A stretch of DNA of 64,000 nucleotides from a virus: IMG/VR virus record IMGVR_UViG_3300022746_000019, positions 1-64,000 of that record, one strand, 5' to 3'. The translations under genes were made by a program, and so were the position numbers. Below, piece by piece: positions 1-64,000 of the stretch. Each line of letters starts with the position of its first letter. The stretch's first letter is position 1. The notes under the pieces were generated by a model. It made no database searches. It was given only the letters and a program-made list of their open reading frames with translations, and was not told the origin of the DNA.

Positions 1-243
1 TTTCCACCAAGCTGCGAGTAGCGGGCGTGAACCCAGTGAGCGGCAGCGGGGGATGGGTACTTCGCAAATTTTGTTTTTGCCTGAGTGGTAATCATGTTCC
101 ACAGGCGGGGATTTGCAGGAAGAAGTTTAGGGCCTTCTTGGACTTCCTTGTGGGAAATAAGGGCCATCAAATATCCTTAACGAAAGCGGTATCCCGCCCC
201 TCGCGGAAAGGGGACACGAGGGGCTGGGACCCGCAGATTTTAG

Positions 244-642
244 TTAGTCCTGAACGACAGCAGGGTTGGTGCGCTGCTGATGAGCACCGTTGCGGAACAC
301 CTCTTCGAAGGTGACCACGCCGTGATCGGAGAAGGCGCCGCGTGCGAACTCGTTGAGAGTGTCGGGAGCCTCCACCCAAGCAGCGGAACCGACGTGTGCG
401 CGCTCGCGCATGGTCTCTTCAGCGGTCTTGGTGTGAACAGGGGCGTTACGGTTTGGACGACCCGGTGCCGGCACGTAGCCCTGACGAGCGCCAATGGCAA
501 TCTCATTCGGGATGTCGGTGTCGGTAGCAAGACCTTCTTCGAAACGCAACGGACCGCGCTGACCCGGGAGGGCCGGCGAAATCTTGCGTGCAAAGGTGTT
601 GCCCGGACGCTCAGGGAACTTGGGCGCAGGTGCGATAGACAT
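244..642 (-). CDS. hypothetical protein downstream of terminase
   Basis: 132-aa ORF with AGGAG RBS, co-oriented with terminase. Confidence 0.75.
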   Translation of the reverse strand: MSIAPAPKFPERPGNTFARKISPALPGQRGPLRFEEGLATDTDIPNEIAIGARQGYVPAPGRPNRNAPVHTKTAEETMRERAHVGSAAWVEAPDTLNEFARGAFSDHGVVTFEEVFRNGAHQQRTNPAVVQD

Positions 643-713
643 TTTTCTCCTAAAGGTTGAGGTACCTCGTGTAAAAGTTTCCCATTTTATTTGGTAGTTT
701 GGTTGCTAAACCG

Positions 714-2294
714 TTAGTTTCTGAAGAAGGGGCTACTGCTCATTTCCACCTGTGGCATGGTGGTTTCTAGGGTCAAAGCGCAGGCAATGGCTAGGGAGTC
801 AGCAAAGTCGTCGTGGGCGTGGGCTTCATCAGGCGCCTTGGCGCTGTAGTTGGGGCCAGAGAACTTGACCTCAAGGTCTGACATCTGCTGGTAGAACCGT
901 TTCCACGTACGCAGGCGGCGGGTCTTGGCGTGGGCCGGCCATGAAATCATCCGGCGGTCAATAAGTGCCTTGAGGTGCTTCCAGCGCTTGGACTGCTCCT
1001 GCAGGCTACTACCTACCGCGTAGACCTCGGCACGGGGCAGCAACAACTTTAGGCGCTGGGCAACCGCGTCACCCACGCCGTTGGCATCGACTGCCACAGA
1101 CAGCACGTTGTAGTTGCTGAGGAAGTTGACAATCTGGAAGTACTGATCCTCCCAGTCATCTCCCTGAATCTCCAGCCAGTTAAGAATTCGGTGGTCGTAG
1201 TAACCAAACTCGTCTGGGTTAGACCAGTCAACAAACACCACAGTCACGACGGTGGAGTCCTGTTTACGAGCCGGATCGATTCCCACTACGACAGGGGTGC
1301 TGTGCCATGCTCGGAACACTTCGACCTTGAGGTCGCCAAGTTCATCCAGCACATTTGATGTGACAAACATACCGCGGTCAAGAAGCCACTTGCAGCAGTA
1401 CGACATCTGGAACTCGTCAGAGTCCTCACCAATACGGAGCATTTCCTTCTTGATGAACTTGCCGTAATTGGAGTTCACTTTGGCGACATCGCGCCAGTCC
1501 CACTCAAAGTGGTTTCGACGCTTACTGCGTTCGGTTTGGCGGCGCTTGTTCAACTGAATAGAGCGGTAGAAGTTGTTCTTGTGTGTGGTCGGGGTTCCCG
1601 TCTTAACCATGGTTCCCGAGTAGTACGCAAGCATTGGGGAGATTGATTTGGAAACCACAAAGTCGTCGGCTTCCTGACACTCGTCGATAACGATGAGATG
1701 GAAGGACTTGGATTCAATCTTGGCTCGCGGGTTAGCCGTCATCATCATGAGGCTGGAGCCAGACTTCTTCAAACGGATTTGGCGCACAACGCCGGGCACT
1801 TTGCCTAGGGAGTCGTCAATCTCAGGGTCACCGAGAATGCTCGCTGCAGTCTCCGATGTAAGGCGGCTAACAGTTCTACCGAACAGGGTTTCTACCTGGC
1901 CCTCAACAGGAGCGAACATACCAATCCAGATGCCATCCTTGAAACGGCCAAGGAGATCCGGATACATACGCGCCAAACGCGGCAGCAGCACCATAAGGCC
2001 AGCCACAGTATTGGCGATGGTTTCAGACTTGCCCGACTGACGCGCTGCAAGCGCAGTAATCTCTTCGCCGTCGTTAATAATCACAGACTCAATAAGCCTG
2101 CGGGCAAGGGGGAGCTGATAAGGGTGGTACTGGTTACCTGACAAGGCTTCGCAGAATACAACGCACTTGTCAATTAACTTGGAGAGAAACGCCTTAGATA
2201 ACTCGTCGAGTTCTTCTTCAGGCTCTTCCAGAAACTCGTCTGGAAGTTCTTCCTCCAAAAGGTTCTCTTCATCGAAAAATTGAACATCACTCAT
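714..2294 (-). CDS. terL: terminase large subunit
   Basis: Walker A ARQSGKS, Walker B IVIDE, coupling motif GTP, RNaseH-like GIDPAR and C-terminal HDDFADSLA; start MSDVQ after AGGA RBS. Confidence 0.93.
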   Translation of the reverse strand: MSDVQFFDEENLLEEELPDEFLEEPEEELDELSKAFLSKLIDKCVVFCEALSGNQYHPYQLPLARRLIESVIINDGEEITALAARQSGKSETIANTVAGLMVLLPRLARMYPDLLGRFKDGIWIGMFAPVEGQVETLFGRTVSRLTSETAASILGDPEIDDSLGKVPGVVRQIRLKKSGSSLMMMTANPRAKIESKSFHLIVIDECQEADDFVVSKSISPMLAYYSGTMVKTGTPTTHKNNFYRSIQLNKRRQTERSKRRNHFEWDWRDVAKVNSNYGKFIKKEMLRIGEDSDEFQMSYCCKWLLDRGMFVTSNVLDELGDLKVEVFRAWHSTPVVVGIDPARKQDSTVVTVVFVDWSNPDEFGYYDHRILNWLEIQGDDWEDQYFQIVNFLSNYNVLSVAVDANGVGDAVAQRLKLLLPRAEVYAVGSSLQEQSKRWKHLKALIDRRMISWPAHAKTRRLRTWKRFYQQMSDLEVKFSGPNYSAKAPDEAHAHDDFADSLAIACALTLETTMPQVEMSSSPFFRN

Positions 2295-2412
2295 AGTTAT
2301 CCTAAATTGGAATGGGGGCTCCAGGCGGAGCCCCCACCCATGCCACACTAGGGAGAAGGAAGCGAAGGCGGTATAACTATAGCACTTTATCGACTTTTGT
2401 GCTTACAATGAA

Positions 2413-2652
2413 CTATTTGATGTTGCGCTTATACATTTCATTTACCACTGCGTGCATAGCCTCAGCCCCGTTGAGTGCTTCTTCCATGTAAACAGGGTTT
2501 CGGGTCTTTTCCCATTCGCTAATACAGCGGCCCAACTCACTGATTGATTGATCCGCCCACGACGCCAGTTCCGAGGTGGGGATGCGCGATACTCGATTTG
2601 CAAGTTTCTCGGGGAAAGGCTTTTCCCAACGAGGTTTCTTGAACATCACCAC
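2413..2652 (-). CDS. hypothetical protein
   Basis: ORF overlapping the upstream gene in a co-oriented run. Confidence 0.65.
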   Translation of the reverse strand: MVMFKKPRWEKPFPEKLANRVSRIPTSELASWADQSISELGRCISEWEKTRNPVYMEEALNGAEAMHAVVNEMYKRNIK

Positions 2653-2924
2653 TCCCCTACCTCCTCAGCACTAAATGTCTGGGATAGTTTGAGGGCGTCT
2701 GCCATGAGGGCGTCAACCGCATCGTCATCGTCGATGTTCTCTGGCTGGTACACCCAGATACCTACAGCTAACCCTAAATATGTCTTTGGGAGTCTAAATA
2801 CTAGGCATACGCCTTTTCGGTAGGGTCGGGTGGTCTCTTGAGTCGTACCCTTTTCAACCACAGGCAGTAAATTCCGGTGGTAGTACTTAAGTGTGTGTGC
2901 GTATAGTGGCCCGAATGTTTTCAC
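2646..2924 (-). CDS. hypothetical protein
   Basis: ORF in tightly packed operon. Confidence 0.65.
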   Translation of the reverse strand: MKTFGPLYAHTLKYYHRNLLPVVEKGTTQETTRPYRKGVCLVFRLPKTYLGLAVGIWVYQPENIDDDDAVDALMADALKLSQTFSAEEVGEW

Positions 2925-2926
2925 TG

Positions 2927-3412
2927 TTACTGTTGGCTTCCTAATCCTCTGATGTGACGTTGCAATGCTGCCTGCACCCTAGGTCCCCCAAGCCTGGAGC
3001 TTTGCTTTCCATGCATGGCAATTTGTGCTTCTTTTGAGGCCCCCAAAGAACGAATCATATTGGTGCTTAGGTCGTGGATGTTTGCTTTACCCATCATACC
3101 TTCACCAATTCCATGGGGCTTATTGTTGAACCCGTTGACATGAAGCCACTCACCTTTAGAAGGAGCCGACTTAAACGAGTTCCACTCAATCTCTGTAATT
3201 CGGTAGTAATTCCAAAATGTTCCGTCAGGAAAGACGACGGTCATGGTTCCGGTCTTATAGTCGTATCCCGCTCGGAGTGTCCGTGGTTTGCTAGGGTTTT
3301 TTGTAGAGGTTACATAAATTCGAATTCTAGCCGGAGAGTCGTCTAGTTCACTTTCCTCGGGGTCTAGGTCGGTTACGTCGTACCGACCCTGCTCTTCATC
3401 ATTTGTTGGCAT
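2927..3412 (-). CDS. KTSC-domain protein
   Basis: GYDYKTGTMTVVFPDGTFWNYY...FKSAPSKG matches the KTSC pattern (GYD..L.V.F..G..Y.Y...A.SKG). Confidence 0.75.
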   Translation of the reverse strand: MPTNDEEQGRYDVTDLDPEESELDDSPARIRIYVTSTKNPSKPRTLRAGYDYKTGTMTVVFPDGTFWNYYRITEIEWNSFKSAPSKGEWLHVNGFNNKPHGIGEGMMGKANIHDLSTNMIRSLGASKEAQIAMHGKQSSRLGGPRVQAALQRHIRGLGSQQ

Positions 3413-3688
3413 TTATTCCTCGCAGACGTGGTCTTCTGTTTGATCTGAGCGGACGCGTTCGTAGCATTCCCCGCAAGTAAGCCATTTGACCGAGTAACGC
3501 TCGTCCACTACCTCTTCCTCAAACACATCGAAGGTGTTAGTAACCAACTTTGGCTGGATGGCGTAGGGCTCTAGGAATTCCTCGGGGGAGCGTGCGTAAG
3601 TAACCGACCGTGGGAGGTAGTGCGCTTGCCTGGCGCGGGACCGGTTAGAGTTAAGAGTTACCGGAAACTCGCTGCTGAACTCACTCAC
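3413..3688 (-). CDS. hypothetical protein with C-terminal CxxC...HxC
   Basis: ORF abutting the next gene. Confidence 0.55.
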   Translation of the reverse strand: MSEFSSEFPVTLNSNRSRARQAHYLPRSVTYARSPEEFLEPYAIQPKLVTNTFDVFEEEVVDERYSVKWLTCGECYERVRSDQTEDHVCEE

Positions 3689-3851
3689 TGTCGGCGGCCT
3701 TGCGGCGGCGCTTCACCGGGGAAGGCTTGCTAAGGACGCGTGCACCCTCCCGCACATGGGCTGGTACGCACTTTTCGCAGTAGTTGACGCTAGGGGCAGT
3801 TCGGTAATTAACTTCGTACACGGCGTCGTTAGAGCAATTAGCACAGGTCAT
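3681..3851 (-). CDS. small Zn-finger protein (56 aa, not in ORF track)
   Basis: hand translation MTCANCSNDAVYEV...YCEKC; GGAGG RBS. Confidence 0.65.
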   Translation of the reverse strand: MTCANCSNDAVYEVNYRTAPSVNYCEKCVPAHVREGARVLSKPSPVKRRRKAADSE

Positions 3852-3881
3852 GTCTGTACCTCCTAGGGCTTACATTGTAAC

Positions 3882-3913
3882 AAAAAAGAGGGGCGGAGAT
3901 GACTCCGCCCCTC
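3882..3913 (-). terminator. intrinsic terminator
   Basis: GAGGGGCGGAG/CTCCGCCCCTC stem followed by a T6 run on the minus strand. Confidence 0.8.
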
Positions 3914-3923
3914 AATTGGATGC

Positions 3924-4112
3924 TTAGCTTCCGATGCCGAAAACCGGATCCTTGGGGTTGAGCCAGCGAAGGATGACCGGAAGGACGGCGGCTGCGGCTG
4001 ACTTAGCGATTGCTGACGGGTCGGTCACGCCAGTGAGGTAAACCGCAATAGCGGCGGCCAAGAACGAACGTGCCCAAGAGGCAAGAAGCGCCTGTGCTTT
4101 CTTAGTATTCAT
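3924..4112 (-). CDS. holin-like small membrane protein
   Basis: 62 aa, two hydrophobic segments, LRWLNPKDPVFG tail typical of actinophage holin-like proteins. Confidence 0.65.
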   Translation of the reverse strand: MNTKKAQALLASWARSFLAAAIAVYLTGVTDPSAIAKSAAAAVLPVILRWLNPKDPVFGIGS

Positions 4113-4147
4113 GTGTCTCCATATCTAGTAGGGAGACCAGTATACAT

Positions 4148-4513
4148 TTAAGCTTTGATGAGCGCAATTATGATATTTACGACAATTGCGGAAAATGCCG
4201 CGACGACGCCCGCAACTGCTACCGGGCTAATCTTGGAGGCCTTTTGGCCAGCCATAACGCCTTCAATGCCGCCTACGCGCTCATTAATCTTGCTGAACGC
4301 GGCATCATGCTGGGTTACTCGATCCGAGAGGTCGTCAATGCGCTTCTCAGCGCCTGCGCTGGCCTCAACGACTCGTAGACGGTCTTCGTGGTCTTCAGCA
4401 ATCTCTTTGAGATTACCAAGGCCGTCGACCAGTTTATTGGTCACCGCTTCCATCCTAGTTAGCATCTCAAACATCTGTTGTGCTGTGATGGTTACAATCG
4501 GTTGGTCGCCCAC
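4148..4513 (-). CDS. coiled-coil protein with C-terminal TM helix (lysis-associated?)
   Basis: DHEDRLRVVE coiled coil plus hydrophobic C-terminus, next to the holin-like gene. Confidence 0.6.
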   Translation of the reverse strand: MGDQPIVTITAQQMFEMLTRMEAVTNKLVDGLGNLKEIAEDHEDRLRVVEASAGAEKRIDDLSDRVTQHDAAFSKINERVGGIEGVMAGQKASKISPVAVAGVVAAFSAIVVNIIIALIKA

Positions 4514-4660
4514 GTCAATCCTTAGTCAAACGGACAAGTGGCATAATTAAATCACAATTTGTCCAACTTTTTAACTCAAACATATTAAACACATTGAGGG
4601 GTTACAAAGTTCTGTATCTCATGGGGTATGCTTATAGACCCTGACTGAGAGGAGCTACAC

Positions 4661-5110
4661 ATGCTTATTATCAGGACTGCGGTGTTGGTAGGAATTTTGG
4701 GGCTTGGTATCCAAGCCTCACATACCCTAACTCCACCTTCCGAGGCAGCAGGAGAAGCCTCGGTAGTAGCAGCGGCACCCGTCGCTGTTGCGCACAAAGT
4801 AGTTAGAAAAGTAAAACCGACTCCTTCCCGAAGCCGGGCATACGCCAGAAGTCTGGTGTCTGCGAAACAGTTCCAATGCCTAGACAAGCTTTGGACACGG
4901 GAGTCAAACTGGCGTCACACGGCCGATAACCCGAACTCCAGCGCTTACGGTATCCCGCAGGCGCTGCCGGGTAAGAAGATGGCTTCGGCTGGAAAAGACT
5001 GGCGCACCAACCCCGAAACCCAGATTAACTGGGGCCTGAAGTACATAAACTCCGTTTACGGATCACCGTGCAATGCATGGGCGTTTTGGAAAAAGCATCA
5101 TTGGTACTAA
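4661..5110 (+). CDS. secreted lytic transglycosylase (SLT/lysozyme-like)
   Basis: signal peptide; catalytic RESNW, AYGIPQALPG, QINWGLKYI..VYGSPCNAW. Confidence 0.88.
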   Translation: MLIIRTAVLVGILGLGIQASHTLTPPSEAAGEASVVAAAPVAVAHKVVRKVKPTPSRSRAYARSLVSAKQFQCLDKLWTRESNWRHTADNPNSSAYGIPQALPGKKMASAGKDWRTNPETQINWGLKYINSVYGSPCNAWAFWKKHHWY

Positions 5111-5111
5111 C

Positions 5112-5143
5112 AAAAAGGCCCCCGCTCACGCGGGGGCCTTTTT
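5112..5143. terminator. bidirectional intrinsic terminator
   Basis: AAAAAGGCCCCCGC-TCAC-GCGGGGGCCTTTTT between convergent genes. Confidence 0.85.
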
Positions 5144-5150
5144 ACTTTTG

Positions 5151-5993
5151 TTAGTCGACGTACAGAACTGTCAGAGTAACAGTGGCACCTTCATCGATGA
5201 TATCGCCGGCGGCTGGATCCTGTGAGATAACGCGGCGTGTAGTGGTGTTCGAACCCCATACTGCGCCTGAGCAAACAGCGTCGAATGAGAGATCAGTATT
5301 AGCGAACGAAATGGTGTTTGCTACCTTATCCACTGCGGTCAACTGCTGGTAACCAAGTGCAATTGGAGTTTCGCCTGGGCCGGGAGCCACAATGAACTGG
5401 TCAATGTAAACAGTGTCGCCAGCTCGCAAGTTAAGCACGTCGTCAACAGTCAAAGTTACAGTAGAAGTAGTGGTCTTTCCGTGAGTTACGCCAGGATTAA
5501 CCGTGTAGGTATTCCAGGAAAGATTTGCTGCGGTAAGCGCTGGTGCGTATTCAGGAACTGCCATACCAACAACGTTTGGAACAACGGTCTCAAATCCTGG
5601 GTCGCCATCGCCTGCGTAGTTAGGGATGTAACCAGGGAAGTTTGAGTAACCAGTGGTTGCAATGATGTGGTTGTCAGCCGGAACTTTAACTTCAAATCCA
5701 CCAAAGGTGTTACCGATGGTTACTGAGTAATCTTCGGTCTGGAGCGTTCCGCTCTTGAAGTATGTAGTAGGAGCCCAGTAAGCGTCACCGCTACCGCCAC
5801 CAAAATTGGTCTCGGCGTAGCCGCGGTCATCGTTTGGCTGAAGCGGGAGGTTGCCCCAGACATAATCAACCTGGACTTCGCCCGTAACAATGACTGGGTC
5901 GCCAGTAATTGGATCGAGCACCGGGAACCAGCCTGAAGCGCCAGTCTCGGGGTTGTACTGCCAGGCCTTCTTTACATAAGACTCTCTAGCCAT
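5151..5993 (-). CDS. PASTA-domain protein with VDYVWGNLPLQPNDDR motif
   Basis: VVPNVVGM and VISQDPAAG...VTLTV halves of a PASTA repeat with an insertion between them. Confidence 0.7.
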   Translation of the reverse strand: MARESYVKKAWQYNPETGASGWFPVLDPITGDPVIVTGEVQVDYVWGNLPLQPNDDRGYAETNFGGGSGDAYWAPTTYFKSGTLQTEDYSVTIGNTFGGFEVKVPADNHIIATTGYSNFPGYIPNYAGDGDPGFETVVPNVVGMAVPEYAPALTAANLSWNTYTVNPGVTHGKTTTSTVTLTVDDVLNLRAGDTVYIDQFIVAPGPGETPIALGYQQLTAVDKVANTISFANTDLSFDAVCSGAVWGSNTTTRRVISQDPAAGDIIDEGATVTLTVLYVD

Positions 5994-6002
5994 GTCTTTT
6001 CC

Positions 6003-6143
6003 TTACTTCTTGTTATCTCGGAGGACAGTGAAGGTCGGCTTGTCACCACAGGTGGGGCAGCCGCCAAGGACAATCTTTACGCCAGCAACGGCGTCGGTGT
6101 ACGTTTCAGTACCGCAATCGCAAGTTTTTTCAAGCTTAGCCAT
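6003..6143 (-). CDS. small Zn-ribbon protein (46 aa, not in ORF track)
   Basis: hand translation MAKLEKTCDCG...GCPTCGDK; fills the gap between genes. Confidence 0.6.
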   Translation of the reverse strand: MAKLEKTCDCGTETYTDAVAGVKIVLGGCPTCGDKPTFTVLRDNKK

Positions 6144-6146
6144 GGT

Positions 6147-6764
6147 TTACCACCAGTTTCCTGTGTTCTTTGTCGGGTCCTGACATTGGTACACAACCAT
6201 CGAGTAAGTGGTGGGGTCGCCACTATCAGCCGCGACAACGGTATTGGGGCTGAAGTTGCTATACAAAACAACGTGGTCTACATCTTTACCGAACACCTTG
6301 TAACCAGTGTTAGTGTCTTCCCACAGGAGTTCCTTGGGGTCGATGTAGTACCAGAACAGAGCACCATCATTATTGGGGGTGCCACCCGTGTCGTACGGTC
6401 CAGAACCGCCGCTAAATGTGAAGTCAACAAAGTACTCACGCGGAACGCCACAAGCCACAAGCGTGTTAATCACGTTGTAAAGTTTCAGTTCTTCAAAGTT
6501 GAACCCGTCCGTGTAGCACAGGTACAAAGCTGGCCAACGGAACGCAGGCCCTTCGATGTTAAGAGTATTACCCACATTAGGGGTAAACGACGGGTACCCA
6601 GAGTATTCTGCTAGGGCGCGGCTGGAGTCGTCCATAGTGCCCAGCAAGGGATTTTCGGCTGCCCAGCGAGCATCGTTTGGCTGCAACGGCAGGTTGCCCC
6701 AAACAAAGTCTACGCATGGGTTACCGTTGTCATCAAGGAGATGACCAAATTCGTTAACCGCCAC
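6147..6764 (-). CDS. hypothetical protein, N-terminal paralog of 5151-5993
   Basis: shares VDFVWGNLPLQPNDAR and YSGYPSF motifs. Confidence 0.75.
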   Translation of the reverse strand: MAVNEFGHLLDDNGNPCVDFVWGNLPLQPNDARWAAENPLLGTMDDSSRALAEYSGYPSFTPNVGNTLNIEGPAFRWPALYLCYTDGFNFEELKLYNVINTLVACGVPREYFVDFTFSGGSGPYDTGGTPNNDGALFWYYIDPKELLWEDTNTGYKVFGKDVDHVVLYSNFSPNTVVAADSGDPTTYSMVVYQCQDPTKNTGNWW

Positions 6765-6829
6765 AGTTACCGATCCTATCTGTCAGGTAGTAGGTAGTAT
6801 GGCAGTTATTTGATAGTTTTTAGGGCTAA

Positions 6830-6991
6830 TCAAGAAAGATGTTCGCCGTTAGGGCCTCGACCCGGGTCGGCATAAGAAAGCACGCTTGGCTTTTCAATTG
6901 AGTGCGGAAGGCTACGAAGCCCGAACCGCGTGTCGCGGACTTCCTGCGTGGGAACCTCCACGGACGCCTCGAATTCTTTGGCGCGGCTCAC
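6830..6991 (-). CDS. hypothetical protein (53 aa)
   Basis: GTG start overlapping the upstream TGA; hand translation. Confidence 0.5.
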   Translation of the reverse strand: MSRAKEFEASVEVPTQEVRDTRFGLRSLPHSIEKPSVLSYADPGRGPNGEHLS

Positions 6992-7161
6992 CGGTCCCAG
7001 CGATTCCATTGCTTCACATTCGTTTGTATGCCATAGGTAGCTCCTGATGCCCGAGTCAGAGCATCGCGGAATTCTCGGGAGTCTGCGCCCCGGTACTGAG
7101 CCTGAAGGACCTTACGAGCTGCGTCGTTCCGTGGGTCAGACGGCTGCGGAATCTTTGCCAT
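6988..7161 (-). CDS. hypothetical protein (57 aa)
   Basis: hand translation MAKIPQPSDPRND...; starts just after the upstream stop. Confidence 0.55.
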   Translation of the reverse strand: MAKIPQPSDPRNDAARKVLQAQYRGADSREFRDALTRASGATYGIQTNVKQWNRWDR

Positions 7162-7163
7162 GG

Positions 7164-7823
7164 CTACTTCTTTTTAGCTGGTGCCTTCTTGGCAGCGGGG
7201 GCTTTCTTTGCTGCGGGTGCTTTTTTAGCAGCAGGAGCCGCAGGTGCGGGCGTAGTATCGCGGAATACGGATTCACCGGGGACCGCGCCGCGAAGGGCAT
7301 GACCCTTGTCGTAACCAAGCTGGGAAAGAGCGGCCGAACGAAGACCCTTGTTCTTTGCTACCTTATGCACCCGGAGGTTGGGGCCATCAAGCGGGTGCCA
7401 GTTGGCTTCGCGCTTATTGCTCTGCTCGACGTCAGCCTTCTCTGAGGATTCTCCGCTGATACGGTTCTTAGCCAAGTATGATCCAATTGATGCTCCGGTT
7501 ACTGGGCTTGACTTAGGGGTAGGGCGATCCTGTGGTGCGCGGGTAACAAATGTGTTGTTGCCGAAAGTGGCGCGCTCAATAGCACCAGCGTGGCTTGCAA
7601 TGTGGGTGACCATTTCCATTTGCTGAGCGTGTGCCACATGGGCTTCGTTAATACGAGTGTTGGAGACATGGGTGACCATTTCCTTCTCGCGCTCATGGTG
7701 TTCTGCAGCGCCGCGGCGGGTCATTCCGCCAAGCATTGCGCCAGTAACAAGGCCACCAACCGCAGCGCCAATGCCACCGCTAGTGCGGCTGCTGCCGCCG
7801 TCCCACGAGTTTGCCTTTACCAT
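7164..7823 (-). CDS. Gly-rich N-terminal segment plus histone-H1-like PAAKKA tail
   Basis: AAGGAG RBS; GGIGAAVGGLVTGAMLGG; C-terminal (PAAKKA)x3. Confidence 0.7.
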   Translation of the reverse strand: MVKANSWDGGSSRTSGGIGAAVGGLVTGAMLGGMTRRGAAEHHEREKEMVTHVSNTRINEAHVAHAQQMEMVTHIASHAGAIERATFGNNTFVTRAPQDRPTPKSSPVTGASIGSYLAKNRISGESSEKADVEQSNKREANWHPLDGPNLRVHKVAKNKGLRSAALSQLGYDKGHALRGAVPGESVFRDTTPAPAAPAAKKAPAAKKAPAAKKAPAKKK

Positions 7824-7886
7824 GATTAGTCTCCTTTGTTGGGACAAGTTTACCGAGTGAGCCGCGTTATTTATGCGGCAACGCGA

Positions 7887-8180
7887 TTACTTTTCGTTTT
7901 CCTTCTTGCCTGCGCGACGCTTGTTTTCCTTGGCGGTGTTCTTGCCATGCTTCAATGGGCGGAGGTTCGACTTCCGGTCGTCGGAGTGGTTGTTGTTCTT
8001 GTGGTCCACATCTGTGTTGCGGGAAAGTTTCGTCCCCGTCTTTTCTTCATAATCAGCGCGGGCCTTATTCTTCGAAGTGGTGACCCACTTCCCGCCGACC
8101 TTTTTCTTATAGACGTAAATCGGCCTGCCGCCGTTAGCGTCAGACCCCTTGTACGGGCCAAACTTCTTAGTCTCTGCCAC
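7887..8180 (-). CDS. HNH-like endonuclease
   Basis: DVDHKNNNHSDDRKSNLRPL...KN pattern. Confidence 0.7.
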   Translation of the reverse strand: MAETKKFGPYKGSDANGGRPIYVYKKKVGGKWVTTSKNKARADYEEKTGTKLSRNTDVDHKNNNHSDDRKSNLRPLKHGKNTAKENKRRAGKKENEK

Positions 8181-8419
8181 TAGTACATCTCACCGAAGCC
8201 TGTGGCTTCATTTTTACCCATTGCAAAGTCGGTTGCTCGGTCTACTACGCTTTTAGCGGCGTTCTCAGCGGAGTTACCAATTGAACCGCCAATAGTGCTA
8301 CCGATGGTGCGACCAAGCATGGCGCCAGCCGCGGTGCCGCCGCCGGGCTCGAGAAAGGTACCAATCGCTCCACCGATAACGGTTCCTGCGATAGACCCAA
8401 TAGTTCCGCCAATGCTCAT
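8180..8419 (-). CDS. glycine-zipper protein
   Basis: repeated GxxxG (GGTIGSIAGTVIGGAIG...GRTIGSTIGGSIG). Confidence 0.65.
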   Translation of the reverse strand: MSIGGTIGSIAGTVIGGAIGTFLEPGGGTAAGAMLGRTIGSTIGGSIGNSAENAAKSVVDRATDFAMGKNEATGFGEMY

Positions 8420-8434
8420 AAGTTATGCCCTAAT

Positions 8435-8677
8435 CTAGTAGATTTTACCAAGGTTGAGGTCTGACTTGCCTTCTGCGCTACCGGTAACAAAGTGAGAAGC
8501 CCGGTCAACAACATTTTGAATTCCGCTTACGGGATTCACGAACTTACCGACTTTGCCAATAATGTTTCCTAGACCACTGGATGCCGCGGCTTCTCCGCCA
8601 GCCACTGCTTCAGCGCCAGCGGCGGTTTCCGCCCCAAGTCCAAGTGCCCCAATAATTTCAGGGATTAACATCGCCAT
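8435..8677 (-). CDS. Gly/Ala-rich small protein, paralog of 8180-8419
   Basis: shares VVDRA[TS]xF and a C-terminal G-x-[MI]-Y. Confidence 0.6.
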   Translation of the reverse strand: MAMLIPEIIGALGLGAETAAGAEAVAGGEAAASSGLGNIIGKVGKFVNPVSGIQNVVDRASHFVTGSAEGKSDLNLGKIY

Positions 8678-8685
8678 AATCAGGC

Positions 8686-9105
8686 CTAGTACATTCCGTA
8701 GGGATTGGTTGTAACCTGCTGGTTGGCGTCAGCCTGACCTGCGACAAAGTGCCCAACGCGGCTTGCGGCGCGACCAGTTCCAGTTGCAACGCGGTTTGCA
8801 AGGTGTGCACCAACAATTGCCCCAATTTGAGGAGCGTAGGTAGTTCCGAGGTTTTCGGCCGCAGCCACATAGCGACCCTTGTTAGCGGCAAGGTGCGAGC
8901 CTACTTCACCAGCCATTCGACTCGTGGCGCTCTGCTGATGCGGAACACCCCTATCGGTGAGATCACGGACAGTGTTGGCGGCGTGTTCACCAATGTCAAC
9001 GAAGGACGCGGCGTTCTTGCCAGCAGTCTTGCCAATCTGGGATGCGTACTTAGCGCCTAACCGGCTGCCAATAGCAGCGCCTGCCGCCGATGCAAGGTAT
9101 CCCAT
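8686..9105 (-). CDS. Gly/Ala-rich protein
   Basis: AGGAG RBS; GAAIGSRLG, GAIVGAHL; ends YGMY. Confidence 0.6.
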   Translation of the reverse strand: MGYLASAAGAAIGSRLGAKYASQIGKTAGKNAASFVDIGEHAANTVRDLTDRGVPHQQSATSRMAGEVGSHLAANKGRYVAAAENLGTTYAPQIGAIVGAHLANRVATGTGRAASRVGHFVAGQADANQQVTTNPYGMY

Positions 9106-9236
9106 TAAGCACTCCTACCCAGATTGAATTCCTCAAGTCTGGTGCTAAGTTTAGTGCCTAAAGCAGTGCCTACGGGCACTGAAGGCCCGGCGGATGACTG
9201 TAAATCTACTCCGCCCATTGCGCGAATGGTGGACAT
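9105..9236 (-). CDS. hypothetical protein (43 aa)
   Basis: hand translation; exactly fills the gap, with TAATG coupling. Confidence 0.45.
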   Translation of the reverse strand: MSTIRAMGGVDLQSSAGPSVPVGTALGTKLSTRLEEFNLGRSA

Positions 9237-9725
9237 TTACGCGGTCTTTTCAATGGGGGCGGCAAACTTATGGGAGACTTCGTCAGCCGTCGGGAATCGA
9301 GACTCTCCGTCCCAATGGTAATCAGTAGCGCCTATGAGATGCACGGGAGAACCCGGTCTAATGGAGACTTCGCTCTCTCCCGACTCCTTAGTGTGGATTC
9401 CCTTTTGCGGTCGCTCCAGATTCCACTTGTTAACCTCTTCCCGGCTCATAACATGGTCGGGGTGCACAAATCCGTGAAGAACGGTGGACTTAATGTTGGA
9501 TCCGTTGTCTGGGTCAATAGTGCGATGCCTGCTGTCAAAGCTTCCCATATTTGCGAAGGTTTCAGCCACATCGCGAGAAGAACTCCAATGTGAACCGACA
9601 CGTCTTGCGGAATTAACCACATCTTCGTGAGAAACATCCCTGACGCCACGATAGACAGGCACATATCCATCGAATCGCGACCTACGCGGCATCGGTAGGT
9701 TTTGCCACTGTTTACCTTGTTCCAT
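9237..9725 (-). CDS. ADP-ribosyltransferase-like protein
   Basis: R-S-E layout: VYRG, HWSS..VAETFA, GESEV. Confidence 0.6.
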   Translation of the reverse strand: MEQGKQWQNLPMPRRSRFDGYVPVYRGVRDVSHEDVVNSARRVGSHWSSSRDVAETFANMGSFDSRHRTIDPDNGSNIKSTVLHGFVHPDHVMSREEVNKWNLERPQKGIHTKESGESEVSIRPGSPVHLIGATDYHWDGESRFPTADEVSHKFAAPIEKTA

Positions 9726-9736
9726 AAAACAAACCT

Positions 9737-10636
9737 TTAATCAAAGAGTGTAGGTTGATGCTGCAAGGCTTCCGTGTGGTCCTCGCCAACGCGGACCCGT
9801 CCAGTACGGGCAGCGTCGTAACCTTCGAGCCATTGACGACCCATGGTTCCGGTAAACCCGCGCCCATCTGACGCAAATTTGCCGGCCTCAAATTCGGCCT
9901 CGTTTTTGTCACCCTCAAGATTTTTACGCCAAATCTCGTGGTAAGCGGACGGTGTAACACTGGCTGGAACTCGCGGGTCCTGACCAAACCTAGTTGCTGC
10001 AACATGATCTGCTAAGCCCTCGGCTACACCTTTTCCGAGCGGGCTTCTATCAATCGTTCCCCCTCTGTTTAAGATTTCGCCTCGGTCGATAGCGTGCCCA
10101 GTTTCATGAGTAAACATGCGACCCAAGAAGTTGGTCGGGTGAGTGTGCGACAACCCTCTATCCATGTAATCACCTACATGGATACCTCTGTAGGGTCCAA
10201 TAGTTCTATAGAACGCTGAATTACCCTGAATTCCAGGCTCGTTAGTCCGGATGTCAGTAAGCCTTGCGTTAGCAAGTCTATCCGCTGGAATAGAGGATCT
10301 AGCGAGCGTCTGGATGATGGTGGCACGCTCCCTGCCAAGTTTGTTCTTTTGCTCTCCAGTTAGATTGGCATCGCCGGGACTAATGCCGTCGGTATGAACG
10401 CGAGTATCCTTCAGTGCTTCGGAGACTATCCGCTGTCGCCGGGGGGTAAAACCCTTGGGATAGCGCTGCTTGTCCGTCAAGAACTGCCGCGGCTTGATGT
10501 TCAGTTCTTGGGGGGTAAACAACCAGCCCTGGTCCATGTCCTCACCAGCAGCTTCCATGGCCTTACGAAGACCAGAGCCTTTTCCAGAGGTAGGCAGATT
10601 CCGCGGTACGAAGGTTTCTCGTTCTTTACCAGCCAC
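9737..10636 (-). CDS. zincin-like metalloprotease-domain protein
   Basis: THETGHAID (HExxH) with downstream AEGLAD. Confidence 0.65.
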   Translation of the reverse strand: MAGKERETFVPRNLPTSGKGSGLRKAMEAAGEDMDQGWLFTPQELNIKPRQFLTDKQRYPKGFTPRRQRIVSEALKDTRVHTDGISPGDANLTGEQKNKLGRERATIIQTLARSSIPADRLANARLTDIRTNEPGIQGNSAFYRTIGPYRGIHVGDYMDRGLSHTHPTNFLGRMFTHETGHAIDRGEILNRGGTIDRSPLGKGVAEGLADHVAATRFGQDPRVPASVTPSAYHEIWRKNLEGDKNEAEFEAGKFASDGRGFTGTMGRQWLEGYDAARTGRVRVGEDHTEALQHQPTLFD

Positions 10637-10648
10637 GCAATGCTCCTA

Positions 10649-10819
10649 TTAGAACGGGGTTTCGGTTGAAGTTGTTGGAACAGCACTCCATGTGCTTCCC
10701 ACAGTCTTTTGGGTGTTCTTCGGCTTTACCAATTTGGTAGCCCAGTCCATCGCACGAATCCTCAACGGAACTTGGCGGGGTTGTTCAATTAGCCACATAT
10801 GTAATCCATAGCCTTTCAT
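10649..10819 (-). CDS. hypothetical protein (about 50-56 aa)
   Basis: hand translation MKGYGLHMWLIEQPRQ...; start uncertain. Confidence 0.4.
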   Translation of the reverse strand: MKGYGLHMWLIEQPRQVPLRIRAMDWATKLVKPKNTQKTVGSTWSAVPTTSTETPF

Positions 10820-10884
10820 TTTGTATTAGTGACACTATAGTACCCCTGCTTTTCACACGGACACATCAGTACTGATGGTGGATG

Positions 10885-11784
10885 TTATGAGAGCGTGTCC
10901 ATATTTGGCATATTAGTGGTTTCACCATGTTTACTAACATACCTTTGTTGCGCGTCGTTCATCTTCCTAAGGTCCTCTTCCTCACTAGCGGAGGTCGGGG
11001 TCAATCCAGAAGAAAGTACCTCTCCATCAAGCCACTGACCTTTGTGCGATAGGTAGGGGGAGCTTTCAAACAAAGACGGCTGGTACATTCTAGTGGAGTG
11101 AGTTGTGGGTATGCCTTGCCTCCTTAGTTGGTTGGCACGTAGCTCTCGCTGGGCGTACATAACGGCTTTGTACTCCGGGTCATCATGTCCAACATGGGAT
11201 ACAACATCCGCGCTCTCTATGTTGTGAGGTTTAAGAGTGCCACCAGGTATTTGAACTTCCCTGTACCTAACTACCGTATCTGGTGAACTGTCGTCGCCAA
11301 GACTTTCTGTTCTCGGTACATAGTGACCAGTAGAAGTGTGCTGCGGACCAAGAGGCTCTGGTACAGGGTTCGGGCTGTGGGCGTCTCTAAGCATAAAGAC
11401 GCTATCTGCTGGTGTGGTGGTTGCCCCTCGCAATGCCGACGGTCGGACATTTAGGTTGACATTTCCATACTGACCTATCGGACTAGGAACATTATTGGGC
11501 CTCAAGTAACCGTACACATGCCGGTTATTCGTACCTTCATAGGTAGGAGTACCAAACATGAAATGCTCAGTCTCTCTTCTAGCGTCGCCTTTATCATTAT
11601 GTTCTAACTCTGGAGTATAGCCATGCCGAAGAATACCTGGGACATGCCTAGAGTCAGTGCTAATTGATACGGTGTGGCCAGCCGGTAGTTCCCTTGACCT
11701 GCGCGGCATTGGCAAATTTTGCCATTGTCTGCCGTGCATGGCAGTAGGCGTGTACCCTGGAAATAGTGTCGGTTCCTCAGACAT
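10885..11784 (-). CDS. DUF3626-like (putative ART-fold) protein
   Basis: VYGYL...QYG...TTTPADS...YREVQIPGG..NIE motif series. Confidence 0.55.
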   Translation of the reverse strand: MSEEPTLFPGYTPTAMHGRQWQNLPMPRRSRELPAGHTVSISTDSRHVPGILRHGYTPELEHNDKGDARRETEHFMFGTPTYEGTNNRHVYGYLRPNNVPSPIGQYGNVNLNVRPSALRGATTTPADSVFMLRDAHSPNPVPEPLGPQHTSTGHYVPRTESLGDDSSPDTVVRYREVQIPGGTLKPHNIESADVVSHVGHDDPEYKAVMYAQRELRANQLRRQGIPTTHSTRMYQPSLFESSPYLSHKGQWLDGEVLSSGLTPTSASEEEDLRKMNDAQQRYVSKHGETTNMPNMDTLS

Positions 11785-12002
11785 TACTGATTCACTCTCT
11801 TTCCGCGCACAGCAGCATCAGTGGCGTTGGGGGACATTCCATACCTACCGTACGATGGGCGTGGTCCAGAGAACATGCCGTTGTTCTGATTACGGGTGTC
11901 TGGATTGACAAGATTAGGGAATTGCTTCGACCGACCGAATACAGTAGGTACACCTAATTCGCCGAAGGCTCGATCTACCTTGTTGTTGGGAACTTTTGCC
12001 AT
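11784..12002 (-). CDS. hypothetical protein
   Basis: TGATG/TAATG coupling on both sides. Confidence 0.6.
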   Translation of the reverse strand: MAKVPNNKVDRAFGELGVPTVFGRSKQFPNLVNPDTRNQNNGMFSGPRPSYGRYGMSPNATDAAVRGKRVNQ

Positions 12003-12610
12003 CAGCGGGCTCCTTGGGGTGGGAAGTAGCCCCATTCTCGGATGGAGTCACCGGGGGTGCGGATATGACTTGCGGGGACAGTCTTTGACAGGATGCGGTG
12101 GCCTCCATTGATTCCCTGTCCGTGACCCTCTGCGTAGGCTCTGTCAATGGCAACCCAGTCACCTAGATTGATTGTATTAATCTTATGAGGCGGGTTGGCC
12201 GCAATGTGCTGTTGCAGTTCGGGAATCAAGTTAGACGCGTGCTTGTGGAAGTGTGCTTCCTCGCCCCGCCAGTGGTCGTAATCAGGGTGGGCGGGCAACT
12301 TACCTTTGGTGTTGAGGCTGTTCAAGCCCTTTTGAAGGTAGTCCACGTCCCTCTGCATATGGGCAGTCTCACCGGCTACTTTGGGCACCGCACGGTAAAT
12401 CGTAATCGGGCGATCTGGTTGTCCGCGGTAGGAAATTGCCAGACGGTGGGTCGGCATATCCTGAGCTTGGGAGTAGTAATGGGGGTGGGTGTAGACGTCG
12501 GCTGGGTACACCTGAGTCAGATCATGCAGAGGTGCACCGTCGGCTCCTGGACGATGACTCATCCTGTAGCCACTGAACTGGGCACCTTGATCAATAGGCA
12601 TCTTTACCAA
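12002..12610 (-). CDS. ART-like domain protein of the type found in MuF/polyvalent proteins
   Basis: ITIYRAVP...INLGDWV..YAEGHG...ILSKTVPA...GDSIREWGY. Confidence 0.55.
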   Translation of the reverse strand: MVKMPIDQGAQFSGYRMSHRPGADGAPLHDLTQVYPADVYTHPHYYSQAQDMPTHRLAISYRGQPDRPITIYRAVPKVAGETAHMQRDVDYLQKGLNSLNTKGKLPAHPDYDHWRGEEAHFHKHASNLIPELQQHIAANPPHKINTINLGDWVAIDRAYAEGHGQGINGGHRILSKTVPASHIRTPGDSIREWGYFPPQGAR

Positions 12611-12637
12611 CCAACCGCGCTGAACACACCAGAGGTG

Positions 12638-12904
12638 TTACTTGTTACGCGAATCCATTGATTTGCCGATGGCCTTACCAACGCTGGAGCCAAGATTGCG
12701 GTTGTTGCCTTTTATCTTGGCAAAGGGAGAGGGGTCGCCCGGGCCGAAAGCCCTTGCACTCATCTTTCCGTTTTTATCGAACGACGCCCAGGCATCAACA
12801 TTGCCGCTGGTCTGTCGTTGAAGGTTTCCGCCAATCTTGTTAATCTTGGCTGCAGCCTTCTTTGCGCCTGCAGTGGGCTTACCGCCAACATTCTTCTTGG
12901 TCAT
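12638..12904 (-). CDS. basic hypothetical protein
   Basis: TAATG-coupled start MTKKNVGG. Confidence 0.6.
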   Translation of the reverse strand: MTKKNVGGKPTAGAKKAAAKINKIGGNLQRQTSGNVDAWASFDKNGKMSARAFGPGDPSPFAKIKGNNRNLGSSVGKAIGKSMDSRNK

Positions 12905-13134
12905 TACTCGTATACCTTTCCTGATCCGCCGCAGTTCTTGCAAGCGGGTCCGTAATAGCCTGATCCCATAATTGTTTTGGAATCCATGGCAGCTTTAGCG
13001 AAATGCTTTTCCGACTTCTTGTCGCCGGCAATAAATTCTTTGGGCTTGGTGGTTCCGGCACCTGAGCAGGTGGGGCAAGGTGCGTGAGTGCCGTCAGCAC
13101 TCCACAGGCCGTCAGCAAATTCTTTTGAACTCAT
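12904..13134 (-). CDS. DnaJ-type Zn-finger small protein
   Basis: CPTCSGAG and CKNCGGSG (CxxCxGxG x2). Confidence 0.7.
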   Translation of the reverse strand: MSSKEFADGLWSADGTHAPCPTCSGAGTTKPKEFIAGDKKSEKHFAKAAMDSKTIMGSGYYGPACKNCGGSGKVYE

Positions 13135-13523
13135 TTGTTGAACTGCCTTGCCTGTCCAAGGGCACGAGAAGCGTTCGAAGCAAGGTTAGGGTTGGACTTA
13201 CCCCACGACACCCACTGCTGGTGGGTAGCCCCAGAAGGGCTTCCACCGCCGGGACGCTGTTTCTGCCATTCGCGAACCGCGGCAGCTCGTTCTGGGCTGT
13301 TCCAAGCGGTCTGTTCCTTGGCGATCTCACCCGACCGCACAGCGTTCATAGTCGCACTAGCGCGAGTAGCTCGTCCGGGTGCAGCCTTGCCGTGTTCGCG
13401 AAACGACGGAGTACGTTCGCCAGCCCAGTGGTTTGAGTGCTGGGTCTCTACCCAACCTTCGACTTCCTCGCGTGACGGACGCTGCAGGGGTGGGTTCTTG
13501 GCTTTAGCCGACTTTTTTGCCAT
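13131..13523 (-). CDS. hypothetical protein
   Basis: ATGA overlap with the next gene. Confidence 0.6.
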   Translation of the reverse strand: MAKKSAKAKNPPLQRPSREEVEGWVETQHSNHWAGERTPSFREHGKAAPGRATRASATMNAVRSGEIAKEQTAWNSPERAAAVREWQKQRPGGGSPSGATHQQWVSWGKSNPNLASNASRALGQARQFNK

Positions 13524-13561
13524 GAGTCAATTATTCACGCAGCAGAGGAAATTGTCTGCGC

Positions 13562-13705
13562 TTACTTGGCTTTTGGCTTTGGCGAAGTCTTTTTAGCCGA
13601 GTTACTTTTCGCAACCGGAGGCTTGATCACAGGGCCGATGGACTTGTAGGTGAAAGACTGCTTACCGGGCTTGTAGGCACCGACGATGTCTTTATCATTT
13701 TTCAT
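13562..13705 (-). CDS. Lys-rich small protein (47 aa)
   Basis: hand translation MKNDKDIVG...; GAGGAG RBS, ATGA overlap. Confidence 0.55.
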   Translation of the reverse strand: MKNDKDIVGAYKPGKQSFTYKSIGPVIKPPVAKSNSAKKTSPKPKAK

Positions 13706-13923
13706 GCTGTCTCCTCAAGGTCTGGCAGGGTATTCATTTTGAAACGATCTTTTGATGCTAGAACCGGAATTCCGCAGTAGAAGCATGCCCGGTGTTCCAT
13801 GCTGGGGTAGCCGCACCACCCACACTTCACAAGACCGCTAGTCTTCGTGTCCATCTCCTCAGTAACAGGGAGCTCAATCAGCGATGTCGCAGTAGCGTCG
13901 TATTTTTTCTTAAACGGCCACAT
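13702..13923 (-). CDS. Zn-ribbon protein
   Basis: GGAGG RBS, MWPFKKK start, CGWC...CFYC. Confidence 0.6.
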   Translation of the reverse strand: MWPFKKKYDATATSLIELPVTEEMDTKTSGLVKCGWCGYPSMEHRACFYCGIPVLASKDRFKMNTLPDLEETA

Positions 13924-14030
13924 GGGCTGTGGTCCTCCTAGTGATTCGCGAATACCCAATTATAGCCTCGTTAGGCTACTGCCTGCACCTATTAACTAAC
14001 ACTGGCGCCTGTGCCCTGGACCCCATCTAT

Positions 14031-14046
14031 TCGAACAAACGTTCTA
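14031..14046. promoter_or_regulatory. LexA (SOS) box, Gram-positive/actinobacterial type
   Basis: TCGAAC-AAAC-GTTCTA, one mismatch to TCGAAC-N4-GTTCGA, in the divergent intergenic region. Confidence 0.55.
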
Positions 14047-14065
14047 AGGGTGGGGGGGTGTAGCC

Positions 14066-14104
14066 GTAACCGAATCGTTACCATGTCCGTTACCGAACCG
14101 TTAC
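14066..14104 (+). promoter_or_regulatory. two tandem GTWAC-N6-GTTAC boxes at the head of the cassette array
   Basis: GTAAC-cgaatc-GTTAC and GTTAC-cgaacc-GTTAC; the same box recurs before every cassette. Confidence 0.75.
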
Positions 14105-14211
14105 AAATCCAGGTGGCAGAGTGACAGCCCCGCATGGCATGGTTCTCCATGTGAAGGCAACCACGCCGACACCCCGCCCAATGGGGCGGTGACCTATCAA
14201 GGGGAGTAGCA

Positions 14212-14496
14212 ATGGCTACACGCACTATCAAGCGCGGCGATGTCCGCGCATTCGTCGAGGCGACCCGCGGTCGTTTCGTTGGAGTGACATTCCGCAAGCG
14301 CACCACGGGAGAAGTCGTCTCCATGGGATTCACGACTAATCGTCAGTCCTACCTAGTCGGCGGCGACCCCGCCTACAACGCCGCCGAACGCGGCTTGGTC
14401 GTGGTCGTCAAGCCCCGCAAGGGATTCCGCTCATTCGGTATCGAGAATGTCATCGAATTCCGTTTCGGTGGCGACACTATCGTGGTGGAGGACTAG
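14212..14496 (+). CDS. SH3/WYL-like beta-barrel protein (cassette 1)
   Basis: AGGGGAG RBS; VTFRKRTTGEV...GFRSFGIENV pattern. Confidence 0.7.
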   Translation: MATRTIKRGDVRAFVEATRGRFVGVTFRKRTTGEVVSMGFTTNRQSYLVGGDPAYNAAERGLVVVVKPRKGFRSFGIENVIEFRFGGDTIVVED

Positions 14497-14498
14497 TC

Positions 14499-14705
14499 AT
14501 GTCACACGCGACCACGAACCCCGCTAACTACAATTGCTCAACCGACTTTGAGGCGTTCGACCATAGCGACGAGTGCGACTTCGAAGGTCCGGTGGACGGA
14601 GTCGAGGTGGGCAACCTCACTCCCGACGGATACCGTTCCGCAGGCTACACGCAACACTTTGTCTGCCCAAAGTGCAACGCTGAAGTTGAGCGCGAGCGCT
14701 ACTAA
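14499..14705 (+). CDS. Zn-ribbon-like protein (cassette 1)
   Basis: GGAGG RBS; C..ECDF...CPKC. Confidence 0.7.
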   Translation: MSHATTNPANYNCSTDFEAFDHSDECDFEGPVDGVEVGNLTPDGYRSAGYTQHFVCPKCNAEVERERY

Positions 14706-14754
14706 CAACCACGGAGGGGGGCGCAAGCCCCCCTCCCCTACCGAAGGGGCAAGC

Positions 14755-14970
14755 ATGATTCCCAAGACTGAACAAGCGGTCTATGTAGTACTCCGACTCT
14801 CAAGCCTGTTCTTTGGCGGTTGGTGTTTCTACTTTGTAGTCCAGAGCCTGAACACCACCGGACCTACGCATGAGCGGGCGGTGGCATGGGCGGTCGCGAT
14901 GCTGTTCATCACGACAACCTACGAACTAATCCGGTTTGTCGCCCTGGTTCTGAACGGCAGACTCCGATAG
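14755..14970 (+). CDS. small membrane protein (cassette 1)
   Basis: GAAGGGG RBS; two hydrophobic helices. Confidence 0.65.
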   Translation: MIPKTEQAVYVVLRLSSLFFGGWCFYFVVQSLNTTGPTHERAVAWAVAMLFITTTYELIRFVALVLNGRLR

Positions 14971-15008
14971 CGAGGGGGCGGGGCGCGAGCCCCGCCTCAC
15001 CGCGGGAT

Positions 15009-15069
15009 TGTTTGTGTTGGCTCCCACCCTCCCAGAGCCTAACCTTAAAAGGGATAGTAGTAGAGAGAG
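15009..15069 (+). repeat. cassette-boundary element copy 1
   Basis: TGTTTGTGTT-GGCTC[CCACCCTCCCA]GAGCC-CCTTAAAAGG-GAGAGAG. Confidence 0.9.
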
Positions 15070-15193
15070 TCGTTACCAAATCGTTACAGATCACCCGTTA
15101 TCGAATCGTTACAAAACCAGGTGGCGCGGCGGCACGGAGTACGGCATAGTACTCCATGTGAACGGGAAATACCCGACACGGAAGGGGAACATC

Positions 15194-15424
15194 ATGTCTC
15201 GACCATTGAGTGCAATCGCTCAAGAAATTGAATCGGTATGGGCTAAGCCGTATTTCGGCGCGGTACCGTATCTGCGCGCTATGCGTTCACTGTCGTCAAT
15301 CACCGATAGTTTCTTCGATGACACCGCCGAAGGCGTCGTTATCTACTTTCTCGCTAACGCCGCCACATGGCGCGGCGAGGACGCCCGCCGCATCAAGGCA
15401 GAATTGCGGGGGATGTTGAAGTGA
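15194..15424 (+). CDS. conserved phage early protein (cassette 2)
   Basis: GAAGGGGAAC RBS; RPLS.IA.EI...AVPYL.AM..YFLANA.TWRG.DARRIKAEL, a recurring phage family of unknown function. Confidence 0.8.
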   Translation: MSRPLSAIAQEIESVWAKPYFGAVPYLRAMRSLSSITDSFFDDTAEGVVIYFLANAATWRGEDARRIKAELRGMLK

Positions 15425-15531
15425 CCGTTATCTTCTCCGCCCCCACATGCGCAGAGTGCAAGCGCGTGTTTGATCTGACCGATGAGACCGATTCGCACGA
15501 GTGGTATTTCGGACACGACTGCGAAGTGTGA
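15421..15531 (+). CDS. 36-aa Zn-binding protein (cassette 2)
   Basis: GTGA overlap; CAECKRVFDL...EWYFGHDCEV. Confidence 0.65.
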   Translation: MTVIFSAPTCAECKRVFDLTDETDSHEWYFGHDCEV

Positions 15532-15594
15532 GACCCCCGGCGGCCTGAGACCCCCGCTCAGGCCGCCGGCCCTGCGCCTGGCGGGATCCGGCGT

Positions 15595-15656
15595 TGTTTG
15601 TGTTGGACAGCCCTCCCACCCTGTCTCAACCCTAAAGGGATTAGGGAGGGAGAGAG
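15595..15656 (+). repeat. cassette-boundary element copy 2
   Basis: TGTTTGTGTT-GGACAG[CCCTCCCACC]CTGTCT-CCCTAAAGGG-GAGAGAG. Confidence 0.9.
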
Positions 15657-15759
15657 CTGCCGTTATCAAATCGTTATAAATCCAGGTGGCTGCTAGCCGT
15701 GGACTATGGCAGGGTTCTCCATGTGAGCGAGAAACTCTCGCCACGGAAGGGGAACTATC

Positions 15760-16176
15760 ATGGCCGCTGTGAAACTCAACGTTTCGTCAGCCATTGCGCT
15801 AATTGAAGCGCGCTTGTTGGAGGCAGACTTGCATGAGTCTGAAGAAGCCCGAATTAACGCGGAATACGAGAACGCTATCCGCGAATGGGACTTGCGTTGC
15901 GCCAGTCTGATTCGGAATGGCATCTCTGCCGAACTCGTCTCTGCCAAGACAACTATGTCTGGAACAGTTGTTGTCACGTTTGAGCTGGACGGGTACGCTG
16001 TCCCGCCCATGCCAATCAAGGCGGGGAACCCATACCGAAGCCTTGGCAAGGAGTACCGTCGCGGGCAGTACGTGGACGGGCGTGAAGAACTTCAGTTCGC
16101 TCTCAAACTGCTCCGCGCATCAGTTGGGGATACGGTAACCCTCTCCGCCCTCAACGGAGTCAAGAACTATCTCTGA
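15760..16176 (+). CDS. hypothetical protein (cassette 3)
   Basis: GAAGGGGAAC RBS; followed by a GAAA-loop hairpin. Confidence 0.8.
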   Translation: MAAVKLNVSSAIALIEARLLEADLHESEEARINAEYENAIREWDLRCASLIRNGISAELVSAKTTMSGTVVVTFELDGYAVPPMPIKAGNPYRSLGKEYRRGQYVDGREELQFALKLLRASVGDTVTLSALNGVKNYL

Positions 16177-16234
16177 GTAACTCCCTGGGGAGGCGCGAAA
16201 GCGCCTCCCTTCGGGGCGGACCGGCCGGCCGAAA

Positions 16235-16293
16235 TGTTTGTGTTGAGTCCCGCCCTCCCAGACTCTAACCCTAAAGGGATAGGAGGAGAGAGA
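16235..16293 (+). repeat. cassette-boundary element copy 3
   Basis: TGTTTGTGTT-GAGTC[CCGCCCTCCCA]GACTC-CCCTAAAGGG-GAGAGAG. Confidence 0.9.
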
Positions 16294-16462
16294 TCCGTTA
16301 CCAACTTGTTATAAATACCCGTTGCGCCTGGCCAGGGCGATCTGGTATGCCGCCTGCCTGAGCTGTCGTTATCAAACTGTAATAAATACTAGGTGCGGAT
16401 GTCATCCCTATGCCCTAAGTTTCTCCATGTGAGCAACTCCGCTCACCAAGAAAGGGGACGCC

Positions 16463-16789
16463 ATGAGCGTTTATGTGACAGGACCGCAGATGCTGGTTCA
16501 GTCCGAATTGGTCGCTTCGGGAGAAGCCGCCGTGGTATGCATGGAGGAACAGGCTCTTCGCGAGGTGGTTGACCTTCGCGATGAGTCCACATGGAGCCAA
16601 TACCGCGAGATTGTGTTTGTAATCCGCGATTCTGGCACCATTGAGGAATCGAAGGAAACGCTGCAAGAAGTCTTTGCGCGTTACCCTTACGCGCTGGACG
16701 CAATCGTCGTTCAGGGCAATTCGTGGCTCTCGGCAATTTGCGAGGACACCGATTGCTGCCCGCCCGAGGGTAAGCCCGTCCACAACTAA
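16463..16789 (+). CDS. hypothetical protein (cassette 4), DUF4192-like C-terminus
   Basis: AAAGGGGA RBS; ends WLSAICEDTDCCPPEG. Confidence 0.75.
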   Translation: MSVYVTGPQMLVQSELVASGEAAVVCMEEQALREVVDLRDESTWSQYREIVFVIRDSGTIEESKETLQEVFARYPYALDAIVVQGNSWLSAICEDTDCCPPEGKPVHN

Positions 16790-16796
16790 ACAGAGA

Positions 16797-16832
16797 AGCC
16801 GCCCGTCCCGCGAGGGGCGGGCGGTCTTTTTT
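16797..16832 (+). terminator. intrinsic terminator
   Basis: GCCGCCCGTCCC-GCGA-GGGGCGGGCGGT-CTTTTTT. Confidence 0.85.
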
Positions 16833-16907
16833 ATGCGCCCAAGCCCCCGGTGGCCTAGGGATCCGGATCTGCCCAGCTGCCTGGGCGGGCCGGCCAGCCA
16901 GCAGAAT

Positions 16908-16966
16908 TGTTTGTGTTGAGCACCCACCCTCCCAGTGCTCTTATATAGGGGTTGGGGGGAGAGAGA
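16908..16966 (+). repeat. cassette-boundary element copy 4
   Basis: TGTTTGTGTT-GAGCAC[CCACCCTCCCA]GTGCTC-...-GAGAGAG. Confidence 0.9.
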
Positions 16967-17151
16967 TCGATCATCGTTATCGAATTGTTATAAAAGAGAC
17001 TTGAACCGGCCAGGGCCGTGTGGTATGTCGCGTGCCTGAGCTTTCGTTACCAAACCGTTATAAAAACCCCATGCAAAGTGGCGGGTGAGTGTGGAATAGT
17101 TCACCTCGTGAGCAACACCGCTCACCTCAAACTCCGAAGGGGAGTGACGCC

Positions 17152-17550
17152 ATGAGTATGTATGGCGACCCGAATCAGGCGGGTACACCTGACAACACCG
17201 AGTGCTATCGGTGCGGCTTGCTCGATAAAGAGGTCGCGTACCTCAAGGGCACGATTCAGAATCTGCGTGCCACGCTCGCAGAGATTGGCGAAGCCCTTTG
17301 GGACCAAGCCAAAGAAGACATTGACAACGGCGAACCCGTTGCCACCTTCTCATTCGACGACATCCGCGAATTGGCGCAGCAGTGCGGCGTTTCGACTAAT
17401 GTCTCGTTCGTACTCACTGCCTCATTCGAAGCCCGCCTCACGGCTCCGTATGGCACCACGGCAGAAGAGGTCCTCAACGGTCTGAGCATCGACTCTGACT
17501 TTGACCTCGACGACTACGGCTTCGAGAGCGAAGAACTCGAGCCTCGCTAG
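17152..17550 (+). CDS. hypothetical protein (cassette 5), paralog of 18562-18960
   Basis: 132 aa; YGDPNQAG.P...CxxC, coiled coil, ASFEA.L.APYGT. Confidence 0.8.
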   Translation: MSMYGDPNQAGTPDNTECYRCGLLDKEVAYLKGTIQNLRATLAEIGEALWDQAKEDIDNGEPVATFSFDDIRELAQQCGVSTNVSFVLTASFEARLTAPYGTTAEEVLNGLSIDSDFDLDDYGFESEELEPR

Positions 17551-17587
17551 CCGACCGGAGGGGGGCGAAAGCCCCCCTCCCCCACAC

Positions 17588-17704
17588 TTCCCGCCCCGCC
17601 CTCTCTCCCCCGTAGGGCGGGGCGGGAAACACTCCAAGGGGATGCCGGAGTGACCTGGCCCACATAAGCCGCTTGGCGGGGTACTTCCCCTTCCCCCGCC
17701 AAGC
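17588..17704 (+). ncRNA. candidate C-rich-loop twin-hairpin RNA A
   Basis: 15-bp stem with loop CTCTCCCCCGT; 11-bp stem with loop TACTTCCCCTTC. Confidence 0.45.
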
Positions 17705-17736
17705 CCGCCTGGAGCTCCGGATCCGGCGGCCGGGAA

Positions 17737-17785
17737 TGTTTGTGTTGACCCACCCTCCTCATTGGGAATGTGTGTGGGAGAGAGA
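17737..17785 (+). repeat. cassette-boundary element copy 5 (degenerate)
   Basis: TGTTTGTGTTGA-CCCACCCTCCT-...-GAGAGAG. Confidence 0.85.
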
Positions 17786-17892
17786 TCGTCGATCACCGTT
17801 ACGCAACTGTAATAAATCCAGGTGGCGTGGGGCGGAGAGATAGGGCAGGATTCATCCCGTGAGCAACCGCTCACACTTAGAAGGGAAGCACC

Positions 17893-18099
17893 ATGAAAAT
17901 TTGGATTAACGTCCACAACGGGCAGACTACCTGCCCGGAACACGCAGGCAATGAGTTGTCATTCTCAATTGAGAGTGCGCCCACGGCACTGCAGCACGAG
18001 ACTTCGTTCGGTACATGGGTAGCAGCCACGCCCGAAGAGGTCCAAGACTTGGTACTCATCGCGGGCGACGCCTGCGAGACTTGCGCGTTCGGATTTTAG
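17893..18099 (+). CDS. small Cys/His protein (cassette 6)
   Basis: AGAAGGGA RBS; CPEHAG...CETC. Confidence 0.75.
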   Translation: MKIWINVHNGQTTCPEHAGNELSFSIESAPTALQHETSFGTWVAATPEEVQDLVLIAGDACETCAFGF

Positions 18100-18101
18100 C
18101 C

Positions 18102-18341
18102 ATGAAGTTTGTAGTCCGCGCCGACCAGAAGATTGAGTACAAAGAATTCGTCGTGGAGGCCGAAATCCTCTCTGCCGCCCAAGAGATTGTGTCAAATTTA
18201 ATTGACATGGACTTTGAGGTCCAGTTCTCCACCTGGACAGTGGGCATCGACGAAGCGCCGGAAACTAAGCCGTGTGATCGGTGCGGAGAGCCGGTCGATC
18301 TGACCGAGACTTACTGCGACGCGCAATGCGCTGAGGGGTAG
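18102..18341 (+). CDS. hypothetical protein with C-terminal Zn finger (cassette 6)
   Basis: CDRC...YCDAQC. Confidence 0.65.
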   Translation: MKFVVRADQKIEYKEFVVEAEILSAAQEIVSNLIDMDFEVQFSTWTVGIDEAPETKPCDRCGEPVDLTETYCDAQCAEG

Positions 18342-18380
18342 TGATACAGCCAGCCTGGTCCCCGAGAGGGGGCCGGGCCG

Positions 18381-18440
18381 GTTTGTGTTGGAGTCCCACC
18401 CACCCTGACTCTTACCTTTCAGGGATTGGTGGGAGAGAGA
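18381..18440 (+). repeat. cassette-boundary element copy 6
   Basis: GTTTGTGTT-GGAGTC[CCACCCACCCT]GACTCT-CCTTTCAGG-GAGAGAG. Confidence 0.9.
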
Positions 18441-18561
18441 TACGGCAGATCGCCCGTTATCGAACTGTAATAAATCCAGGTCGCAATTGTCGGTGGCATG
18501 CGGCATAGTTCACCTTGTGAGCAACAAGGCTCACACAAGACTCCGAAGGGGAGTGGTCGCC

Positions 18562-18960
18562 ATGATTTATGGCGAGAACCCGATTCAGGCGGGGAATCCT
18601 GAAGCCGCAGTATGCGCGGACTGCATGCAGAAAGACAGGCGGATTGCCTCGCTGGAGTCAACCGTCCAGCGCAAGGTAAACGACATGACTGCTGTCGGGA
18701 AGCGACTCTGGGCTGACACCCAGTCTTGCATCGACGAGGGTTACACCGAAGTGACCTTCACTGTCGAAGACATGCGGGCACTAGTGGATCTGCTGGGTAT
18801 CAGCACGGACATCCGCGTGCGCGTCACTGCCACCTTTGAGGCTATCCTAGATGTGCCCTACGGCACTGACCCGGACTACCTGATCGAGTCGTTCAGTGTC
18901 GACTGTGAGCATGACATGCTCCATTTCGGGTTCTCCGACGAAACTGTCGAACCCGAATAA
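18562..18960 (+). CDS. hypothetical protein (cassette 7), paralog of 17152-17550
   Basis: 132 aa; YGENPIQAGNP...CADC, ATFEA.LDVPYGT. Confidence 0.8.
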   Translation: MIYGENPIQAGNPEAAVCADCMQKDRRIASLESTVQRKVNDMTAVGKRLWADTQSCIDEGYTEVTFTVEDMRALVDLLGISTDIRVRVTATFEAILDVPYGTDPDYLIESFSVDCEHDMLHFGFSDETVEPE

Positions 18961-19029
18961 CTTCCCCCGGAAGTTCCGCACCTGGGCATGTGTTTAAACT
19001 GCCCACCACTACTAAGAAGGGATAAGACA

Positions 19030-19089
19030 ATGATTACTGATCTATACAACAGCTGGACTAACCGCGAGACATGGGCGGTTAATCTCTAG
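19030..19089 (+). pseudogene. truncated gene remnant
   Basis: strong AAGAAGGG RBS, then MITDLYNSWTNRETWAVNL-TAG; resembles the YNGWTNxETWxVxLW phage family, with TAG at the Trp position. Confidence 0.55.
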
Positions 19090-19093
19090 AACC

Positions 19094-19170
19094 TCCCGCC
19101 CAGTCTCTTCCCCTTCAGGCTGGGCGGGATCGGCCCGCCGACCTCAGCCACACTCCCCCGGTGGCTGGGG
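19094..19170 (+). ncRNA. candidate C-rich-loop twin-hairpin RNA B
   Basis: 13-bp stem (one G-U) with loop CTTCCCCTTC; CAGCCAC/GTGGCTG stem with loop ACTCCCCCG. Confidence 0.45.
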
Positions 19171-19218
19171 GACGGCACCCGGCTGGGCTGCTGTGGCAGC
19201 TCGGCCGGGCGGCCGCTT

Positions 19219-19278
19219 TGTTTGTGTCGGACGCCCACCCTCCCTCCGTCCTCTTATTAGGAATTATGGGAGAGAGAG
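19219..19278 (+). repeat. cassette-boundary element copy 7
   Basis: TGTTTGTGTC-GGACG[CCCACCCTCCCTC]CGTCC-...-GAGAGAG. Confidence 0.88.
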
Positions 19279-19449
19279 CCGTTACCTAATTGTTATGAAA
19301 GATCCTTGACCTTCCAGGCAGATCATGCTAGGGCCGGGGATTCTGACGCCGTTACCAAACTGTAATAAAAGTAGGTGGAGAGTGTCAGTGCCATGCCGTA
19401 AGTTTCTCCATGTACCGAAGCCCAGTAGGTACAAAGAAGGGAGTTCGCC

Positions 19450-19680
19450 ATGAGCGAGCAAGACTTTCTCGAATTCAGGTTCGAGGATAGCGAGTATGTA
19501 CGAACCGCTCGAGTTAGCCGCGATGTAATCCAAGGCCTGCTTATCAGCCGAATGAGCATGGACAGAATCATCAAGGCTACTGAATTGGTAGCCCGCACGG
19601 TTACCCCTGAGAATCAAGAAGAAGCGAACGCTGGCGGCTCGTGGGCGTTCATCACTGCGACACGGAAGGTGAGTGCCTGA
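19450..19680 (+). CDS. hypothetical protein (cassette 8)
   Basis: AGAAGGGAG RBS. Confidence 0.7.
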   Translation: MSEQDFLEFRFEDSEYVRTARVSRDVIQGLLISRMSMDRIIKATELVARTVTPENQEEANAGGSWAFITATRKVSA

Positions 19681-19681
19681 C

Positions 19682-20041
19682 ATGGGTAACCGTTCTGAGA
19701 TTATTGTCCAGAGCGATTCATTCGCTAGCAACCTCGTGTTCTACGGTCACTGGTCCGGGACGGACAACCTGCTCGCAGTAGCGAGAGTCCTCCAGCGTAC
19801 CGACCGCGTGGGCGACCCCTCGTACCTCGCGGCTCAGGTTTACTTCGAGTTCGCTGTGAACCTCGGACAGACTGACGGCAACCTGTCGTTCGGTATCCGC
19901 GCCTCCGATGGCACTGAGTGGGTGATGTGCGATGAACCGCCGGTCTACCTCAACGCCGACACGGGAGAGGTGGTCTACCAAGACATGACTCTGTCGAAGG
20001 ACACTCTCAAGGGTCTATTGTTAGACTCGCTCACCAAGTAA
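19682..20041 (+). CDS. conserved phage protein MGxR...YxHWxG family (cassette 8)
   Basis: MGNRSEI...FYGHWSG N-terminal pattern. Confidence 0.75.
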   Translation: MGNRSEIIVQSDSFASNLVFYGHWSGTDNLLAVARVLQRTDRVGDPSYLAAQVYFEFAVNLGQTDGNLSFGIRASDGTEWVMCDEPPVYLNADTGEVVYQDMTLSKDTLKGLLLDSLTK

Positions 20042-20095
20042 TCAACACGGGGAGGCTGGAAAGTCCAGCCTCCCCTACCTAAGAAGGGAAACGCA

Positions 20096-20575
20096 ATGCA
20101 TACTGCACACTTAATGCTAGTCCGAGCTGAGTCCCCAGAGGGAGCTCAGAACTATGTCGAATCGCGGCTCACTCACGACACCACTGTCGAACAGTGGTGG
20201 GACTGGTTCGCCATAGGCTCCGACGGTCGGTATTCACTCTCAAGCGCCATTGAGGGCTGGACCGGGGACGACTATGTCGTAGGGCTTGAAGCTACCCCTG
20301 GGCTGTTCCACCTAGCTGTGGACACTTTCTACGAATACCGCCGGCAAGCATTCGACCGGCACTCAGCTGAGCTGGAGAACAATGGCTGGATGTTCAGGCT
20401 CGACCAGGATGACATGATTACCTGGCGGCTCCGCCGGTTTGCCGACCTCTCCGCGTCTTACTATTGCGCGGAGAGCCATGTCTATGACCTGCATAATTTC
20501 TCAGCTAACTTGGATCTGTTCATTAAGGACACGGGTACTGACTGGTTCGCTGTCCTGGTGGATTTCCACTACTGA
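20096..20575 (+). CDS. hypothetical protein (cassette 8)
   Basis: AGAAGGGA RBS; WWDWFAIG...VLVDFHY family pattern. Confidence 0.75.
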   Translation: MHTAHLMLVRAESPEGAQNYVESRLTHDTTVEQWWDWFAIGSDGRYSLSSAIEGWTGDDYVVGLEATPGLFHLAVDTFYEYRRQAFDRHSAELENNGWMFRLDQDDMITWRLRRFADLSASYYCAESHVYDLHNFSANLDLFIKDTGTDWFAVLVDFHY

Positions 20576-20655
20576 CCAACCGGCAGGCGGGAGTTGCGCC
20601 CCGCCTGCCGCCTCCCCGCCCGCGATCGTGCCCGCCAGCGCGATCGCGGGCACTT

Positions 20656-20704
20656 TGTTTGTGTTGGCCCTCCCACCCCGCTTAGGGAGTTGTTGTGAGA
20701 GAGA
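20656..20704 (+). repeat. cassette-boundary element copy 8 (degenerate)
   Basis: TGTTTGTGTTGG-CCCTCCCACCCC-...-GAGAGAG. Confidence 0.85.
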
Positions 20705-20840
20705 TTTGATCTGTCCAGGGGTATTTGTTACATTTGGGTAACGGAATGATCGTTATCGAATCGTTATGGTTAATTCGTTGACACTGTCAGTGCGTGCTGT
20801 AATGTCTGCCATGCATTCAGTACCTAGAGAGAGAGATACC

Positions 20841-21533
20841 ATGAAGGCACTCAAGCGATCGACTGATTCTAAAGTGGCTAATAGCCTTACCCCCGGAGGG
20901 AAGGGCAGAATCGCCAATTCATTCGGGCTACCCTCGGGCAGGGCGTACTCATGCCCTGCAGCTACTAGTGTCTGCGAGTCAGTGTGCTACGCGGGCAAGC
21001 TGGAGAAAATTCGCCCGACCGTCCGTAATCTACTCATGCACAATTGGGATCTCCTCCGGGAGGCGGATCGACATACTATGTATGACCTACTAGTGAGCAT
21101 GCTTACGGAATTCGACGCCGAATGCGACAAATGGGACGCAGAGAAGCTGTTCCGCATTCATTGGGACGGAGACTTCTTCTCCCCGGAATATGTAGCCGCC
21201 TGGGCAGCTGCGATGGCGGAATTCCCGCAGATTCGATTCTGGGTATATACACGGGTAGACTACGCTGCTAGGATCCTCCGCCATACCCCTAATCTCTCCC
21301 TGTACTTCAGTGGAGATTCAGAGAATGCCGAAACGGCAGAGAGAATGTCCGCCTTGGGCGTCAATATCGCCATGCTAGGGAAGACTTTCGATCTGGCACG
21401 CGAGGCACTGTCTGTACGGGCGGCAAAGTGCCCCGAACAGCGCGGGCAGATTGCCCTTGCCGGTGCCTGCGTCGCATGCAAAATCTGCATCAAGGGAAAC
21501 ACAAGCATTACATTCTCGATTAGTAAGAAGTAG
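20841..21533 (+). CDS. mycobacteriophage gp88-like (radical-SAM-like) protein (cassette 9)
   Basis: FGLP...SCP..T.VC...CYA, FRIHWDGDF, FWVYTR, C-terminal C..CxxCxxC. Confidence 0.75.
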   Translation: MKALKRSTDSKVANSLTPGGKGRIANSFGLPSGRAYSCPAATSVCESVCYAGKLEKIRPTVRNLLMHNWDLLREADRHTMYDLLVSMLTEFDAECDKWDAEKLFRIHWDGDFFSPEYVAAWAAAMAEFPQIRFWVYTRVDYAARILRHTPNLSLYFSGDSENAETAERMSALGVNIAMLGKTFDLAREALSVRAAKCPEQRGQIALAGACVACKICIKGNTSITFSISKK

Positions 21534-21541
21534 GAGTAACC

Positions 21542-21757
21542 ATGAGAAGGCCCAAAGTCGCCGAAGTCAACAATTGGACTATCGTAGAGGATATGTCTAA
21601 TGAGATCGCCACTGTCTGGGAGGCGGACAATATCCCAGACTTCTTCAAACTCACCTCACCGGCTCATGCCACCAAGCTCTTCTACGGAGAAACAGCGTGG
21701 CAGGACGCCCAAAGGCTTTCCAGTGATCTATTCTTCAAGGTCAGGGTAGCCTCATGA
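21542..21757 (+). CDS. hypothetical protein (cassette 9)
   Basis: AGGAG RBS; FYGETAW. Confidence 0.7.
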   Translation: MRRPKVAEVNNWTIVEDMSNEIATVWEADNIPDFFKLTSPAHATKLFYGETAWQDAQRLSSDLFFKVRVAS

Positions 21758-21760
21758 TCT

Positions 21761-21836
21761 GAGCTCGGGGCTTTCCCCTTCTCCCCGAGCTCCGCTAGGC
21801 GGTTCAGCAGTACCTCTCTCACTGCTGGACCGCTTT
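21761..21836 (+). ncRNA. candidate C-rich-loop twin-hairpin RNA C
   Basis: 10-bp stem with loop CTTTCCCCTTCT; 13-bp stem (one G-U) with loop ACCTCTCTC, then TTT. Confidence 0.45.
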
Positions 21837-21864
21837 GGCGTGTCTGCGCCCGGGCAGCCTCGCA

Positions 21865-21917
21865 TGTTTGTGTTGGCCCACCCTCCCCGAATAGGGAGTA
21901 TGTATGTAGAGAGAGAG
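21865..21917 (+). repeat. cassette-boundary element copy 9 (degenerate)
   Basis: TGTTTGTGTTGG-CCCACCCTCCCC-...-GAGAGAGAG. Confidence 0.85.
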
Positions 21918-22331
21918 CAATCGTTACCAAACTGTGACCGGCCGGGGCTTGACACAGCTCCCCGGCCTGTGCTAGGCGGCAAAATGATCTAATTTGTCGA
22001 CAAAGCGCTTTGTGCATACAGCTATTTGTGCATAAAGAGAGAGAGAAGAGAAGAGAAGAGAGAGCCGGCTCGGCTACTGCCCCAGCAGATCGAGGCTTAA
22101 ACGCGGGCAACACCAGGCCATACGCCTATCCTCCCCGTTCCTATCAACTAGCCCCCTATGTCCTCTATCCCTATCTCTCTCTATCTATCTCTTAGGTACT
22201 AAGAAGGGAAATTCATAAAGGCGCCGATTTTTACGCGGGGGCGACCCTGTATGTATTCGTTATCAAACTGTTACCGAATAGGCGGGAGAATAATTTGCAT
22301 AATGTCAGTACGGGCGATAATAATTTGCCCC

Positions 22332-22970
22332 ATGAACATCACACCCATTCGAAATGCCATGATCACTTGCTCATGCTGCGGCGTCCGTCTTGAAACACTG
22401 GTCTGCCCAGACATCACCCTTTGCCACGAATGCATCATGGAGTGCATCGGTGACAACCTTACCCCTGCCGATGACCATAATCGTCAAGCGGCGGCTGAAC
22501 TCACCAAGGGACTAGTCCGGGTCGCTGAATGCGACTCCTTTGCCTGCGGTGGTATGGAGCAGCCTTTCTACTTCGATAATGTCGGCAGTGCTGTCTGTGC
22601 AGTCTGTGATGAATATGTGCGGATTAACACCTGCGACTGGGAAGAATGCTTCTCCAAGTGGGGTCAGGACGACGGCGACGGCAATATCTACACATGGGAA
22701 CTCATGGACTACTTCGCGTCTCAGGGCTGGCAGGCGTTTGATGGACAATGGGGTCTCCATAATACTGTCATTACATCACTGATTAACGCAGGCGACGAGA
22801 CTGTCTACTTAATCTGGTCAGGCGACGATTCTGTAAACGCCGAAGAATCGCCGCGGGACTTCCTGCCCGCCAGCATGGTCCGGGAGCTTGACAGCAAGTT
22901 CAAGCCCGACACCTATGTACCATTCCCCGTTTCATTCATGCCCACAATTCTGTTCACAGAAACCAACTAG
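22332..22970 (+). CDS. Cys-rich hypothetical protein
   Basis: follows a GTTAT-N6-GTTAC box and TTGCAT..TAATAA; possibly leaderless; start uncertain. Confidence 0.6.
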   Translation: MNITPIRNAMITCSCCGVRLETLVCPDITLCHECIMECIGDNLTPADDHNRQAAAELTKGLVRVAECDSFACGGMEQPFYFDNVGSAVCAVCDEYVRINTCDWEECFSKWGQDDGDGNIYTWELMDYFASQGWQAFDGQWGLHNTVITSLINAGDETVYLIWSGDDSVNAEESPRDFLPASMVRELDSKFKPDTYVPFPVSFMPTILFTETN

Positions 22971-22978
22971 AAGGAATC

Positions 22979-23260
22979 ATGAGTAAATCAATAGAACTCA
23001 CAGTAAACGCAATTTGCACCTACGAGGTCACCTACAGCGTCGTGCTTAACGAGGATGACGCGTTTCTCCAAGACTATTTGGAGAAGAACAACTTGGCATT
23101 CGACGAACTCGTGGACACCATGGGACTTGCCGAAGCCCAAGAACTCTGGGGAGAAGCGCGGCTTCACCCTGAAACCGGAGCCGATGTCTACGGCGATCTC
23201 GTCCCCGTGGGCGAAGAGGAAATCACGAGTTTCGAGACCGTTGTCACAGAGGAGGGGTAA
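22979..23260 (+). CDS. acidic hypothetical protein
   Basis: GAAGGA RBS. Confidence 0.7.
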   Translation: MSKSIELTVNAICTYEVTYSVVLNEDDAFLQDYLEKNNLAFDELVDTMGLAEAQELWGEARLHPETGADVYGDLVPVGEEEITSFETVVTEEG

Positions 23261-23339
23261 TGTCACTTGGAATGTTCATTGCCATAGTGCTTATCACTAA
23301 GTTTCTCTGGCTCGTATTCGACGAATATTGGAGGAAGTA

Positions 23340-23522
23340 ATGACTAACAAAGAACTGGCTGATCAAATCCGGGAGCGTTTCATGCCCGCGGCGTTTCGCT
23401 GCGGGTGTGGCGGAATGGACGCAAGTTGCAAGATGATTCTAGAAGAGAACATCGGCGGTGCGTGGCAGGTAAAAGATGTCGTTGATCGAGTTGCCGCATT
23501 TATCGAGCGGGAGGGTAAATGA
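23340..23522 (+). CDS. hypothetical protein
   Basis: GGAGG RBS before MTNKEL. Confidence 0.6.
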   Translation: MTNKELADQIRERFMPAAFRCGCGGMDASCKMILEENIGGAWQVKDVVDRVAAFIEREGK

Positions 23523-23648
23523 CCAAGACCTCCCGATTCGGCTGGTGCGGAGCCGGTCAGCACGATCTGTGTAAGCAGAGCTTCACAGACTGGAACAATT
23601 CCCCTAACCAATGCGATTGCCCGTGCCACACGGGTAAGGAGAAATAAT

Positions 23649-23852
23649 ATGGCTAACAAGCACGTGACTAACCCATGCGGAAACAGCGGTATGGCGGTAC
23701 GAGAGGAAGATCTGGAAAAAGCAGCTCTCAACCATAAGGGAATCCTTAAGGGACATTGCTGGCTGTGCAACCAGAGCAAAGTAACTATTAACAAAAAAAC
23801 CGGTCTGTACCGCAAGCACCCAACCCCCAGCACAAACAACGAGCGGTCATGA
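23649..23852 (+). CDS. hypothetical protein
   Basis: AAGGAG RBS. Confidence 0.6.
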   Translation: MANKHVTNPCGNSGMAVREEDLEKAALNHKGILKGHCWLCNQSKVTINKKTGLYRKHPTPSTNNERS

Positions 23853-24040
23853 ACCGAGCAAGCCGATATTGGTACAGGCTTAAAGATGCAGAATCTGCCA
23901 TCCAGCGGGTGCGTGACCTGCATAAGGAAGTTAATGGCCCGTTTGATGATTTCATGTGTGACCATTGCTATGTAGACGAGAATCGTTACTATGGCTGGCC
24001 ATGCCCGACTCTCCTCGCATTGGACGGTGAGCGGGGATGA
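23849..24040 (+). CDS. RVRxLH/CxxC/WPCxT Zn-binding family protein
   Basis: AIQRVRDLH...CDHC...WPCPTLLALDGE. Confidence 0.7.
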   Translation: MNRASRYWYRLKDAESAIQRVRDLHKEVNGPFDDFMCDHCYVDENRYYGWPCPTLLALDGERG

Positions 24041-24252
24041 ACGGCAGTTTTATGGAATGGCTATGCAAACATGATGTAGTAATTATGAAAGATAATTACG
24101 ATAGAACTAGGACATATCATGTTTGTCCAAAGTGTTTGGATTGTGGTAGCGCTTTTGCTGAAAGAATTAGCAAAGCATTAAACGGGGAAAACGTACCAAT
24201 GAACGACGACAGTGTGACAGTTTCCCAAGTTATGGACGGTGAGCAGGGATGA
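24037..24252 (+). CDS. hypothetical protein
   Basis: ATGA-coupled. Confidence 0.6.
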   Translation: MNGSFMEWLCKHDVVIMKDNYDRTRTYHVCPKCLDCGSAFAERISKALNGENVPMNDDSVTVSQVMDGEQG

Positions 24253-24479
24253 AAATTCCAACCAACATCAAAATTGAAGACATGACCCAAAAGGATCTTG
24301 ACGCAGTGGTTGCCGCCTACAACCGGCTAGACGCTAGTTTTACATTTGGACATAAATTTTGCTTTAGCATAATTCAGAAAGGGCTGGGAGTGGATAGCAC
24401 CGACATCCGCTTCCACGACAGAATGTTGGCGCATGAAATCATGCGGGCGTTTGACCCTATCATTGAGGATGAACAATAG
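24249..24479 (+). CDS. hypothetical protein
   Basis: ATGA-coupled. Confidence 0.6.
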   Translation: MKIPTNIKIEDMTQKDLDAVVAAYNRLDASFTFGHKFCFSIIQKGLGVDSTDIRFHDRMLAHEIMRAFDPIIEDEQ

Positions 24480-24820
24480 TGAAAATTGAAGAAAATGTAG
24501 TCTTTGACAAAGACGGTAACTCAATCACGCTTGAGGAATGGGTGACGCTCTTCCGGTATGAGAACTACTTTAAGCTCGTTAATTATGGCGAGGACGGCTA
24601 CAAGGTTGTCACCAAGTGGACCGGCGTAGATACCGCTCCCCTTGAAAAGTCTGGCAGCAACTCATTCGCCTACAGTCGCTGGACACCCAACGAAACCCCG
24701 CTGATCAACATCTCATTCGTGTTCAACCAAGACGATGTGCTGCTGGAGTACGACAAGTACCCGGACTCAGCATCGGCTCGTGCGGGTCACGAACGACTCT
24801 GCAATATCTATTGCAAATGA
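24479..24820 (+). CDS. hypothetical protein
   Basis: coupled ORF ending at the terminator. Confidence 0.65.
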   Translation: MKIEENVVFDKDGNSITLEEWVTLFRYENYFKLVNYGEDGYKVVTKWTGVDTAPLEKSGSNSFAYSRWTPNETPLINISFVFNQDDVLLEYDKYPDSASARAGHERLCNIYCK

Positions 24821-24853
24821 AAAACGCCCCCCGTATTTGGGGGGCGTTTCTTT
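24820..24853. terminator. bidirectional terminator
   Basis: AAAAACGCCCCCC-GTATTT-GGGGGGCGTTTCTTT between convergent blocks. Confidence 0.85.
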
Positions 24854-26886
24854 CATCCTGTTATCAGTTTCACTTCGCAGGCATCCGTGGTGCAATATGC
24901 CTCTCCGATAGCATCCGCTGCCATTCCGGCGTAAACCCCAGACAGATCGATTGGGAAGAGCTTCATCTCCCCCTCGTCTACATATTCTTGTTCAGTAATA
25001 CGCGTGTAAGGCATTTGAGGATAGACATGATTACCAGACGGCAAGAAACTCACAGTCTTGAGCTGCCCGTCGTACATATGGAGCACAGTTCCAATGTGAT
25101 CCTTCTCTGTCTCTGGGTCAAAGGTGATAGTCACAGAGACGGAGTTGTCCGACCAGTACCGCTGTGCGGTGGACGCGAGAGCCATCTTCTCAAAGACAGT
25201 TACATCGCGCTCAGCTCGCTTGGCTTCGGACTTAATTGGGAAGAACACGACACTAGTTCCCTTTGGGTCTTCGCTGGCCGGCTCCACGCGATACTGAGCC
25301 ATCTTGAACAATGGCAGCATCGGGTCATTGTTGGAGAATCGAATAGCACGCAGGAAGTACTTTCCGCCCGGAGTCCAGTGGACGCCCGGACTCTCACCAG
25401 CGAGGATCGAGACAGTTCCCGACGGCTTGATAGTGGTGGTCTTAATAGACTCGCGCACACCCAGCCATTCGGAATACTTCTTGTCGTAGTGCTGAACAGT
25501 CGCGTAACCCTCGTCCATCCAAAGGCGGAGTTCGGGCATACCACGGTTGTCAGCGAAGTTAGCGACGCCAGACATCGAGGTTCCGATGCGGCGGTTGCGC
25601 TGCATGATGGCATTGGTCTCTTCCCAGTGGGTCGGGAGAAGCGTCACAGTCTTGGCGTAGAGGTAGGCGAACTTCAATGTGCGGTTGTAATCCTCAAGGG
25701 AGTCATGGCGGTTGAGGTAAGTCTCAACCAAGGTGCACATCTCGTACGACTCAAGGCTCTGCTCAGCGCATGGGTTGTAGCCAGCTGCTCGCCAGTCCTT
25801 GTTGTTAGGCTGATCGATAAGGCGTCCGTACTTGCGAGTGACATCCATCCAGATAACGCCCGGTTCTCCGTTGAGTGCGATGCCATCCACAATTCCCGAG
25901 AGGTCGTCACCTACAGAGACGGACACAGAGTTGTTGGACATCCAGCCCCAGCCTGGAGCGGCGGGGTCGTAGGAGTTGCGTTCTGGGTAAACCTCTGGGT
26001 TCTTGAGGTTCAGGAAGTCTGGATCATCGATGGAGCCAATGAGAAGTTCTGCGGAGCGGCGGACATTGCCCGATACGACGCAGACGCCAATGAGGTTGCC
26101 AATGTCAGCAATGTCCTTGCGGGTGACCTGCTCACCGGCGCGTCCCTTGAACAAGTTAGCAATGTGATTGTGCAAACGCATAAGTGGCTCGGGGCCAGCT
26201 GCGGTGCCGCCGAAAGTGCGGATGGGTTCTCCCGCCAAACGAATCTGGGAGTAGTCAAACTCCACGCATGGCTGATCCGACTTCAAGTAGGAGTTGATTA
26301 CCTCAACCACGGACTCTACCCAGCCTTCGCGAGTGTCCGGAATGACCGCGGTCTTGCACTCGTCCTTGGGCTGGTAGATGGTGAATCCCTTGTCCGCACC
26401 CTTCTGGTCGAACCCGACACCGACGCCCAGCATGGACGCTTCCATGAGGAACGCGAACGGAGCGGCGGGGTTGTTCTTCGTCATGCTCTCGGTGCTGACG
26501 AACGCACAGTTCTGCAGGGCGGCACTGTTCTTCTGCTCATTGACGAGCGGGGTACCCATGACCCACAGCCCACGACCGGGCGGAGTCCACTTGAGGTTGA
26601 ACAGTCGATCGAAGGCTTCTTTGGCCGACGCAGCGGCGCGGCTGTCATTCCAGGGAAGTCGGTTGGACTTGCAGTGATCCTTCTGCAGGCTGTACATACC
26701 GTTGATGACGCGCTCGCAAACATCTACCCAAGTCTCCTTGGTGCCGTCCTCTTTCAAACGACTGTAGGTGCGGAGAAATGTAATCTCACCAACGGAATTA
26801 CCGGCGGCATCTCGATACCCCCAAGGAACGGGTTTGCCTCTGTAACCAGCGACAAAGTCTTCAGCAAGACGGAACGAAAGTGCCAT
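24853..26886 (-). CDS. nrdJ: class II (B12-dependent, monomeric RTPR-type) ribonucleotide reductase
   Basis: PPGRGLW, LQNCAF, GNVRRSA, YNPCAEQ, TIKPSGT, C-terminal CTTDACE. Confidence 0.93.
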   Translation of the reverse strand: MALSFRLAEDFVAGYRGKPVPWGYRDAAGNSVGEITFLRTYSRLKEDGTKETWVDVCERVINGMYSLQKDHCKSNRLPWNDSRAAASAKEAFDRLFNLKWTPPGRGLWVMGTPLVNEQKNSAALQNCAFVSTESMTKNNPAAPFAFLMEASMLGVGVGFDQKGADKGFTIYQPKDECKTAVIPDTREGWVESVVEVINSYLKSDQPCVEFDYSQIRLAGEPIRTFGGTAAGPEPLMRLHNHIANLFKGRAGEQVTRKDIADIGNLIGVCVVSGNVRRSAELLIGSIDDPDFLNLKNPEVYPERNSYDPAAPGWGWMSNNSVSVSVGDDLSGIVDGIALNGEPGVIWMDVTRKYGRLIDQPNNKDWRAAGYNPCAEQSLESYEMCTLVETYLNRHDSLEDYNRTLKFAYLYAKTVTLLPTHWEETNAIMQRNRRIGTSMSGVANFADNRGMPELRLWMDEGYATVQHYDKKYSEWLGVRESIKTTTIKPSGTVSILAGESPGVHWTPGGKYFLRAIRFSNNDPMLPLFKMAQYRVEPASEDPKGTSVVFFPIKSEAKRAERDVTVFEKMALASTAQRYWSDNSVSVTITFDPETEKDHIGTVLHMYDGQLKTVSFLPSGNHVYPQMPYTRITEQEYVDEGEMKLFPIDLSGVYAGMAADAIGEAYCTTDACEVKLITG

Positions 26887-27107
26887 TAATTTACTCCTCT
26901 AAGGTTGCGTACTTTATTTTCACATTTTTGACACTCAACCCATTGGGACGGGAAAGTGTAAGAATCATTGTCTATGCGGGCGGTGGGGCGGTCAGCATCA
27001 TGCTCTACGCGAACCCCGCAAAATGACTTTAAGCCTGGGGCTTCCTCAATCTGATCGGTGGCATGCCAAACACCCGTACCACTGCGGACTGCGTAGTGCC
27101 TATTCAT
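26886..27107 (-). CDS. hypothetical protein
   Basis: AGGAG RBS; H..C..CxxC. Confidence 0.6.
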   Translation of the reverse strand: MNRHYAVRSGTGVWHATDQIEEAPGLKSFCGVRVEHDADRPTARIDNDSYTFPSQWVECQKCENKVRNLRGVN

Positions 27108-27162
27108 TATTCTCCTAGAGTGTGCAGTTTCATGCAGTTGTGGTAGGACATATCAACTATGT

Positions 27163-28563
27163 CTAACCTTCAATTTGACCTTGGATAACCTTAGTCGTTT
27201 GGTCTTCGGTGAGGCCTTCGTTGGGCAGATTCTGCAATACAGCAGCCCTGTCGCCAAACAGATTGGAAAGAACTCCGCTGGATGCCCGGCCTTCAACAGT
27301 CATCCTAATGAAGGATTGCGAATCATCCAAATCTTTGGTGGTCTTCAGCATTCGGAACAGCCGGTCGACCTCTTGGGAAACATTCGGATCTGGGTATCCG
27401 CCGTTCATTTCCTCACTAAAACGCGCAAAAGCAATGCGTTGTCCCTGCATTTCAATCATGGTATTAATCAAGGCTTTGAGTTGCTCTTTGGTCTTTACCT
27501 CGACAGGGAGTTTGAAAGCGCACTGGGTGTTGGGCTTGAAAGCGGGGCAGTTGTCGGCTACGAAGCAGGTATTGCACATACGCAGCGAGGCGGACTGGGA
27601 GGTGAGCAGCGGGACATCCTTGACCACATCGCGGCCATCTTCGTCCTTCTCAATAACGCTGGAAACCTCGACTCCGAATACCGGAAGCTGCATCATTTCG
27701 GTCTCGGAACGGGCAGAAAACTTCCGTGCCACTACCCCCGACTTATCAACATCCCCGGAGTCAAGTTCCGTGCGAGTTTCTTCATCCATTCCATCGTACC
27801 TATCAACTATGTTCCCTGTATTAACGCGTGCCTCGTATTGGGCGTACGACCACAGGGCGAGTTTGCTTACTTCTTTGGAATCATCCTCAAGAATTTTGTT
27901 GAAGTCGAGCCCAGCCTTATCGTACATATGCGTGTACCGGGGACGCGCCTGCTCTCGCATTCGCTTCGGGTACCGGACAAGTCTAGTGCCGTCCCAGACA
28001 ATAGTCTCCCCTCGCATCATGGGGGACAACCACGACATAGTGCTGGCGGTCTCTACTCGGACTTGTCGCAGGGAGTCGGGCTTGGCGCAGGCTACGGCGT
28101 GGAAGCGGGCACCTTCGCCGTGGAGGCTTTGGGTGGCTGCGGCGAGGAAGTAATTGGTCTCAATATCCTCACCCTTGATACCGATGTTCTTAACGCCTCG
28201 GTCCACCAGCTTCTCCAAGCCGGGTCGGCCGGTCTCGGCGTCCCACATATGAATGACTCGATCTCCCCAGTGCGGCAGGGGCGGGACATCGGCGTAGATG
28301 TATTCGATACGGCTCAGGTTGAGGTCTACGAAGTCCAGATACTTGCTCTCGTAGTCATCTGGGATGTCCTCGTCCTTGGGGTGACCAGAGTAGACATGGA
28401 TGCGCATGTTGTCGGGGAAATAATCTTCCAGACGGTACTCTTTGGTCTTCGGCAGCCCGCGCTTGTAGGCTCGCCAGAATGAAAACCCGACATTCGAAAT
28501 GCCGGATTCTTCGAGTATTACGCGGTTCGACGGTACATCGGAACCTAGGTAGACAATTTTCAT
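27163..28563 (-). CDS. hypothetical protein: possible degenerate TGT/DpdA-like barrel plus Cys4 Zn site and helical C-terminus
   Basis: RFHAV...TASTMSW..RGE resembles xHxLG...DSTSW..RxG; CNTC..NC..QC. Confidence 0.45.
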   Translation of the reverse strand: MKIVYLGSDVPSNRVILEESGISNVGFSFWRAYKRGLPKTKEYRLEDYFPDNMRIHVYSGHPKDEDIPDDYESKYLDFVDLNLSRIEYIYADVPPLPHWGDRVIHMWDAETGRPGLEKLVDRGVKNIGIKGEDIETNYFLAAATQSLHGEGARFHAVACAKPDSLRQVRVETASTMSWLSPMMRGETIVWDGTRLVRYPKRMREQARPRYTHMYDKAGLDFNKILEDDSKEVSKLALWSYAQYEARVNTGNIVDRYDGMDEETRTELDSGDVDKSGVVARKFSARSETEMMQLPVFGVEVSSVIEKDEDGRDVVKDVPLLTSQSASLRMCNTCFVADNCPAFKPNTQCAFKLPVEVKTKEQLKALINTMIEMQGQRIAFARFSEEMNGGYPDPNVSQEVDRLFRMLKTTKDLDDSQSFIRMTVEGRASSGVLSNLFGDRAAVLQNLPNEGLTEDQTTKVIQGQIEG

Positions 28564-29024
28564 TTAACGCGGTCGTCCTCCGCGTACAGTCCTTGCTGCC
28601 GTCCAAGTTCGGCAATGATGTCATCCCACGAGGCTCGGTTCCTGCCGTCAGGTCGGAACTCTGGGCGGATGTACATTGGGTGCAAGAACAGGAATGTGTT
28701 AAGCCCAGCCTCAAGCAGTCGGGTTGCCAGTTCAACATCGGCGGTAATAACCAAATCTACTCGGCCTCTGGCACGGCAATATTCAACAAGCTTGAAGTCT
28801 TGATCTTCTTTGCCCGGAAGCACGGAGTAATCCACCATGTCGTCCACAGTGCCAATGTTCACAGACTTAAGCCAGCGGTCGGTGTCGCGGTTGTCCTTGG
28901 ACAGGACGGTGACTTTCTTAGAGTCTTTGACCGCGTTAAGGATGGCGGTAACTTCGTAGATGGGCGAACCCTTGGGGTTACGCAATACATCGTCCAAAAA
29001 AATCAAAAGCATATGTTTGTCCAA
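28560..29024 (-). CDS. HAD-like protein
   Basis: LIFLDDVLR motif-I-like segment. Confidence 0.5.
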   Translation of the reverse strand: MDKHMLLIFLDDVLRNPKGSPIYEVTAILNAVKDSKKVTVLSKDNRDTDRWLKSVNIGTVDDMVDYSVLPGKEDQDFKLVEYCRARGRVDLVITADVELATRLLEAGLNTFLFLHPMYIRPEFRPDGRNRASWDDIIAELGRQQGLYAEDDRVK

Positions 29025-29042
29025 CCGTCGTATAGACGTAGT

Positions 29043-29981
29043 TTAGTGGGTTCGGTACTGGGATGCAGCGCGGCGAATCAGCGTGGCTGCGTCGGGGAGT
29101 TCCACCCCGTACAAGGAAACATCAGACTCTTTCTGAGCCTTCTTTACCAAGTCTTTAAGGGACTTCATAGCCTGGACAGTTCCAGACGCCTTACCACTCT
29201 GCCACCTGAAATTGGCAAAGTCGGAGTAACCGGCACCTTTAGGGCTGAATGCTTGGGTCCGACCTCCGTGAATTTCCTCAAACAATGCCGCGCCCTGTTT
29301 GGCGGCCAGCAACAGGGCTGTCTGGGCGTTACTGGTAGTGATTGCATCACGCGCCATGGTCAAATCATTAAGGGCTTGCTGGTAACGGGAAACGATGTCC
29401 TGCGCCATTCTGGCGTCACGGTTTGCCTCAGAAAACCAATGCTCAGGGAATTTGGTCTCGTCTGCCGTTGGCTCTACGGTCCAATCGTCACGCGTCAGGG
29501 AGTACGCGGCGTAGGGCTTGATAGTTACAATATCGCTGGCGGTATTGACAAAAAATGTCAACTCAAACGCGCCCATGAACTCTTCGGTGGTGGGGTGAAC
29601 ATCCTCGCGAAACGCTTCGTTCATCATGTCGGCAATCTCTTTGTCAGACATACCAAAGTAACGGGTGTTTGCTTCGCGAAACGCTACGAAATTAACCCCT
29701 ACCAGACAATCCAAGTCTCCGGGCGAACGATGAGCAGTCCACTGGTACGAAACGCCCGATCCAGCCAACCATACGGTAGTCCAAGACTCTGGGCTGGAGT
29801 AATACTGGTTTAGGTGGCCGTACAAAACGCCTAGGACAGCGTTGCGAACAGACGGAATAAGTTTGGAGCCCCGGAACAGACGCGGGTCCAACATCAACGC
29901 TGGCGCTGAAAAGTAGGATGTCTGCGACTCTACAATCTGTACCGGGGAAGCCTGCGACCTCAGGGCTTCATAAAGGTCCAC
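29043..29981 (-). CDS. Pol-beta-superfamily nucleotidyltransferase
   Basis: LAGSGVSY...GDLDCLV, then ELTFFV. Confidence 0.7.
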   Translation of the reverse strand: MDLYEALRSQASPVQIVESQTSYFSAPALMLDPRLFRGSKLIPSVRNAVLGVLYGHLNQYYSSPESWTTVWLAGSGVSYQWTAHRSPGDLDCLVGVNFVAFREANTRYFGMSDKEIADMMNEAFREDVHPTTEEFMGAFELTFFVNTASDIVTIKPYAAYSLTRDDWTVEPTADETKFPEHWFSEANRDARMAQDIVSRYQQALNDLTMARDAITTSNAQTALLLAAKQGAALFEEIHGGRTQAFSPKGAGYSDFANFRWQSGKASGTVQAMKSLKDLVKKAQKESDVSLYGVELPDAATLIRRAASQYRTH

Positions 29982-30178
29982 TAGTTATCTCCGTCTTTGA
30001 GCGGCATTTTTACAGTCTTCGTGCTTCGCCGTTCTTCAGTGACTAACGGGGCCATGAAGCCGTGTTGGGCGTGCGCGTCGGCAAACCGTTGCGCCCACAG
30101 CAACAGCAAATTATCTGAGGCATCTGGGAGGTCAAGTTGCAAATCTGCGCCGCAGGTGCAAGTCATCGTGATAAGCAT
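29981..30178 (-). CDS. hypothetical protein
   Basis: GGAGG RBS; CTCG...H. Confidence 0.6.
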   Translation of the reverse strand: MLITMTCTCGADLQLDLPDASDNLLLLWAQRFADAHAQHGFMAPLVTEERRSTKTVKMPLKDGDN

Positions 30179-30203
30179 TGGTCCTCCTATACCCTAGTTT
30201 ACT

Positions 30204-30737
30204 CTAGTTATACAGGCCTTTTGCTTTGAAGGCCAGCTTCTGCTTTGCGCTCTTAACTGGGCAAAAATCGCACAGGTAGACTTGCGGGGAACGGGAGCTT
30301 CCGAGACCGGCATCTCTGCGTTCCTTGTCGGTTCCGGGCTTCAACAACTTTCGATCATGCTTGTAATCGCCACAATCTAACGTTCGATTGTGCAATTTCC
30401 AACAAGTCATGGCGTCTTCGCCAAATTGGGATTTGGTGTTGTAGTAATTGGTTCCGAATACGTCAAGACCAGCGGATCCGCCCTCGCGAATCTGCGCCAT
30501 GATGGACTCTTTGACATCGGGACGCGCCCAGTACTTGACGGGAAACTTGTACAACTGTCCGAGGTGGGGCTCAGGGTTTTGATGACGCTCTACGGTAAGC
30601 TGTAGCAAGACATCGTCAGCTGGGCTGCCGTCCCAATCGGGAAGTTCTTCTGCCGATTTGCATGTACGGCAAACAAGGAGCCGAATCTGCGGCTCCGTGC
30701 GTTCCTGTACGGCGAGGTCTTTCGGGTCTACTGCCAT
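30204..30737 (-). CDS. Cys-rich hypothetical protein
   Basis: AGGAG RBS; CRTC, C..H..C, CDFC. Confidence 0.75.
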   Translation of the reverse strand: MAVDPKDLAVQERTEPQIRLLVCRTCKSAEELPDWDGSPADDVLLQLTVERHQNPEPHLGQLYKFPVKYWARPDVKESIMAQIREGGSAGLDVFGTNYYNTKSQFGEDAMTCWKLHNRTLDCGDYKHDRKLLKPGTDKERRDAGLGSSRSPQVYLCDFCPVKSAKQKLAFKAKGLYN

Positions 30738-30773
30738 GTTGTGCTCCTAATAAATGACGAGTAAGTGTATCGA

Positions 30774-31274
30774 CTAACCTCGCGGTCGTCTAAAGTCTTC
30801 TGCCTTTGGGGCGTTGGTGCAAGTTTCGCCAGCTTGTGCGCAGTTAGTGATAACGTTTGCTCCGCCACCGTGCTCGTGGGTTCGACCGCATCCTGGGGTT
30901 GAACAAGGAATTTCCATACCAGCAGTTGCTTTTACGCCTCTTTTTAGCGCGTCGTGGACTAGATTTCGCGATGCTTCGGCAGCTCCGCGGTTTTTGCGGG
31001 CTGAGTGACTGATGAAATTTGCCGAATCTTGCGCAAGTGCAGCCTGGTCTGAGGTGGCGGCGGTGCGCCCCTTAAAACCAGCCTCACCGCTCCAGCCTGC
31101 GAGGAGTCGGTCCTCACTAGGGCTAAGCTGGCTCTGTACTGAACCGTACTCTTTTTCTTGCGCAGCTGAACTTGCGGAAAGTTCACGCTCTACAGCGCTA
31201 TTTTTAGCCTTACGCTGGGCGTTGCGTTTTTCAATTTCGGCTGAAAGGTCTTCGTGTTCGGGTAGGCCTGCCAT
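30774..31274 (-). CDS. hypothetical protein
   Basis: 166-aa ORF in co-oriented run. Confidence 0.6.
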   Translation of the reverse strand: MAGLPEHEDLSAEIEKRNAQRKAKNSAVERELSASSAAQEKEYGSVQSQLSPSEDRLLAGWSGEAGFKGRTAATSDQAALAQDSANFISHSARKNRGAAEASRNLVHDALKRGVKATAGMEIPCSTPGCGRTHEHGGGANVITNCAQAGETCTNAPKAEDFRRPRG

Positions 31275-31351
31275 TTCAATTACCCGCGAATTCCGCCGGA
31301 GGCTTGTCCTGGGGTATGAAGAATAGATTGAACTGACAATTGTGACATTTA

Positions 31352-31558
31352 TTACGCTCCTGGGTTTACTTTGACTGGCTCTTCGGAATTAATAAACCCA
31401 TAGTTCATGTATGGGTGCAGACCGGCGCGGTTCTGCACGACTGCCTGATCGCCCATGCCGGGGGCAACGGTGGTGTTGGGGCGGCGCTTACGGTACTTAC
31501 CGTCGGTTGCGCCTTCCAGCAATTCGGCGTTCTCGGAGCGCGCTTTACGAACTGTCAT
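31352..31558 (-). CDS. hypothetical protein
   Basis: AAGGA RBS. Confidence 0.65.
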   Translation of the reverse strand: MTVRKARSENAELLEGATDGKYRKRRPNTTVAPGMGDQAVVQNRAGLHPYMNYGFINSEEPVKVNPGA

Positions 31559-31566
31559 GGCTGTCC

Positions 31567-31821
31567 TTAAATCTCTCCGTTAAAACGGTCGGGGTCAATC
31601 CGTTTTGCTTTTTCTCGGGCTTCGGCCGCCTTAGGAGTTGGCGAAACATACGGATCAGTGGGGGTAACGGCCGGTCGCGGTGCGCGAATTACGCCTTCAC
31701 CTCGTGGTGATACTTTAGGTTCGGTAGACCTGTAACCGCTTGCGTAACCGCGGACGTGCTTGTCTGCGGCCTTCCAAATTTGACGGGCGGGGTCTTTTCC
31801 GCGGTCTTTAGGTGCGCTCAT
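31567..31821 (-). CDS. basic hypothetical protein
   Basis: abuts the upstream stop. Confidence 0.6.
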   Translation of the reverse strand: MSAPKDRGKDPARQIWKAADKHVRGYASGYRSTEPKVSPRGEGVIRAPRPAVTPTDPYVSPTPKAAEAREKAKRIDPDRFNGEI

Positions 31822-32040
31822 TTATACCATTCCGTTCTTGAAGCGAGTGCTGTGGGCTTTACGCCTACAGGTAGGGCAAAGGCTGTCAAGGAGCGCTTCG
31901 TACGGGTCCATGTTGTACCCGCAGTTCTTGCATCCCTTGGTACCATTATAAAGGGTTTTCTGGGTAGAAAACTTGACATCCGTGGCACCGGCCATGCCTT
32001 CGCCCGTAGAATCTGTAAAAAGGCCCGGATCGTTAATCAT
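31822..32040 (-). CDS. Zn-finger small protein
   Basis: CKNC...CPTC; ATGA-coupled. Confidence 0.65.
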   Translation of the reverse strand: MINDPGLFTDSTGEGMAGATDVKFSTQKTLYNGTKGCKNCGYNMDPYEALLDSLCPTCRRKAHSTRFKNGMV

Positions 32041-32402
32041 ACTGACTCTCCTAGGGTATTTCGGCTGGTGGACTGGGTGGTATTGGGTGTCTGACTATGG
32101 TCAGACTCTACACGCTGTTCCTGCACACGACCACGAAGCTGGACAATGTCCTCAATCCCCACCTGGTCGGTCCAATAACCGTACTTTTGGGGGAAAAGGC
32201 GCACCTGCGGGAGCGGCGGACGGACATACTCATGAATTTCTTCAGAGGTCATGGTAGAAACGGCCATAGCCTGGTTCAGCATCCGCTCCATATTGCTGGA
32301 GAATGGACCAATGTAAGCCTGTGGTGGGTAAGCAATTCTCGTGTCTGCGACCCACGGCTTGGTGCGGTCGTACTGTGCGTCAAACTCCGACACTACTGCC
32401 AC
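32037..32402 (-). CDS. hypothetical protein
   Basis: coupled ORF; start uncertain. Confidence 0.6.
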   Translation of the reverse strand: MAVVSEFDAQYDRTKPWVADTRIAYPPQAYIGPFSSNMERMLNQAMAVSTMTSEEIHEYVRPPLPQVRLFPQKYGYWTDQVGIEDIVQLRGRVQEQRVESDHSQTPNTTQSTSRNTLGESV

Positions 32403-32929
32403 CGGGGTTTCAGGCGGGACAACTGATTCACGCGGCGCTGGTCGATTTCGCCCGGCGAGGTGCTGACCGTGTTGGCCTTACCGTCGTTAGGCAAGTGAGG
32501 GGCTGGTACCAGTTCGACTTCTGGGGCATTTCTCAGGCTGGTAATGGTGTTTCCTTGGCGCATGGCGGTCTGCATCTGGCGCAGAATACCACGGTCATTT
32601 CGCAAGGACTCTGGGTAGTAGTAATCAGACGGGTCGATGCGCTCGCCACGATGGACGCCGCGCTGGTATGAACGCTGGGTTACTCGAATCTTGACGGCGT
32701 CTAGGGCGCGCTCTGAGCCGCCGTTTGCCTTGCCTCGATCATCGCGGCGGGTGCGGATTGTTCCAAGGTAGCCGTCTGGGTATTCTGCGGACGGCTCTCG
32801 GCCTACGCCCATACGCAGGAAGTCGAGCTCAGAACGGGCTACGGGTACGCCACCGCCGCCATAGGCGGTGTTGGTACCGTACATTCCGCCGGCACCTAGG
32901 TATTGGATGTTTTGGTGAAGCCCTGCCAT
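32393..32929 (-). CDS. hypothetical protein
   Basis: 178-aa ORF; EYPDGYLGTI motif. Confidence 0.7.
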   Translation of the reverse strand: MAGLHQNIQYLGAGGMYGTNTAYGGGGVPVARSELDFLRMGVGREPSAEYPDGYLGTIRTRRDDRGKANGGSERALDAVKIRVTQRSYQRGVHRGERIDPSDYYYPESLRNDRGILRQMQTAMRQGNTITSLRNAPEVELVPAPHLPNDGKANTVSTSPGEIDQRRVNQLSRLKPRWQ

Positions 32930-33036
32930 CAGTCCCCACCTACCTTTTCTAACATACGGCGACTAGTTGTCGAGACACTGCGGGTGTAAGACATCTGCCC
33001 TATTGTAAACTTTTTATCGTCGTCAATATGGTCAAA

Positions 33037-33603
33037 CTATGCGAGGCGTTTTTGGTAAAAAACCGTGGCTTCTTGGCCTGTCCCGATATCCCAATCGCCG
33101 GCTACTTCAATCGCCCGCTCTAGGCTCGCTTGGGTGAACTTCTTGACGCTTGACAGGAACCCCAACGCGTAGGCGGATCCGGATCCTTGGGCATAAATAC
33201 CGCGCTGGTCCTGCGTGATGCCCCACTCGGCATCCACGGAAAACACGACACCGTTCACGCAAACAATCATGTCAATGCCGTATTCGTCTGGCTTTTCCTG
33301 GATTAACTCAACGGGGTACTTATGCTCCAGATACAAGTTTTGCAGGTACGGAACAAAAGTGCGTGCCATAAAACGCGTCAAATGTTCAATATCTGATGTC
33401 TCAGGCGGTTCTGGTGGGGTAGCGAGCCATTTAATGATGTTAAGGGCTCGTATGTCGCCGGCTCCAGCAATTAGGTAATGCTGATCATTGTAGATTTTGT
33501 AATCGTCTGGGGATAGGCGCCATCTACGCGATACCTCAGTAGCTTGTGTATCTGCGGCCATATATGCGCCGGTGCTTGTCTGCACCGCAATAATCGTAGT
33601 CAT
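33037..33603 (-). CDS. proteasome/HslV-like Ntn-hydrolase
   Basis: N-terminal (M)TTIIAV, AADTQ, KI, GAG, GSGSAYALG. Confidence 0.8.
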   Translation of the reverse strand: MTTIIAVQTSTGAYMAADTQATEVSRRWRLSPDDYKIYNDQHYLIAGAGDIRALNIIKWLATPPEPPETSDIEHLTRFMARTFVPYLQNLYLEHKYPVELIQEKPDEYGIDMIVCVNGVVFSVDAEWGITQDQRGIYAQGSGSAYALGFLSSVKKFTQASLERAIEVAGDWDIGTGQEATVFYQKRLA

Positions 33604-33886
33604 GCTCTACCCAACATTATTTAACGCTATTTACGCGTCTTCTCAATCTTAAGCTCAAGTAGCGCGTCCAAGATATGTTCAGCCAACCATCGGAGTTCTA
33701 CATCCGTAAGGGGCAGGCCAAACATATTAATCTTCAACGCTTCGGCAATTTTATCAATTTTTTTCTTGCGCTTCACGGATCACCTCTGTAAGTTCTCGTA
33801 TGGTTTCGGCTATTGCAAGCATGGCGTAAACTAAACCAACATTAGACGCCAATGCGGATTTTGCTGACAATGAATAGTCGTCATAT

Positions 33887-34102
33887 TTACTCATTCAACC
33901 CCTCCAAAGGGTCTTCTCCGTCTAAGGCTTTGATTGTTGGGCAGGGCCAATTGCCTGAGTCCGGATTGTCAAACTGGCAAAAACTGCAGAAATTATCTTT
34001 ACCGTCAAAGTCTTTGATATGCAAGTCACGCACCCGCTGGATGGCTTCTTCAGCCTTTTCCAGCGAGTCATAATACTTCATGCGGTCACATTCATCACAC
34101 AT
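33887..34102 (-). CDS. RVRxLH/CxxC/WPCxT family protein
   Basis: AIQRVRDLH...CSFC...WPCPTIKALDGE. Confidence 0.65.
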   Translation of the reverse strand: MCDECDRMKYYDSLEKAEEAIQRVRDLHIKDFDGKDNFCSFCQFDNPDSGNWPCPTIKALDGEDPLEGLNE

Positions 34103-34103
34103 T

Positions 34104-34301
34104 TTACTCACCGTCCAATGCTTCAAGGGTTTCGCACGGGTATGGCCCGCCGCATGTGCAATGCGGTTCATCTGGCTTTGGTTGATGCAGGTCACGCACT
34201 CGCTGAACCTTTGCTGCCTCCATTTCCAGCCAGTAGGCAAGGTTGTCTACTTCGTTCGTAACCCTGTCAATCTGACGCTGGATTCGTTCGTCTCTGCTCA
34301 T
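34104..34301 (-). CDS. RVRxLH/YPCxT family protein
   Basis: VQRVRDLH...CTC..YPCETLEALDGE. Confidence 0.65.
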   Translation of the reverse strand: MSRDERIQRQIDRVTNEVDNLAYWLEMEAAKVQRVRDLHQPKPDEPHCTCGGPYPCETLEALDGE

Positions 34302-34500
34302 ACTTTCCTCCTACTGAGTTGCACAGACATGTTTCTGAGCAATAAGTTTTTGGTGGTTCAGCTGCGCGTCCCCACTCAGATTTCCATACCATGAACCATC
34401 CTTCAGGAAGTTCTTTATCACGGTAGGACATTTCGCTAACGTTTTTGCTAACCTCAAATATGTTGCAATGGTCGCACACGGCTCCATATCCTACGCTCAT
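34267..34500 (-). CDS. Zn-finger small protein
   Basis: CDHC...PEGW...YCSETC. Confidence 0.65.
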   Translation of the reverse strand: MSVGYGAVCDHCNIFEVSKNVSEMSYRDKELPEGWFMVWKSEWGRAAEPPKTYCSETCLCNSVGGKYEQRRTNPASD

Positions 34501-34871
34501 ACCTGCTCACCGTCCATGTCGTCAGGGTGCGGGACAGGCTTAGGGTATTCCGAGTCCTCACCGTCCAATGCGCGGATAGTGGCGCACGGCCAATCTTCAG
34601 CACAGCCTAGACATTCGATGCCTTCATGGCCTTCGCCGCAGCACCCGTCAGTGCAACCGGGGATTTCCCATTCCTGTCCAACGTGCAGGTCGCGGACGCG
34701 TTGGATGGCTTCCTCAGCCTTCAATGCCCGCTTCAAGAAAGTTTCCATGCCAAGGACGGCATCGCCAATAAGGTCATATGGCACAGAAACAAACGGGGGT
34801 TCGCTTGGTTGCTGATAATGAATCATGTTCTGAATTGCCTGACGCATGGCAGTTGCCAGAGTGTCACTCAT
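34497..34871 (-). CDS. RVRxLH/CxxC/WPCxT family protein
   Basis: AIQRVRDLH...CLGC..WPCATIRALDGE. Confidence 0.7.
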   Translation of the reverse strand: MSDTLATAMRQAIQNMIHYQQPSEPPFVSVPYDLIGDAVLGMETFLKRALKAEEAIQRVRDLHVGQEWEIPGCTDGCCGEGHEGIECLGCAEDWPCATIRALDGEDSEYPKPVPHPDDMDGEQV

Positions 34872-35101
34872 GCCTGCTCACCATCCATAATTCTAATAGT
34901 GGCGCACGGGTACGGCGTATCGCACACAATGCAATTTTTAATCCAAACCGGCCCAATTTGGTGAATCTTTCTAATACGCTCAAGTTTGTTAACTTGCTCG
35001 TGGAAATGATCCAACGCCTCTAACCTCAAATCCTGCTCTTCTTCTGGCAACCACCTGCGGACGCCAGAGACGACTAAACTCCACGCTCTCCTAGTATCCA
35101 T
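34868..35101 (-). CDS. RVRxLH/CxxC/YPCxT family protein
   Basis: ERIRKIH...CIVC..YPCATIRIMDGEQ. Confidence 0.65.
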   Translation of the reverse strand: MDTRRAWSLVVSGVRRWLPEEEQDLRLEALDHFHEQVNKLERIRKIHQIGPVWIKNCIVCDTPYPCATIRIMDGEQA

Positions 35102-35279
35102 ACCTTCTCCTAGTCTAGGTCTGTGCCAAAATCAATGGGTGGCTTGATGGGCTCCCACAGTTTGAATACATCGTAATCAAGTATCGACCTTTTCAGCATA
35201 TACCGAGTGTCGCACTCAGAGCAAACCCAGGTGTCACCCAACTTGCGCAGGAATACTCTGGGTACATCGCATACGTGTG

Positions 35280-36290
35280 TCATTTGGCCCTAAATTCCTG
35301 ACCGCCGTAGACAGCTGCTCCATCCATGATGTGAATCAACTCCACTCGGAATGAACCAGATGGCTTGTACCAGACGACGCCAATCCCCTGCTGCCAGTTT
35401 TCAAACTGAGTAATTGGCTTCTCATCTAGATTGATTCCGCCCTTGTAAGAGGGCACGGTGCCATCTACGCGGCACAGACATCCCGGGCTAATTGCACCAT
35501 TCATGACAGGGCCGTCAATGGTGGAGTGGGTCTTGTACGCCTGCTCAAGCCGGTGGCTGTGCCCAAACAGGGTCGTCTGCATTGGGTTCTGGTTAATGTA
35601 TTGGTAGGCAGTCGATCCGTTGGACCGGGCATTGGTGCCGTGGACGGCAATCAGCCGATTGTTCAAGTAATAACGGCTTGCTGGGTATCCTGAGGCGTAG
35701 GTAATGTTCAAATCATCGAACCGCATAAGGTGGGGGAGGCTGGTTACCGGGAACGCGTCTTCTCCAACGCGTCGCATATTGGATGCCGCGGGTGCGCGGT
35801 TCTTAAGGTACTTCTCAATCCGGCAGTCGTGGTTTCCTTCAAGGAACACGATGTCAGCGTTTGGGGCAATTGCTCGCTGAGCTGCAAAGAAATCGTGACC
35901 GGCCTTCAGGGTCTCGTTAACCGTGTTGAAAAACGAGTTCTCTTGTTCGTACTTTCCAAACATCGGCAAATCCATAGAATCTCCGAGGTTGATTACGGCA
36001 TCCACCGTGAATTCATCTTGAAGGGCGGCAGTAATCTGCAAAGCTACGGAAATGGCATCCGCATCCGAGAATGGATCGAGGGTGCCATCCTCAAACTTCC
36101 TAAACCCAATCTGGGCATCGGGAAGCAGGACGGCGCAGTTCCACTCCGAGTCTTTTTTAACCCGTGACTTTGGCTTCTTCTTAGGCATGTCTGCCTTGGT
36201 CACTTGCGCTAAGGGGAGTGGGGCCGCGATGTTGGGGCTAGTCATCGCGGAACGAAGAATTTCAAGGAATTCTAAACTTACTTCTTGCAC
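35280..36290 (-). CDS. calcineurin-like metallophosphoesterase
   Basis: PDxQ, NLGD, GNHD, VHG, FGHSH motifs. Confidence 0.85.
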   Translation of the reverse strand: MQEVSLEFLEILRSAMTSPNIAAPLPLAQVTKADMPKKKPKSRVKKDSEWNCAVLLPDAQIGFRKFEDGTLDPFSDADAISVALQITAALQDEFTVDAVINLGDSMDLPMFGKYEQENSFFNTVNETLKAGHDFFAAQRAIAPNADIVFLEGNHDCRIEKYLKNRAPAASNMRRVGEDAFPVTSLPHLMRFDDLNITYASGYPASRYYLNNRLIAVHGTNARSNGSTAYQYINQNPMQTTLFGHSHRLEQAYKTHSTIDGPVMNGAISPGCLCRVDGTVPSYKGGINLDEKPITQFENWQQGIGVVWYKPSGSFRVELIHIMDGAAVYGGQEFRAK

Positions 36291-36511
36291 GAGCAGTACC
36301 CTCTCATGTGCATACGGAACAATGTAATCTTGAATGGAAGCGGTGAATGTTGGTTAAGGTCAGAAAACAAGGACGACAAGTTGATTGACTTATTCTCTTG
36401 CAATTTCTCAAACATGCTTTGCACCTCTTTGGGCTGGGATGACAGCCAAATATTCATGGCGCATCCTTCTCCCGAAGGTTGAGCAATGTACTGCTCTAGT
36501 ATATCAATCAT
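36278..36511 (-). CDS. hypothetical protein
   Basis: AAGGAG RBS before MIDILEQ. Confidence 0.65.
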   Translation of the reverse strand: MIDILEQYIAQPSGEGCAMNIWLSSQPKEVQSMFEKLQENKSINLSSLFSDLNQHSPLPFKITLFRMHMRGYCSCKK

Positions 36512-36576
36512 GGGCACTCCTTCATGGCGCATCACGGTGTGACACACAGTACCATGACATATTCACCCTAGCAAAC

Positions 36577-36605
36577 AAAAACCCCCGCCGAAGCGGGGGT
36601 TTTTT
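36577..36605. terminator. intrinsic terminator
   Basis: AAAAACCCCCGC-CGAA-GCGGGGGTTTTTT. Confidence 0.85.
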
Positions 36606-36619
36606 GTCGCTAACTTAGG

Positions 36620-36952
36620 TCAGTCGAGATCCGTGTAACCAGCCTGGAAGTTCGGGGCGCTACGGTTGATTGCCGAGGTGAACAGGCGACCATTTGCGAG
36701 GGTCTGGCCTGCTGCCGGGTCAACGCCGCCGCCAACCTTCACACGGATGCCGTAACTAGCTCCTGCGCGGGTTGCGGAGCGGTTAGCCACTGGCTGGGTG
36801 GCAGGGTCGCCGCTCTGGGCGCCCTTCTTACCAACGGGCTTGGTGTTTGCGGAAGGGGCGCTGGATGCGTCTCGGACGGGAACGCCAGACTTAAGTGCTG
36901 CAGAATCCGTAGGCGCAATAGGCGACGGATTGTTGAAAGAATCATTCTTCAT
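36620..36952 (-). CDS. hypothetical protein
   Basis: AAGGA RBS before MKNDSF. Confidence 0.65.
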   Translation of the reverse strand: MKNDSFNNPSPIAPTDSAALKSGVPVRDASSAPSANTKPVGKKGAQSGDPATQPVANRSATRAGASYGIRVKVGGGVDPAAGQTLANGRLFTSAINRSAPNFQAGYTDLD

Positions 36953-37015
36953 GGTTTTCCTTTGGCCAAAGGGGTGGTAATACAAAAATACCACCTAATG
37001 AACAAAATATCTGGC

Positions 37016-37297
37016 TTAATTGGACTTGGCTTGAACCGTAAGCACAATTGCTGAAATTTGACCTTCTCGGCTGTCAATCGAGGCAAATCCTGGGATGCAA
37101 ACAAGATCGATTCCGCGAGGGGCGGTGTATCCGCGGGCAATTGCCACTGCCTTTACCGCCTGATTTACGGCTCCAGCGCCTACCGCCCGGAGTTTGCACG
37201 CACGGCTTTCGTAGATAGCATGGGCAATAGCCGAGGCTACGGCCTGCGGGTTGGAGCCAGCGCCTACGCGCAGGACTTGTTCTTCTGTTTCTGACAT
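37016..37297 (-). CDS. spoVS: stage V sporulation protein S family
   Basis: SNPQAVASAIA...RAVGAGAVNQAVKAVAIARGY. Confidence 0.88.
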   Translation of the reverse strand: MSETEEQVLRVGAGSNPQAVASAIAHAIYESRACKLRAVGAGAVNQAVKAVAIARGYTAPRGIDLVCIPGFASIDSREGQISAIVLTVQAKSN

Positions 37298-37367
37298 TGT
37301 GACCTCTTATTGGGACGAATGGTGTTCGGACCCTACAAGTTTGACACAATTTGTCGATAAATCGTCC

Positions 37368-37628
37368 TTAAATAGACTGCTTTTTGCCATTTTTGTACAC
37401 ATACCCCATGTCGTAACCTTCAATAATTCTGGGGGTGAGGTACGCCAAAACTTCGCGCCAATAACAGGTGTCGCAACCACAGTACAACGCGCTGGTTACT
37501 GTCTCAATTGTCTCGCCTGATTCCTGAACCCCGAGGACAAGCATGTCCATGTAGTCCGCGACACTTGCCTGAAGCTCTTGCGCCCACGCCCGGTTAGATA
37601 CTTCGGTGAAGGGAGTATCAAATGACAT
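37368..37628 (-). CDS. hypothetical protein
   Basis: CGCDTC motif; coupled. Confidence 0.65.
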   Translation of the reverse strand: MSFDTPFTEVSNRAWAQELQASVADYMDMLVLGVQESGETIETVTSALYCGCDTCYWREVLAYLTPRIIEGYDMGYVYKNGKKQSI

Positions 37629-38196
37629 GGTCGGTCCTTTCGCGGTACTTGGGATCTGACATCAGTAGGTCCACGACTTCTTTCTCGTAAGAAGTAGCGG
37701 CGTGCTTAGACGCTAATTTAGCCAATGAGTAGGCGTCAGCGGCGTTGTCGTCAAGCAGCTCAATACCCCACTTTTTATAAACATGGAGCATGACTTGGCT
37801 CTTTTTGCTGGCGTTGCCCTTACCTGTCACATACTTTTTAAGTGATGTAGGCGGGACAATGAGTGGGTATACGCCGTAGGTATTCTTTAGGTTCATCTTT
37901 ACCACCGCGCCTAATTCCCCGGCCTTGTGCGCAACTTGGGAGCCATAGGAATAACCTTCCATGGCAATGTCCAACACTTTATTACCGGCGGCCGTAATTT
38001 GCACGTGTTTCGTGGTGAGGTACTCGTAAATATCTACCAAACGGTCTACGCCTTGACCTCCAAACTGAACTACCTCTACGAAGTATGAATTATCTGAGCC
38101 GACGACGGCAAAACCAAAACCGCTGTACGACTGATCGATTCCAATTGTTACGGTTTCTCCGAGGGTTACACCTGGACCAAAGTGCTTGTATTTCAC
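37618..38196 (-). CDS. ruvC: RuvC-like Holliday junction resolvase
   Basis: IGIDQS..FG, AMEG, LKKYVTGKGNASK, DNAADA. Confidence 0.85.
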   Translation of the reverse strand: MKYKHFGPGVTLGETVTIGIDQSYSGFGFAVVGSDNSYFVEVVQFGGQGVDRLVDIYEYLTTKHVQITAAGNKVLDIAMEGYSYGSQVAHKAGELGAVVKMNLKNTYGVYPLIVPPTSLKKYVTGKGNASKKSQVMLHVYKKWGIELLDDNAADAYSLAKLASKHAATSYEKEVVDLLMSDPKYRERTDHVI

Positions 38197-38693
38197 GGGG
38201 TTGCCCAGTTTCCGCGTGAGCGTGCTGCTCCGCCCGAAGTTCGTCGGGTAAGTTCGCGGCTAATAAGGTTGGTATCACGCTCCGCGTTATTAGCCATGAC
38301 CTCAACAAGTTTCCTGTACGCGTACTTGCCTTCATGTGCATGGGTTTGGCGCATGACTTCGGGTTCCATGGCAACCTGCACTTTCAGCAAGGTAACTGTG
38401 TCTTTGCTCCCCTTAGCTCCGTTGGCCTTAAGCAGGGCCACATTCTCTTCCCAGTTCAATTCGCGCTCAGCGGCGCGCTCGTCAATGATTGCCACAGCGA
38501 GCTGCGCGGAAAGAAAGTTCCAGTACGAGGTAAAGTGAACAAAAAGTTCCATAAGCTGTTCGTCAGAAAGATCGCTCAAGTCTGACGGAAGCGCCGGTGT
38601 GTCGATATCAGATGATGTGGGAAAATGAAGCCCCTGTGCTTCTAGGGATTTAATCGTGTCCCAGTTATCTGAGTTAATCTTCAAGCTTGGCAT
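38193..38693 (-). CDS. helical protein, possibly UvsY-like recombination mediator
   Basis: GGAGG RBS; long helical ORF ending ISRELTRR, between the nuclease and RuvC. Confidence 0.5.
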   Translation of the reverse strand: MPSLKINSDNWDTIKSLEAQGLHFPTSSDIDTPALPSDLSDLSDEQLMELFVHFTSYWNFLSAQLAVAIIDERAAERELNWEENVALLKANGAKGSKDTVTLLKVQVAMEPEVMRQTHAHEGKYAYRKLVEVMANNAERDTNLISRELTRRTSGGAARSRGNWATP

Positions 38694-39567
38694 TTTCAAC
38701 CTCCAGATAGTGGTTGCATTTAGCGCAACCAGCAACGGGGTCGATATTACACGCAGGTGGGGTGCTGTTGTCAACTGCGGCGTTAATCATCTCTACGGAC
38801 TTGAACAGCTCCACAATACCGAAATCACTCTTCGGAATTACGAATTCTTTTACCTCTTGGGTAGCCTTGTTTTCGTAGATAAAAACTACTTCTTCTGGGG
38901 GATTGCTAAACCCGATAAGTTCAATCAGCTTCATGTAAATCTGCGTTTGCATAATGTGGCTATAGAAGGGGGAGTCAAACTCCGACCACATCTTCTTGAT
39001 GTCACCGTTGTGCTTGTAGAACAGGTCTGGGTTTTCCCACCGGAATGACCCTTCTCCAACAGATTTAATCTCCAGAAGCAGGTCATCACCAAGTCCCTTG
39101 ACCCAACCATCAGCATGACCGCTGATACGGAGCGGCTCATATTTTAGGGGAACCTCTTTATAAGAAGCATGAGTCCCCTCGCCGCAGGCTGTGCAGGTGT
39201 CCCCGCCCATGCCCCAGGAAATGGCGTAGCAGATGTCGCACTCCCAGAGGCCGTAGAGGTTGCCCATCTGGCCAATCCAGTCCTGCCAGCGGCCATGAAT
39301 GCGGTGACCCTCCGAGAAAACCAACAACTGCTTGAGGCTAACCTTGAACTTGGACGGCGGGGGCGGGGCGCCCTGCAGCATGTAGTACTGCGCTCGGTGG
39401 CACCAATCAGGCTTGGCCATGTCGGACGGGTGGATTACTGTATAAACTCGATCACCCGAGGCGGGTCGGGAAAGCAAGAAACGCTCCACAGAGCCGACGA
39501 CCCTAGAGTTCTTATCTCTAACATCTAGGAACTTTTTAAGCGTTCCTGTCGGCTTTTGCTTCTTCAT
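38674..39567 (-). CDS. Cas4-like PD-(D/E)XK exonuclease
   Basis: C..R, GHRIH, GHADG, LEIKS, QTQIY, terminal C..CxxC. Confidence 0.82.
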   Translation of the reverse strand: MKKQKPTGTLKKFLDVRDKNSRVVGSVERFLLSRPASGDRVYTVIHPSDMAKPDWCHRAQYYMLQGAPPPPSKFKVSLKQLLVFSEGHRIHGRWQDWIGQMGNLYGLWECDICYAISWGMGGDTCTACGEGTHASYKEVPLKYEPLRISGHADGWVKGLGDDLLLEIKSVGEGSFRWENPDLFYKHNGDIKKMWSEFDSPFYSHIMQTQIYMKLIELIGFSNPPEEVVFIYENKATQEVKEFVIPKSDFGIVELFKSVEMINAAVDNSTPPACNIDPVAGCAKCNHYLEVENAKLED

Positions 39568-39881
39568 CTCTTACCTGCCCTAACCCATTCCTCTAATGTC
39601 GAACCGCTCTTTTCGGCTTTACGCCGCAGAGCGTTGCGCTCCCGGTGGCTCATGCCACCCCAGATACCGTGCTGCTCGTCGTTCTTTTCGGCGTACAGTA
39701 GGCAATCAACTAGCGCTTGGCATTTGGGATGCCCGTCCCTGCCGAGGCAAATGTTCTTTGCTTGATCGGCAATTTTTTTGTACAAATCTTTATCCCGCGG
39801 TGGGTACCAAAGCTCTGGGTTGTAGTTGCGGCAATTTGCCTCACCACGCCAGGCCTCAGGGCCCTCGTCGTCGTAGTACAA
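39564..39881 (-). CDS. whiB: WhiB family transcription factor
   Basis: four Cys, AKxIC, GIWGG, RER. Confidence 0.9.
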   Translation of the reverse strand: MYYDDEGPEAWRGEANCRNYNPELWYPPRDKDLYKKIADQAKNICLGRDGHPKCQALVDCLLYAEKNDEQHGIWGGMSHRERNALRRKAEKSGSTLEEWVRAGKR

Positions 39882-39945
39882 AAGGTGCTCCTAGATGGTC
39901 GGTTGTTAACCTTCCTTCTCCCTAGGAGGCAGTAGTTTAGCAGCC

Positions 39946-40206
39946 TTAGTACTTATTGCGATTAGCGCTGCACCATTCGCAGGTGCACCGGCCAACCCAT
40001 ACATGGCCGTACCGTTTCCACAGCTGGCGGTCTTCTTCTGTAGCCTGCTTTTGCGGTTTACCTCGACGAACCCAGGTTTCTTCTGAGTAATCAGGTTCCA
40101 GCGGAATCTTCTTCTTTTCAACAGGCTTTTCGCATTTATGCGTCAAACCACGCCACCAAACTTTGCAGTCTGGGCACTTAACGGGGGTGTTTTCGTTTAC
40201 TGTCAC
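39946..40206 (-). CDS. hypothetical protein
   Basis: GAGGAG RBS; CPDC..H.C. Confidence 0.6.
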   Translation of the reverse strand: MTVNENTPVKCPDCKVWWRGLTHKCEKPVEKKKIPLEPDYSEETWVRRGKPQKQATEEDRQLWKRYGHVWVGRCTCEWCSANRNKY

Positions 40207-40208
40207 AA

Positions 40209-40523
40209 TTACTCCTCAAGGTTGTGCAGCAGTTCAAGGAAGTCGTTTTCTTCCAGAACCACATAGTTTTCATTGTTTAAGTGGAAACCAAATACCGGCA
40301 CTCTGCCGTCAAGAATGGCTTCCTTGACTATCTTTTCCAGCTCTACGGCCTTTAGCGTGAACTGCGACTTTCCGGTCCACTTATGCTCAATAAGGAAGTC
40401 TTTAGACCGTACATCGCCTTTGCGGCTCCAAAACGCGCCGCTGGCGGCGGTGCGCTGCCCTCCAAACGCCTTCTCAAGTCGTTTCTCGTGCTTTTGGGAC
40501 TGCTTCTGGCCTTCAGACTTCAT
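40209..40523 (-). CDS. PD-(D/E)XK resolvase-like nuclease
   Basis: HE, SGA...KGDV, LIEHK. Confidence 0.7.
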   Translation of the reverse strand: MKSEGQKQSQKHEKRLEKAFGGQRTAASGAFWSRKGDVRSKDFLIEHKWTGKSQFTLKAVELEKIVKEAILDGRVPVFGFHLNNENYVVLEENDFLELLHNLEE

Positions 40524-41575
40524 CAGTCTTCCTCAACGACATATTTAGAACCGGCCCGGACCGTCTCCAAAACTTCCTTCTCCAAAGCCTCGCGGAGATC
40601 GAGTTCTTCGCGGATAGACGCTACAAGGGCGTCTGCGCCCTGCCATTGGCGCTCTGCGTACCGGTAGTACGCTCCAGCCCTGACAATGACCTTGTTCAAA
40701 ATGCCCAACGCGACAATCTCTTTAGCGAAGTCAAAACTTCCGGGGGCTACATGGCCACCGTCAGAAAAATAGAAATCCACATAAGCAGTCTGGGACGGCG
40801 GGGCAATCTTGTTCTTAATAGTCCGGATCTTCATGGTCTGGCCGACGCGGCGCTTTTCCTGACCGCTACCTGCCTCAATCCAATCATCGCGCTTAATCTC
40901 TACGCGGGTAAAGGCCGCGTAGTCCTTGCCCTTACCACCCGGAGTAGTACGAGGGTCGCCGTACATGACGCCAACCTTATCGCGCCACTGGTTAATCATG
41001 ATTCCGATGAACGGGCGTTCATACTCTGTCAAACTGCGCTTTGAAGCGAGGCCTACCTTGCGAAAAAACTTGTTGGTGAGCATTGCGCCGCGACCAACCG
41101 TGAACTCGCCCATGTCCTTGTCGTCCTCGGCTCCTGGAACAAGCGCGGGCAGTGAGTCAATAACGACGCAGTCGACAGCCTTTGACTCAACAAAGTCAAC
41201 TACGGCGTCGTAGGCCTCTTCCATAAGGTTGGTGGACACTACGAACACGCGGTTGGTATCAACCCCGCACAATTCAGCGTAGGACGGAACCCATTGTTCT
41301 GCGGCTACCCATACGGTGGTAAATTCGGGATCGAGCGCCTGGTTAGCGGCAATAGTCTTCAATGCAAGGGCGGTCTTTCCGTTGCTGGCTTCGCCAATCA
41401 GTTCAACCCATTGGTTGGTGGGCCAGCCGCCGCCAAGAATCACATCTACAGCCAATGATCCGCTGGTGATTCGACCAATCAAATCGTCCCGGATTTCAGA
41501 CCCATTGACAACTGTGTCTGGGCCAAACTTCTTGTTGATTTTGGCAATGACTTTTGCAAGGTCAGGATTTGTCAT
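40523..41575 (-). CDS. recA: RecA recombinase
   Basis: GGGWP, GEASNGKT, VIDSL, INQ.R.KVG, TPGG, KNK.APP. Confidence 0.93.
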   Translation of the reverse strand: MTNPDLAKVIAKINKKFGPDTVVNGSEIRDDLIGRITSGSLAVDVILGGGWPTNQWVELIGEASNGKTALALKTIAANQALDPEFTTVWVAAEQWVPSYAELCGVDTNRVFVVSTNLMEEAYDAVVDFVESKAVDCVVIDSLPALVPGAEDDKDMGEFTVGRGAMLTNKFFRKVGLASKRSLTEYERPFIGIMINQWRDKVGVMYGDPRTTPGGKGKDYAAFTRVEIKRDDWIEAGSGQEKRRVGQTMKIRTIKNKIAPPSQTAYVDFYFSDGGHVAPGSFDFAKEIVALGILNKVIVRAGAYYRYAERQWQGADALVASIREELDLREALEKEVLETVRAGSKYVVEED

Positions 41576-41586
41576 GTTTACTCCGA

Positions 41587-41955
41587 TTAATCAATTCTAC
41601 CGATGATGGCGGTTGGGTTCCAACCACCAGTAGGGACCTGCTTTGCTGGCGCTGAGGCTCCACCGCCACTCCCAGTAATACCTACGGTTCCGGTGCCTGT
41701 CTGGGAAATTGGGTACCCACAGTCATAGCAACGCGGGCGGGCTTCGGGAGAAGCGCTGCCGTAATTTCCACTGCCACATCCTGGGCAACGCGATGTATTA
41801 GTAGCGCTTGCTGGAAGACGCGGCGGGGCTGCCTGCTGCTCAACAGGTGCATACTGCTGCGCTGGCTGCTGGACTGGAGGAAGGTAAGGGGCTTGTGGCG
41901 CCTGAGTGGCTGGAGGGTTAGTAAGCCTCCGTGACCACCAATCTGAGTTAGTCAT
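41587..41955 (-). CDS. Pro/Gln-rich Zn-ribbon protein
   Basis: CPGC...CYDC. Confidence 0.7.
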   Translation of the reverse strand: MTNSDWWSRRLTNPPATQAPQAPYLPPVQQPAQQYAPVEQQAAPPRLPASATNTSRCPGCGSGNYGSASPEARPRCYDCGYPISQTGTGTVGITGSGGGASAPAKQVPTGGWNPTAIIGRID

Positions 41956-42427
41956 CGAATGAATCCTTCATAGTACTTCCTACAAGACCGGGGTTCTTAA
42001 TAATCCCAATCTCCAAGGCGGCTGAAAACGCGGCGTACAAGGCTGCGTAGGACAACGAGCTGTAGACATCGCTCAACATATCAACAATCTCTTCCTTCTC
42101 AGCATCCTGCATATCAGATTCGGAAAGAAAAATGTTCTTGCTGACCTCCATCGTGGCTTTGGCATTGATTTCTGACATCAAGGTGATGAAGTCAAGGTAA
42201 GGATCGACGCGTTCGCGGCGAATCTCGCTAGCCATGAGCTCGGTAGTTTCTCCCTCAGAACTTGCCGGAAGGAGCCCGAAAGCTTTTGCAACAGTCTCTG
42301 GTGATGAAACCTCGGTATCATAAAGGTACCAACGGGCAATAGTTGCAACAGAAACTGCCGTGTAATCAACTTTCTTAGCCGGCTCGGTCTTGCCCCAAAA
42401 CTTCCACTTCACTTTGCTTCTCCCCAT
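41948..42427 (-). CDS. hypothetical protein
   Basis: coupled ORF; start uncertain. Confidence 0.65.
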   Translation of the reverse strand: MGRSKVKWKFWGKTEPAKKVDYTAVSVATIARWYLYDTEVSSPETVAKAFGLLPASSEGETTELMASEIRRERVDPYLDFITLMSEINAKATMEVSKNIFLSESDMQDAEKEEIVDMLSDVYSSLSYAALYAAFSAALEIGIIKNPGLVGSTMKDSFDD

Positions 42428-44388
42428 CGCTGAACAATCTTTACATCTGCCACAAGCGGAACGCTGAGCACATCAATTCCTTCCATAGCGGTTCTAATGG
42501 CTTCAGCGGTTTCCTCAGCCACATGGTCTGGTGCAAGGGTGACAATTTCGTCATGCACAGTGAGAATCATCCTAGCATCTTCTGGAATCATCTTATGCGC
42601 CCGCACCATGGCAATCTTAATAATGTCGGCTGCCGTACCCTGGATGCGGGTGTTGAACGCCTGCCGTTCTGCGGATGCCTTTAGTTGGGTATCCGACGAA
42701 GTGATGTCTGGGAGATACCGGCGCCTGCCGGTGATTGTGTTAACAAACGCGGGCTTTCGGTTGCGGGTAACAGTGAGCACCTTGCTGCGGTACTTATTTA
42801 CCGCCTGAAACTCTCGGCTGAACTTGGTCAGGAGCTCCTTGGCTTCGGTTGTGGAGCAACCAATCTGACGGGCAATCTTGTCTGGTCCCACGCCGTAGGC
42901 CATGGACAGAACTAGGACTTTGCCGGCTTTTCGGTCAACTCCCACGGTGTCGCCCACGGTGGTGTAAATGTCTCGACCTTCAAGGTAGTTAGCCACCATG
43001 ATAGGGTCTTGGGAGAGCGACGCAATAACTCTAGGTTCAATCTGTGAGTAGTCCGCGACAATAAGTTTGTAGCCTTCAGGCGCGTAGAACAGGTTACGGA
43101 TAGCCTTCCCGTGAGCCGTGCTAGGAGATGGTACATTCTGAAGATTAGGGTTGCGGCTGCTGAAGCGGCCCGTTTCCGCACCATGCTGAACAAAGTCACA
43201 GTGAATCCTTCCGTTAATAAGCAGGCTGTCCTTGTGCTCAATCTTCGACTTACCGCTGCTAGTCCGGACAACATCGCCTCCCAGATAGGGGACGACATAG
43301 GTTCCGTGCAACTTGTTCAAGTCTGCGTACTTGAGAAGGGCGTCTACTAGAGGGTCTTGGTTCTTGTAGGCCTCTAGGGCTTCTGCGGACACCGAATAAT
43401 CAGACAGGCTCAATGCTTGGCCGGCCTTGTCCTTCTCGTAGCCCTTATTAGTGAGCAGTTTTGGCTTAAGGCCTCTACCGCCCGCATCCTTTGAGGAGTA
43501 AAGCAAATCCTGCTTCTCGGCGTTGGAATTGATGTTGAACACGCGACCAGCAATGCGGTAAATATCCGCCCTAGCCTGCTCAATCTCCTTCTCCAAGTTC
43601 TCGCTGAGCAACCCGAGAGACTCGGTGTCTATGGGAGCTCCTGTGAGTTTCATATCGCACAGAACCTCAAGCACATCCATCTCTAGGTTGAATACTCGAT
43701 CCAGCTCGTACTGCTCAATCTTGGGGGCGAGGACCTTCCACAGAAGGAAGGTGTACTTGGAGTCAAGGTAGGCGTACTTGGCGACTTCGTTGAACGAATA
43801 GACCTCGACCTCTTTGCCGACTCCCTTCGCCATTTCGTAGCCAAACTCGCGCTTCAAACAATCGGCAAGGCCGCACTTGTTCTTGTTGCGGTTGTCCGTA
43901 ATGAACGACGCAATCATGGTGTCAAAGTAAGGACCGACCGGAACACGGCCTCCGTAGTACTTTGCCACGGAGGTGAGATCAAACAACAAGTTGTGACCAA
44001 TGGTCAGAATCTCGCTGTTGAACATCAGGGGCTCAAGTACGGCAAATACTTCCCCTGGGAACAATTGGGCGGGCGGATCAGAAAAGACCTTGGTGGCCTT
44101 CTTGATGTCCCTAGAGTAATCGAACTCACGGGCCTTCAAACCTTTGTCAACGCGAGCCTGACCTTGGCCAGTAAGAGGGTAAACGACATCAAGGAGTTCG
44201 CCGTTTGGGTGTCCCATAGGAATTACATCACAGCGGCCATGAGTAGCTAGGGTAATCCACAAGACCTCATTCACCGGGGTATCGCCGCGCCGGTCTCCTA
44301 CGGTTTCAACATCGTAGGCAAATGCGTCTTGAGTAAGATAAAACGCAACCATGTCTTCAAGTTGCTGCTTAGTAGTAATTATGTTCAT
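42409..44388 (-). CDS. polA: family A DNA polymerase with 3'-5' exonuclease
   Basis: YDVET, TGRFSS.NPNLQN, DYSQIEPR, K...YG, IQGTAAD, VHDE. Confidence 0.93.
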   Translation of the reverse strand: MNIITTKQQLEDMVAFYLTQDAFAYDVETVGDRRGDTPVNEVLWITLATHGRCDVIPMGHPNGELLDVVYPLTGQGQARVDKGLKAREFDYSRDIKKATKVFSDPPAQLFPGEVFAVLEPLMFNSEILTIGHNLLFDLTSVAKYYGGRVPVGPYFDTMIASFITDNRNKNKCGLADCLKREFGYEMAKGVGKEVEVYSFNEVAKYAYLDSKYTFLLWKVLAPKIEQYELDRVFNLEMDVLEVLCDMKLTGAPIDTESLGLLSENLEKEIEQARADIYRIAGRVFNINSNAEKQDLLYSSKDAGGRGLKPKLLTNKGYEKDKAGQALSLSDYSVSAEALEAYKNQDPLVDALLKYADLNKLHGTYVVPYLGGDVVRTSSGKSKIEHKDSLLINGRIHCDFVQHGAETGRFSSRNPNLQNVPSPSTAHGKAIRNLFYAPEGYKLIVADYSQIEPRVIASLSQDPIMVANYLEGRDIYTTVGDTVGVDRKAGKVLVLSMAYGVGPDKIARQIGCSTTEAKELLTKFSREFQAVNKYRSKVLTVTRNRKPAFVNTITGRRRYLPDITSSDTQLKASAERQAFNTRIQGTAADIIKIAMVRAHKMIPEDARMILTVHDEIVTLAPDHVAEETAEAIRTAMEGIDVLSVPLVADVKIVQRWGEAK

Positions 44389-44442
44389 ACCGTCTCCAAA
44401 GATGCCTAGAGGCCGCTTATCACGGCCTCTAGGCTAGTTCTT

Positions 44443-45117
44443 TTAGGAAAGGGCTTCCGCCACATCCAACAATTCCGCAACAGTGTGGGTCTTGATGGAG
44501 TCAGAGGTGAAGGGCTCAAACTCAGCGAGCTGGGCTTCAACTTCTTCGGGATTGAGTCCCCAATCTTCGCCAAGATCACGAGACTTGACAGAAAGGAGAG
44601 TGTACTGAGTCGACTGCATCTTTCCGGTGCGATTAATCGACCAGAAGTTCTTGTTGAGCGGTCCCTGGGGGGAGAACTCGGCGGCATGCAGGGTCTTGTA
44701 CAAGCGAGGGCTTGCAATGAGCATCTGGCGCTGCGGGGTTCCGTCGACAAACACAACAACGCTGAATGCGGTCTTGCGTTCGGGGCGATCCTGCAACTTG
44801 ACGCAGAGAGGGCAGTTTGGACCAGTGCAGACGTATGAACGACGGCCTTCGGTCTTCTGCTTCAGGAAGTGCTGCGAGTAAGTGGCAAACGGTCCACTCT
44901 TATCAATGAACTTGAGCAGCTGGTACTGCTCGCTGTGCTTGAACTCGATAGGGAAATCGCCACCCGTAGGGGCGTTCTGTGCATCTGCATCGGCCCAGCC
45001 GGAGCCGACGCCAGTGCTTGCTGATGGTGCCGAGGCAGCGGCGGGCCGCTCGTCGACATTAAATGCGTCCTCTTCAGTGAGGTACTTTTCAGTTCGGGCT
45101 ACGCCCATTGTTATCAT
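44443..45117 (-). CDS. single-stranded DNA-binding protein (gp32-like)
   Basis: QHF...YVC..NCPLC, RTG..STQY; adjacent to the polymerase. Confidence 0.65.
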   Translation of the reverse strand: MITMGVARTEKYLTEEDAFNVDERPAAASAPSASTGVGSGWADADAQNAPTGGDFPIEFKHSEQYQLLKFIDKSGPFATYSQHFLKQKTEGRRSYVCTGPNCPLCVKLQDRPERKTAFSVVVFVDGTPQRQMLIASPRLYKTLHAAEFSPQGPLNKNFWSINRTGKMQSTQYTLLSVKSRDLGEDWGLNPEEVEAQLAEFEPFTSDSIKTHTVAELLDVAEALS

Positions 45118-45590
45118 TCCTTAGTTGCATTGTTTGCAGTTTCATTTGCGAGGATTTTGGTCCACGCCTCGCCAATGTCAGTGGTGACTTGGCGGTTCGA
45201 TACCCAGTCTACACGAGACACTGACAGAATGCCAGCGCGGTCAAAGATGTCCACGACAGCGTCAATCATTGGCTTGGTGTAGAGCCGCCTTCCGGCGACC
45301 TCCTTGCCGTGCGAGCCTACCACAGAGGGCATTCGGTACGGGGAATTCGGAAGGCGACCTTCCTTCATCCAGAGCCGGACTGTTGGAAGAGGTCTACCGA
45401 TGGCAGCGGCTAGCGTGCCTAAGGTATACATTTCAACATCTTTGCCATTAGGCAAAGTCTTTTTGTATGAGCGGGCTTCCCACTTGGGTTCAACCTTTTG
45501 CTTAGCCAAGTATTCTTGACGAGCCTTAGGGCGAACTCCGGGGTAGATGTCATCCAACCCCGAAAAAGTCTGCTCAATGAAATCGGACAT
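45114..45590 (-). CDS. MerR-like HTH DNA-binding protein
   Basis: YTLGTLAAAIGR..TVRLW..GRLP...RLYT. Confidence 0.7.
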   Translation of the reverse strand: MSDFIEQTFSGLDDIYPGVRPKARQEYLAKQKVEPKWEARSYKKTLPNGKDVEMYTLGTLAAAIGRPLPTVRLWMKEGRLPNSPYRMPSVVGSHGKEVAGRRLYTKPMIDAVVDIFDRAGILSVSRVDWVSNRQVTTDIGEAWTKILANETANNATKE

Positions 45591-45991
45591 TAAAGTGACT
45601 GCACCTGTGAGGTGTACTGGGGGCAGTAGGCCGCCACAGAAACGCCGATGATGTACCCGACTGCTTCCTGCGAAGCAGAAGTTGTGAAGTTGCCGCTGTT
45701 TGCAAGTGCAGCAATGAGATCATAGACGGTGACGCCCTGATCGAGTGCATCGCAAACCTGATGACCAATCTGAATCAAAAGGGTGTCGCTGCTTGAGTCA
45801 ATGTACTGGTTGCCAAGATCATGAAGAGTGGCAAGGTACACGCCGTCAATTCCGGTGTCGGTGTTGGACGAACCGGATGTATCAGACTGAGTTTCAGTTA
45901 CGGTGACTGTCGGCTGTGCGGTGTTTGAGCTTCCGCAGGCCGTCAGGGCAAACGCTGCTACGAGCGCGAGTGCTAGTGCTTTGAGTTTCAT
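45590..45991 (-). CDS. lipoprotein, DUF732-like
   Basis: lipobox LTAC; GHQVCDALDQG...AAYCP. Confidence 0.8.
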   Translation of the reverse strand: MKLKALALALVAAFALTACGSSNTAQPTVTVTETQSDTSGSSNTDTGIDGVYLATLHDLGNQYIDSSSDTLLIQIGHQVCDALDQGVTVYDLIAALANSGNFTTSASQEAVGYIIGVSVAAYCPQYTSQVQSL

Positions 45992-46002
45992 ATCTTCTCC
46001 CG

Positions 46003-46410
46003 TTAAATAATGAAGGCGTAGGAAACCTTCGACGGAAACATAGCATCGATGTCATCTTCCGTCAATTCGCCCTTATAGAACGCCGCCATAATGGCTTCTT
46101 CGTTGAGTGTGGGGATGAATTCGAGGCAGTCCTCGATGATGTCCTTGTCAGTAAGGATTTTTTCGGCAGTCTCCATATCCAGAGACTTCGATACGCGGCG
46201 CTGATTAGTCAGGGCCTTGACGCCGCTTACCGGATCGTCAATTTCAAGGACTTGATGGCCGCGGCCGTCAACTTCGCCGAGTTCTGTAACGGCCTTCTGA
46301 AGTGCTTTCTTCAGCTCATTCTGCCTAGCAGTTAGCAAAGTCATCTGTTCTTTGATTGCAACATACTGGCGAATGTCATCGACCAGTGCGTCGGAATTTG
46401 CCTTTTCCAT
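46003..46410 (-). CDS. hypothetical protein
   Basis: AAGGGG RBS, N-terminal coiled coil. Confidence 0.7.
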   Translation of the reverse strand: MEKANSDALVDDIRQYVAIKEQMTLLTARQNELKKALQKAVTELGEVDGRGHQVLEIDDPVSGVKALTNQRRVSKSLDMETAEKILTDKDIIEDCLEFIPTLNEEAIMAAFYKGELTEDDIDAMFPSKVSYAFII

Positions 46411-46448
46411 GGCACCCCTTTCCTTGGGTGCCCAAAGGCTATAGCCGA

Positions 46449-46607
46449 CTATTCGGCTTTGTCAACCTGGCTGATGTAGTCTTCCAACGCCTTGATAATT
46501 ACGCTGGTAACGGTGACGCCTTCAATGGCCGCCTTGTTCTGTACGGCAAGCCACAAATCGTCAGAAACGCGCAGCGTGCGCGTGGGCGTTTTGGGTGCAT
46601 TAGGCAT
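46449..46607 (-). CDS. ribbon-helix-helix DNA-binding protein
   Basis: TPTRTLRVSDDLW...AA.EG.TVTSVI. Confidence 0.75.
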   Translation of the reverse strand: MPNAPKTPTRTLRVSDDLWLAVQNKAAIEGVTVTSVIIKALEDYISQVDKAE

Positions 46608-46626
46608 AGGTGTAATTATACTTACT

Positions 46627-46803
46627 TTAGCGGGAGTCTGTGGAGTAAAACCCGCCACCCTTAAATGCCACAGGCGTGGGCTCCCAGAGCCTTTGCGTCA
46701 GGAGCCCACACGCAGGGCAGATTGGGACCTCCTCGTTGTCATGGATAGACCGGGTAACCTCTAACACCTCGGAACAACCGAGGCACTTGTACACGTATCT
46801 CAT
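46627..46803 (-). CDS. FmdB-family Zn-ribbon protein (58 aa, not in ORF track)
   Basis: hand translation MRYVYKCLGC...CPACG...FKGGGFYSTD. Confidence 0.8.
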   Translation of the reverse strand: MRYVYKCLGCSEVLEVTRSIHDNEEVPICPACGLLTQRLWEPTPVAFKGGGFYSTDSR

Positions 46804-48386
46804 ACAGACGATCCTAAGAGAAATTTCCTGAGGCTACCAATTGTCATATCCAGACCGCCCTTGTCGTCAATGCCTTCGCCGTCAAGGACTGCGTCTGCTA
46901 CGGCAGTCTTATGCTGGAGGGATTCCCACTGCCTTTCTTCAATGGAGCCTCGGATTAGGATGTCCTGAACAACGATTGTCTCCCAGGTGGAAGACGCCCG
47001 TTTAATGCGTCCATTTCGTTGAGTGGCTTGCCCAGCCGACCATGGCAAATCATAATTGATTAGTAGGTTGGCTGCTGGGAGATCGACGCCGTAACCACCG
47101 GCATCCGAAGATATGAGAACTCGGATATCGGGAGTCTCGTTAAACGCAATTTTGTTTTCTTCTTTTGTCTTTGCGTCTAGTTTTCCTGAATATACGCGAC
47201 AGCGTTCTTCACCCAAAAGGCTGGCAATCTTTGTTCCCATGTCAACATAGGAAGCAAAGATCACAACCTTGTTTCTTTCGTCTTCATCCAAAAAGTCTTT
47301 GACGTACTGAACAAGCACATCTAATTTGGGAGTCGCCTTGATGTCGTCAAGTAGACCTTCTGTCTGAAGGTCATAAGCATACGACGAACCCTCGCCATTC
47401 ATCTCGGTATACTTCTTAGCAGATGTCCTAAGAAGTTGTGGATCTGAGCAAAGCATGCGAAGGCAACTGATTTTTGCCATGATTTTTCCGCGAGCTTCTG
47501 CTTCAGGGCCGCTGTTGGCACTATCAATGCCATAATGCGCAAAAATATTGAAGTTACCGCCAAACAACGCCTGAGCCTCTTCAAGTTCAAAAATCAAGTC
47601 GGAAATGATGCGTTTGTACAGACCGGCGGTTTTTCTATCAAGAGGCACTAGCATCGGGTCATTGTGAATCGCGTCAGGCAAATACGGAGCTACATCTGGG
47701 TCTTTCTGAGCCTTTCTTACACAGGCTTCTTTTAGCTTCTCGTGCAAAACGGGAAGATTGCAGTAACGCTCAACCCCGCCAAATCCGTTTCTTACAATGA
47801 ATGCCTTGTCAAAGATGTCAAACCGGCCCAATACGCCGTTGTCTACGAACTGCATAATTGAAAAGAGTTCTTCGGGCTTGCCGTTCTCAATGGGTGTGCC
47901 AGTAAGCGCAAACTTAAAGGGCGCGTTTGCCAACTTTTTCACAGCGCGTGAACGCTTGGCTCTAAAACTCTTAATGGCGGTGGCTTCGTCAATAACCACA
48001 AAACCTCGGGGAAGCTTCTTTACTTGATCCCAGTCGTTGACCACTTGCTCGTAGTTCATGATGATGTAGTCAACCCCAGAAGATTCCCAATCCATGGCGG
48101 TCTCGTATTGAGAGGCTCGTTGCTTAGGGGTGCCGTCAATGACTAGTGGAGTGGATGTGCCGTTAGTGAATTTTGTAATCTGGTTTGCCCATTGGTACTT
48201 CAAAGACGAAAGGCAAATCACAAGACCGGGTTCTTGAATCTTGTTTGAATCCATCAACCGCTCAACTGCGGCAATGGTTAGGACAGTCTTTCCAAGACCC
48301 ATATCGTAGGCAACCAGCATCTTTTGCCGGTTACACATTTTGTCTACAGCCTCAGGCTGGTAGGGGAGAAGGGTTCCCGTAAACAT
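46800..48386 (-). CDS. SNF2-family helicase
   Basis: DMGLGKT, DEAT, LTGTPIEN, GYGVDL, QRNGR. Confidence 0.9.
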   Translation of the reverse strand: MFTGTLLPYQPEAVDKMCNRQKMLVAYDMGLGKTVLTIAAVERLMDSNKIQEPGLVICLSSLKYQWANQITKFTNGTSTPLVIDGTPKQRASQYETAMDWESSGVDYIIMNYEQVVNDWDQVKKLPRGFVVIDEATAIKSFRAKRSRAVKKLANAPFKFALTGTPIENGKPEELFSIMQFVDNGVLGRFDIFDKAFIVRNGFGGVERYCNLPVLHEKLKEACVRKAQKDPDVAPYLPDAIHNDPMLVPLDRKTAGLYKRIISDLIFELEEAQALFGGNFNIFAHYGIDSANSGPEAEARGKIMAKISCLRMLCSDPQLLRTSAKKYTEMNGEGSSYAYDLQTEGLLDDIKATPKLDVLVQYVKDFLDEDERNKVVIFASYVDMGTKIASLLGEERCRVYSGKLDAKTKEENKIAFNETPDIRVLISSDAGGYGVDLPAANLLINYDLPWSAGQATQRNGRIKRASSTWETIVVQDILIRGSIEERQWESLQHKTAVADAVLDGEGIDDKGGLDMTIGSLRKFLLGSSV

Positions 48387-48912
48387 CGTACCAATCCATC
48401 GTAGAAACTACCATTGCTTCAAGTTCGTCTTTGCCAAAGTTATTTCGAAGAATATTGTCAAACTTCCAACCGGTCATATTTGATTCTGAAATGTGTTCAT
48501 TGACTGGGCCAACGCCTTTTCGATCAATGCGCCAGACAGTGCCGCCCAATCTTATGATTGCGGCGGCCTCTTCTCGAAACCGCACATCGGAAAAAACCAC
48601 TCGTTCTTCTGGGTTGAGCGACTCTGTGGCTAACTTTACCCATACATCTTTACCGAACTGCTCCTTGGCAAACTCTGTGCCAAACACCTGCAACAAACGG
48701 CGTACTTCTGGATTTCCTTTTGCAACTTGCCAGCCGTACTCGTCAACAACATCCTGTAGCCGAACCGCTGTGTCAATCATTGGGTTGATAGCGTACAAGC
48801 CTTTACGAATGGGATCAGCAAACGCCCTTTTGTCGTACCCGTATCTGGCCACCAAAATGTCAGCAACGGTGTCTTTTCCGGCTCCCGCGTAACCTGATAA
48901 TCCGATAATCAA
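48352..48912 (-). CDS. deoxynucleoside monophosphate kinase
   Basis: GYAGAGKDT, FADP, RRLLQVFGTE, DVRF, HISE. Confidence 0.88.
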   Translation of the reverse strand: MIIGLSGYAGAGKDTVADILVARYGYDKRAFADPIRKGLYAINPMIDTAVRLQDVVDEYGWQVAKGNPEVRRLLQVFGTEFAKEQFGKDVWVKLATESLNPEERVVFSDVRFREEAAAIIRLGGTVWRIDRKGVGPVNEHISESNMTGWKFDNILRNNFGKDELEAMVVSTMDWYDVYGNPSPLPA

Positions 48913-49835
48913 GTTAGGGCCCTTTCTCCTCTTAGTGAATGCCGTGCGTTATCAATGCCAAAAACTATCTCATTTTTGCTCATACCGCCAACATCCTTGC
49001 AGTCAATCCCAGAATAATTGAAAAACACGCACTCAAACCCGTACTTAATGGAAAAATTAAGCAGAGCCTTGGACGACTCAACCCCGGCCTCATCGTGGTC
49101 CATAGCGACAACCAGACGGTCAGCTCCCCGCAGTAGGTTTACCTGCGCCTTGGAAACCAGTGCCCCATAGGTGGCTACCCCTCCGCTAATGCCCACGGAG
49201 GCAAGCCGTACGGCGTCTAGGGGGGATTCAACAACAATCATGTCTCCGCCAGAGTACAGGTCATACCCAAACAGGGTGTTGCTCTTCTGTACGCCCTTTG
49301 GGTAGTTCTTAAAGTACCGGCCGCTTACTCCCTTTTCTTGCCACCCGAGCAGTGTGGAGGTGAGTGGGTCGCGAATGGGCAAAATCCAAGCGTCTTTGCG
49401 GGAGTCGTACTTAACGCCGTAGTCCTCCGCCGCGTCCATGGTCAAGCCTCTTCCACGCAACATATCCTGCGTGGGGGTAGTGAACGCTGCCAACATTGAC
49501 TCTGTGATAGTGGTGACTTCTTCATAGGTGGGCTTATGCGCTACGGCGCGTTCCAACCGGCGGCTAAGGCCGTCAGCAGAAGTGAGCCACTCAGCTGCAT
49601 CCTCATACGTAACACCCTGGGTGTAAGAAATAAGGGTTTGCAAACCGCCCTTAAACTGGCAGGAGAAACAGATGAAGGCGCCTGTGTCGGAATTAACCCA
49701 CATAGACGGATTGTGATCGATATGGCCTGTCCGCTCTAAGTGAGCGGGGCAGGATGTCTGCACCTCATACCCCCTAGTTGACACGACGTCTAAGCCGAGC
49801 CGAACAAGGAGGTCCTCCATCTGGTCTACTGTCAT
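48909..49835 (-). CDS. DNA primase
   Basis: CPAH...CFSC Zn domain; TOPRIM VESPLD, DHDEAG, KDVG. Confidence 0.88.
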   Translation of the reverse strand: MTVDQMEDLLVRLGLDVVSTRGYEVQTSCPAHLERTGHIDHNPSMWVNSDTGAFICFSCQFKGGLQTLISYTQGVTYEDAAEWLTSADGLSRRLERAVAHKPTYEEVTTITESMLAAFTTPTQDMLRGRGLTMDAAEDYGVKYDSRKDAWILPIRDPLTSTLLGWQEKGVSGRYFKNYPKGVQKSNTLFGYDLYSGGDMIVVESPLDAVRLASVGISGGVATYGALVSKAQVNLLRGADRLVVAMDHDEAGVESSKALLNFSIKYGFECVFFNYSGIDCKDVGGMSKNEIVFGIDNARHSLRGERALT

Positions 49836-50011
49836 TGGTAGGTATCTTTGAGAATTTGAAGTTCGTATTCAAGCGATCTGATAGGCGCCAAATGAAGACC
49901 AACCAATGTGTAGTTATCCACCATTTTTACAACCGCGTTGAGACACTCATTGAACCCAGCCTTGAAAACCTCTTTGTCCTCCGGGCTAAGGGCGTCGTAT
50001 TTTTCAGACAT
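49832..50011 (-). CDS. hypothetical protein (59 aa)
   Basis: hand translation MSEKYDAL...; coupled on both sides. Confidence 0.55.
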   Translation of the reverse strand: MSEKYDALSPEDKEVFKAGFNECLNAVVKMVDNYTLVGLHLAPIRSLEYELQILKDTYQ

Positions 50012-51368
50012 TGCTATCCACTGCTACCAATCTAGAGATAATCCACGATACTACTGGAACTGCGACTGCATTGCCCATTTGCTTGTACCGGGCGCTGTCT
50101 GGCTGTCCTTTGACCTCTTGCTTCTTGTAGTCGAAGCGCTCGGCCGTCCATCCGTCAGGGAAACCCTGAAGCCGTTCGCATTCGGTCGGTGTTAAGCGTC
50201 GAACAACCGAAGTCAAAGCGCCAGTAGATTGTCGAGTTCCAGCCCTGAGCGTGTGGTGCAGCTCTTCGTTAAGTTGGTCGTTGAACTCGTCGTACCCATA
50301 AGCAAGAACCGTGGCGCGGGTGTCTCCGCCGTTGTCAAACACATTCAATGTGGGGCTGACATCGTCTTCGCGCCATGTTTCGGCGTCTTCAGACGAGCGA
50401 GCGCGACCAGCCTTGACAAAGGTGGCTGGTGGAAACAAGACCTGGTCATTGCCAGTGGAAATGGTCAAAGACTTTTCCACGCTCAGCAGCGGACCTTTAC
50501 CGCCTCCGGCTTTGCCTTCTCGCTGACGCATAAGAACTGCGTCTGAGTCGTTAACAACGAGGTCTGTTGCATCCTTATGATCGCGAGCTTTGAGAGCGCT
50601 GGCGGTACTGTCCTCTTCATAGTCACCAAACCCACGCATACGGTAAGTGAGGGTGTCTCTGGCGCGAGCAGCGCTGAGAGTGGGTGCTACTTCTGAATCT
50701 GGGAAGTCGTATAGTTCGAAGTTTCCCGCTCTACTACCGCCTCCAGCGCCTGCTGAAGTCGCGGTGGAAGTGTTTTGCCGCGACGGTTGGCCCGCAAAAG
50801 GATTCCCGCCGCTGCCTTCGGCGATAGCCAGTACTTGCGCAGGTAATCTTCCGTCGTCTCCAAGACATCCGACAATGAAGACACGACGGCGTCGCTGGGG
50901 GACTCCGAAATGTTGAGCGTCCAGCACCCTCCAGGAGATGCCGTACCCGCGCTCAACCAGCGCCCCGATGACGACTCCCATGTCCCGTCCTGATTTAGAT
51001 GACAAGAGACCAGGGACGTTTTCGAGTACGACCCACTTCGGCTTTGTTTCGTCGAGGAGACGGCAGATTTCCCAAAAGAGACCGCTGCGTCCGCCATCCA
51101 ATCCGGCACGTTTTCCTGCAACAGAGAGGTCTTGGCAAGGGAAACCCCCGACGATGACTCCTCTGTCTGGAACAAATCCGGCTCCGATAAGTTGTTCACC
51201 TGTTACATCCTTTACATCTTCAAACAAAGTGGTTTCTGGGAAGCGGTGCTTGAGTACTCCTCGTGCCGCTGGGTCAATCTCTACCGCCGCTGCAACCTTT
51301 GCACCGTTGGCAGTTAACGCAATGTCAAATCCGCCAACTCCGGCGAACAGTGAAACTGCTGTAAGCAT
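50004..51368 (-). CDS. DNA cytosine-5 methyltransferase
   Basis: FAGVGG, PCQ, ENV, QRRRR, RRLTP.ECERLQGFP, GNAV. Confidence 0.92.
   Translation of the reverse strand: MLTAVSLFAGVGGFDIALTANGAKVAAAVEIDPAARGVLKHRFPETTLFEDVKDVTGEQLIGAGFVPDRGVIVGGFPCQDLSVAGKRAGLDGGRSGLFWEICRLLDETKPKWVVLENVPGLLSSKSGRDMGVVIGALVERGYGISWRVLDAQHFGVPQRRRRVFIVGCLGDDGRLPAQVLAIAEGSGGNPFAGQPSRQNTSTATSAGAGGGSRAGNFELYDFPDSEVAPTLSAARARDTLTYRMRGFGDYEEDSTASALKARDHKDATDLVVNDSDAVLMRQREGKAGGGKGPLLSVEKSLTISTGNDQVLFPPATFVKAGRARSSEDAETWREDDVSPTLNVFDNGGDTRATVLAYGYDEFNDQLNEELHHTLRAGTRQSTGALTSVVRRLTPTECERLQGFPDGWTAERFDYKKQEVKGQPDSARYKQMGNAVAVPVVSWIISRLVAVDSNV
50687..51199 (-). CDS. overprinted alternative-frame MTase partner polypeptide (M.EcoHK31I beta-like)
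   Basis: same-strand nested ORF with SSLSDVLE...KYWLSPKAAAGILLRANRRGKTLPPRL. Confidence 0.65.
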   Translation of the reverse strand: MNNLSEPDLFQTEESSSGVSLAKTSLLQENVPDWMADAAVSFGKSAVSSTKQSRSGSYSKTSLVSCHLNQDGTWESSSGRWLSAGTASPGGCWTLNISESPSDAVVSSLSDVLETTEDYLRKYWLSPKAAAGILLRANRRGKTLPPRLQQALEAVVERETSNYTTSQIQK

Positions 51369-51380
51369 GTGTAACCTTTT

Positions 51381-51563
51381 CTACTTAGCGCAGTGAATGC
51401 AGTGGGGTGGGCAGGAACCTGTCTCGATTCCATCCCGCTTGTTTATTAAAATTTCAAGAAGTGTGTCAAACAGATACAGCTCCCTAAAAGTCAGTTTATT
51501 GAAATCATTGGAATTAACCAAATTGACCATCTTCTTGAACTTCCTAATCCAGCGAGGGGACAT
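51381..51563 (-). CDS. hypothetical protein
   Basis: fills the gap between helicase and MTase. Confidence 0.5.
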   Translation of the reverse strand: MSPRWIRKFKKMVNLVNSNDFNKLTFRELYLFDTLLEILINKRDGIETGSCPPHCIHCAK

Positions 51564-51564
51564 A

Positions 51565-52797
51565 CTACAAGTCCGTCCCATCAATCTCGCGGAACCGGCC
51601 TTCGGCCCACTGCCAATCCAGAGTCGCCTCGGCTGGCCCTGAGTTACGGCTGGCGACAACTCTCAACAGTCGGGTATCGTCAATTTCCTCGTCTTCACGC
51701 TGAAGCCCGAGAATAACGTCTGCGTCCTGGAAGAACGAGGACGAGTAGCCAATGGCATCCGCGGTTACTTTTCCGCCCTTCATCTTCCATGTCAAGACCT
51801 GGGTGGAAATAACTATGGGGAGTTGGTACTTCTGGGCAAGACGCTTGAGTGATCGAGTGATGTTGGTAAGAGCCTGAGGGGTGTTGGCCTCGCCGCTCTG
51901 TTCGTCAATCATCAGGTAGACGCCGTCAATGAACACAATGTCTGGTTGGAGCGTCTGAATCTTGCTGGCAATACCAGATACTGTCTGGCCAGCGGCGGAG
52001 TCCACCAGCCAAAACTTGTGCTCCACATTGTCAAGGTTCTTGAGAATCCTCTGGTAACGGGCCTCTTCTTCTTGAGTCAGAGTTCCGGTTAAGAGCCTGT
52101 GGTGAGAGATTAGGGAGCGCATGGCGTCATATCGGTTGAGCTGCTCATGGTTGCTCATTTCAAAAGACTGAAACATAGGAACCTTTGACTGCTCTCGGTG
52201 AATGTTCAGCGCAACCTGCAACGCCAAGGTTGACTTACCTGTCTTGGGCGGGGCAATGATGACAACAAGCTGTCCGTCCTGCAGTCCGCTGGTCGCAGCG
52301 TCAATTGTCGGAAAACCTGTGGGAAGCCCCCTAAGACCGTTAGGAAGGTTCTTTCGCTCAACATACTCTTCCCAGCGCTTGAGGGGTTCATCCGTAAGAT
52401 CGACGTCATTGGTCTGGGTTAATCCGCCCTCTTCAAGGGATACAAGCCCGCGCTGAAGTACCAGCAGCGCCTTCTCGTGGTCCTTCTGCTTCTCCATGCT
52501 GTCGATTGCGTCGGACAACATCTTGGTTGTAGCAAACCGGCGCTGTGCGTCAAGAACAGAATCAATCAGGTACTCAAGAGAATCTTCGGAAGCTGCAAAC
52601 TCATAAGTCGGATAGTTGGATTTGACCACATCCATGCTTGGGGATTCGCCGTACTTGACAAAATGTTCCCTGACGAATGTCCACATCCGCTGGTCTTCAT
52701 CGTCAGCAAACCAACTGGTGTTTACGCCTCGGCTAAGCAGCGCTGAAACATCTCGATCGTTAATGGCTCTACTTAGGAGCCGGCGCTCATTGTTCAT
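51565..52797 (-). CDS. dnaB: replicative DNA helicase
   Basis: PTGF, APPKTGKS, SFEM, FIDG, QDAD, SRN. Confidence 0.9.
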   Translation of the reverse strand: MNNERRLLSRAINDRDVSALLSRGVNTSWFADDEDQRMWTFVREHFVKYGESPSMDVVKSNYPTYEFAASEDSLEYLIDSVLDAQRRFATTKMLSDAIDSMEKQKDHEKALLVLQRGLVSLEEGGLTQTNDVDLTDEPLKRWEEYVERKNLPNGLRGLPTGFPTIDAATSGLQDGQLVVIIAPPKTGKSTLALQVALNIHREQSKVPMFQSFEMSNHEQLNRYDAMRSLISHHRLLTGTLTQEEEARYQRILKNLDNVEHKFWLVDSAAGQTVSGIASKIQTLQPDIVFIDGVYLMIDEQSGEANTPQALTNITRSLKRLAQKYQLPIVISTQVLTWKMKGGKVTADAIGYSSSFFQDADVILGLQREDEEIDDTRLLRVVASRNSGPAEATLDWQWAEGRFREIDGTDL

Positions 52798-53195
52798 TAA
52801 AAATCCAATCCCCAATGACCGTAGCGAAGAAATCTAGTGGGAATGTCTATCACACCGGCCACCTCTGGGCGAAACGGAAGTTCCGCCACCAAATGCTCGG
52901 AGGACTGGTACACCGAAAAATACCTAAATGGGTTAGTACCCATTTCGTCCATAGCCTCAACTAATTCTTTGAGCGCTTCTTCGTCTAAATCAAAGGATAC
53001 TAATTCAAGACTGACGGAGTTACGATCCGCGTAAAGGTACAGGCGGCTCAAAACTTGTCGGTTGTATACATAAGACTTTTCTGGAACCTTAATGAATTTA
53101 AGAACCTTTTTCACAGTAACCTGCTCGTCTCGGATTACATCAAGAGACACGAGAACGCGTTTGGTCAAACTATTGCTCAAATCATTGTTCTGCAT
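52797..53195 (-). CDS. hypothetical (HAD-like?) protein
   Basis: coupled ORF in the replication operon. Confidence 0.6.
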   Translation of the reverse strand: MQNNDLSNSLTKRVLVSLDVIRDEQVTVKKVLKFIKVPEKSYVYNRQVLSRLYLYADRNSVSLELVSFDLDEEALKELVEAMDEMGTNPFRYFSVYQSSEHLVAELPFRPEVAGVIDIPTRFLRYGHWGLDF

Positions 53196-53494
53196 TAGTA
53201 AACCTCAATACTTCCGTATTTTCGAATAAATTTGTTCATTTCAGGAACCGAAGAAAGTGCTCGCTCAAGCTCTAAGTCTGTGTAATCGCCGACTAGTTCT
53301 AGTGGGTACGCCCCACCAGAAGTTTCTTTAATCTTCTTCTCTACATAGTCAATGTGTTTGCACATCTTTTTAGCCCAATACCCAGGGCAACTGCACACAA
53401 AATCGTCATCATCATCTACGCATACCTCTGCGTATGATGGAACGGGTGAGCTCTTCCCAGATAGGAAAATCTGAAGCAATTTAAGGTTGCTCAC
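53195..53494 (-). CDS. SWIM Zn-finger protein
   Basis: CSCP...CKH. Confidence 0.75.
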   Translation of the reverse strand: MSNLKLLQIFLSGKSSPVPSYAEVCVDDDDDFVCSCPGYWAKKMCKHIDYVEKKIKETSGGAYPLELVGDYTDLELERALSSVPEMNKFIRKYGSIEVY

Positions 53495-54174
53495 TTACGC
53501 AGGTCTCCGCTCGGTGACTGCAGTTCCACAATAACGAACGCTTCGTGCATGAACGAGTCAGTAGCTTCTCCGTAAGTGGTGTTCCACTTTTTAAGGTTAG
53601 TTGTGACAATGGTCGGAAGGCCATTATTGAACCTTGTGCGAAGAATGTGGTGAAGCAGGGAAGACTGCCAGCCAGACCCGGACTGGTGCTCCTTACCGAT
53701 GTCGTCAATAACCAACACTCGGATGTTGTATGTGTCCTCCTTGGACTCCCCCAAAACACCTTCCCAAAGGCGAAGTTTATCTGGGGTGGCGTCGTTCATG
53801 ATTTCCCCGCGAAGTTCGACAAGGCTGGAGTATTGGATGAAATAGCACGGTCGCGCCATGGTGGTCCCGTCGTTGACCGCAAAGTTCTCCATGCTGAAAT
53901 CTCGGATGATGTCCTGCAAAAGTGCGAGGGCCAAAGTAGTCTTGCCGTGACCGGGTGATCCGTACAACATCAAGCCTAGACCGCACGAATTCTTACCTAC
54001 GGCACGGATGATGTTGTTTGACTTTGCTCGGGACAGCCACTTCTTGATAACTTCCATGTCATCCTTAGCAACATCCACGCAGTCTTCCAATTCCCAGCCC
54101 AATCGGCTCTTTGGAATGGCGGCTAATTTCAGCCATGTACGGCGGCGAAGTGGCAGGTCGTCTGCTACAAACAT
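53491..54174 (-). CDS. DnaC/IstB-like helicase loader ATPase
   Basis: GSPGHGKT, VIDDIGKE, PTIVTTN, GDLR. Confidence 0.85.
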   Translation of the reverse strand: MFVADDLPLRRRTWLKLAAIPKSRLGWELEDCVDVAKDDMEVIKKWLSRAKSNNIIRAVGKNSCGLGLMLYGSPGHGKTTLALALLQDIIRDFSMENFAVNDGTTMARPCYFIQYSSLVELRGEIMNDATPDKLRLWEGVLGESKEDTYNIRVLVIDDIGKEHQSGSGWQSSLLHHILRTRFNNGLPTIVTTNLKKWNTTYGEATDSFMHEAFVIVELQSPSGDLRK

Positions 54175-55016
54175 CAGTCCTCCAATCGTGACGCGCCCTT
54201 GGCGGTCCTGACTTTGGCTTCCTCGGTTACCTCTTCGTTAGCAAGAGCCATGTTGCGCACCTGCGACAGGAAACTGGGAAAGCGCTTGATAAACATCTTC
54301 CACAAAAGTTCTGGGTCATCGTAGGTCTCAAGGCTAATCGAGTCAAAGAACCGGCGCATAACCTCAACCTCTACGTCGCCTGTGGTGGCGTGCTGGCGGC
54401 GAACTGTAGCCAACGCCGGAACAAAACGACTTTGGACAACGGAAAACGGGCGGATGTTCCAATGCTCGGCCAATTTGGCGGAAAATTCGTTGGCAACATC
54501 AGAGACTGTCCAACTCTGGAGCGGAATAGACGCTCGGGACTGGTACTTAGCTGCAGATGTGGCTGCCCGCTTCTCGTCGTAGTCCTTCTGCTTCGCAGTT
54601 TCCCACTTAGCCTTTTCGGCTGCCCGCTCGTCTCGATCTAGTGACGAGGTTTTATCAAAAAAATCGTATCCCATTTCAGGTTCTTTTTCTTCCCCCACCG
54701 GCTCCGCCGGTGGATTTATAATAGTCTTATATGAGTAAGGAATAACTTTGTTATTGCTACTCTGCACATTCCGCTGTATCAGAAGACGGGTTTCCAGCCG
54801 CTGGAAACCCGCGCTGGTAATCCCCGATGCCGTCACCCACTTGCCATCAATTTTCTGGCGAGTTCGGTAGATGTAGCCCGCGTTCTGGAGCTCCTTAAGG
54901 CAGGTCCGAATGGCATCCCGGCCCTCTGAAAAATGGGTCGCAAGAGCCTCAGCAGATACCGCCACATCGGTAGTGGCGATCTCAAATAATACCCCGATGG
55001 ACCTAGCGGAAATCAC
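54174..55016 (-). CDS. replication initiator-like HTH protein
   Basis: SARSIG...EGRDAIRTCLKELQNAGYI winged-helix; directly upstream of the loader. Confidence 0.7.
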   Translation of the reverse strand: MISARSIGVLFEIATTDVAVSAEALATHFSEGRDAIRTCLKELQNAGYIYRTRQKIDGKWVTASGITSAGFQRLETRLLIQRNVQSSNNKVIPYSYKTIINPPAEPVGEEKEPEMGYDFFDKTSSLDRDERAAEKAKWETAKQKDYDEKRAATSAAKYQSRASIPLQSWTVSDVANEFSAKLAEHWNIRPFSVVQSRFVPALATVRRQHATTGDVEVEVMRRFFDSISLETYDDPELLWKMFIKRFPSFLSQVRNMALANEEVTEEAKVRTAKGASRLED

Positions 55017-55666
55017 TTCTTCAGACGCTCCACGACAATATCCGCAATCATCTCGGCAAATGCGTACATTCCGCTATAAATAGCTTCCGATATGTCCACC
55101 CCAGGGGTGTCCTCGTCATCGATGTAGTCCTCGTCATCTGAGGAGTCGTCCAAAACCTCGTCAGAAGGGGTCTCAGGGGCTATTTCAGGGACGGTCTCCT
55201 CTTCCGGTATAGCAGGCCGCTCCTGGGGCTCCAGAGACGGCGCAGGCTCAATATCTGCCAATCCGTTTCTTAGGTCCATAGCCCGAACACCGTACTTTTT
55301 GCAGTAGGAGAGGCACTCCGCCGATTCTGGGTCATCGTCAGACCAGAGGATAAATGCCCAGCCGTTATCACCGAAGGACTCTGCCATCTGGCAGGCCTCG
55401 TCAAACGGATTATTCGTGGTTACTCGGGTGCCCTGTGGGAGGCCATCGAAAGCCCCATGTTCAGGGCTCATAATCACGATATCAAGGCCTTTTGAGGCGG
55501 CAAGTTGGGCGGCCCAAATCTGACCGGCCGAGGGCCGCATTACAAACGCGATGACCAAAACGCCATCTTTTCCGTTTGCGTAGTACTGGTCTTCAATCAG
55601 GGCGTCAACATTTGCCCTGCTCGTCTCACCACTACCCGCAACCAGCATTACATACTGATATTTCAT
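55013..55666 (-). CDS. hypothetical protein with acidic tail
   Basis: AAGGAG RBS; Rossmann-like N-terminus. Confidence 0.7.
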   Translation of the reverse strand: MKYQYVMLVAGSGETSRANVDALIEDQYYANGKDGVLVIAFVMRPSAGQIWAAQLAASKGLDIVIMSPEHGAFDGLPQGTRVTTNNPFDEACQMAESFGDNGWAFILWSDDDPESAECLSYCKKYGVRAMDLRNGLADIEPAPSLEPQERPAIPEEETVPEIAPETPSDEVLDDSSDDEDYIDDEDTPGVDISEAIYSGMYAFAEMIADIVVERLKK

Positions 55667-55696
55667 AGTTCTCCTTATGGACGGAGAACCAACCTA

Positions 55697-55963
55697 TCAC
55701 AGGTTCGGACGTTGTCCAACCGGACGCGAAATGGCGAGGGGGATTGCCGTCACTCGAGTGGCTACCGCCACTAGGAGCGGACCCATGAACGCGGATGCAA
55801 CTGCCGTCACCACAGCCGTGTGTGGTTCGGAAATAATTGCTGAAGCGCCGGTAGCGGAAGCAAGCAATGAGATTAAGGCTTTGAACTTTCCGAGGGGCGC
55901 AATTTGTTCCAAAACAGCCAGCAAAAACGCGACAGCACAACTAATTAGAACAAGGTTTTCCAT
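55697..55963 (-). CDS. small membrane protein
   Basis: three hydrophobic segments. Confidence 0.6.
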   Translation of the reverse strand: MENLVLISCAVAFLLAVLEQIAPLGKFKALISLLASATGASAIISEPHTAVVTAVASAFMGPLLVAVATRVTAIPLAISRPVGQRPNL

Positions 55964-55972
55964 GCACGAATC

Positions 55973-58225
55973 CTACGGCTGGGCGTAGTAAAGAGCAAAC
56001 GACGATCCAACTGGGACATAGTCAACTATTGTCTTTTGCAAGCGATTGTTCACAGATGTGAAGTTTCGGTAGAAATGGCTTCTGGACGCGTTAGCCGTTC
56101 CTTCCCACATGAGCCAGGACGCGTCTTCCACGCCAGTGCTTCCATCAAAGAACGCCGTGAGACCGGCTACCTTTTCAAACAAAGCCTCGTCCACCAGCAG
56201 GGCGGCACCAGTCGAACTTGGTGTCCAAGTCAAAGTCACTTTTGCTGATGCAGCGTTTTCAGGAGCAACCGCAATAACAAACGGCCGGACCCACACAGGA
56301 AGGCTAGTAGTGTAGGAGAGCGACGACCACGCGGTAGACCCGTTACCAATCTTGAACAAACCGGTATCGGTTTCAAGACCAATCTCACCAAGGGCAAGGA
56401 CAGTGGCACCAGACCAGTCGGCGGCTAGTTTTCGAGTGATTATTACATCTTCACTCGCGTACGGAAGACTGTTCCAGTAAGTTACGCCGTCACCAATTTT
56501 CCACTGTAGTGTGTCGGATTCCACTCCAACGCATCCGTTGTTAAGGAGCGTGTTTTCCTCAGCAAACACCGATGCAGTGTCCCTGCGGTAATTAAGCGCA
56601 GAACTAGTATTGTTTGAAATTAGAGACGCAGAACCGTCGTACCAGTCAATAGTTACAGACACATCATCAGAGGTGCTTGGGTCTACCGCGTACTCCGCAA
56701 CACTTGCGTTAATGCTGAACGTGTAATACTCACTTGGAGTAACGGAAGCTACAGACGCTTTAGCAGTTACATTGGATGCAGATGCTGGGTAAAGCTCCAG
56801 CGCACTTCCAATCATGCCTGCGTGGGCGTTAGTTCCAGAACTGCTTGTGATACCCGTGCTACCGCCGGTATTCGTAAGAGTCCAGCCCGCGTAATCAGTG
56901 GTGAAGTTTGGGTTAGTTAGTTCGTTAATGCGGGTTGCAGTCAACACCACATTAATTCGTCGAGCTTCTTCAAACGCCGTTACAGAAGACGATTCTTCAA
57001 ACTGAGCGGCGTCAAAGTATTGGTCTCCCGTGTACGAGGTTATTACTACTTTAGGCCTTGCAAAAGCCGCGTTAGACGGAGCAGTTCCCGTCACATGAAC
57101 CCGCGTAAACCCAGATGCACCGTAAGTCACTGACGCGGTAGATGTAGAAATTGATACACCAGCACGAGTAAACCATTCAATACCGATAGTAGCGTTCGAT
57201 GTGCCAGAGGAACTTCTTGCGTAAATGCTGAAAGAATAATCAACAGACGCGGTAGGAAGCGGAATCATGTCCTTGATTGATGAGCTTCCGCAAACCATAG
57301 TTATCGAACCAGCACCCGCCGGAGTTACTGTAAGAACTCCGTTCTGGCGGTTAGGGTACCCAGAAGGAGATTCTGGGGAAACCGCAAACGGGGTGACATG
57401 AGTATTTGACTCCCCAGCTGCATTTGTGAAAGCCCAAAGACCGGGGTGACCTGTTACGGGAGTTTTTTCAAAAGATGATGCGTTGTAGTCAAGGAAAAGA
57501 TTTTTTCCAATAGACACCGATGCGTCGTACCCACTGAATGCTTTGAGAAAAAGCAACAAACCTTCAAGTGATCCGCGACTCTGATTTAGCCGAACAGCAT
57601 TTGCAGCCATCACTCGCATACGCTGGTAGCCAAGCGCCGGCTCGTAGGTAAGACCCATCTGGTTAACCAAAGGCTTCAATAGTGCTGCAGGGGCGGTGCT
57701 TGGGTGGATAGCGCCTCTAATGAGGTATGCCTGAGTCTTAATTCGGTCGTACTCAAATGCCACGAGCCGCATAAACGTGTTCAAGTCTTCGTTGCTTCGA
57801 CCAGTGTCTACAACCGTTCGGTTGACCGTCTTAACTGCGGCAGGCAAGTGGTCCATCATGATGTCGTAAGAACCGAAGTCTTTAACAGACAGTCCAATTG
57901 CGCTTGCCAGCTTTACCCAAGTGCCGAGGGATCGAGCAAAGATTGTGTAGTAGACTTCCGAGCCCTGTGCCAAATTGGAATCGGGGCGAGGCATTGGTTC
58001 GGCCAAGGGGCTTTCGTGGATAACTTCACCGTCGTCAGGGTCAACCGGGTATCCGTAAGTATTCCGTACGACAATGAACCTATCAAACGACAGGTTTGGG
58101 TATGACCACGACAGCGTGATTTCTCCGTACCCCGTTGAAGTAGCAGAAAGATAGGTCGCACCACCCGCGGCAGAAGTGTCGCCATAAGTGATTGACCCGT
58201 ATTTTCCTAGACCGTAATAAGTCAT
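55973..58225 (-). CDS. baseplate wedge/tail protein (P2 gpI-like plus carbohydrate-binding-like and Mtd-N-like repeats)
   Basis: RGSLEGL...FSGY; NPNF/DAAQFE beta-sandwich motifs; two E[ST]DT..KIG.G..W.SL.Y repeats. Confidence 0.75.
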   Translation of the reverse strand: MTYYGLGKYGSITYGDTSAAGGATYLSATSTGYGEITLSWSYPNLSFDRFIVVRNTYGYPVDPDDGEVIHESPLAEPMPRPDSNLAQGSEVYYTIFARSLGTWVKLASAIGLSVKDFGSYDIMMDHLPAAVKTVNRTVVDTGRSNEDLNTFMRLVAFEYDRIKTQAYLIRGAIHPSTAPAALLKPLVNQMGLTYEPALGYQRMRVMAANAVRLNQSRGSLEGLLLFLKAFSGYDASVSIGKNLFLDYNASSFEKTPVTGHPGLWAFTNAAGESNTHVTPFAVSPESPSGYPNRQNGVLTVTPAGAGSITMVCGSSSIKDMIPLPTASVDYSFSIYARSSSGTSNATIGIEWFTRAGVSISTSTASVTYGASGFTRVHVTGTAPSNAAFARPKVVITSYTGDQYFDAAQFEESSSVTAFEEARRINVVLTATRINELTNPNFTTDYAGWTLTNTGGSTGITSSSGTNAHAGMIGSALELYPASASNVTAKASVASVTPSEYYTFSINASVAEYAVDPSTSDDVSVTIDWYDGSASLISNNTSSALNYRRDTASVFAEENTLLNNGCVGVESDTLQWKIGDGVTYWNSLPYASEDVIITRKLAADWSGATVLALGEIGLETDTGLFKIGNGSTAWSSLSYTTSLPVWVRPFVIAVAPENAASAKVTLTWTPSSTGAALLVDEALFEKVAGLTAFFDGSTGVEDASWLMWEGTANASRSHFYRNFTSVNNRLQKTIVDYVPVGSSFALYYAQP

Positions 58226-58231
58226 TTCAGG

Positions 58232-58615
58232 TTACAGCCCCGCGAACAACATCGCAGTAACTAGAGAAGCCGTAGTTGCCCCAGCAGCGACCGCTGCCGA
58301 AGAATCCACATACGACTTAGTGGCTGCGTCAGAGGAATCAGTTGGAGTTCCTAATCCAGTAACTTTATTACCAGACATAGCGAGATTACCGGTTACGGTT
58401 CCGCCCGCGGCAGGTAGTGCAGCATTAGCAGTTGTTTCAACGGCTTCAATTCGGGATTTAACGGTAGCAGACGCTCCGGCAGGCAATACGCCAAGCACGG
58501 TTTCAATAGCCACAACTTCATTCTGAATGTCGTTTGGGTGCGCCGCTACGACGCTTTCGGTGTAGTCAACGTGGGTAACGAAAGACTTAATACTTCCTGG
58601 GTATGACGCGGCCAT
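58232..58615 (-). CDS. minor tail/fiber protein
   Basis: NDIQNEVVAIETVLG, GGTVTGNL, PT..DAATKSYVD. Confidence 0.7.
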   Translation of the reverse strand: MAASYPGSIKSFVTHVDYTESVVAAHPNDIQNEVVAIETVLGVLPAGASATVKSRIEAVETTANAALPAAGGTVTGNLAMSGNKVTGLGTPTDSSDAATKSYVDSSAAVAAGATTASLVTAMLFAGL

Positions 58616-58624
58616 TTGGACTCC

Positions 58625-60103
58625 TTAGACGATTCCGCCGTTAGCGTGGACAGTAATGGTGTTGAGGTAAGGAATTTCTCCAATAGCGCATTGGATGTCC
58701 CCAATTCCAGCGGGGCTACCGTGAACATATAAATTTTGGATTGACGAGTACAAGACGCCATTGGTCAAACCAATTGCAAGCGCCAAGTCCTGCTGGCTTA
58801 CCATTTGCCCAAAACTAACATTGTCGTAAGCCAACAAATCCTTAATGGAGTTTTCCGTGGCGGTCTTCACAGTAGATTGTGAATAAGTTCCATTTACTTG
58901 GATAGTTACTTCAATGTCGACTGGGACCATCGTTGGAGGAAGCACGGTGACGCTTGCTCCCGGAGCAACCTTGTTAGCCAAGTAATTTTCTACATCAGTC
59001 TGGTAGGTGTCCCAAATGGAAAGCGGAGAACCTGCGCCGTCTAGGCCAGAACTTCCGGCAAGGCTCATGTACAAAATAATGTTTGAGTAGACCGACGCGT
59101 CCGCGCTGGTCTTGCCCACGCCGACCACCTGCGAGGCGAGGCCTGCGTAATCTTCCGCCGTAACGGCGCGATTGATGGCTCGCATACTGCGGGGAGTGTT
59201 GATACGCACAGAGGTAGTCGACTCAGGGTCAGTTCCGCCAGCGGCTGCCGATGCGTTCGTGACAGTAAGACCCGAAGCGTCAGATCCATCAGGCTTGGTG
59301 TAAGTGGAAGTGATGTAGTTAATCGAGTTAGCGGCCACATTTCCAGCTGCGCCGTTGACTACTCGGTAAGTGGTAGAAACAATTGAGCCCTTGGGAGGGA
59401 TACGACCGCCGATGTTGTCGCCAAACGCCACATAGGTGTTTCCGTCGGAGTCAACAAAACTTGTGTAAACAGCGGCGGAGCCGTCTGAGTCAATAAGGTT
59501 TTCTACACGCAGGTACGGCACATCATCGACATACACTCCCATCGTGTACAACTCGATTTTCTTTTCGGCAAGTTTGAACACCTGGTTTGGGAGTCCATTG
59601 AACGAGTAACTCAGTTCCTCATACGAAACCGTACGTCCCTCACGGGCAGAGATAACGGCCGTGCCGCCGGCTGCCACATCTACATATGAGGTGTTCATGG
59701 TTTCAAACTCAAGCTGGGTGGCTGCCGAGTCCGATGCGGTCGAGGTGGACACCGTCAAACCGGGCATAATTCGGATGGTATCCGTGGCGTGGTTATTCTT
59801 AAAGGTCAAGTCAGCGGATGCCGAGATGCCCATGTTCGGCGTGTAGCCAAACATATTTGCCAGTGAAATAATGGAGGAACGCTGGGTAGCGGTGCTCAAG
59901 AAAGATTCGTTAGCAGCACGATCGATGTAGAACGACATGATGTCGCCCATGTAAGCAAACAGCTCCAGCAATACAATGCCAAGGTCGTTGGGGTCCCGGC
60001 TGGTCCACTGCGGGGCAAACCGCTGGATGTTGCTGAGTAGGTCGGCGCGGATAGCGTAATAATCCCTAGATGTGTAGTCAATCTGGGGGGCGTATTCAGC
60101 CAT
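58625..60103 (-). CDS. baseplate J-like wedge protein
   Basis: DYTSRDY, DLGIVLLE, FGD...GRIP, GG.DPES, RAVTAEDY. Confidence 0.9.
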   Translation of the reverse strand: MAEYAPQIDYTSRDYYAIRADLLSNIQRFAPQWTSRDPNDLGIVLLELFAYMGDIMSFYIDRAANESFLSTATQRSSIISLANMFGYTPNMGISASADLTFKNNHATDTIRIMPGLTVSTSTASDSAATQLEFETMNTSYVDVAAGGTAVISAREGRTVSYEELSYSFNGLPNQVFKLAEKKIELYTMGVYVDDVPYLRVENLIDSDGSAAVYTSFVDSDGNTYVAFGDNIGGRIPPKGSIVSTTYRVVNGAAGNVAANSINYITSTYTKPDGSDASGLTVTNASAAAGGTDPESTTSVRINTPRSMRAINRAVTAEDYAGLASQVVGVGKTSADASVYSNIILYMSLAGSSGLDGAGSPLSIWDTYQTDVENYLANKVAPGASVTVLPPTMVPVDIEVTIQVNGTYSQSTVKTATENSIKDLLAYDNVSFGQMVSQQDLALAIGLTNGVLYSSIQNLYVHGSPAGIGDIQCAIGEIPYLNTITVHANGGIV

Positions 60104-60516
60104 TACCTAATCACCTCGATTTTTTCCCCGTAACGGTCAAAGGCAGCGGTCTTGAACGAAAACTCGTCTGGGGTGCCGTCCGGAAGGATATAGTTTATCG
60201 TAATATTGAGAATACCTTCGGTTGTATCGAAGTCTGTATCTACGCTTGACAAAGAGAGTTTCGGAAGCCACCGGTAAAACGCACCAGCAATGGTTTCTCG
60301 GGCCACTTGTGCAGCCGAGTCCCCTGAGTCCAGTACTGACCGTGCCAGAAGCGTTCCGTATTCAGGACGCATAAGCCGTTCGTTTACTCCCGTGAGAACG
60401 GCGATGTATACCCGATCCCTCCAGATGTATCGCGGGTCTGAGGTTGAGTTAAGGCCACCTGGGACACCTGATTCAACGCCAAACCTAAAGGGAAGCGAGA
60501 TGGCTATTTCGCTCAT
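60103..60516 (-). CDS. gp25/GPW-like baseplate protein
   Basis: ISLPF...LTGVNERLMRPEYG. Confidence 0.85.
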   Translation of the reverse strand: MSEIAISLPFRFGVESGVPGGLNSTSDPRYIWRDRVYIAVLTGVNERLMRPEYGTLLARSVLDSGDSAAQVARETIAGAFYRWLPKLSLSSVDTDFDTTEGILNITINYILPDGTPDEFSFKTAAFDRYGEKIEVIR

Positions 60517-60854
60517 AGACTAACTCCTATCCATACAGGAAAATTCGGGTCCCCACCAATGAACATAACCCAGACCTGCTGGTTAATGTCGGGGGTCTTT
60601 TTGTGGTCGGTGTGGGAGAAGTCAACCCCCACCGTGTGAGTGTGGCTGGGAGCCCCATTAGCGGAGCTGGTGATTGTTGCGCTGTGGTGAGAGTGCTGAC
60701 CCGTAGCGGTCACAGGCAGGCAAGCATCCGCCCAGTTAGTCATAGCCGCGCCCAGAACTTGCGGGACTCGCAGACGGATGCGGGACCGGCCGTGGGGGTC
60801 AGCGTTATCAACACAAACACCGGCGTAAAGCCCGTAAAACTTATTGTCTGTCAT
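60513..60854 (-). CDS. baseplate spike OB-fold (gp5/gpV-like)
   Basis: VDNADP.GR.RIRLRVP, P...QVWVMFIGGDPNFPVWIG. Confidence 0.85.
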   Translation of the reverse strand: MTDNKFYGLYAGVCVDNADPHGRSRIRLRVPQVLGAAMTNWADACLPVTATGQHSHHSATITSSANGAPSHTHTVGVDFSHTDHKKTPDINQQVWVMFIGGDPNFPVWIGVSL

Positions 60855-62101
60855 CTGCTAATAACCTGACTTGCCTTTGCAGTTGCGAGGTAATCGTTTC
60901 TCAAATCCGCAGCGGAACCCTGCCACATTGCGCTAACAGAAGATGCGGCAGCGTCGGACAGACGGTTCGCAACTTTGGAAAACTTAAGCGTCTTTGCTGG
61001 CAGAACCGGGGCGTGGGAAACTTTCAATGTCGGCGGCGGAACCACAACCTTAGACGCGGGACCGGGCGGGGTCTTCTTCAAGGTTGATCCCAAGGAATCT
61101 AGGCCAATCACAACTTCAGTTGTGTACATCCCGTCTTCCACGATGTGATTCGCCTCAAGGACAATCCAGTACCCGTCCAAATCCGAATTAACCCCAGAAA
61201 TGATGATTGGCATATCAGGCCGCAAAGTCGGGGTGCCAACAAGGACAGCAAACGCTCGGTAGGGGAACCTGTTAAGTTCCTGAGCCGCCTGCACTTCGTA
61301 TTTGGCGGCGGTTACGGTAGTTGCAGAGGTGGTGACATCAAATCTATCGAACAAATCTGGGTTTACGCGAGCTCGGAGGCTATCGGCCTGTGAGTCGTTG
61401 ATAACCGAAAATCGGGTGTTAGATTTAGGGTCGTAGCCCGTAACCGCCACAGCGCCTTTCATGGCGTCGCCGTAATCGACTGACTCACCAACAATTGGCT
61501 TAATAGAGTACAGCGACGGTGGGATGGGGTTACCGGGCTTAACTGCGATGAACGATGGAGCCTCATCAAGCATCTTCAAGTAGTCCTCGGTAAGGGGCTT
61601 GAAGAACAGAGAAGTGCCTTCGGAACGTAGCGTATAGCCGACCTTCTTTGCGAGGTCAGCCATAAGTTGCCACTGCGTGTAGCCAGGGCTAGCAATTTGG
61701 GGGAACATACGGTCGTGTGGAGCGACATCGTATGAGAACCGATTATTGACAGCAATCTGGGACACGACATTGGATGCCGTGGTGTTGGAGTAGACCTTTT
61801 GCACCGGCTGCTTCATTACATACGAAGCGCCAATTACATACACATCAACATAACTCGAGTCTGATGTTCGGGTGTGCACCACATGGTGGATATATCCGTA
61901 GTGGGTCTTAGACACATCACCATATTTTACGATGATGCGAACAGGCGACCCAGACGACAGCACTACAGGGTCTGGGTTCCAGTCAGCAAATCTAATCTTT
62001 CCCATGTCATGCTCATAGCGTCGCTGATCCCAATTAAACTGACTGATCTTGTACGGAGAGTCAGCGGTAAGTGGGAAGTAGACTTCTACAAACTTAAGCA
62101 C
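60851..62101 (-). CDS. baseplate hub (gpD/gp27-like)
   Basis: WQLMADLAKKVGY, GTPTLRP...DGYWIV...H; synteny. Confidence 0.75.
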   Translation of the reverse strand: MLKFVEVYFPLTADSPYKISQFNWDQRRYEHDMGKIRFADWNPDPVVLSSGSPVRIIVKYGDVSKTHYGYIHHVVHTRTSDSSYVDVYVIGASYVMKQPVQKVYSNTTASNVVSQIAVNNRFSYDVAPHDRMFPQIASPGYTQWQLMADLAKKVGYTLRSEGTSLFFKPLTEDYLKMLDEAPSFIAVKPGNPIPPSLYSIKPIVGESVDYGDAMKGAVAVTGYDPKSNTRFSVINDSQADSLRARVNPDLFDRFDVTTSATTVTAAKYEVQAAQELNRFPYRAFAVLVGTPTLRPDMPIIISGVNSDLDGYWIVLEANHIVEDGMYTTEVVIGLDSLGSTLKKTPPGPASKVVVPPPTLKVSHAPVLPAKTLKFSKVANRLSDAAASSVSAMWQGSAADLRNDYLATAKASQVISR

Positions 62102-62375
62102 GAGGAATCCTCAGCACCTTCCCGTTTGGGATGTTCTGGAAGTCATCAATTTCGGGGTTATGCTCGGCGATAACCCACCACAAGTCTGGTGTGCCGTAGG
62201 TATCCGTAGACAGAAGGTCAAGCCGGTCACCAGTTTTCCATGTGTATTCTGTGTAAGTAACCGTACCCAAGGAGTCCATGTAATAGAACAGGACCGGGTG
62301 CTTGTCGCCTACATAGCCAAGCGGTAGATAATCTACTACCGCGTACTCGTAACGAGAACCTCTTTGAACGCTCAT
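62094..62375 (-). CDS. LysM/gpX-like tail protein
   Basis: GDRLDLLS..YGTPDLWWVIAEHNP...LRIP. Confidence 0.85.
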   Translation of the reverse strand: MSVQRGSRYEYAVVDYLPLGYVGDKHPVLFYYMDSLGTVTYTEYTWKTGDRLDLLSTDTYGTPDLWWVIAEHNPEIDDFQNIPNGKVLRIPRA

Positions 62376-63766
62376 CCTCGTGGATCAACTCCGCCCCAAC
62401 TCGGGTTTTCAGGCAAAGGCTTGTACTTAGGAACCATCGTGGGATGGCGGGAGTCGGCGTTACCAGTGATAGTAAATTGCGTCGGGCTGGACCTAGCAAC
62501 GACTCCATTGCTTGGGTCACTGGTCCTAGCGCTTGCAGTAGCGTTGCCAGAAATACCCAACATATCGCTACCATTCGCCATGATGTTTGCCGTGATTGTT
62601 ACATCGGTACGAATTGGGATGTAATCTTCAGTAAACGCAGTGTGGTTGACATTAACACCAGTCACGTAGCCCAAGTAGTACACAGGGCCCACTTCAATGC
62701 AGACAATAAAGAAGCCGATAAATCCGACATCAGCCGTGACGAATCCGTCGCCAAGTGACTTGTTAACAATGTGAATGTCAGTGAACACGCGGTACAAGTA
62801 TTCCAAGTCCGCCAAGGTTCCAAACTTCATAAGCCAGTCAAGCTTAGAGATTGCACGGTTGTTAATGCGGTCGTACGCACGGTCATACTCGCCGTAAATA
62901 ATCTCTGGGTAATACTCAGAAATCAAAGCTTCTTTGGCCGCGTCCGTAAGGTCGCTTGTTCCATTTTTGTAGTACCTACGGAAGCAGGCAAAGTCATTAG
63001 TCCTATCGAGCCGCACGGTGAAACTAACAGTCTCAACGCCAGGGAACATACCGGCACCGCTAACCCAAATGTCGTCCTTGCTGGGCGTTACATCTGGCTG
63101 CAGCGTGGTGTTGGTCGAGTACCCTTCTGGATTCCACATGAACTGGAATCCATACTTTCGGGCGTCACCTGTCGTGTATGAGCCAGTCTGGGGCTTGGCT
63201 GCTCCGGGATTCTCAGGGTCCTCAGCAATTGTGACAGGGGCCTGGTCCTGCGGGTTAAACGTGTAGTAAAAAATCTTTCCGCGCCGTTCGGCGCTGATTT
63301 TTTTACCACCGTAAACTTCTTGATTTACAAAAGGCATGCTCCACTTATGCGGAGGCAAATTCCACTTGCAGTTTTGCTTCATCACATACCGGCTTACACC
63401 AGCTGAAGCGGCTGTAGCCGCAGCCTTCTTGTTCTTCTTGCTCTTACGGATTGAATCTTCCGTATTACTGAACTTAGGGTCTAACTGTTGGAAACTTTGC
63501 CCAGAATATTGAGTACTATCGAGCGAAGAAACGGTCGCTTGTTCAACAGATCCCGCAGGCATTCCAGCAGGGTTTACTGTTTTCAGTCCGTTATGGCGTG
63601 CGTACCAAAGCAATACATCGTAAAAAGTTAGAAGGCTTCCCTTTTTTCGGTTTTGGTTGTAAATCTGCTTTGCCTCAGACCACTGCCACTCTTGGTAGGT
63701 ATAGGTAACCGAGTTTCCAAGATACGTTCCAGAACCGGGGGTGGAGAAGGTTACGGTATGGCTCAC
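62372..63766 (-). CDS. tail tube initiator-like protein
   Basis: FQFMWNPE, GTLADLEYLYR, VNHTAFTEDYIPIR; synteny. Confidence 0.6.
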   Translation of the reverse strand: MSHTVTFSTPGSGTYLGNSVTYTYQEWQWSEAKQIYNQNRKKGSLLTFYDVLLWYARHNGLKTVNPAGMPAGSVEQATVSSLDSTQYSGQSFQQLDPKFSNTEDSIRKSKKNKKAAATAASAGVSRYVMKQNCKWNLPPHKWSMPFVNQEVYGGKKISAERRGKIFYYTFNPQDQAPVTIAEDPENPGAAKPQTGSYTTGDARKYGFQFMWNPEGYSTNTTLQPDVTPSKDDIWVSGAGMFPGVETVSFTVRLDRTNDFACFRRYYKNGTSDLTDAAKEALISEYYPEIIYGEYDRAYDRINNRAISKLDWLMKFGTLADLEYLYRVFTDIHIVNKSLGDGFVTADVGFIGFFIVCIEVGPVYYLGYVTGVNVNHTAFTEDYIPIRTDVTITANIMANGSDMLGISGNATASARTSDPSNGVVARSSPTQFTITGNADSRHPTMVPKYKPLPENPSWGGVDPRG

Positions 63767-64000
63767 TTGGTCTTAGCCTTTCGCTCAATCGTGGCCGCAT
63801 CCAGCATCCGCTTCAACTCACGAACCATCTTTTCTTCAGAGAATGTTGCAGGCACATTGATTTCAATCTTCACGCCACCGTAATTCACATTTTGGCTTGT
63901 CACAGGTGAATGTCCACTGGGTAGTTTACCCGAACCGTCTGCAGCGTACTTTGCTGGCATTGGCATACGCATAGATTCTGGAAGCTTGTGGTTAGGTACC
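63763..64000 (-). CDS. C-terminus of probable tape-measure protein (partial, runs off the window)
   Basis: NVNYGGVKIEINV...MVRELKRML tail, upstream of tube-initiator/LysM/hub. Confidence 0.5.
   Translation of the reverse strand, partial: VPNHKLPESMRMPMPAKYAADGSGKLPSGHSPVTSQNVNYGGVKIEINVPATFSEEKMVRELKRMLDAATIERKAKTK

Follow-up and report, generated by a model that had tools for sequence, protein, structure and literature searches.

Between positions 14040 and 22335 of the window, which is the whole 64,000-nt stretch analysed here (positions 1 to 64,000 of IMG/VR record IMGVR_UViG_3300022746_000019), lies what is probably a hyperplastic early-gene region of an uncultured, myovirus-like freshwater phage of ~90 kb (record length 90,007 bp, a 94%-complete genome), the host of which is probably an actinobacterium. 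It is an array of ten mini-operons, all on the + strand, within a + strand island (14212 to ~24800) that has minus-strand gene blocks on either side. The first-pass annotation had described about ten self-contained cassettes with a common non-coding module, and our analysis confirmed this, with ten units and nine module-bearing junctions. The order at a junction is GC hairpin(s), GTTTGTGTTG, a stem with CCCNCCCNCCC, a second hairpin, GGGAAT and AGAGAG. After these come the GTnAC-n6-GTnAC boxes and, at constant spacing, a -10-only promoter, and a 5' hairpin precedes the GAAGGGGA ribosome site. The features are as follows.

13974–14063, +, array-start element S, GGCTACTGCC ... TTCGAACAAACGTTC ... 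TAAGGGTGGGGGGGT
14066–14104, +, module 0, two GTnAC-n6-GTnAC boxes
14138–14143, +, -10 hexamer CATGGT of module 0, 33 nt after the box; CCAGGTG at 14109
14212–14970, +, cassette 0, ORFs 14212–14496, 14499–14705 and 14755–14970; internal hairpin 14713–14736
14973–15006, +, GC hairpins with GCGA loop, end of cassette 0
15010–15069, +, junction element copy 1, stem GGCTC/GAGCC around CCACCCTCCCA
15072–15150, +, module 1, boxes 15072–15087 and 15097–15112; CCAGGTG 15117; -10 CATAGT 15145–15150
15194–15531, +, cassette 1, ORFs 15194–15424 and 15421–15531
15596–15656, +, junction element copy 2, stem GACAG/CTGTC
15662–15715, +, module 2, one box; CCAGGTG 15682; -10 CAGGGT 15710–15715
15760–16176, +, cassette 2, 138-aa ORF without family
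16236–16292, +, junction element copy 3, stem GAGTC/GACTC
16297–16421, +, module 3, boxes 16297–16312 and 16368–16383; -10 TAAGTT 16416–16421
from 16322, +, inner promoter-like site of module 3, TTGCGC-N18-TATGCC
16463–16789, +, cassette 3, 108-aa ORF
16909–16965, +, junction element copy 4, stem GAGCAC/GTGCTC
16976–17100, +, module 4, two boxes; from 17001 an inner promoter-like site, TTGAAC; -10 AATAGT 17095–17100
17152–17550, +, cassette 4, 132-aa ORF, paralogue of 18562–18960
17738–17784, +, junction element copy 5, lacking the variable stem
17798–17851, +, module 5, one box; CCAGGTG 17818; -10 CAGGAT 17846–17851
17893–18341, +, cassette 5, ORFs 17893–18099 and 18102–18341
18381–18439, +, junction element copy 6, stem GAGTC/GACTC; loop-complementary tail GGTGGG
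18456–18509, +, module 6, one box; CCAGGTC 18476; -10 CATAGT 18504–18509
18562–19089, +, cassette 6, ORF 18562–18960 (paralogue) and 19-codon ORF 19030–19089
19220–19278, +, junction element copy 7, GTTTGTGTCG variant; stem GGACG/CGTCC
19281–19404, +, module 7, two boxes; from 19306 an inner promoter-like site, TTGACC; -10 TAAGTT 19399–19404
19450–20575, +, cassette 7, ORFs 19450–19680, 19682–20041 and 20096–20575; internal hairpin 20049–20075
20657–20703, +, junction element copy 8, lacking the variable stem
20727–20805, +, module 8, boxes at 20727 and 20752, then TTGACA-N16-TAATGT (20778–20805)
20841–21757, +, cassette 8, GP88-family protein 20841–21533 and ORF 21542–21757
21866–21917, +, junction element copy 9
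21918–22331, +, gene-free stretch of 414 nt
22332–22970, +, first post-array ORF, 212 aa, Cys-rich, without family

Ahead of the first cassette the junction element is replaced by element S, and of the 19 non-redundant multi-copy arrays listed, 15 have GGCTACTG before their first junction element, within a conserved context of ~90 nt. At the other end, the last module has no credible ORF directly behind it, as the annotation had noticed; the gene-free stretch contains one box, TTGACA-N18-TAGGCG (from 21949), a TTGTCGACAA palindrome, a GA-rich tract, GGCTACTGCC (22072), a CT-rich tract, a box at 22259 and the -10 hexamer GATAAT (22316). This layout also follows the last copy in arrays G001, G003, G006, G011, G016, G020, and G024.

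The nine copies of GTTTGTGT in the region are all on the + strand and start at the first position of each junction element given above; the annotation had counted them correctly, but placed eight of the nine 1 nt too low. Across the whole 90,007-bp record, GTTTGTGT-N20-50-GAGAGAG gave nine forward and no reverse matches, and none in the reversed control. The element (47–61 nt in the window) is located after the unit-ending hairpins and before the next boxes, and is common to the whole phage group. In it a small GC hairpin and then a short run of A/T lead up to GTTTGTGTTG, which does not vary; an optional covarying stem with CCCNCCCNCCC and another variable hairpin follow, and GGGA(A/G/T)T, a low-complexity tail free of C, and AGAGAG complete the element. 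At least five Watson-Crick pairs were formed in 30 of 40 distinct flank pairs of the stem, and in the permuted-partner control (mean 3.5, maximum 10) the observed mean was reached in 0 of 2000 permutations. As the stems are nearly all Watson-Crick (601 pairs against 4 G.T and 3 A.C, i.e., 98.5%, with no G.U excess), action as RNA and action as DNA are indistinguishable from them.

This conserved folded element has not been described before. No Rfam family matches it, it is absent from GenBank phages, to none of which any sequence similarity was found, and among 185,579 species genomes it was found only in one MAG-binned contig. By our own count it is present in 48 other IMG/VR contigs, with 1 to 9 copies per contig; regular-expression matches numbered 97, in 37 of 77 loci, and further records carried it in 26/26 and 5/5 cases, with the copies of each record (two short-form patterns) on one strand. 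The sequence downstream varies by lineage while the element itself is constant: sister lineages have TGTGA-N6-TCACA or TGTGGATAA in place of the GTnAC boxes, sites that we compared with the CRP and DnaA-box consensus sequences. In some relatives the same slot is occupied by long forms, 66–142-nt imperfectly palindromic hairpins closed by GTTTGTGTTGGG/CCCAACACAAAC, the termini of which are inverted repeats of 10–12 nt. Similarity among the copies of the window's genome (0.21) hardly exceeds that between copies from different genomes (0.19), so frequent exchange of copies within the genome is not evident.

The regulatory parts named by the annotation were found again. Its GTTAY-N6-GTWAY box gave 16 matches (one palindromic site being counted twice, on both strands) versus 0.45 expected, a number reached in 0 of 100 shuffles, and all 16 are within 14089–22274. 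CCAGGT[GC] is at the promoter position in five modules (0, 1, 2, 5, and 6), an xAxxxT hexamer follows the last box by 32–33 nt in 8/8 such promoters, the 5' hairpin has the exact form GTGAGC..GCTCAC in four modules, and the pattern for ribosome sites of the GAAGGGGA type had 12 matches, one of them (20138) within an ORF. Terminator-like hairpins numbered 16 versus 7.0 ± 3.2 in shuffles, several of them with a GNRA loop, and in five of the nine junction elements a terminator scan called the small hairpin together with its GTTTGTG tail. An extra TTGAC-type promoter-like site is present in five modules. Sigma-70 consensus promoters, in contrast, were no more frequent than expected (5 versus 4.7), so the start sites, which we place at the -10-only promoters, are inferred solely from the conserved xAxxxT hexamers. 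The GlnR box listed for S. venezuelae in PMC10704036 is GTnAC-n6-GTnAC with a critical A at position 4, and the window's boxes, direct repeats of 5+6+5 layout at a constant 32–33 nt upstream of the -10, match this actinobacterial (OmpR-family) consensus including that A. They may be bound by such a regulator, and a phage-encoded one is equally possible as their reader.

The cargo offers no basis for the host-takeover or anti-defence role that had been proposed for it: of the 16 cassette ORFs scanned (14212–21757), one had a Pfam match, to a family of unknown function, and three had PHROG matches, all "unknown function". ORF 14212–14496 corresponds to PHROG 2267 (also "unknown function") and ORF 15194–15424 to PHROG 13953, with homologues in the loci of nine relatives, while ORF 15421–15531 encodes 36 Cys-rich residues, and the likeness of ORF 20096–20575 to DUF7995 is a lead only. 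The two cassettes reported as paralogous are indeed so (35% identity over 130 aa, E 3e-30). The 19-codon ORF is a candidate for the truncated gene named in the annotation, but no longer homologue of it was found among the loci compared. The GP88-family protein (PF17338, 1e-47) has full-length homologues of 55–63% identity in 13 relatives' loci, one more of ~50%, and two further partial matches among relatives.

Cargo families common to the relatives occur in many permutations; the annotation had held that identical cassette order and content among relatives would speak against shuffling, and in our comparison both differed. Gene adjacency was kept in 90/149 cases (60%) without a junction versus 72/203 (35%) across one (odds ratio 2.8, the comparisons not being mutually independent), a bias that operon integrity under selection would also yield with a module that has no recombination role. 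Six gene pairs occur both with and without a module between them, and wherever the element is missing the whole module is missing too, never the element alone. Breakpoint mapping was possible in a single pair of moderate closeness (~80% identity), in which G003 has one cassette more than G005 and similarity returns 9 nt before a junction element; three indels among near-identical loci are all away from any element. In the whole 90-kb record we found no integrase, resolvase or other tyrosine/serine recombinase, Y1 transposase, or TnpB, which extends the statement made earlier for the window. From the recombination set suggested instead, RecA is encoded (40757–41560), whereas RuvC had only a weak match and a Cas4-like PD-(D/E)XK nuclease was not found at E ≤ 0.01.

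Several phages have multi-unit early regions, namely the SPO1 host-takeover module, the T5 pre-early region and the phiC31 early promoters with their conserved inverted repeats, and like the array these consist of many short early operons, each with a conserved promoter and terminator; none of them is known to contain a GTTTGTGTTG/C-core element. A closer likeness, already pointed out in the annotation, is to the PeSL cassettes of T4-type phages, promoter plus stem-loop units upstream of ORFans in hyperplastic regions (Arbiol et al. 2010, PMC2839356), for which recombination-driven exchange was shown (PMC2839356; Comeau et al. 2014, PMC4122927). In both systems the ORFans of a hyperplastic early region are separated by copies of a small composite motif of terminator plus promoter, with a Shine-Dalgarno site at the motif's 3' end, and in both close relatives differ at the motifs by insertion, deletion, or replacement. 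The array differs in its phage, which is not T4-type, in promoters that are -10-only with regulator boxes at constant spacing rather than sigma-70-like, and in the additional 47–61-nt structured element, a long hairpin in relatives. We consider it reasonably probable, with the annotation's interpretation partly supported, that the array is a PeSL-like hyperplastic early region in which autonomous promoter-terminator cassettes recombine at shared modules.

For the junction element itself we favour, with low confidence, the role of an insulator or boundary, in which its small hairpin and the U-rich GUUUGUGUUG would complete termination, and the folded C-rich part may be bound by a conserved factor. 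A plain boundary role does not explain the invariance of GTTTGTGTTG across phages with shared proteins just 50–60% identical, the GTTTGTGTTGGG/CCCAACACAAAC hairpins in the same slot of relatives, or the almost pure Watson-Crick stems. These stems would be expected of DNA hairpins, and we weighed whether the elements are attC-like, structure-specific sites of an integron-like system, from which an unrecognised or elsewhere encoded recombinase excises circles that are reinserted at other elements. Both systems have small, single-orientation cassettes of highly variable cargo between structured elements whose ends are conserved and whose palindromic interiors vary, here with covariation; the attC size range spans the 66–142-nt hairpins, copy number ranges from 1 to 9, cargo order is permuted, and one element variant lies between differing cargo (G003/G005 versus G024). 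We nevertheless regard this as unlikely, given that no IntI or other recognised recombinase was found in the 94%-complete genome, that promoter and terminator are present in every single cassette, and that the element ends do not match the integron core-site consensus RYYYAAC/GTTRRRY; moreover, the window's copies lack the second arm and are not end-to-end palindromes, and no circle or alternative junction was recovered, from low-depth contigs only.

It is quite improbable that the element is a selfish, MITE- or REP-like miniature palindrome of inter-operon gaps with no phage role, its short form a decayed half. The inverted-repeat termini of the long forms, five near-identical copies in G006 (within-genome similarity 0.80) and presence or absence between identical gene pairs would fit, but absence always takes the whole module, slot and orientation are constant relative to boxes and promoter, copies in most genomes are diverse and of old date, not the product of recent bursts (similarity 0.27 within versus 0.19 between genomes), and the half-element's GTTTGTGTTG and C-core are unchanged across distant phages; no transposase was found, and no target-site duplication was apparent in the flanks read by eye. 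Actinobacterial 6C and staphylococcal UCCC-loop sRNAs are analogues of a C-rich-loop regulator, and an RNA role of this kind (an anti-Shine-Dalgarno mimic on G-rich ribosome sites, or a read-through processing or antitermination signal) is similarly doubtful: the covarying stem presents CCCNCCCNCCC, the cassette ribosome sites (GAAGGGGA) are G-rich, a GGAGG/GGTGG tail offers a possible loop partner in 18/96 elements and in G008-type phages the element precedes a hairpin at the 3' end of a unit, but it follows strong terminators and precedes the promoter, so that little RNA should include it, tail-to-loop pairing is missing in 78/96 with a weak link to core type (p 0.09), there is neither G.U enrichment nor strand asymmetry in the stems, and besides the lack of an Rfam match, MAFFT with RNAalifold gave no consensus structure.

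Returning to the PeSL-like reading of the array, each unit opens with one or two GTnAC-n6-GTnAC boxes, which would be read by a host GlnR/OmpR-type regulator or by a phage protein, followed after 32–33 nt by a -10-only promoter, a 5' stem-loop, a GAAGGGGA ribosome site and one to three small ORFs, and is closed by GC hairpins, one to four in number, that have GNRA loops. The module would be regulatory, ending one unit and beginning the next, and because it leaves 50–200 nt common to every unit, general recombination through the phage RecA could swap, delete, and add cassettes.

The proposal of the first-pass annotation that one module recurs between the cassettes was confirmed: the recurrence is genuine and not a product of chance. 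Between 15010 and 21873 there are nine occurrences of GTTTGTGT, each on the plus strand; across the whole genome the longer pattern ending in GAGAGAG gave nine forward matches and no reverse match, and all nine copies of the junction element (the conserved folded part of the module) lie within 15010-21917. The pattern GTTAY-N6-GTWAY gave 16 matches against 0.45 expected, all 16 inside the array region, and terminator-like hairpins numbered 16 against 7.0 expected. The order of the parts, which had also been described as constant, is indeed so: hairpins, junction element, boxes, hexamer, 5' hairpin, and ribosome site. Every module is preceded by one to four GC hairpins, several of them with GNRA loops; the junction element is followed in the window by one or two GTnAC-n6-GTnAC boxes, and an xAxxxT hexamer lies 32-33 nt past the last box in eight of the eight promoters of that class, with a TCTCCATGTGAGC-like sequence directly after it; next come the 5' hairpin and the ribosome site, which is of GAAGGGGA type.

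A TTGAC-type -35 with a 16-18-nt spacer is additionally present in five modules. Scanning for the E. coli-type sigma-70 consensus returned 5 sites where 4.7 were expected, and none of them coincides with a conserved promoter position; because this is the level of chance, we infer that the promoters are -10-only and activator-dependent. Boxes, a -10 hexamer, and terminator hairpins are provided separately for every cassette, and unit transcripts would start 6-8 nt past xAxxxT and end at the GC hairpins or within GUUUGUGUUG. The junction element itself was also considered as a sigma-70 promoter (TTGnnn-N17-TAACCT), a spacing that fits some stem-bearing window copies when the sequences are read by eye and fails for the copies without a stem; this idea was rejected. 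The unit of 5' hairpin and ribosome site (TGAGCA..TGCTCA, then GGAG) also stands alone, as a 63-70-nt intercistronic spacer in the related genomes G011, G029, and G006; elsewhere the genes on its two sides have a full module between them. It could act independently to stabilise or process mRNA.

The 5' part of the junction element consists of a short GC hairpin, an A/T run, and GTTTGTGTTG; an optional stem encloses CCCNCCCNCCC and is followed by a second hairpin with mostly TTC, TAAA, or TAC loops, and the 3' part comprises GGGA(A/G/T)T, a mostly C-avoiding tail of short tandem repeats, and AGAGAG. The first stem covaries, as the same loop sits inside more than 20 different, fully Watson-Crick stems. 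Alignment of 34 stem-bearing copies with MAFFT and RNAalifold predicted no pairs, since the variable stems were misaligned, and covariation was judged by our own permutation test instead. At least five pairs form in 30 of 40 distinct flank pairs (permuted partners: mean 3.5, maximum 10), and the observed pairing mean was reached by 0 of 2000 permutations, a count possibly inflated by kinship of the sequences, the stems nonetheless differing at most positions. The 36 oriented long elements hold 601 Watson-Crick pairs in their stems vs. 4 G.T and 3 A.C, and the short forms 2 G.T vs. 1 A.C, so the stems show no strand asymmetry. They resemble palindromes at the DNA level, or perfect double-stranded RNA, more closely than typical structured RNA; the terminator hairpins carry GNRA loops in the fashion of RNA hairpins. 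Two further ideas on the fold were discarded: a pseudoknot between C-loop and tail is no general feature (complementary tail in only 18 of 96 elements), and a strand cannot be assigned from folding energy, where the minus strand does better (-14.8 vs. -12.1 kcal/mol) because of G-rich with CU-rich pairing, and to which the stems lend no support.

The junction element is new and family-wide. A first pattern search yielded 77 loci from IMG/VR, of which 37 hold 97 full short-form matches. When further records were searched over their whole length, 5 of 5 and 26 of 26 proved to have the element, with 1 to 9 copies each, those within a record lying on one strand under the patterns of these searches; G008-type genomes carry copies on both strands. 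Further contigs, in which CAACACAAAC closes the same 5' half, came from a second scan, as did those with the long hairpins described below; the long forms of the relatives terminate in GTTTGTGTTG and CAACACAAAC. By our own tally, 48 distinct IMG/VR contigs have an element, among them several complete genomes of ~96 kb. All forms occupy one slot, 3' of the terminator and 5' of the boxes. Rfam 15 gave no relevant match at E<=1 for window positions 13500-23000 or for five relatives' loci with long forms, megablast of the region against GenBank phages found no close relative, blastn with one element yielded chance matches only (E=4), and no description of the element was met among the papers listed by a full-text search with GTTTGTGTTG, which concern other organisms and topics and none of them phages, or by searches on PeSL (promoter-early stem-loop), freshwater actinophages, and GlnR. 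Near-perfect hairpins of 66-142 nt that start with GTTTGTGTTGGG and end with CCCAACACAAAC were seen at eight related loci (L137, L138, L139, L077, L048, L060, L070, and L016); some hold three inner hairpins with one common loop (e.g., TTTAAA), and GAA triloops closed by C-G are frequent in them.

The array is bordered by elements of its own. Before the first cassette lies a conserved array-start element of ~90 nt (window 13974-14063), with counterparts (L110-L134) upstream of each array; 15 of the 19 multi-copy arrays in the non-redundant list have it, and it reads GGCTACTGCC, N18, TACCTG, CCTGG, a lineage-specific palindrome, and then TTAACCCTGGGGGGGT. In three G008-type phages it is on the other strand, ~850 nt from a junction element. 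The run of G in the array-start element and the C-core of the junction element are complementary. At the far end, after the last junction element, the gene-free stretch 21918-22331 has a layout conserved in the other multi-copy arrays compared, with a TTGACA promoter, one or two TTGTCGACAA palindromes (presumably close to the actinobacterial DnaA box) flanking GGCTACTGCC, a CCAGATTTACAGCC-like motif, a long GA-rich tract, and then a CT-rich tract. A replication origin or a non-coding RNA may lie here; folding of 21975-22215 gave no significant result (z-score -1.0).

The record from which the window provides the first 64 kb has 90,007 bp and was judged 94% complete. Large ORFs match terminase, baseplate wedge, tail fibre, DNA polymerase I, helicase, and DNA methyltransferase, and the nearest cultured relatives are distant (polymerase 39% identical to Streptomyces phages); a GP88-family protein is ~50% identical to proteins of cluster-A-type mycobacteriophages and of Streptomyces phages. 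The sequencing runs containing the stretch are freshwater metagenomes only, with no RNA run listed among them. With actinophage-like proteins and freshwater-only runs, the host is likely an actinobacterium, for which the only hints are this protein similarity and a phage-like contig that was placed in the bin of a Nanopelagicaceae MAG. Two genes outside the array were located:

24853-26886, minus strand: ribonucleotide reductase gene (PHROG 367, 1e-134)
50004-51368, phage genome: DNA methyltransferase gene

A 692-codon plus-strand ORF at 24811-26889 was rejected as an artefact, a shadow opposite the ribonucleotide reductase gene, and the plus-strand early island therefore ends near 24800. Within the array (window 14000-22400) GATC was seen 37 times against 17 expected from the genome, i.e., twofold, and GGATCC, CGATCG, and CAGCTG cluster there in the GC-rich spacers that immediately precede the junction elements.

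The boxes of the window fit the GTnAC-n6-GTnAC (5+6+5) GlnR box, including the A at position 4; a review lists this box for S. venezuelae with that A as critical (PMC10704036). The consensus is thus shared with GlnR-box promoters of Actinomycetes, and GlnR is a putative regulator here. Sister lineages have other boxes in the same slot and different -35-region motifs: TGTGA-N6-TCACA was seen in box position at L039, L034, L069, and L139, and TGTGGATAA at L137, L138, L077, and L070, which we take to be the CRP and the DnaA-box consensus, respectively. Judged from these motifs, the early promoters across the group may be wired to different global host regulators. Since the element stays constant beside lineage-specific boxes, this suggests that it serves something group-wide, with the boxes tracking a regulator that differs between hosts or phages.

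In order to compare cargo, 27 arrays were fetched and their plus-strand ORFs called and clustered; the near-duplicate arrays G002, G004, G015, G027, and G030 were left out of the adjacency counts. Cassette order varies among the relatives, shared cargo families being permuted across genomes, and for one family pair the arrangements X|Y, Y|X, XY, and YX were all encountered, depending on the genome. Neighbour pairs were kept in 90 of 149 comparisons (60%) without a junction vs. 72 of 203 (35%) across a junction (odds ratio 2.8), but the comparisons are non-independent, and selection for intact operons would shift them the same way. For six neighbour pairs, versions with and without a module exist, the module-free version having a 63-70-nt gap in which only the 5' hairpin and ribosome site are left. 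One cassette breakpoint was mapped, in a pair of genomes ~80% identical, the loci compared including no pair >95% identical with a cassette difference: G003 has one cassette more than G005, and similarity resumes 9 nt before the element. One distinctive variant of the element is flanked by cargo families in G003/G005 that differ from those beside it in G024. Element similarity was 0.27 within genomes vs. 0.19 between genomes (window 0.21), and only the copies of G006 (0.80) look like recent spread. Taken together, these observations point to an old, common pool of modules and cargo that is being reassorted, and not to recent bursts or strong homogenisation.

Two contig joints, 16268>16908 and 21909>15595 (side 30-32), were found in low-depth contigs of two freshwater DNA runs and most likely come from other element-bearing phages. 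Loose contig ends were seen at window positions 15626, 16268, 16937, and 21909, where the conserved 5' half runs into other tails, that at 16937 carrying the tail of an element copy of the related L068/G001. As these ends lead into other tails, several phages of the group appear to co-occur in one freshwater sample.

Regarding the cargo, a scan of 16 cassette ORFs (14212-21757) gave a Pfam family for one (GP88) and PHROG families for three, and the function of all these families is unknown; two Atlas look-ups returned phage hypothetical clusters only, with DUF7995 as a lead. The two cassettes previously called paralogous are so, and for the supposedly truncated gene, an ORF of 19 aa, there was no homologue in the relatives' loci compared. 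The interpretation offered at first pass stands in part: the PeSL-like, shuffled array holds, and a role in host takeover or anti-defence, plausible for an early region, found no support among the 16 cassette ORFs. The phage RecA that had been suggested to drive shuffling is encoded in the 90-kb genome along with a weak, sub-threshold RuvC-like match; for the Cas4-like nuclease, no PD-(D/E)XK match was obtained in that genome. A phage-encoded RNA polymerase was rejected as well, the motif [NDAG][AG]D[FY]DGD being absent from all six frames.

We consider it probable that the array is a PeSL-like hyperplastic early region, in which autonomous cassettes recombine at shared regulatory modules. PeSLs are described as composite promoter and stem-loop motifs upstream of ORFans in hyperplastic regions of T4-type phages, with proven promoter and terminator activity, and as mediators of indels, replacements, and mini-circles (PMC2839356). 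The window modules likewise have stable stem-loop terminators within or next to the promoter motif and are concentrated in a hyperplastic region directly upstream of ORFans, so the analogy drawn earlier is borne out in that the array works like PeSL cassettes. It is nevertheless no member of that family, because it belongs to a different phage group, lacks the strong sigma-70-consensus early promoter with AT-rich upstream region that PeSLs have, and possesses an extra structured element and regulator boxes.

It seems rather unlikely to us that the GTTTGTGTTG elements, whether short, asymmetric and long, or symmetric hairpins, instead serve as the recombination sites of an integron-like system without an integrase. 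On that reading, an unrecognised phage enzyme or a RecA/resolvase set would cut or pair the folded boundary DNA, and whole promoter-gene-terminator units would be excised, swapped between co-infecting phages, and stacked, 1 to 9 per genome. In integrons, attC core sites are RYYYAAC and GTTRRRY in imperfect palindromes; the window copies have no second arm and the relatives' long forms end in GTTTGTGTTG/CAACACAAAC. An IntI tyrosine recombinase with attI would lie beside the array, and the earlier statement that no integrase was seen in the window also proved correct for the whole 90,007-bp record (PF00589: 0 matches; control positive in 14 of 14 genomes); resolvase, Y1 transposase, and TnpB families likewise had no match in this genome, with matches in control genomes. 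Integron cassettes are mostly promoterless and served by one common promoter, whereas those of the array each have their own promoter and terminator. As these three defining features fail, the array resembles an integron in layout only.

A palindromic repeat of the MITE/REP kind seems likewise unlikely: the terminal inverted repeats are absent from the window copies, inverted termini being found in relatives only (on the plus strand the window has a single CAACACAAAC, at 60809 within a gene), and near-identical recent copies are not seen (window 0.21 within vs. 0.19 between genomes). A host-derived element was rejected, as 23 of the 24 stretches found in 185,579 species genomes were chance matches and the remaining one was the phage-like contig in the Nanopelagicaceae bin.

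Hyperplastic early regions house the fastest-changing genes of phages, which are thought to target the host, and their gene gain and loss has been documented mainly for T4-type coliphages. The organisation in promoter-terminator cassettes is now found in unrelated, uncultured freshwater phages, with cargo order visibly permuted, and with two layers added in comparison to the T4-type: a conserved structured junction element without a match in Rfam or cellular genomes, and lineage-specific boxes that resemble sites of global host regulators (GlnR-type in the window, CRP-type or DnaA-type in sister lineages). If the element is a recombination or boundary signal, it would offer a sequence handle for early-gene islands in viromes and a testable model of how cassettes move between phages.

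Follow-up and report, generated by a model that had tools for sequence, protein, structure and literature searches.

An invariant handle, a C-rich tract, and an optional covarying stem make up a boundary element in a small-gene array of lake phages

Results

Each unit of a small-gene array in a phage genome is followed by a repeated element that is a real, undescribed boundary signal, since it stands after every unit of the array and recurs in dozens of related, uncultured lake phages. Its strictly conserved part is not the stem but a short handle, GTTTGTGTTG(G); the stem is an optional accessory that most relatives lack, even at orthologous sites. We tentatively interpret the element as a post-terminator insulator that may act on read-through transcription inside terminator-promoter cassettes like those of T4-type phages.

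Nine copies of the element

The window, i.e. the whole 64,000-nt stretch of DNA analyzed, contains nine + strand copies between 15010 and 21916, which share GTTTGTGTY, a C3-N-C3-N-C3 tract, GGGA-N-T, and GAGAGAG. The handle reads exactly GTTTGTGTT at 15010, 15596, 16236, 16909, 17738, 18381, 20657, and 21866 and takes the variant form GTTTGTGTC at 19220. In six of the nine copies, the tract lies inside a 5-6 bp stem that differs in sequence from copy to copy, with Watson-Crick parts of 5, 5, 5, 6, 5, and 5 bp in order; the stem is absent at 17738, 20657, and 21866. The pattern CCCNCCCNCCC matched 10 times in the window compared to 0.64 matches expected (0 of 100 shuffles reached 10), with 8 of these matches on the + strand within 15023-21887, and the looser pattern CCCNCCCNCC gave nine + strand matches in the entire 90-kb genome, all within 15010-21916. 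A covariance model derived from 22 related copies and searched against the window retrieved all nine copies on the + strand (E 2.7e-8 to 0.011) and nothing comparable in the rest of the window, where the next matches had E 0.32 and 0.67.

Copy 1 (15010..15068, + strand, 52.9 bits with the model) has its handle at 15010-15018 and a P1 hairpin at 15019-15039, in which GGCTC/GAGCC encloses the loop CCACCCTCCCA, followed by the small hairpin CCTTAAAAGG and GAGAGAG. The P1 hairpin of copy 2 (15596..15656, + strand, 30.9 bits, handle 15596-15604) pairs GGACAG/CTGTCT, with an outer G-T pair, around CCCTCCCACC at 15605-15626 and precedes CCCTAAAGGG and GGGAGGGAGAGAG. For copy 3 (16236..16292, + strand, 52.4 bits, handle 16236-16244), GAGTC/GACTC surrounds CCGCCCTCCCA at 16245-16265, and CCCTAAAGGG and GAGAGAG follow; copy 4 (16909..16965, + strand, 45.9 bits, handle 16909-16917) has GAGCAC/GTGCTC around CCACCCTCCCA at 16918-16940, then a G-rich tract and GAGAGAG. 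Copy 6 (18381..18439, + strand, 47.4 bits, handle 18381-18389) pairs GGAGTC/GACTCT, again with an outer G-T pair, around CCACCCACCCT at 18390-18412, then CCTTTCAGG and GGTGGGAGAGAG, and copy 7 (19220..19278, + strand, 22.6 bits, variant handle 19220-19228) pairs GGACG/CGTCC around CCCACCCTCCCTC at 19229-19251, then GAGAGAGAG. The stemless copies, also on the + strand, continue from the handle into GACCCACCCTCCTC, ATTGGGAAT, and GTGTGTGGGAGAGAG in copy 5 (17738..17784, 22.5 bits), into GGCCCTCCCACCCC, GCTTAGGGAGT, and TGTTGTGAGAGAG in copy 8 (20657..20703, 25 bits), which has the majority form among relatives, and into GGCCCACCCTCCCC, GAATAGGGAGT, and ATGTATGTAGAGAGAGAG in copy 9, the last one (21866..21916, 23.8 bits). 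A different, long leader, that of gene 22251, lies 3' of copy 9.

The initial annotation of this DNA had described a repeated covarying hairpin with a CCC-N-CCC-N-CCC loop, and everything that it listed is visible at 14800-22200, including all six stem pairings given above, the small second hairpin and GAGAGAG 3' of the tract, and the three copies that keep the C tract without a clear stem.

Position of the element within the units

The + strand block at ~14-22 kb is the only one of the phage and forms an array of small genes, probably early or accessory ones, most of which lack a known family. Each of the nine window copies is intergenic, with + strand genes on both sides; the distance from stop codon to element has a median of 89 nt across relatives, and at least 176 nt separate the element from the next start. 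The gaps run from the stop codon through a GC-rich terminator-like hairpin to the handle and the C tract, and further through GGGA-N-T, a short tandem repeat, and GAGAGAG to operator-like boxes, a promoter-like part, and the next 5' UTR. The C tract either occupies the loop of the covarying stem or immediately precedes a small CCC/GGG hairpin.

The handle forms the T-rich tail at five terminator-like sites of the window. On the + strand, a terminator-like GC hairpin at 14991..15006 has a T-rich tail continuing into the copy 1 handle, a small GC hairpin at 17722..17734 adjoins the handle of copy 5, an 11-bp hairpin with G-U pairs at 18353..18378 adjoins that of copy 6, a small GC hairpin at 19202..19215 is followed by CTTT and the handle of copy 7, and a 14-bp hairpin at 20618..20651 is followed by ACTTT and the handle of copy 8. 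One canonical-looking terminator (16798..16825, + strand, 12-bp stem, CTTTTTT) is located ~80 nt upstream of copy 4 and thus places the element beyond a terminator. Among 143 unique copies, a hairpin of -10 kcal/mol or lower ends at most 8 nt from the handle in 89, a T run and a second conserved module precede the handle in 19, and the other 35 mostly have a strong hairpin 10-19 nt upstream. A co-oriented ORF was found upstream of 104 of 125 evaluable copies and downstream of 104 of 132, counts that come from a crude ORF call in which spurious antisense ORFs are over-counted.

The promoter region of the first unit (13925..14211, + strand) has direct-repeat boxes, a promoter-like part, and a 5' UTR hairpin as in later units, and contains neither a handle nor a + strand C tract. 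The element is also missing before the first unit in three more arrays inspected (L029, L040, and L058), which indicates that the promoter is independent of the element. Together with the position after terminators, this absence makes a role at unit boundaries or in processing more likely than a free-standing sRNA. The initial annotation had named an sRNA, an antitermination or processing site, and a folded recombination site as candidate functions.

The Rfam search proposed in the initial annotation returned no described family for the element; 6C and cuckoo RNAs did not match even at E up to 5, so that the suggested kinship with them is unsupported. Cultured phages likewise gave no match, and the element was not described in any paper found. 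The CCUCC/UCCC-type sequence in the loop and the G-rich ribosome sites of the cassettes would suit an anti-Shine-Dalgarno riboregulator, the C-rich loop of which would pair with G-rich ribosome-binding sites (GAAGGGGA) of phage or host mRNAs, either in cis, from a 3' UTR, or as a trans-acting small RNA, on the model of the C-rich loops of 6C RNA, the UCCC loops of staphylococcal Rsa RNAs, and the icaR 3' UTR (precedents in the available parts of PMC6486639, PMC3868564, and PMC2790875). The element resembles the 6C RNA of Actinobacteria, as far as the available part of PMC6486639 describes it, in the hairpin with a C-rich loop, the probably actinobacterial setting, and a possible action by pairing with G-rich mRNA regions. 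However, 6C is there a free-standing conserved sRNA gene, whereas the element has no covariance-model match, is one short hairpin whose loop spans 11 nt, and sits after terminators in nine repeats. The UCCCC motif of the Staphylococcus aureus icaR 3' UTR, in the available part of PMC3868564, is also a C-rich anti-Shine-Dalgarno-like motif, located 3' of a coding region and potentially able to base-pair with a ribosome-binding site, a pairing that is putative here, but the element lies beyond a terminator-like hairpin and is repeated at every unit. We regard such a riboregulator as quite improbable. The 6C model gives no match; the linkers between the C runs vary (A/T, A/A, T/A, G/T, G/A, A/G), which argues against a single fixed pairing partner; low abundance is expected beyond terminator-like hairpins; no promoter is evident upstream of the element; and, by reading of the sequences, the flanks add no consistent complementarity to ribosome sites.

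Pairing and folding of the stem and the C tract

Permutation and covariation tests support the earlier proposal that selection in the stem acts on pairing and not on sequence. In the 56 unique stem-form copies of the window and the related phages together, contiguous Watson-Crick pairing averaged 4.59 pairs compared to 2.39 when the 3' flanks were permuted among copies, the highest mean in 2000 such permutations being 2.96. At least 5 Watson-Crick pairs were formed in 43 of the 56 copies, with 28 distinct 5' arms among these 43. Paired stem cells amounted to 92.9% versus 73.5% in shuffles, and the covariation score was 0.566 versus 0.221, with 0 of 500 shuffles equally high.

The terminal G-T pairs, from which folding of the + strand had been argued, are uninformative on the strand, because their 5' partner is always the fixed handle G or T, opposite which an A-C alternative is impossible; wobble at variable stem positions (8 G-U versus 4 A-C) does not distinguish the strands either. 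The stem is weak (the centroid for copy 1 is ~ -7 kcal/mol), the predicted MFE structure does not contain it in five of six stem copies, and no window copy has a better fold energy than its shuffles (z -1.25 to +1.33). In the MFE folds of five of the six stem copies, the C tract is base-paired to the purine tract that lies 3' of it. The complementarity of the loop to downstream G tracts, reported for copies 2 and 6 as a possible pseudoknot, is real but is not copy-specific across the family (4.18 observed versus 4.17 permuted), and the pseudoknot is not supported.

The conserved runs and variable linkers of the tract, as in G4 or i-motif sequences, and the position of its G-run complement on the template strand of oncoming transcription are features that non-B DNA upstream of each promoter would have, either as a template-strand GGG-N-GGG-N-GGG G-quadruplex or G-triplex or as an i-motif of the C-rich strand, with read-through polymerase blocked or supercoils absorbed. 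This is very unlikely, given that the flanking covarying stem would compete and that the tract is wholly absent at one orthologous site (L030). A four-run G4 or i-motif was rejected as a general feature, as a fourth C run occurs within 35 nt in only 44 of 118 copies.

The element in related phages

A pattern scan detected the element in 76 IMG/VR stretches, counted as 64 contigs and mostly ~95 kb long. In 80 of the 143 unique copies, the C tract stands directly 3' of the handle, with no stem. Of 15 loci compared at the orthologous site upstream of the conserved GP88-like gene, only 4 have a stem of 5 bp or longer, 10 have none, and one (L030) lacks the C tract altogether. The initial annotation did not catch that the stem is optional and the handle the conserved part.

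The handle is exact in all 146 C-tract-linked copies. In relatives, where it also pairs with CCAACACAAAC to close larger hairpins, closed multi-hairpin elements and long palindromes with 30-40 bp stems have the handle at their base. It is the sole part common to the open, closed, palindromic, and handle-only forms. Plain palindromes on the handle contain G-U in 32 of 613 pairs on the sense strand versus 9 of 578 on the antisense strand, and the sense strand is more stable in 12, the antisense strand in 3, with 4 ties; the closed C-tract forms showed no sense-strand bias.

Since the open form leaves the handle single-stranded whereas the closed and palindromic forms pair it, its recognition as duplex DNA, the only state that all forms have in common, fits better than recognition as RNA. 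The handle, perhaps with the C/G tract, could therefore be a DNA-level docking site for a sequence-specific phage or host protein, read either as a duplex or as the non-template strand in a transcription bubble, with the bound protein serving as a roadblock, pause, or recruitment signal at unit borders and the stem being secondary. The ops/RfaH and T-rich NusG pause signals are examples of a non-template strand read inside the bubble, and the orientation of the handle, which follows the genes, and its placement where a pause or termination signal is expected are in line with this reading. We nevertheless consider it unlikely, as it leaves unexplained both the covarying stem and the closed forms, whose interiors vary but remain palindromic, a pattern that calls for a folded single strand. 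Moreover, no DNA-binding candidate was seen among 40 ORFs scanned, most of them without a family, and the handle and the first direct-repeat box are 59 to 94 nt apart, i.e. without fixed phasing.

Homologues of cassette ORFs were found in the relatives' loci for only 2 of 17 window ORFs submitted (3 of the 17 were mis-framed and uninformative); for the GP88-like protein, which is shared, identity reaches only 50-63%. The element is under strong constraint, with the handle invariant while neighboring gene content diverges. Cassette content that differs almost wholly between relatives next to a boundary element that is kept could also reflect recombination, the handle and tract providing short homologies or folded single-strand sites for cassette swaps between co-infecting relatives. 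Integron attC sites, which border cassettes exchanged by a dedicated recombinase, are likewise conserved in the fold of one strand and in their ends but not in interior sequence; a difference is that the genes here have their own promoters. Different element forms occupy one orthologous site, the phage encodes RecA, and PeSL recombination is reported to drive modular shuffling in the available part of PMC2839356. This reading appears doubtful: the ends GTTTGTG...CACAAAC are unlike attC core motifs and in the opposite order, no integrase, HUH, or other recombinase was seen among the 40 ORFs scanned, and homologous exchange requires neither a hairpin nor C runs.

Proposed function and comparison with known systems

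For the tentatively preferred post-terminator insulator, the hairpin would belong, as an optional module, to a composite boundary element separating the transcription units. The stem would form on the sense strand, most probably in RNA from polymerases leaking past the terminator, and would hold the C tract unpaired, as the stemless tract tends to pair with the following purine tract. The free tract might then bind a protein that prefers single-stranded C-rich RNA, e.g. Rho, or a different factor, or else a G-rich RNA, for instance a Shine-Dalgarno region, and the read-through RNA would be stopped, silenced, or cut, so that each unit would be driven solely by its own promoter. Rho is the textbook bacterial protein binding single-stranded C-rich RNA; its classical loading site spans 60-80 nt, whereas the C-rich, G-poor patch of the element is much shorter, only ~25 nt (49% C, 13% G), with a purine-rich patch behind it.

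Structured RNA elements at early-gene borders are also known from phage T7, which has RNase III processing hairpins between early genes that share one promoter set and one terminator. The long palindromic relatives would suit as double-strand RNA substrates, but the open form in the window, with 5-6 bp, is too short for RNase III, and each unit here has its own promoter and terminator.

The cassette as a whole may work by analogy with the PeSL (promoter-early stem-loop) cassettes of T4-type phages, which consist of a promoter and a terminator and were proposed as cassette-exchange sites, as described in the available part of Arbiol et al. (2010; PMC2839356). The likeness to that description extends to a small repeated regulatory cassette in each gap of a region with many small non-essential genes, a terminator stem-loop beside the promoter, and gene content between cassettes that varies among relatives. 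In contrast to the PeSL as described there, with a promoter and a terminator only, an invariant 10-11 nt handle, a C tract, an optional stem, and a purine tract lie in between. The handle and the C-tract hairpin would be additions without a known counterpart. The present cassettes also belong to phages unrelated to T4, and their promoter-proximal boxes differ between lineages.

Affiliation of the phages

The probable host is an actinobacterium, the terminase being closest to those of Streptomyces phages (53% at the amino acid level). GP88 and PASTA domains are present in phage ORFs, and one MAG contig carries the label Nanopelagicaceae.

Copies of the element and their distribution

All nine + strand copies of the repeated element reported in the initial annotation were found at 15010-21916, with the quoted stems, C tracts, second hairpins and GAGAGAG tracts in their places. 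Each copy opens with an invariant sequence of the GTTTGTGTY type, GTTTGTGTTG(G), hereafter the handle. The sequence CCCNCCCNCCC occurs 10 times in the window, compared to 0.64 expected occurrences. A scan of IMG/VR with the handle plus the tract as the search pattern matched 76 stretches, counted as 64 contigs, many of them 90-98 kb long; about seven of these stretches (L008, L011, L016, L057, L059, L066, and L067) carry nothing of the remainder of the element and were probably matched by chance. The related stretches (loci) and the window together contain 174 instances, 143 of which are unique. The tract directly follows the handle (GTTTGTGTTG-R-CCC...) in 80 unique copies and is separated from it by 3-7 extra bases in the other 63. 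A GAGAG tract ends 118 unique copies, 56 in a stem form, in which a short helix (P1) encloses the C tract, and 62 stemless. The CCCCATTCCCCTACGGGGAATCGAGAGAG subclass (L006, L010, L020, L026, L047, and L069; for example, L006:734-781, − strand) continues without a gap into a GC hairpin whose 5' arm is GAGAG; its copies are oriented opposite to their neighbours and apparently lie at a convergent junction.

Among prokaryote genomes, the core was detected only in three MAG contigs (labelled Nanopelagicaceae, uncultured archaeon, and Rhodoferax), which are probably binned phage DNA. A megablast of 7.2 kb returned zero matches in cultured phages, and blastn of one copy gave only chance-level matches (E ~6) and no cultured phage with the element. 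A literature search covering the papers themselves retrieved only unrelated ones by motif strings and none on such an element by keywords. The proposal that the motif is new stood up to comparison with Rfam: no family matched the whole window at the gathering score, and nothing relevant appeared at E ≤5. The suggested kinship with known small RNAs did not, as 6C RNA had no gathering-score match in the window and was absent from the nine matches with E ≤5 at 14800-22200, and cuckoo RNA, presumably a family of release 15, had no match in either Rfam search. A role as an anti-Shine-Dalgarno riboregulator, in the manner of 6C or icaR, is in our estimate quite improbable.

Covariation of the stem

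In each of the 56 stem-form copies, stem length was taken as the longest uninterrupted run of Watson-Crick pairs that the bases on the two sides of the tract can form, within a small fixed set of registers. The mean stem length was 4.59 pairs, compared to 2.39 pairs when the 3' flanks were permuted among copies (highest permuted mean of 2.96 in 2000 permutations). The stem arms differ and the pairing is kept, which bears out the covarying P1 pairing claimed initially. At least five pairs were present in 43 of the 56 copies, with 28 distinct 5' arms and two registers, one with the loop CCNCCCNCCC plus A or T (24 copies) and the other with CCCNCCCNCC or longer (19 copies). In an alignment of 22 copies, which is biased by selection since they were chosen for having a stem, 92.9% of cells were paired vs. 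72.7% after shuffling, and the covariation score was 0.642 vs. 0.236, a value that none of 500 shuffles reached. The covariance model derived from these 22 copies recovers all nine copies of the window and yields 45 matches at E ≤0.001 in the 710 kb of the window and loci; the alignment fitted to this model, and hence leaning towards it, gave 92.9% vs. 73.5% pairing and a covariation score of 0.566 vs. 0.221. The second small hairpin is present in most stem copies (mean stem 3.9 vs. 2.7 shuffled, with several stem types) and is missing in some lineages.

Two other structural claims of the initial annotation were not supported. The wobble pairs of P1, taken to favour folding of the + strand, do not tell the strand (8 G-U vs. 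4 A-C). The proposed pseudoknot between the loop and the downstream purine tract is not copy-specific, because a copy's own tract pairs no better than another copy's: the longest helix was 4.18 pairs vs. 4.17 in permutations of the 56 stem copies, with a fraction of permutations at least as high of 0.50 (0.20 with G-U pairs), and 4.42 vs. 4.37 in the 62 stemless copies. No copy was thermodynamically more stable than its shuffles (z from -1.25 to +1.33), and minimum free energy folds favoured the tract-purine pairing over the covarying stem in five of six stem copies. For 58 stemless copies, RNAalifold returned only an invariant 3-bp CCC/GGG pairing.

The stemless copies (17738, 20657, and 21866 in the window, plus 58 in the loci) show a regularity of their own. 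In 58 of 61 copies, the C tract and the first GG(G)A are followed by an identical base (A/A in 22, G/G in 20, and T/T in 16, the mixed A/G combination never occurring in the stemless alignment), and a tandem 2- to 4-nt repeat after GGGA begins with the same base.

The handle and its alternative architectures

The handle is exact in all 146 copies linked to a C tract, about 70 of which are free observations because the search demanded at least one exact copy per locus; no remnant of it was seen at the remaining 12 C tracts of the loci. Of 15 loci compared at the orthologous site upstream of the GP88-like gene, four carry a stem of 5 bp or more, ten are stemless, and one has the handle without a C tract. 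The stem is mostly missing at this site, and the covarying hairpin is therefore an optional addition to a constant handle. One possible explanation of such constancy, which we consider rather unlikely, is docking of a factor that reads the handle at the DNA level.

In relatives, the handle pairs with CCAACACAAAC located 65-140 nt downstream and thereby closes either a multi-hairpin element that starts with the C tract or a plain long palindrome. Both closed forms share the position after the terminator, and the plain palindromes differ in their interiors from copy to copy. Long palindromes of 65-93 nt (26-41 pairs) with a fixed GTTTGTGTTGG/CCAACACAAAC base and unique interiors were observed in L013 (6795-6883, 8024-8102, 8664-8745, and 9412-9495), L015, L047, L069, and further loci, one after each terminator in the arrays of related phages. 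Plain palindromes fold preferentially on the sense strand: G-U pairs are more frequent there (32 of 613) than on the antisense strand (9 of 578), and of the two strands, sense is the more stable in 12 cases and antisense in three, with four ties. The closed forms with a C tract showed no sense bias (3 of 274 vs. 16 of 294).

Integron attC sites carry the core sites RYYYAAC ... GTTRRRY at the ends of an imperfect palindrome. An attC identity was rejected because the closed relatives read GTTTGTGTTGG ... CCAACACAAAC and the window copies are without any 3' partner; no tyrosine recombinase (IntI) was found among the 40 ORFs scanned of 128 listed. A recombination border seems rather unlikely to us; if the element marked only such borders, it would still map the gene-exchange units of this phage family. 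A four-run G-quadruplex or i-motif was rejected because a fourth run lies within 35 nt in only 44 of 118 unique copies, and an intramolecular triplex of the GT block on the purine tract because, on inspection, GAGAGAG and the C tract are not complementary. Non-B DNA as the basis of the element is, in our view, very unlikely. An inverted C tract, CCCCCCCACCC (14048-14058, − strand; TAAGGGTGGGGGGG on the + strand), was observed upstream of the first unit, and CCCCCCCACCCTTAA without a handle recurs in L039, L052, and L069.

Genomic context of the cassettes

The gaps between + strand units, termed here cassettes, run from a terminator-like hairpin through the element to lineage-specific boxes, promoter-like hexamers, and a 5' UTR hairpin. 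A scan gave 16 terminator-like sites vs. 7.7 expected, six of them a short way upstream of elements, and a hairpin of -10 kcal/mol or better abuts 89 of the 143 copies. The element is located a median of 89 nt past the stop codon and at least 176 nt ahead of the next start. The whole cassette is similar to the PeSL cassettes, in which a stem-loop terminator occupies each gap of a small-gene array, as it does here (PMC2839356). P1 itself was rejected as an intrinsic terminator, since its 3' arms are followed by TAAC, CAAC, TTAT, or TTAC with no T run, the U tract being missing after the stem, and the terminator scan lists no P1 hairpin. Positions 10-35 of the element form a C-rich, G-poor patch (49% C, 13% G), followed by a patch with 34% G. 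A classical Rho utilisation (rut) site, an unstructured region of about 60-80 nt rich in C and poor in G, seems unlikely, as the C-rich patch spans only ~25 nt.

The sequence after GAGAGAG differs by lineage and comprises CGTTAYC-N4-YGTWAY direct repeats in the window and TGTGA-N6-TCACA, TTATCCACA, or GACACGCC elsewhere. The CGTTAY-N5-YGTWAY boxes of the window, with an 11-nt period, are located at 14088, 15071, 15096, 15661, 16296, 16367, 16975, 17045, 17797, 18455, 19280, 19350, 20751, and 22258 on the + strand and at 20727 on the − strand. One or two boxes are found per cassette, downstream of GAGAGAG, and in shape they resemble sites bound by regulators of the OmpR family, for example GlnR or PhoP. 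PeSL cassettes also include a strong early promoter of the sigma-70 type. Here, a sigma-70 consensus scan gave six sites vs. 4.4 expected, none of them at cassettes; TTGACA/TTGACC/TTGAAC-N17-TAnnnn hexamers were recognised by eye in copies 4, 7, 8, and 9. Each 5' UTR hairpin is preceded by a conserved -10-like GGCATAGTT/TAAGTTTC. These covarying hairpins, located 40-60 nt before the cassette start codons (for example, at 15737-15757, 16432-16449, 17111-17128, and 18518-18538), have stems such as GTGAGC..GCTCAC, GTGAACGGG..CCCGACAC, and GTACC..GGTAC and are followed by a G-rich ribosome site, GAAGGGGA. The resemblance of AACCCTAAAGGGA..GAGAG to the T3/T7 start region prompted the idea of a phage RNA polymerase promoter, which was rejected because no such polymerase was found, the spacing of the parts varies, and the 692-aa + strand ORF is without a family. 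In the window and in the three other arrays inspected, the first unit has the same promoter region and no element, so that the element is dispensable for the promoter and is needed by something coming from upstream.

Possible function and significance

We tentatively propose, with less than even confidence, that the handle and hairpin insulate each unit by acting on polymerases that read through the terminator or on the resulting transcripts; the role of the stem would be to leave the C runs accessible, in unpaired form, to a putative binding partner. A bolder and more doubtful reading is that the handle GTTTGTGTTG(G) and the C3 tract form the docking platform of a putative dedicated factor that, at the border of each unit, reads the sense strand in the form of either nascent RNA or non-template DNA. 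Such a platform would constitute a private transcription-punctuation system with interchangeable architectures on one 11-nt handle, namely the open C-loop hairpin, which would hold the C runs single-stranded, the closed multi-hairpin element, the long palindrome, and the handle-only form. If true, it would rank with nut/put or ops sites and form a class of its own, new among phage cis-regulatory elements.

Small early gene arrays are where phages keep their host-takeover and anti-defence functions, and to our knowledge, the separation of many tiny transcription units is poorly known outside T4. The present case is unusually clean, with a 10-nt motif exact in 146 copies from phages whose shared protein is only 50-63% identical, adjoining a stem with textbook compensatory changes. 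The element could readily be entered as a candidate new RNA family, and it can be used to find early-gene arrays in phage metagenomes from freshwater. Should there be a binding factor, the element would offer a route to a new mechanism of termination, insulation, or processing, probably in actinobacterial hosts.

Phage genome, probable host, and borders of the array

The record comprises 90,007 bp, with an IMG/VR completeness estimate of 94%, and the window is its first 64 kb. It encodes the terminase, baseplate, tail-fibre, DNA polymerase, helicase, and methyltransferase genes of a tailed phage, as well as RecA, DnaB, primase, dNMP kinase, and a class II ribonucleotide reductase. The reductase ORF (24853-26886, − strand; 677 aa, Pfam E 1e-28) lies opposite the 692-aa ORF without a family (24811-26889, + strand), which is probably its shadow frame. 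The terminase shares 53% identity with its counterpart in Streptomyces phage BRock, and GP88 and PASTA domains are present among the phage proteins, including a 280-aa protein with a C-terminal PASTA domain (5151-5993, − strand; E 8.9e-8), a domain typical of Gram-positive/actinobacterial cell-wall proteins. Together with the Nanopelagicaceae-labelled MAG contig, these sequence features provide a lead to a probable actinobacterial host. A cyanobacterial host was rejected, GCGATCGC being found once in 90 kb. Two freshwater DNA sequencing runs contain 0.32 and 0.08 of the words of the stretch; the sequencing runs listed for it include no RNA run.

Almost all genes are carried by the minus strand, and the sole + strand block (~14.0-24.8 kb) consists of small genes without a family, the GP88-like protein excepted. 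Of 17 cassette ORFs submitted from the window, three of them mis-framed, two have homologues in the loci, which may hint, indirectly, at recombination between cassettes (shuffling, mini-circles) of the PeSL type. The array is bracketed by GGCTACTGCC, which occurs on the + strand before the first unit (13974-13983) and after the last element (22072-22081), as well as near array ends in L029 and L040 and in numerous relatives' leaders. Gene 22251 has a 300-nt leader that contains a 30-nt tract of A and G only (22034-22065, + strand) and, ~90 nt later, a partly complementary C/T-rich tract, CCTATCCTCCCC...CTCTCTCTATCTATCTCTT (22126-22193, + strand); a similar pair of A/G and C/T tracts is present in L013.

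Follow-up and report, generated by a model that had tools for sequence, protein, structure and literature searches.

Three cassette tails in the window, the whole 64,000-nt stretch of phage DNA analysed here, carry hairpins whose loops share the core TTCCCCTTC. As had originally been predicted, this core is antisense to the ribosome-binding site (RBS) GAAGGGGAA, which occurs at 15181 and 15746 in the same early gene array, and the complement is exact. We tentatively propose, with a little less than even confidence, that such anti-Shine-Dalgarno (SD) loops, carried in 3' tails, act as a brake on the translation of early genes, either in cis or in trans. The phage, represented by a 90,007-bp IMG/VR record, is uncultured and was seen in freshwater (lake) metagenomes. 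It encodes a WhiB-like gene (55.3 bits against a cut-off of 23.6), which points to actinobacteria as the host group, so the host of this lake phage is probably actinobacterial.

Upon re-examination of the sequence, the loop coordinates and partner hairpins of the original prediction were all as described. The first element follows gene 17152–17550 on the plus strand. It starts with a hairpin at 17588–17628 (15-bp stem, loop CTCTCCCCCGT at 17603–17613) and ends with one at 17671–17704 (11-bp stem), whose loop TACTTCCCCTTC at 17682–17693 includes the family-wide ACTTCCCC. Between them lies a small hairpin, CACTCC/GGAGTG (17630–17652); the AAGGGGA in its loop (17636–17642) could pair with the C-rich loop next to it and may be an internal mimic or a kissing partner. 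A small GC hairpin and the U-rich tract TGTTTGTGTTGA (17722–17748) form a terminator-like end of this cassette. The second element begins 5 nt past the stop of a 19-codon ORF (19030–19089) and comprises a plus-strand hairpin at 19094–19129 (13-bp stem with one G-U pair, loop CTTCCCCTTC at 19107–19116) and a partner at 19142–19170 (10-bp stem with one G-U pair, loop ACTCCCCCG at 19152–19160); a 14-bp hairpin with the loop TGTG, a small GC hairpin (19202–19215) and a U-rich tract then provide another terminator-like cassette end (19178–19230). The third, again on the plus strand, begins 4 nt past the stop of 21542–21757, with a hairpin at 21761–21792 (10-bp stem, loop CTTTCCCCTTCT at 21771–21782) and a partner at 21797–21835 (15-bp stem with two G-U pairs, loop ACCTCTCTC at 21812–21820). 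An extra, seventh C-loop hairpin is found on the plus strand at 15537–15569 (13-bp stem, loop ACCCCCG), 6 nt past the stop codon at 15529–15531. An eighth lies on the minus strand at 196–224, in sense with the local genes; within the minus strand, its loop TCCCCTTTC has its longest complement, of 8 nt, in the RBS at 46422.

The C-loop hairpins begin 4–7 nt past stop codons on the sense strand, and downstream of them follow small GC hairpins and then TTTGTTTGTG, which are listed by the terminator scan. This location, in sense, behind stops and ahead of a GC hairpin and U-rich tract, is where a 3' untranslated region, as predicted, would be expected. GC-rich hairpins so close behind stops could be ordinary terminators or stabilisers with functionless C-rich loops, shared by descent, by gene conversion between cassettes or through mutational bias. 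Other cassettes, and relatives, indeed have hairpins with plain four-base loops (GCAA, GCGA, GAAA, GAGA) at this position, cassettes 5 and 7 are paralogous, and in relatives U tracts follow the hairpins. However, none of the six hairpins of the three elements in the window has a U tract directly after it or appears in the terminator scan list. Identical loops on unrelated stems are moreover opposite to the pattern that unselected descent would leave, and permutations of the same composition are rare in loops. We consider this explanation decidedly unlikely.

In minimum-energy folds the loops are unpaired, also when whole tails are folded, and the four plus-strand segments gave Z-scores of -5.99, -2.24, -5.92 and -4.97. 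The six stems contain four G-U pairs and no A-C pair. The prediction that G-U pairing favours the plus strand held for these counts and for two segments, 19086–19218 (-90.4 vs -79.7 kcal/mol) and 21755–21864 (-56.9 vs -51.8 kcal/mol); it did not hold for either half of the first element, for which the plus strand is slightly worse (-60.6 vs -63.4 and -46.8 vs -47.8). Among all 34 stem rows, G-U outnumbers A-C by 29 to 15, and by 23 to 7 in the 27 rows with a stem of at least 10 bp (counted by hand). These figures bear on the idea of a DNA-level feature, be it cruciforms, folds of single-stranded DNA or a protein site GAAGGGGAA/TTCCCCTTC placed in both orientations at cassette ends. Perfect inverted repeats of 10–15 bp and the same 9-mer in both orientations within 7 kb would suit such a feature, as would the neighbouring cassette module, which joins long palindromes in relatives. 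The excess of G-U over A-C pairs argues against it, as do the C-rich loops, which all lie on the sense strand of local genes, and the ties of the elements to stops and, in relatives, to U tracts, leaving it hardly likely at all.

The 9-mer TTCCCCTTC has five matches in the window: three on the plus strand, each in the loop of a perfect 10–13 bp hairpin, and two on the minus strand, which are the two GAAGGGGAA sites. Shuffling gave an expectation of 0.67 matches and reached five in 0 of 100 shuffles, and there is no further copy in the whole 90,007-bp record. Both GAAGGGGAA sites are plus-strand RBSs (15181–15189, ATG at 15194; 15746–15754, ATG at 15760). Two more plus-strand RBSs read GAAGGGGAGT, at 17136–17145 (ATG at 17152) and, in the paralogous cassette, at 18545–18554 (ATG at 18562), and GAAGGGGA precedes both ATGs as had been noted. 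The former could pair with the TTCCCCTTC loops over 8 nt and one additional G-U, and over 7 nt with ACTCCCCCG, which complements GGGGAGT within both RBSs. Loop ACCTCTCTC had been matched to a GA tract; among the RBSs, it is best matched by the GAGAGAGAGA tract of the GA-repeat RBS at 20826–20836 on the plus strand, before the ATG at 20841 of the same cassette. More generally, the best complementary plus-strand sites of the window loops are array RBSs. For the TTCCCCTTC loops, all four sites on the plus strand of the 90-kb record that match the shared GAAGGGGA(A) over at least 8 nt are array RBSs. Another two 8-nt sites lie outside RBSs, and their match is confined to the additional letters at the 5' side of the first loop.

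The RBSs concerned form a class of their own. While AAGGAG serves most genes in the record, AAGGGG or GAAGGGA with a start was flagged 10 times on the plus strand within 14199–20083 and outside it only once on the plus strand (a 32-codon ORF at 36211) and once on the minus strand. This SD class marks the early plus-strand array and is almost absent from other genes. In the relative G004, RBSs of the AAGGGGG type precede 10 or more starts, whereas its whole record has only one C-rich-loop hairpin, far from the cassette array, so the RBS class exists without the loops.

Based on this arrangement, the hairpins would function as RNA, at the 3' tails of early transcripts, each presenting a G-free, C/U-rich loop as an anti-SD seed. 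The loop would pair with the G-rich AAGGGG(A)/GAAGGGA RBSs of the early array and block 30S binding, and the duplex may give a double-stranded RNase substrate; early translation would be damped or shut off. In cis, a 3' tail would meet its own 5' RBS inside one mRNA, as in icaR. In trans, whole mRNAs or processed 3' fragments would act, as in LhrC, RsaE and 6C. The original prediction went further and took the tails as putative sources of separate 70–120 nt sRNAs, which may also target host mRNAs. We infer that the tail region is transcribed as drawn, that loops and RBSs pair in the cell and that translation is lowered. Accessibility is weak for several RBSs, which local folding partly buries in pairs (opening cost 1.2–9.2 kcal/mol), and a full 9-bp helix would strain a loop of 10–12 nt. 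When the letters of the seven loops were shuffled and set against the 17 array start regions, a share of 0.06–0.43 of 300 shuffles equalled the observed minimum energy (0.06–0.12 for the three TTCCCCTTC loops). Since shuffles that preserve composition pair nearly as well, much of the match would be shared by any loop of C and U that faces an RBS of G and A.

The cassette module is shared by 79 loci. About 55 related contigs carry it, and in them C-loop hairpins again stand just past the stops of unrelated genes. Loss of the loops in relatives had been set beforehand as a refuting observation; instead, the core CUUCCC(C) recurs on differing stems in many contigs, and the loop ACUUCCCC or a near variant is kept on unrelated or co-varying stems. 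In six orthologous copies, a 10-bp stem has four pairs changed on both sides with 100% of cells paired, a co-variation score reached by 0 of 500 shuffles, while the loop is constant at seven of its eight positions (ACTTCCC), with either C or T at the remaining one. The element in relatives is usually one hairpin that is the terminator itself, with a U tract after it. Twin hairpins were seen only in this genome and not in the relatives examined, TTCCCCTTC was found on either strand in 0 of 5 relatives, and other loci yielded no convincing in-loop copy of it. The predicted twin elements are thus real pairs of hairpins here, but the arrangement in twins and the exact 9-mer set this genome apart.

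Among the 32 occurrences of ACTTCCCC within 1.1 Mb, 14 sit in a loop closed by a stem of 6 bp or more; for CTTCCCC the figure is 20 of 118 and for CCCCTTC 20 of 131. Permutations of the same composition are far rarer in loops (CTCCTCC 0 of 118, CCTCCCT 0 of 60), so the signal is one of sequence and not of composition. This matters for the possibility that the C-rich, G-free loops are rut-like loading sites at which Rho ends early transcripts. The threshold for such sites is a C/G ratio above 1, and the four tails reach 1.20–1.37 (1.26–2.00 in their best 78-nt windows) with many YC dinucleotides, in a fitting place behind the stop codon. Yet composition would suffice for Rho, whereas loops strongly avoid rearrangements of the same letters, and three of them here have an exact 9-mer in common. 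The tails are also mostly locked in very stable stems, and co-variation of loop and RBS would not be expected, all of which makes a role as Rho sites very unlikely.

Such joint variation is seen at several loci. In G002, the loop AUAUCCCUUCC comes with AAGGGAUAU, which directly precedes an AUG of the same operon, 682 nt upstream of the loop; in L088, the counterpart of CUAACCCUUCCC is GAAGGGUUA, located 3.4 kb upstream at the gene that opens the operon. L093 combines ACCUUCCC with GGGAAGGU, but there a terminator lies between the loop and its matching RBS, which belongs to the cassette before, and in L091 and L100 the variable loop position is opposite a mismatch. In permutation tests, whose rows are not independent (several hairpins per locus, related contigs) and whose start-site calls are home-made, the longest own-locus complement was 6.36 nt against 5.63 ± 0.15 (n = 28, as high in 0 of 20,000), and the comparison of pairing energies at own and other loci gave p = 0.0001; p was 0.0003 with array hairpins only (n = 21) and 0.0007 when this genome was left out (n = 16).

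For the common loop ACUUCCCC, the complement in local RBSs is just 6 nt long (GGGGAA) in most contigs and shrinks to 4 nt in L103, and RBS pairing does not account for its conserved 'AC'. It is possible, if unlikely, that the loops are sequence-specific sites for a protein, of phage or host, or for another factor in 3'-end protection, processing or the tuning of termination or antitermination, with RBS complementarity as a by-product. Models are boxB, recognized by lambda N, and put of HK022, an RNA with two stem-loops that acts without a protein. Besides the unexplained 'AC', a binding site would fit the letter-for-letter retention of ACUUCCCC on unrelated stems after unrelated genes, the hairpins that are themselves terminators in relatives, and the shuffled loops that pair with RBSs almost as well. 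It would not, however, predict loop variants with matching RBS variants or a better fit to the own locus. No candidate protein was found, all 10 of the 10 array proteins being without a Pfam family, and Rfam gave no match of the put or boxB type.

Several known systems come close to the proposed mechanism. In T4, early shut-off involves RegB, which cuts GGAG in early RBSs, and the translational repressor RegA; these too are phage devices against the RBSs of their own early genes, but they are proteins, whereas in the lake phage an RNA loop would act. In Staphylococcus aureus, UCCCCUG in the 3' UTR of icaR mRNA is described as pairing with the SD region of the same mRNA, blocking initiation and forming an RNase III substrate, possibly in cis or trans (PMC3868564). 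As far as that account goes, in both systems the 3' UTR (predicted for the phage) of a protein-coding message contains an anti-SD motif rich in C, complementary to a G-rich RBS (UAGGGGG in icaR, GAAGGGGA in the phage). The phage motif differs in lying in very stable hairpin loops, or the terminator loop in relatives, in being repeated over cassettes and kept across a phage family, and in having no sequence relation to icaR. Among the small RNAs of Bacillota, RsaE and RNAIII reportedly carry UCCC motifs. The LhrC RNAs of Listeria, present in several copies per genome, are described as pairing with SD regions through redundant CU-rich loop motifs, including the terminator loop, independently of Hfq (PMC4132741). 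All of these are free-standing bacterial sRNA genes, while the phage loops ride on the tails of protein-coding cassettes, and the phage hairpins have no match in Rfam.

The actinobacterial 6C sRNA (Rfam RF01066) is reported to bind G-rich RBSs, AGGGGGG among them, through C-rich hairpin loops and with no need of a chaperone (PMC6486639). In the features given there, it shares with the phage hairpins C-rich loops set against G-rich RBSs and, judging from the WhiB-like gene, probably the host phylum. It has its own gene, whereas the phage elements are 3' tails with other stems and length and with loops that read CUUCCCCUUC, CUCCCCC or CUCUCUC. Membership in 6C was rejected, as there was no match to the RF01066 model at E up to 1. 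The cuckoo RNAs of Alphaproteobacteria (CcsR, ar14) are portrayed as two to four adjacent hairpins with variable stems, each with the loop CCUCCUCCC (PMC4615179). To judge from this description, they too consist of adjacent hairpins in which an anti-SD-like loop is the sole conserved part and the stems are free to change. Their loop motif is another one (CTCCTCC lies in a loop in 0 of its 118 occurrences in the phage family), the phage pair carries two differing loops and the host group differs; ar14 was likewise rejected, with no Rfam match. By analogy, the C-loop hairpins thus resemble icaR, LhrC, 6C and the cuckoo RNAs but appear to stand outside those families.

The six hairpins and their loops lie where the original prediction had placed them. 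The tails of cassettes 5, 7 and 9 in the early + strand array carry two hairpins each, with loops at 17603 and 17682 (hairpins 17588–17628 and 17671–17704), at 19107 and 19152 (19094–19129 and 19142–19170), and at 21771 and 21812 (21761–21792 and 21797–21835). The 9-mer TTCCCCTTC is found three times on the + strand, each time in one of these loops (17682, 19107, 21771), and twice on the − strand, where it corresponds to the ribosome-binding site (RBS) GAAGGGGAA at 15181 and 15746. By chance, 0.67 copies would be expected, and five copies were not reached in any of 100 shuffles. Three of the four segments tested fold far better than their shuffles (z-scores of −5.99, −5.92 and −4.97; the fourth, −2.24), and the loops are unpaired both in these folds and in folds of the whole tails. 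From their position only, we infer that the tails are 3′ UTRs. A rut site, at which Rho loads, is a C-rich, G-poor and largely unstructured stretch of about 80 nt; the tails have a C/G ratio of 1.20–1.37, but most of their bases are held in stable stems and the loop sequence is specific. We regard Rho loading, third in our order of rival explanations, as very unlikely.

The array occupies about 14.0–22.3 kb of the + strand and consists of small ORFan genes arranged as repeated cassettes; a Pfam search with ten array proteins returned no family. A GC-rich hairpin and the TGTTTGTGTTG tract close each cassette, and small hairpins were found directly 5′ of the tract in the terminator scan. Nine exact or one-mismatch copies of TGTTTGTGTTG are located on the + strand between 15009 and 21876; minus-strand copies at 60808 and 23827 fall within coding sequence and were taken as chance. 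By eye, we also noticed a short hairpin right after TGTTTGTGTTG at the cassette starts (15017–15041, 15604–15630, 16243–16266, 16916–16941 and others). Its stem of 5–6 bp varies (GGCTC/GAGCC, GACAG/CTGTC, GAGTC/GACTC, GAGCAC/GTGCTC), its C-rich loop resembles CCACCCTCCCA, and behind it comes a GGGA...GAGAGAG tract. The ninth cassette is unlike the others: within 20778–20841 (+) it shows TTGACA, 16 nt and TAATGT by eye, absent from the promoter-scan list, and a GA-repeat RBS 5′ of the ATG at 20841. A longer ORF call, from 20766, has its start within the repeated GTTAY boxes, and its length is probably overestimated.

The other strong hairpins of the array (n = 11) have loops of 3–8 bases, four-base ones in seven cases, and none of these loops is C-rich. 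The C-rich loops of 7–12 nt are therefore a distinct class. Further C-loop hairpins lie at 15537–15569 on the + strand (loop ACCCCCG) and at 196–224 on the − strand, the latter in the sense of the local genes. No promoter-like site was detected just upstream of the hairpins in the promoter scan. G-U pairs had been said to favor the + strand, which holds for the composition of the six stems (four G-U, no A-C pairs), but folding energy favors that strand in only two of four segments.

The predicted targets form a class of their own. Genome-wide, the enriched Shine-Dalgarno (SD) words are AAGGAG-like, and AAGGGG is a second class. AAGGGG or GAAGGGA followed by a start occurs ten times on the + strand within 14199–20083 and has one further occurrence on each strand, that on the + strand at a 32-codon ORF of doubtful status. 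One more copy precedes a 19-codon ORF at 19030. This ORF (19030–19089, +), possibly left over from a truncated gene, has a strong RBS (CTAAGAAGGGA) and is flanked by the gene 18562–18960 and the second twin element. The phage thus displays two RBS classes, one with AAGGGG/GAAGGGA in the early array (14199–20096, +) and one with AAGGAG in the rest; the G-rich class is also present in relatives, for example the related contig G004.

When the TTCCCCTTC loops were compared with the + strand of the whole record, the sites of at least 8 nt matching the shared GAAGGGGA(A) were the RBSs at 15181, 15746, 17136 and 18545. Two other 8-nt sites, which are not RBSs, match only the letters that the first loop has in addition at its 5′ end. 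For ACTCCCCCG the match is GGGGAGT, present in the RBSs of 14212, 17152 and 18562, and the best partner of ACCTCTCTC, the loop at 21812, is the GA-repeat RBS that precedes 20841 within the loop's own cassette. By complementarity scoring, the own-cassette RBS is best or tied-best for four of the six loops (17682, 19107, 19152, 21812), third for 17603 and poorly placed for 21771; a seventh loop (15550) was scored without the start of its own gene. Letter-shuffled loops lose only about 2 kcal/mol, and 6–43% of shuffles equal the native loop on its best site. The SD accessibility folds used arbitrary windows and decide nothing. The start at 22251 was considered as a target for the CCCCCG loops and set aside, since promoter-like boxes within that ORF make the start doubtful. 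A strict own-cassette pairing was also dropped: in cassette 9, the first loop of the TTCCCCTTC type finds its best partners in cassettes 1 and 2, and at the related locus L093 the partner RBS is found one cassette upstream, past a terminator.

The window makes up the first 64 kb of a record of 90,007 bp, among whose large genes are matches to the baseplate wedge, large terminase and DNA polymerase I families. A WhiB-like gene (39627–39851, −; PF02467, 55.3 bits, cut-off 23.6) suggests an actinobacterial host, and the deposited DNA polymerases nearest to that of the phage, with about 39% identity, belong to Streptomyces phages. Bases 1–126 are repeated exactly at 89875–90000, near the record end, so that the genome is likely to be complete and to have a terminal repeat or circular overlap (IMG/VR classes it as linear). 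The sequencing runs that contain the stretch are two freshwater metagenome DNA runs (shares 0.34 and 0.07), with no RNA run among them. A near-identity search of 15000–22000 against deposited phages gave no match, and searches with the array proteins encoded at 20841–21533 and 17152–17550 gave no relatives. Orthologous tails could therefore not be compared, and relatives were reached through the cassette module, which gave first 10 and then 79 loci on about 55 viral contigs with a G+C content of 42–56%.

The expectation that the loops would be conserved in relatives was borne out for the core, which recurs on differing stems, but the exact TTCCCCTTC and the twin layout are peculiar to this genome: the 9-mer is absent from all five fully read relatives, and no twin layout was seen in the set. 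The recurring core is the 8-mer ACTTCCCC, which the first loop in the window includes as T-ACTTCCCC-TTC. It caps GC-rich hairpins on ten or more contigs and with eight or more different stems; CTTCCC, ACTTCCCTC and ACCTTCCC are seen as variants. In 1.1 Mb of family sequence, 14 of 32 copies of ACTTCCCC lie in a loop, and CTTCCCC and CCCCTTC are each found in loops 20 times; permuted letters are not (CTCCTCC 0 of 118, CCTCCCT 0 of 60). The ACTTCCCC-type hairpins are located 3–15 nt 3′ of stop codons, and the upstream proteins are unrelated.

Several of these hairpins are followed by a U tract and are therefore terminators in the relatives. This would favor the second rival, that the elements are plain terminators or stabilizers. 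However, the six hairpins of the window have no T run behind them and none is among the 23 terminator-like sites; we consider this explanation unlikely. A second loop group, CTA(A/C/T)CCCTTCCC, stands at the end of a conserved two-gene operon of about 485 and 634 codons (L088, 1283–4656; homologous stretches in L091, L094, L099, L100 and L101, the last with CACCCTTC instead). From sequence motifs, we take its proteins to resemble an AAA+ ATPase and a von Willebrand-type protein. A three-state co-variation of the hairpin behind this operon was dropped because it is true of only two of the three loop variants. As a separate observation, TGTTTGTGTTGG forms the outer arms of palindromes of about 90 nt (G002, 14669–14760; L093, reverse strand, 12317–12405), and on five contigs the cassette module is also present inverted, adjoining a ACTTCCCC hairpin. 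The module must therefore be more than a terminator tail.

Six orthologous copies of one hairpin show how these elements evolve. Four of ten stem pairs changed on both sides with every cell of the alignment paired, and the loop is invariant at seven of eight positions (ACTTCCC). G-U exceeds A-C by 29 to 15 over all 34 rows and, by hand tally, by 23 to 7 in the 27 rows with stems of at least 10. A role at the DNA level, the fourth rival, is in our judgment most improbable beside this sense-strand signal. The first in order, a site on the hairpins for a sequence-specific protein, we consider rather unlikely; if it were true, the conserved ACUUCCCC loop would provide a handle for finding that protein.

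Loop and RBS fit each other in several loci and only weakly, or not at all, in others. In G002, a AUAUCCCUUCC loop goes with AAGGGAUAU adjoining the AUG of its operon's first gene, and in L088 a CUAACCCUUCCC loop goes with GAAGGGUUA at the first gene of its operon, 3.4 kb upstream. The corresponding pairs are CUAUCCCUUCCC and GAAGGGA in L094, ACCUUCCC and GGGAAGGU in L093, and ACUUCCCC and GGGGAAG in L076 and L089. Most ACUUCCCC loops have a complement of 6 nt only, and that in L103 of 4 nt; in L091/L100 the variable loop position is opposite a mismatch. We compared the loops with our own start-region calls up to 4 kb upstream at each locus. The longest complement averaged 6.36 nt in the own locus and 5.63 ± 0.15 nt in permuted loci, with none of 20,000 permutations as high (n = 28; p = 0.0001 by energy), although the rows are not independent and all these p-values are optimistic. 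Array hairpins only (n = 21; length 0 of 20,000, p = 0.0003) and the set without this genome (n = 16; 0 of 20,000, p = 0.0007) gave the same picture. A 12-nt 'own' match at L086 +1885 proved to be an artefact, the loop pairing with adjacent sequence in a larger hairpin, and was removed before the tests.

Taken together, the sense-strand evolution that conserves structure and loop, the placement after stops and the locus-specific RBS fit are consistent with early messages that carry RNA hairpins at their 3′ ends, the loops of which would pair with early-class RBSs, in cis, in trans or via processed fragments. We tentatively propose, as a possibility, that this family of lake actinophages builds 'self-limiting' early messages. 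A 3′ hairpin loop, often that of the terminator, would be antisense to the early-class RBS, so that completion of the transcript would provide an RNA able to close early RBSs, whether in cis or in trans; the two-loop modules of this phage would match individual cassettes (GAAGGGGAGU, GAGAGAG). Shut-off of early genes in T4 involves RegB and RegA, and the mechanism proposed here would be an RNA-only counterpart. If true, a few bases in a terminator or 3′ tail loop would time early-gene translation, a very cheap regulatory layer that is invisible to gene annotation, and the separate G-rich RBS class marking the early array would be accounted for. The motif, its variants and the partner RBSs are now defined, and the relatives hold natural 'compensatory' pairs.

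A limited literature search found no description of an anti-SD loop on a phage terminator or mRNA 3′ tail, and several known systems resemble these elements in part. The suggested analogy to 6C RNA extends to the C-rich unpaired loops in paired hairpins: 6C likewise has at least two hairpins with such loops, but the elements do not match its covariance model. A cmscan against Rfam of 12000–26000 on both strands, with E up to 1, returned neither 6C (RF01066) nor ar14, and no meaningful match to any other described family; its five weak matches (ctRNA_p42d, sot2652, mir-4436, ar7, RsmY) were far below the gathering score. Cuckoo RNA (CcsR, ar14) carries CCUCCUCCC in each loop on adjacent variable-stem hairpins; here the hairpins are also adjacent with unrelated stems, but the loops read otherwise, the two of a pair differ, and the common loop recurs from element to element instead of inside a single element. 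In UCCC-motif sRNAs (RsaE/RoxS, LhrC, RNAIII) the UCCC is unpaired; UUCCCC or CUCCCC is present in five of our six unpaired loops, the exception being ACCTCTCTC. LhrC has UCCC in its terminator loop (PMC4132741), a parallel to the loops described here. In the icaR type, a C-rich 3′ UTR motif is complementary to the mRNA's own SD, and their pairing lowers translation and leads to RNase III cleavage (PMC3868564); such complementarity is found here. Because the membership tests failed (cmscan; CTCCTCC in none of 118 cases in a loop), we place the loops outside 6C, cuckoo and any Rfam family; they would be a variant of the known C-rich anti-SD principle. If our reading is true, the principle known from icaR, LhrC, RsaE, 6C and cuckoo would apply not only to bacterial sRNAs but also to phage mRNA ends.
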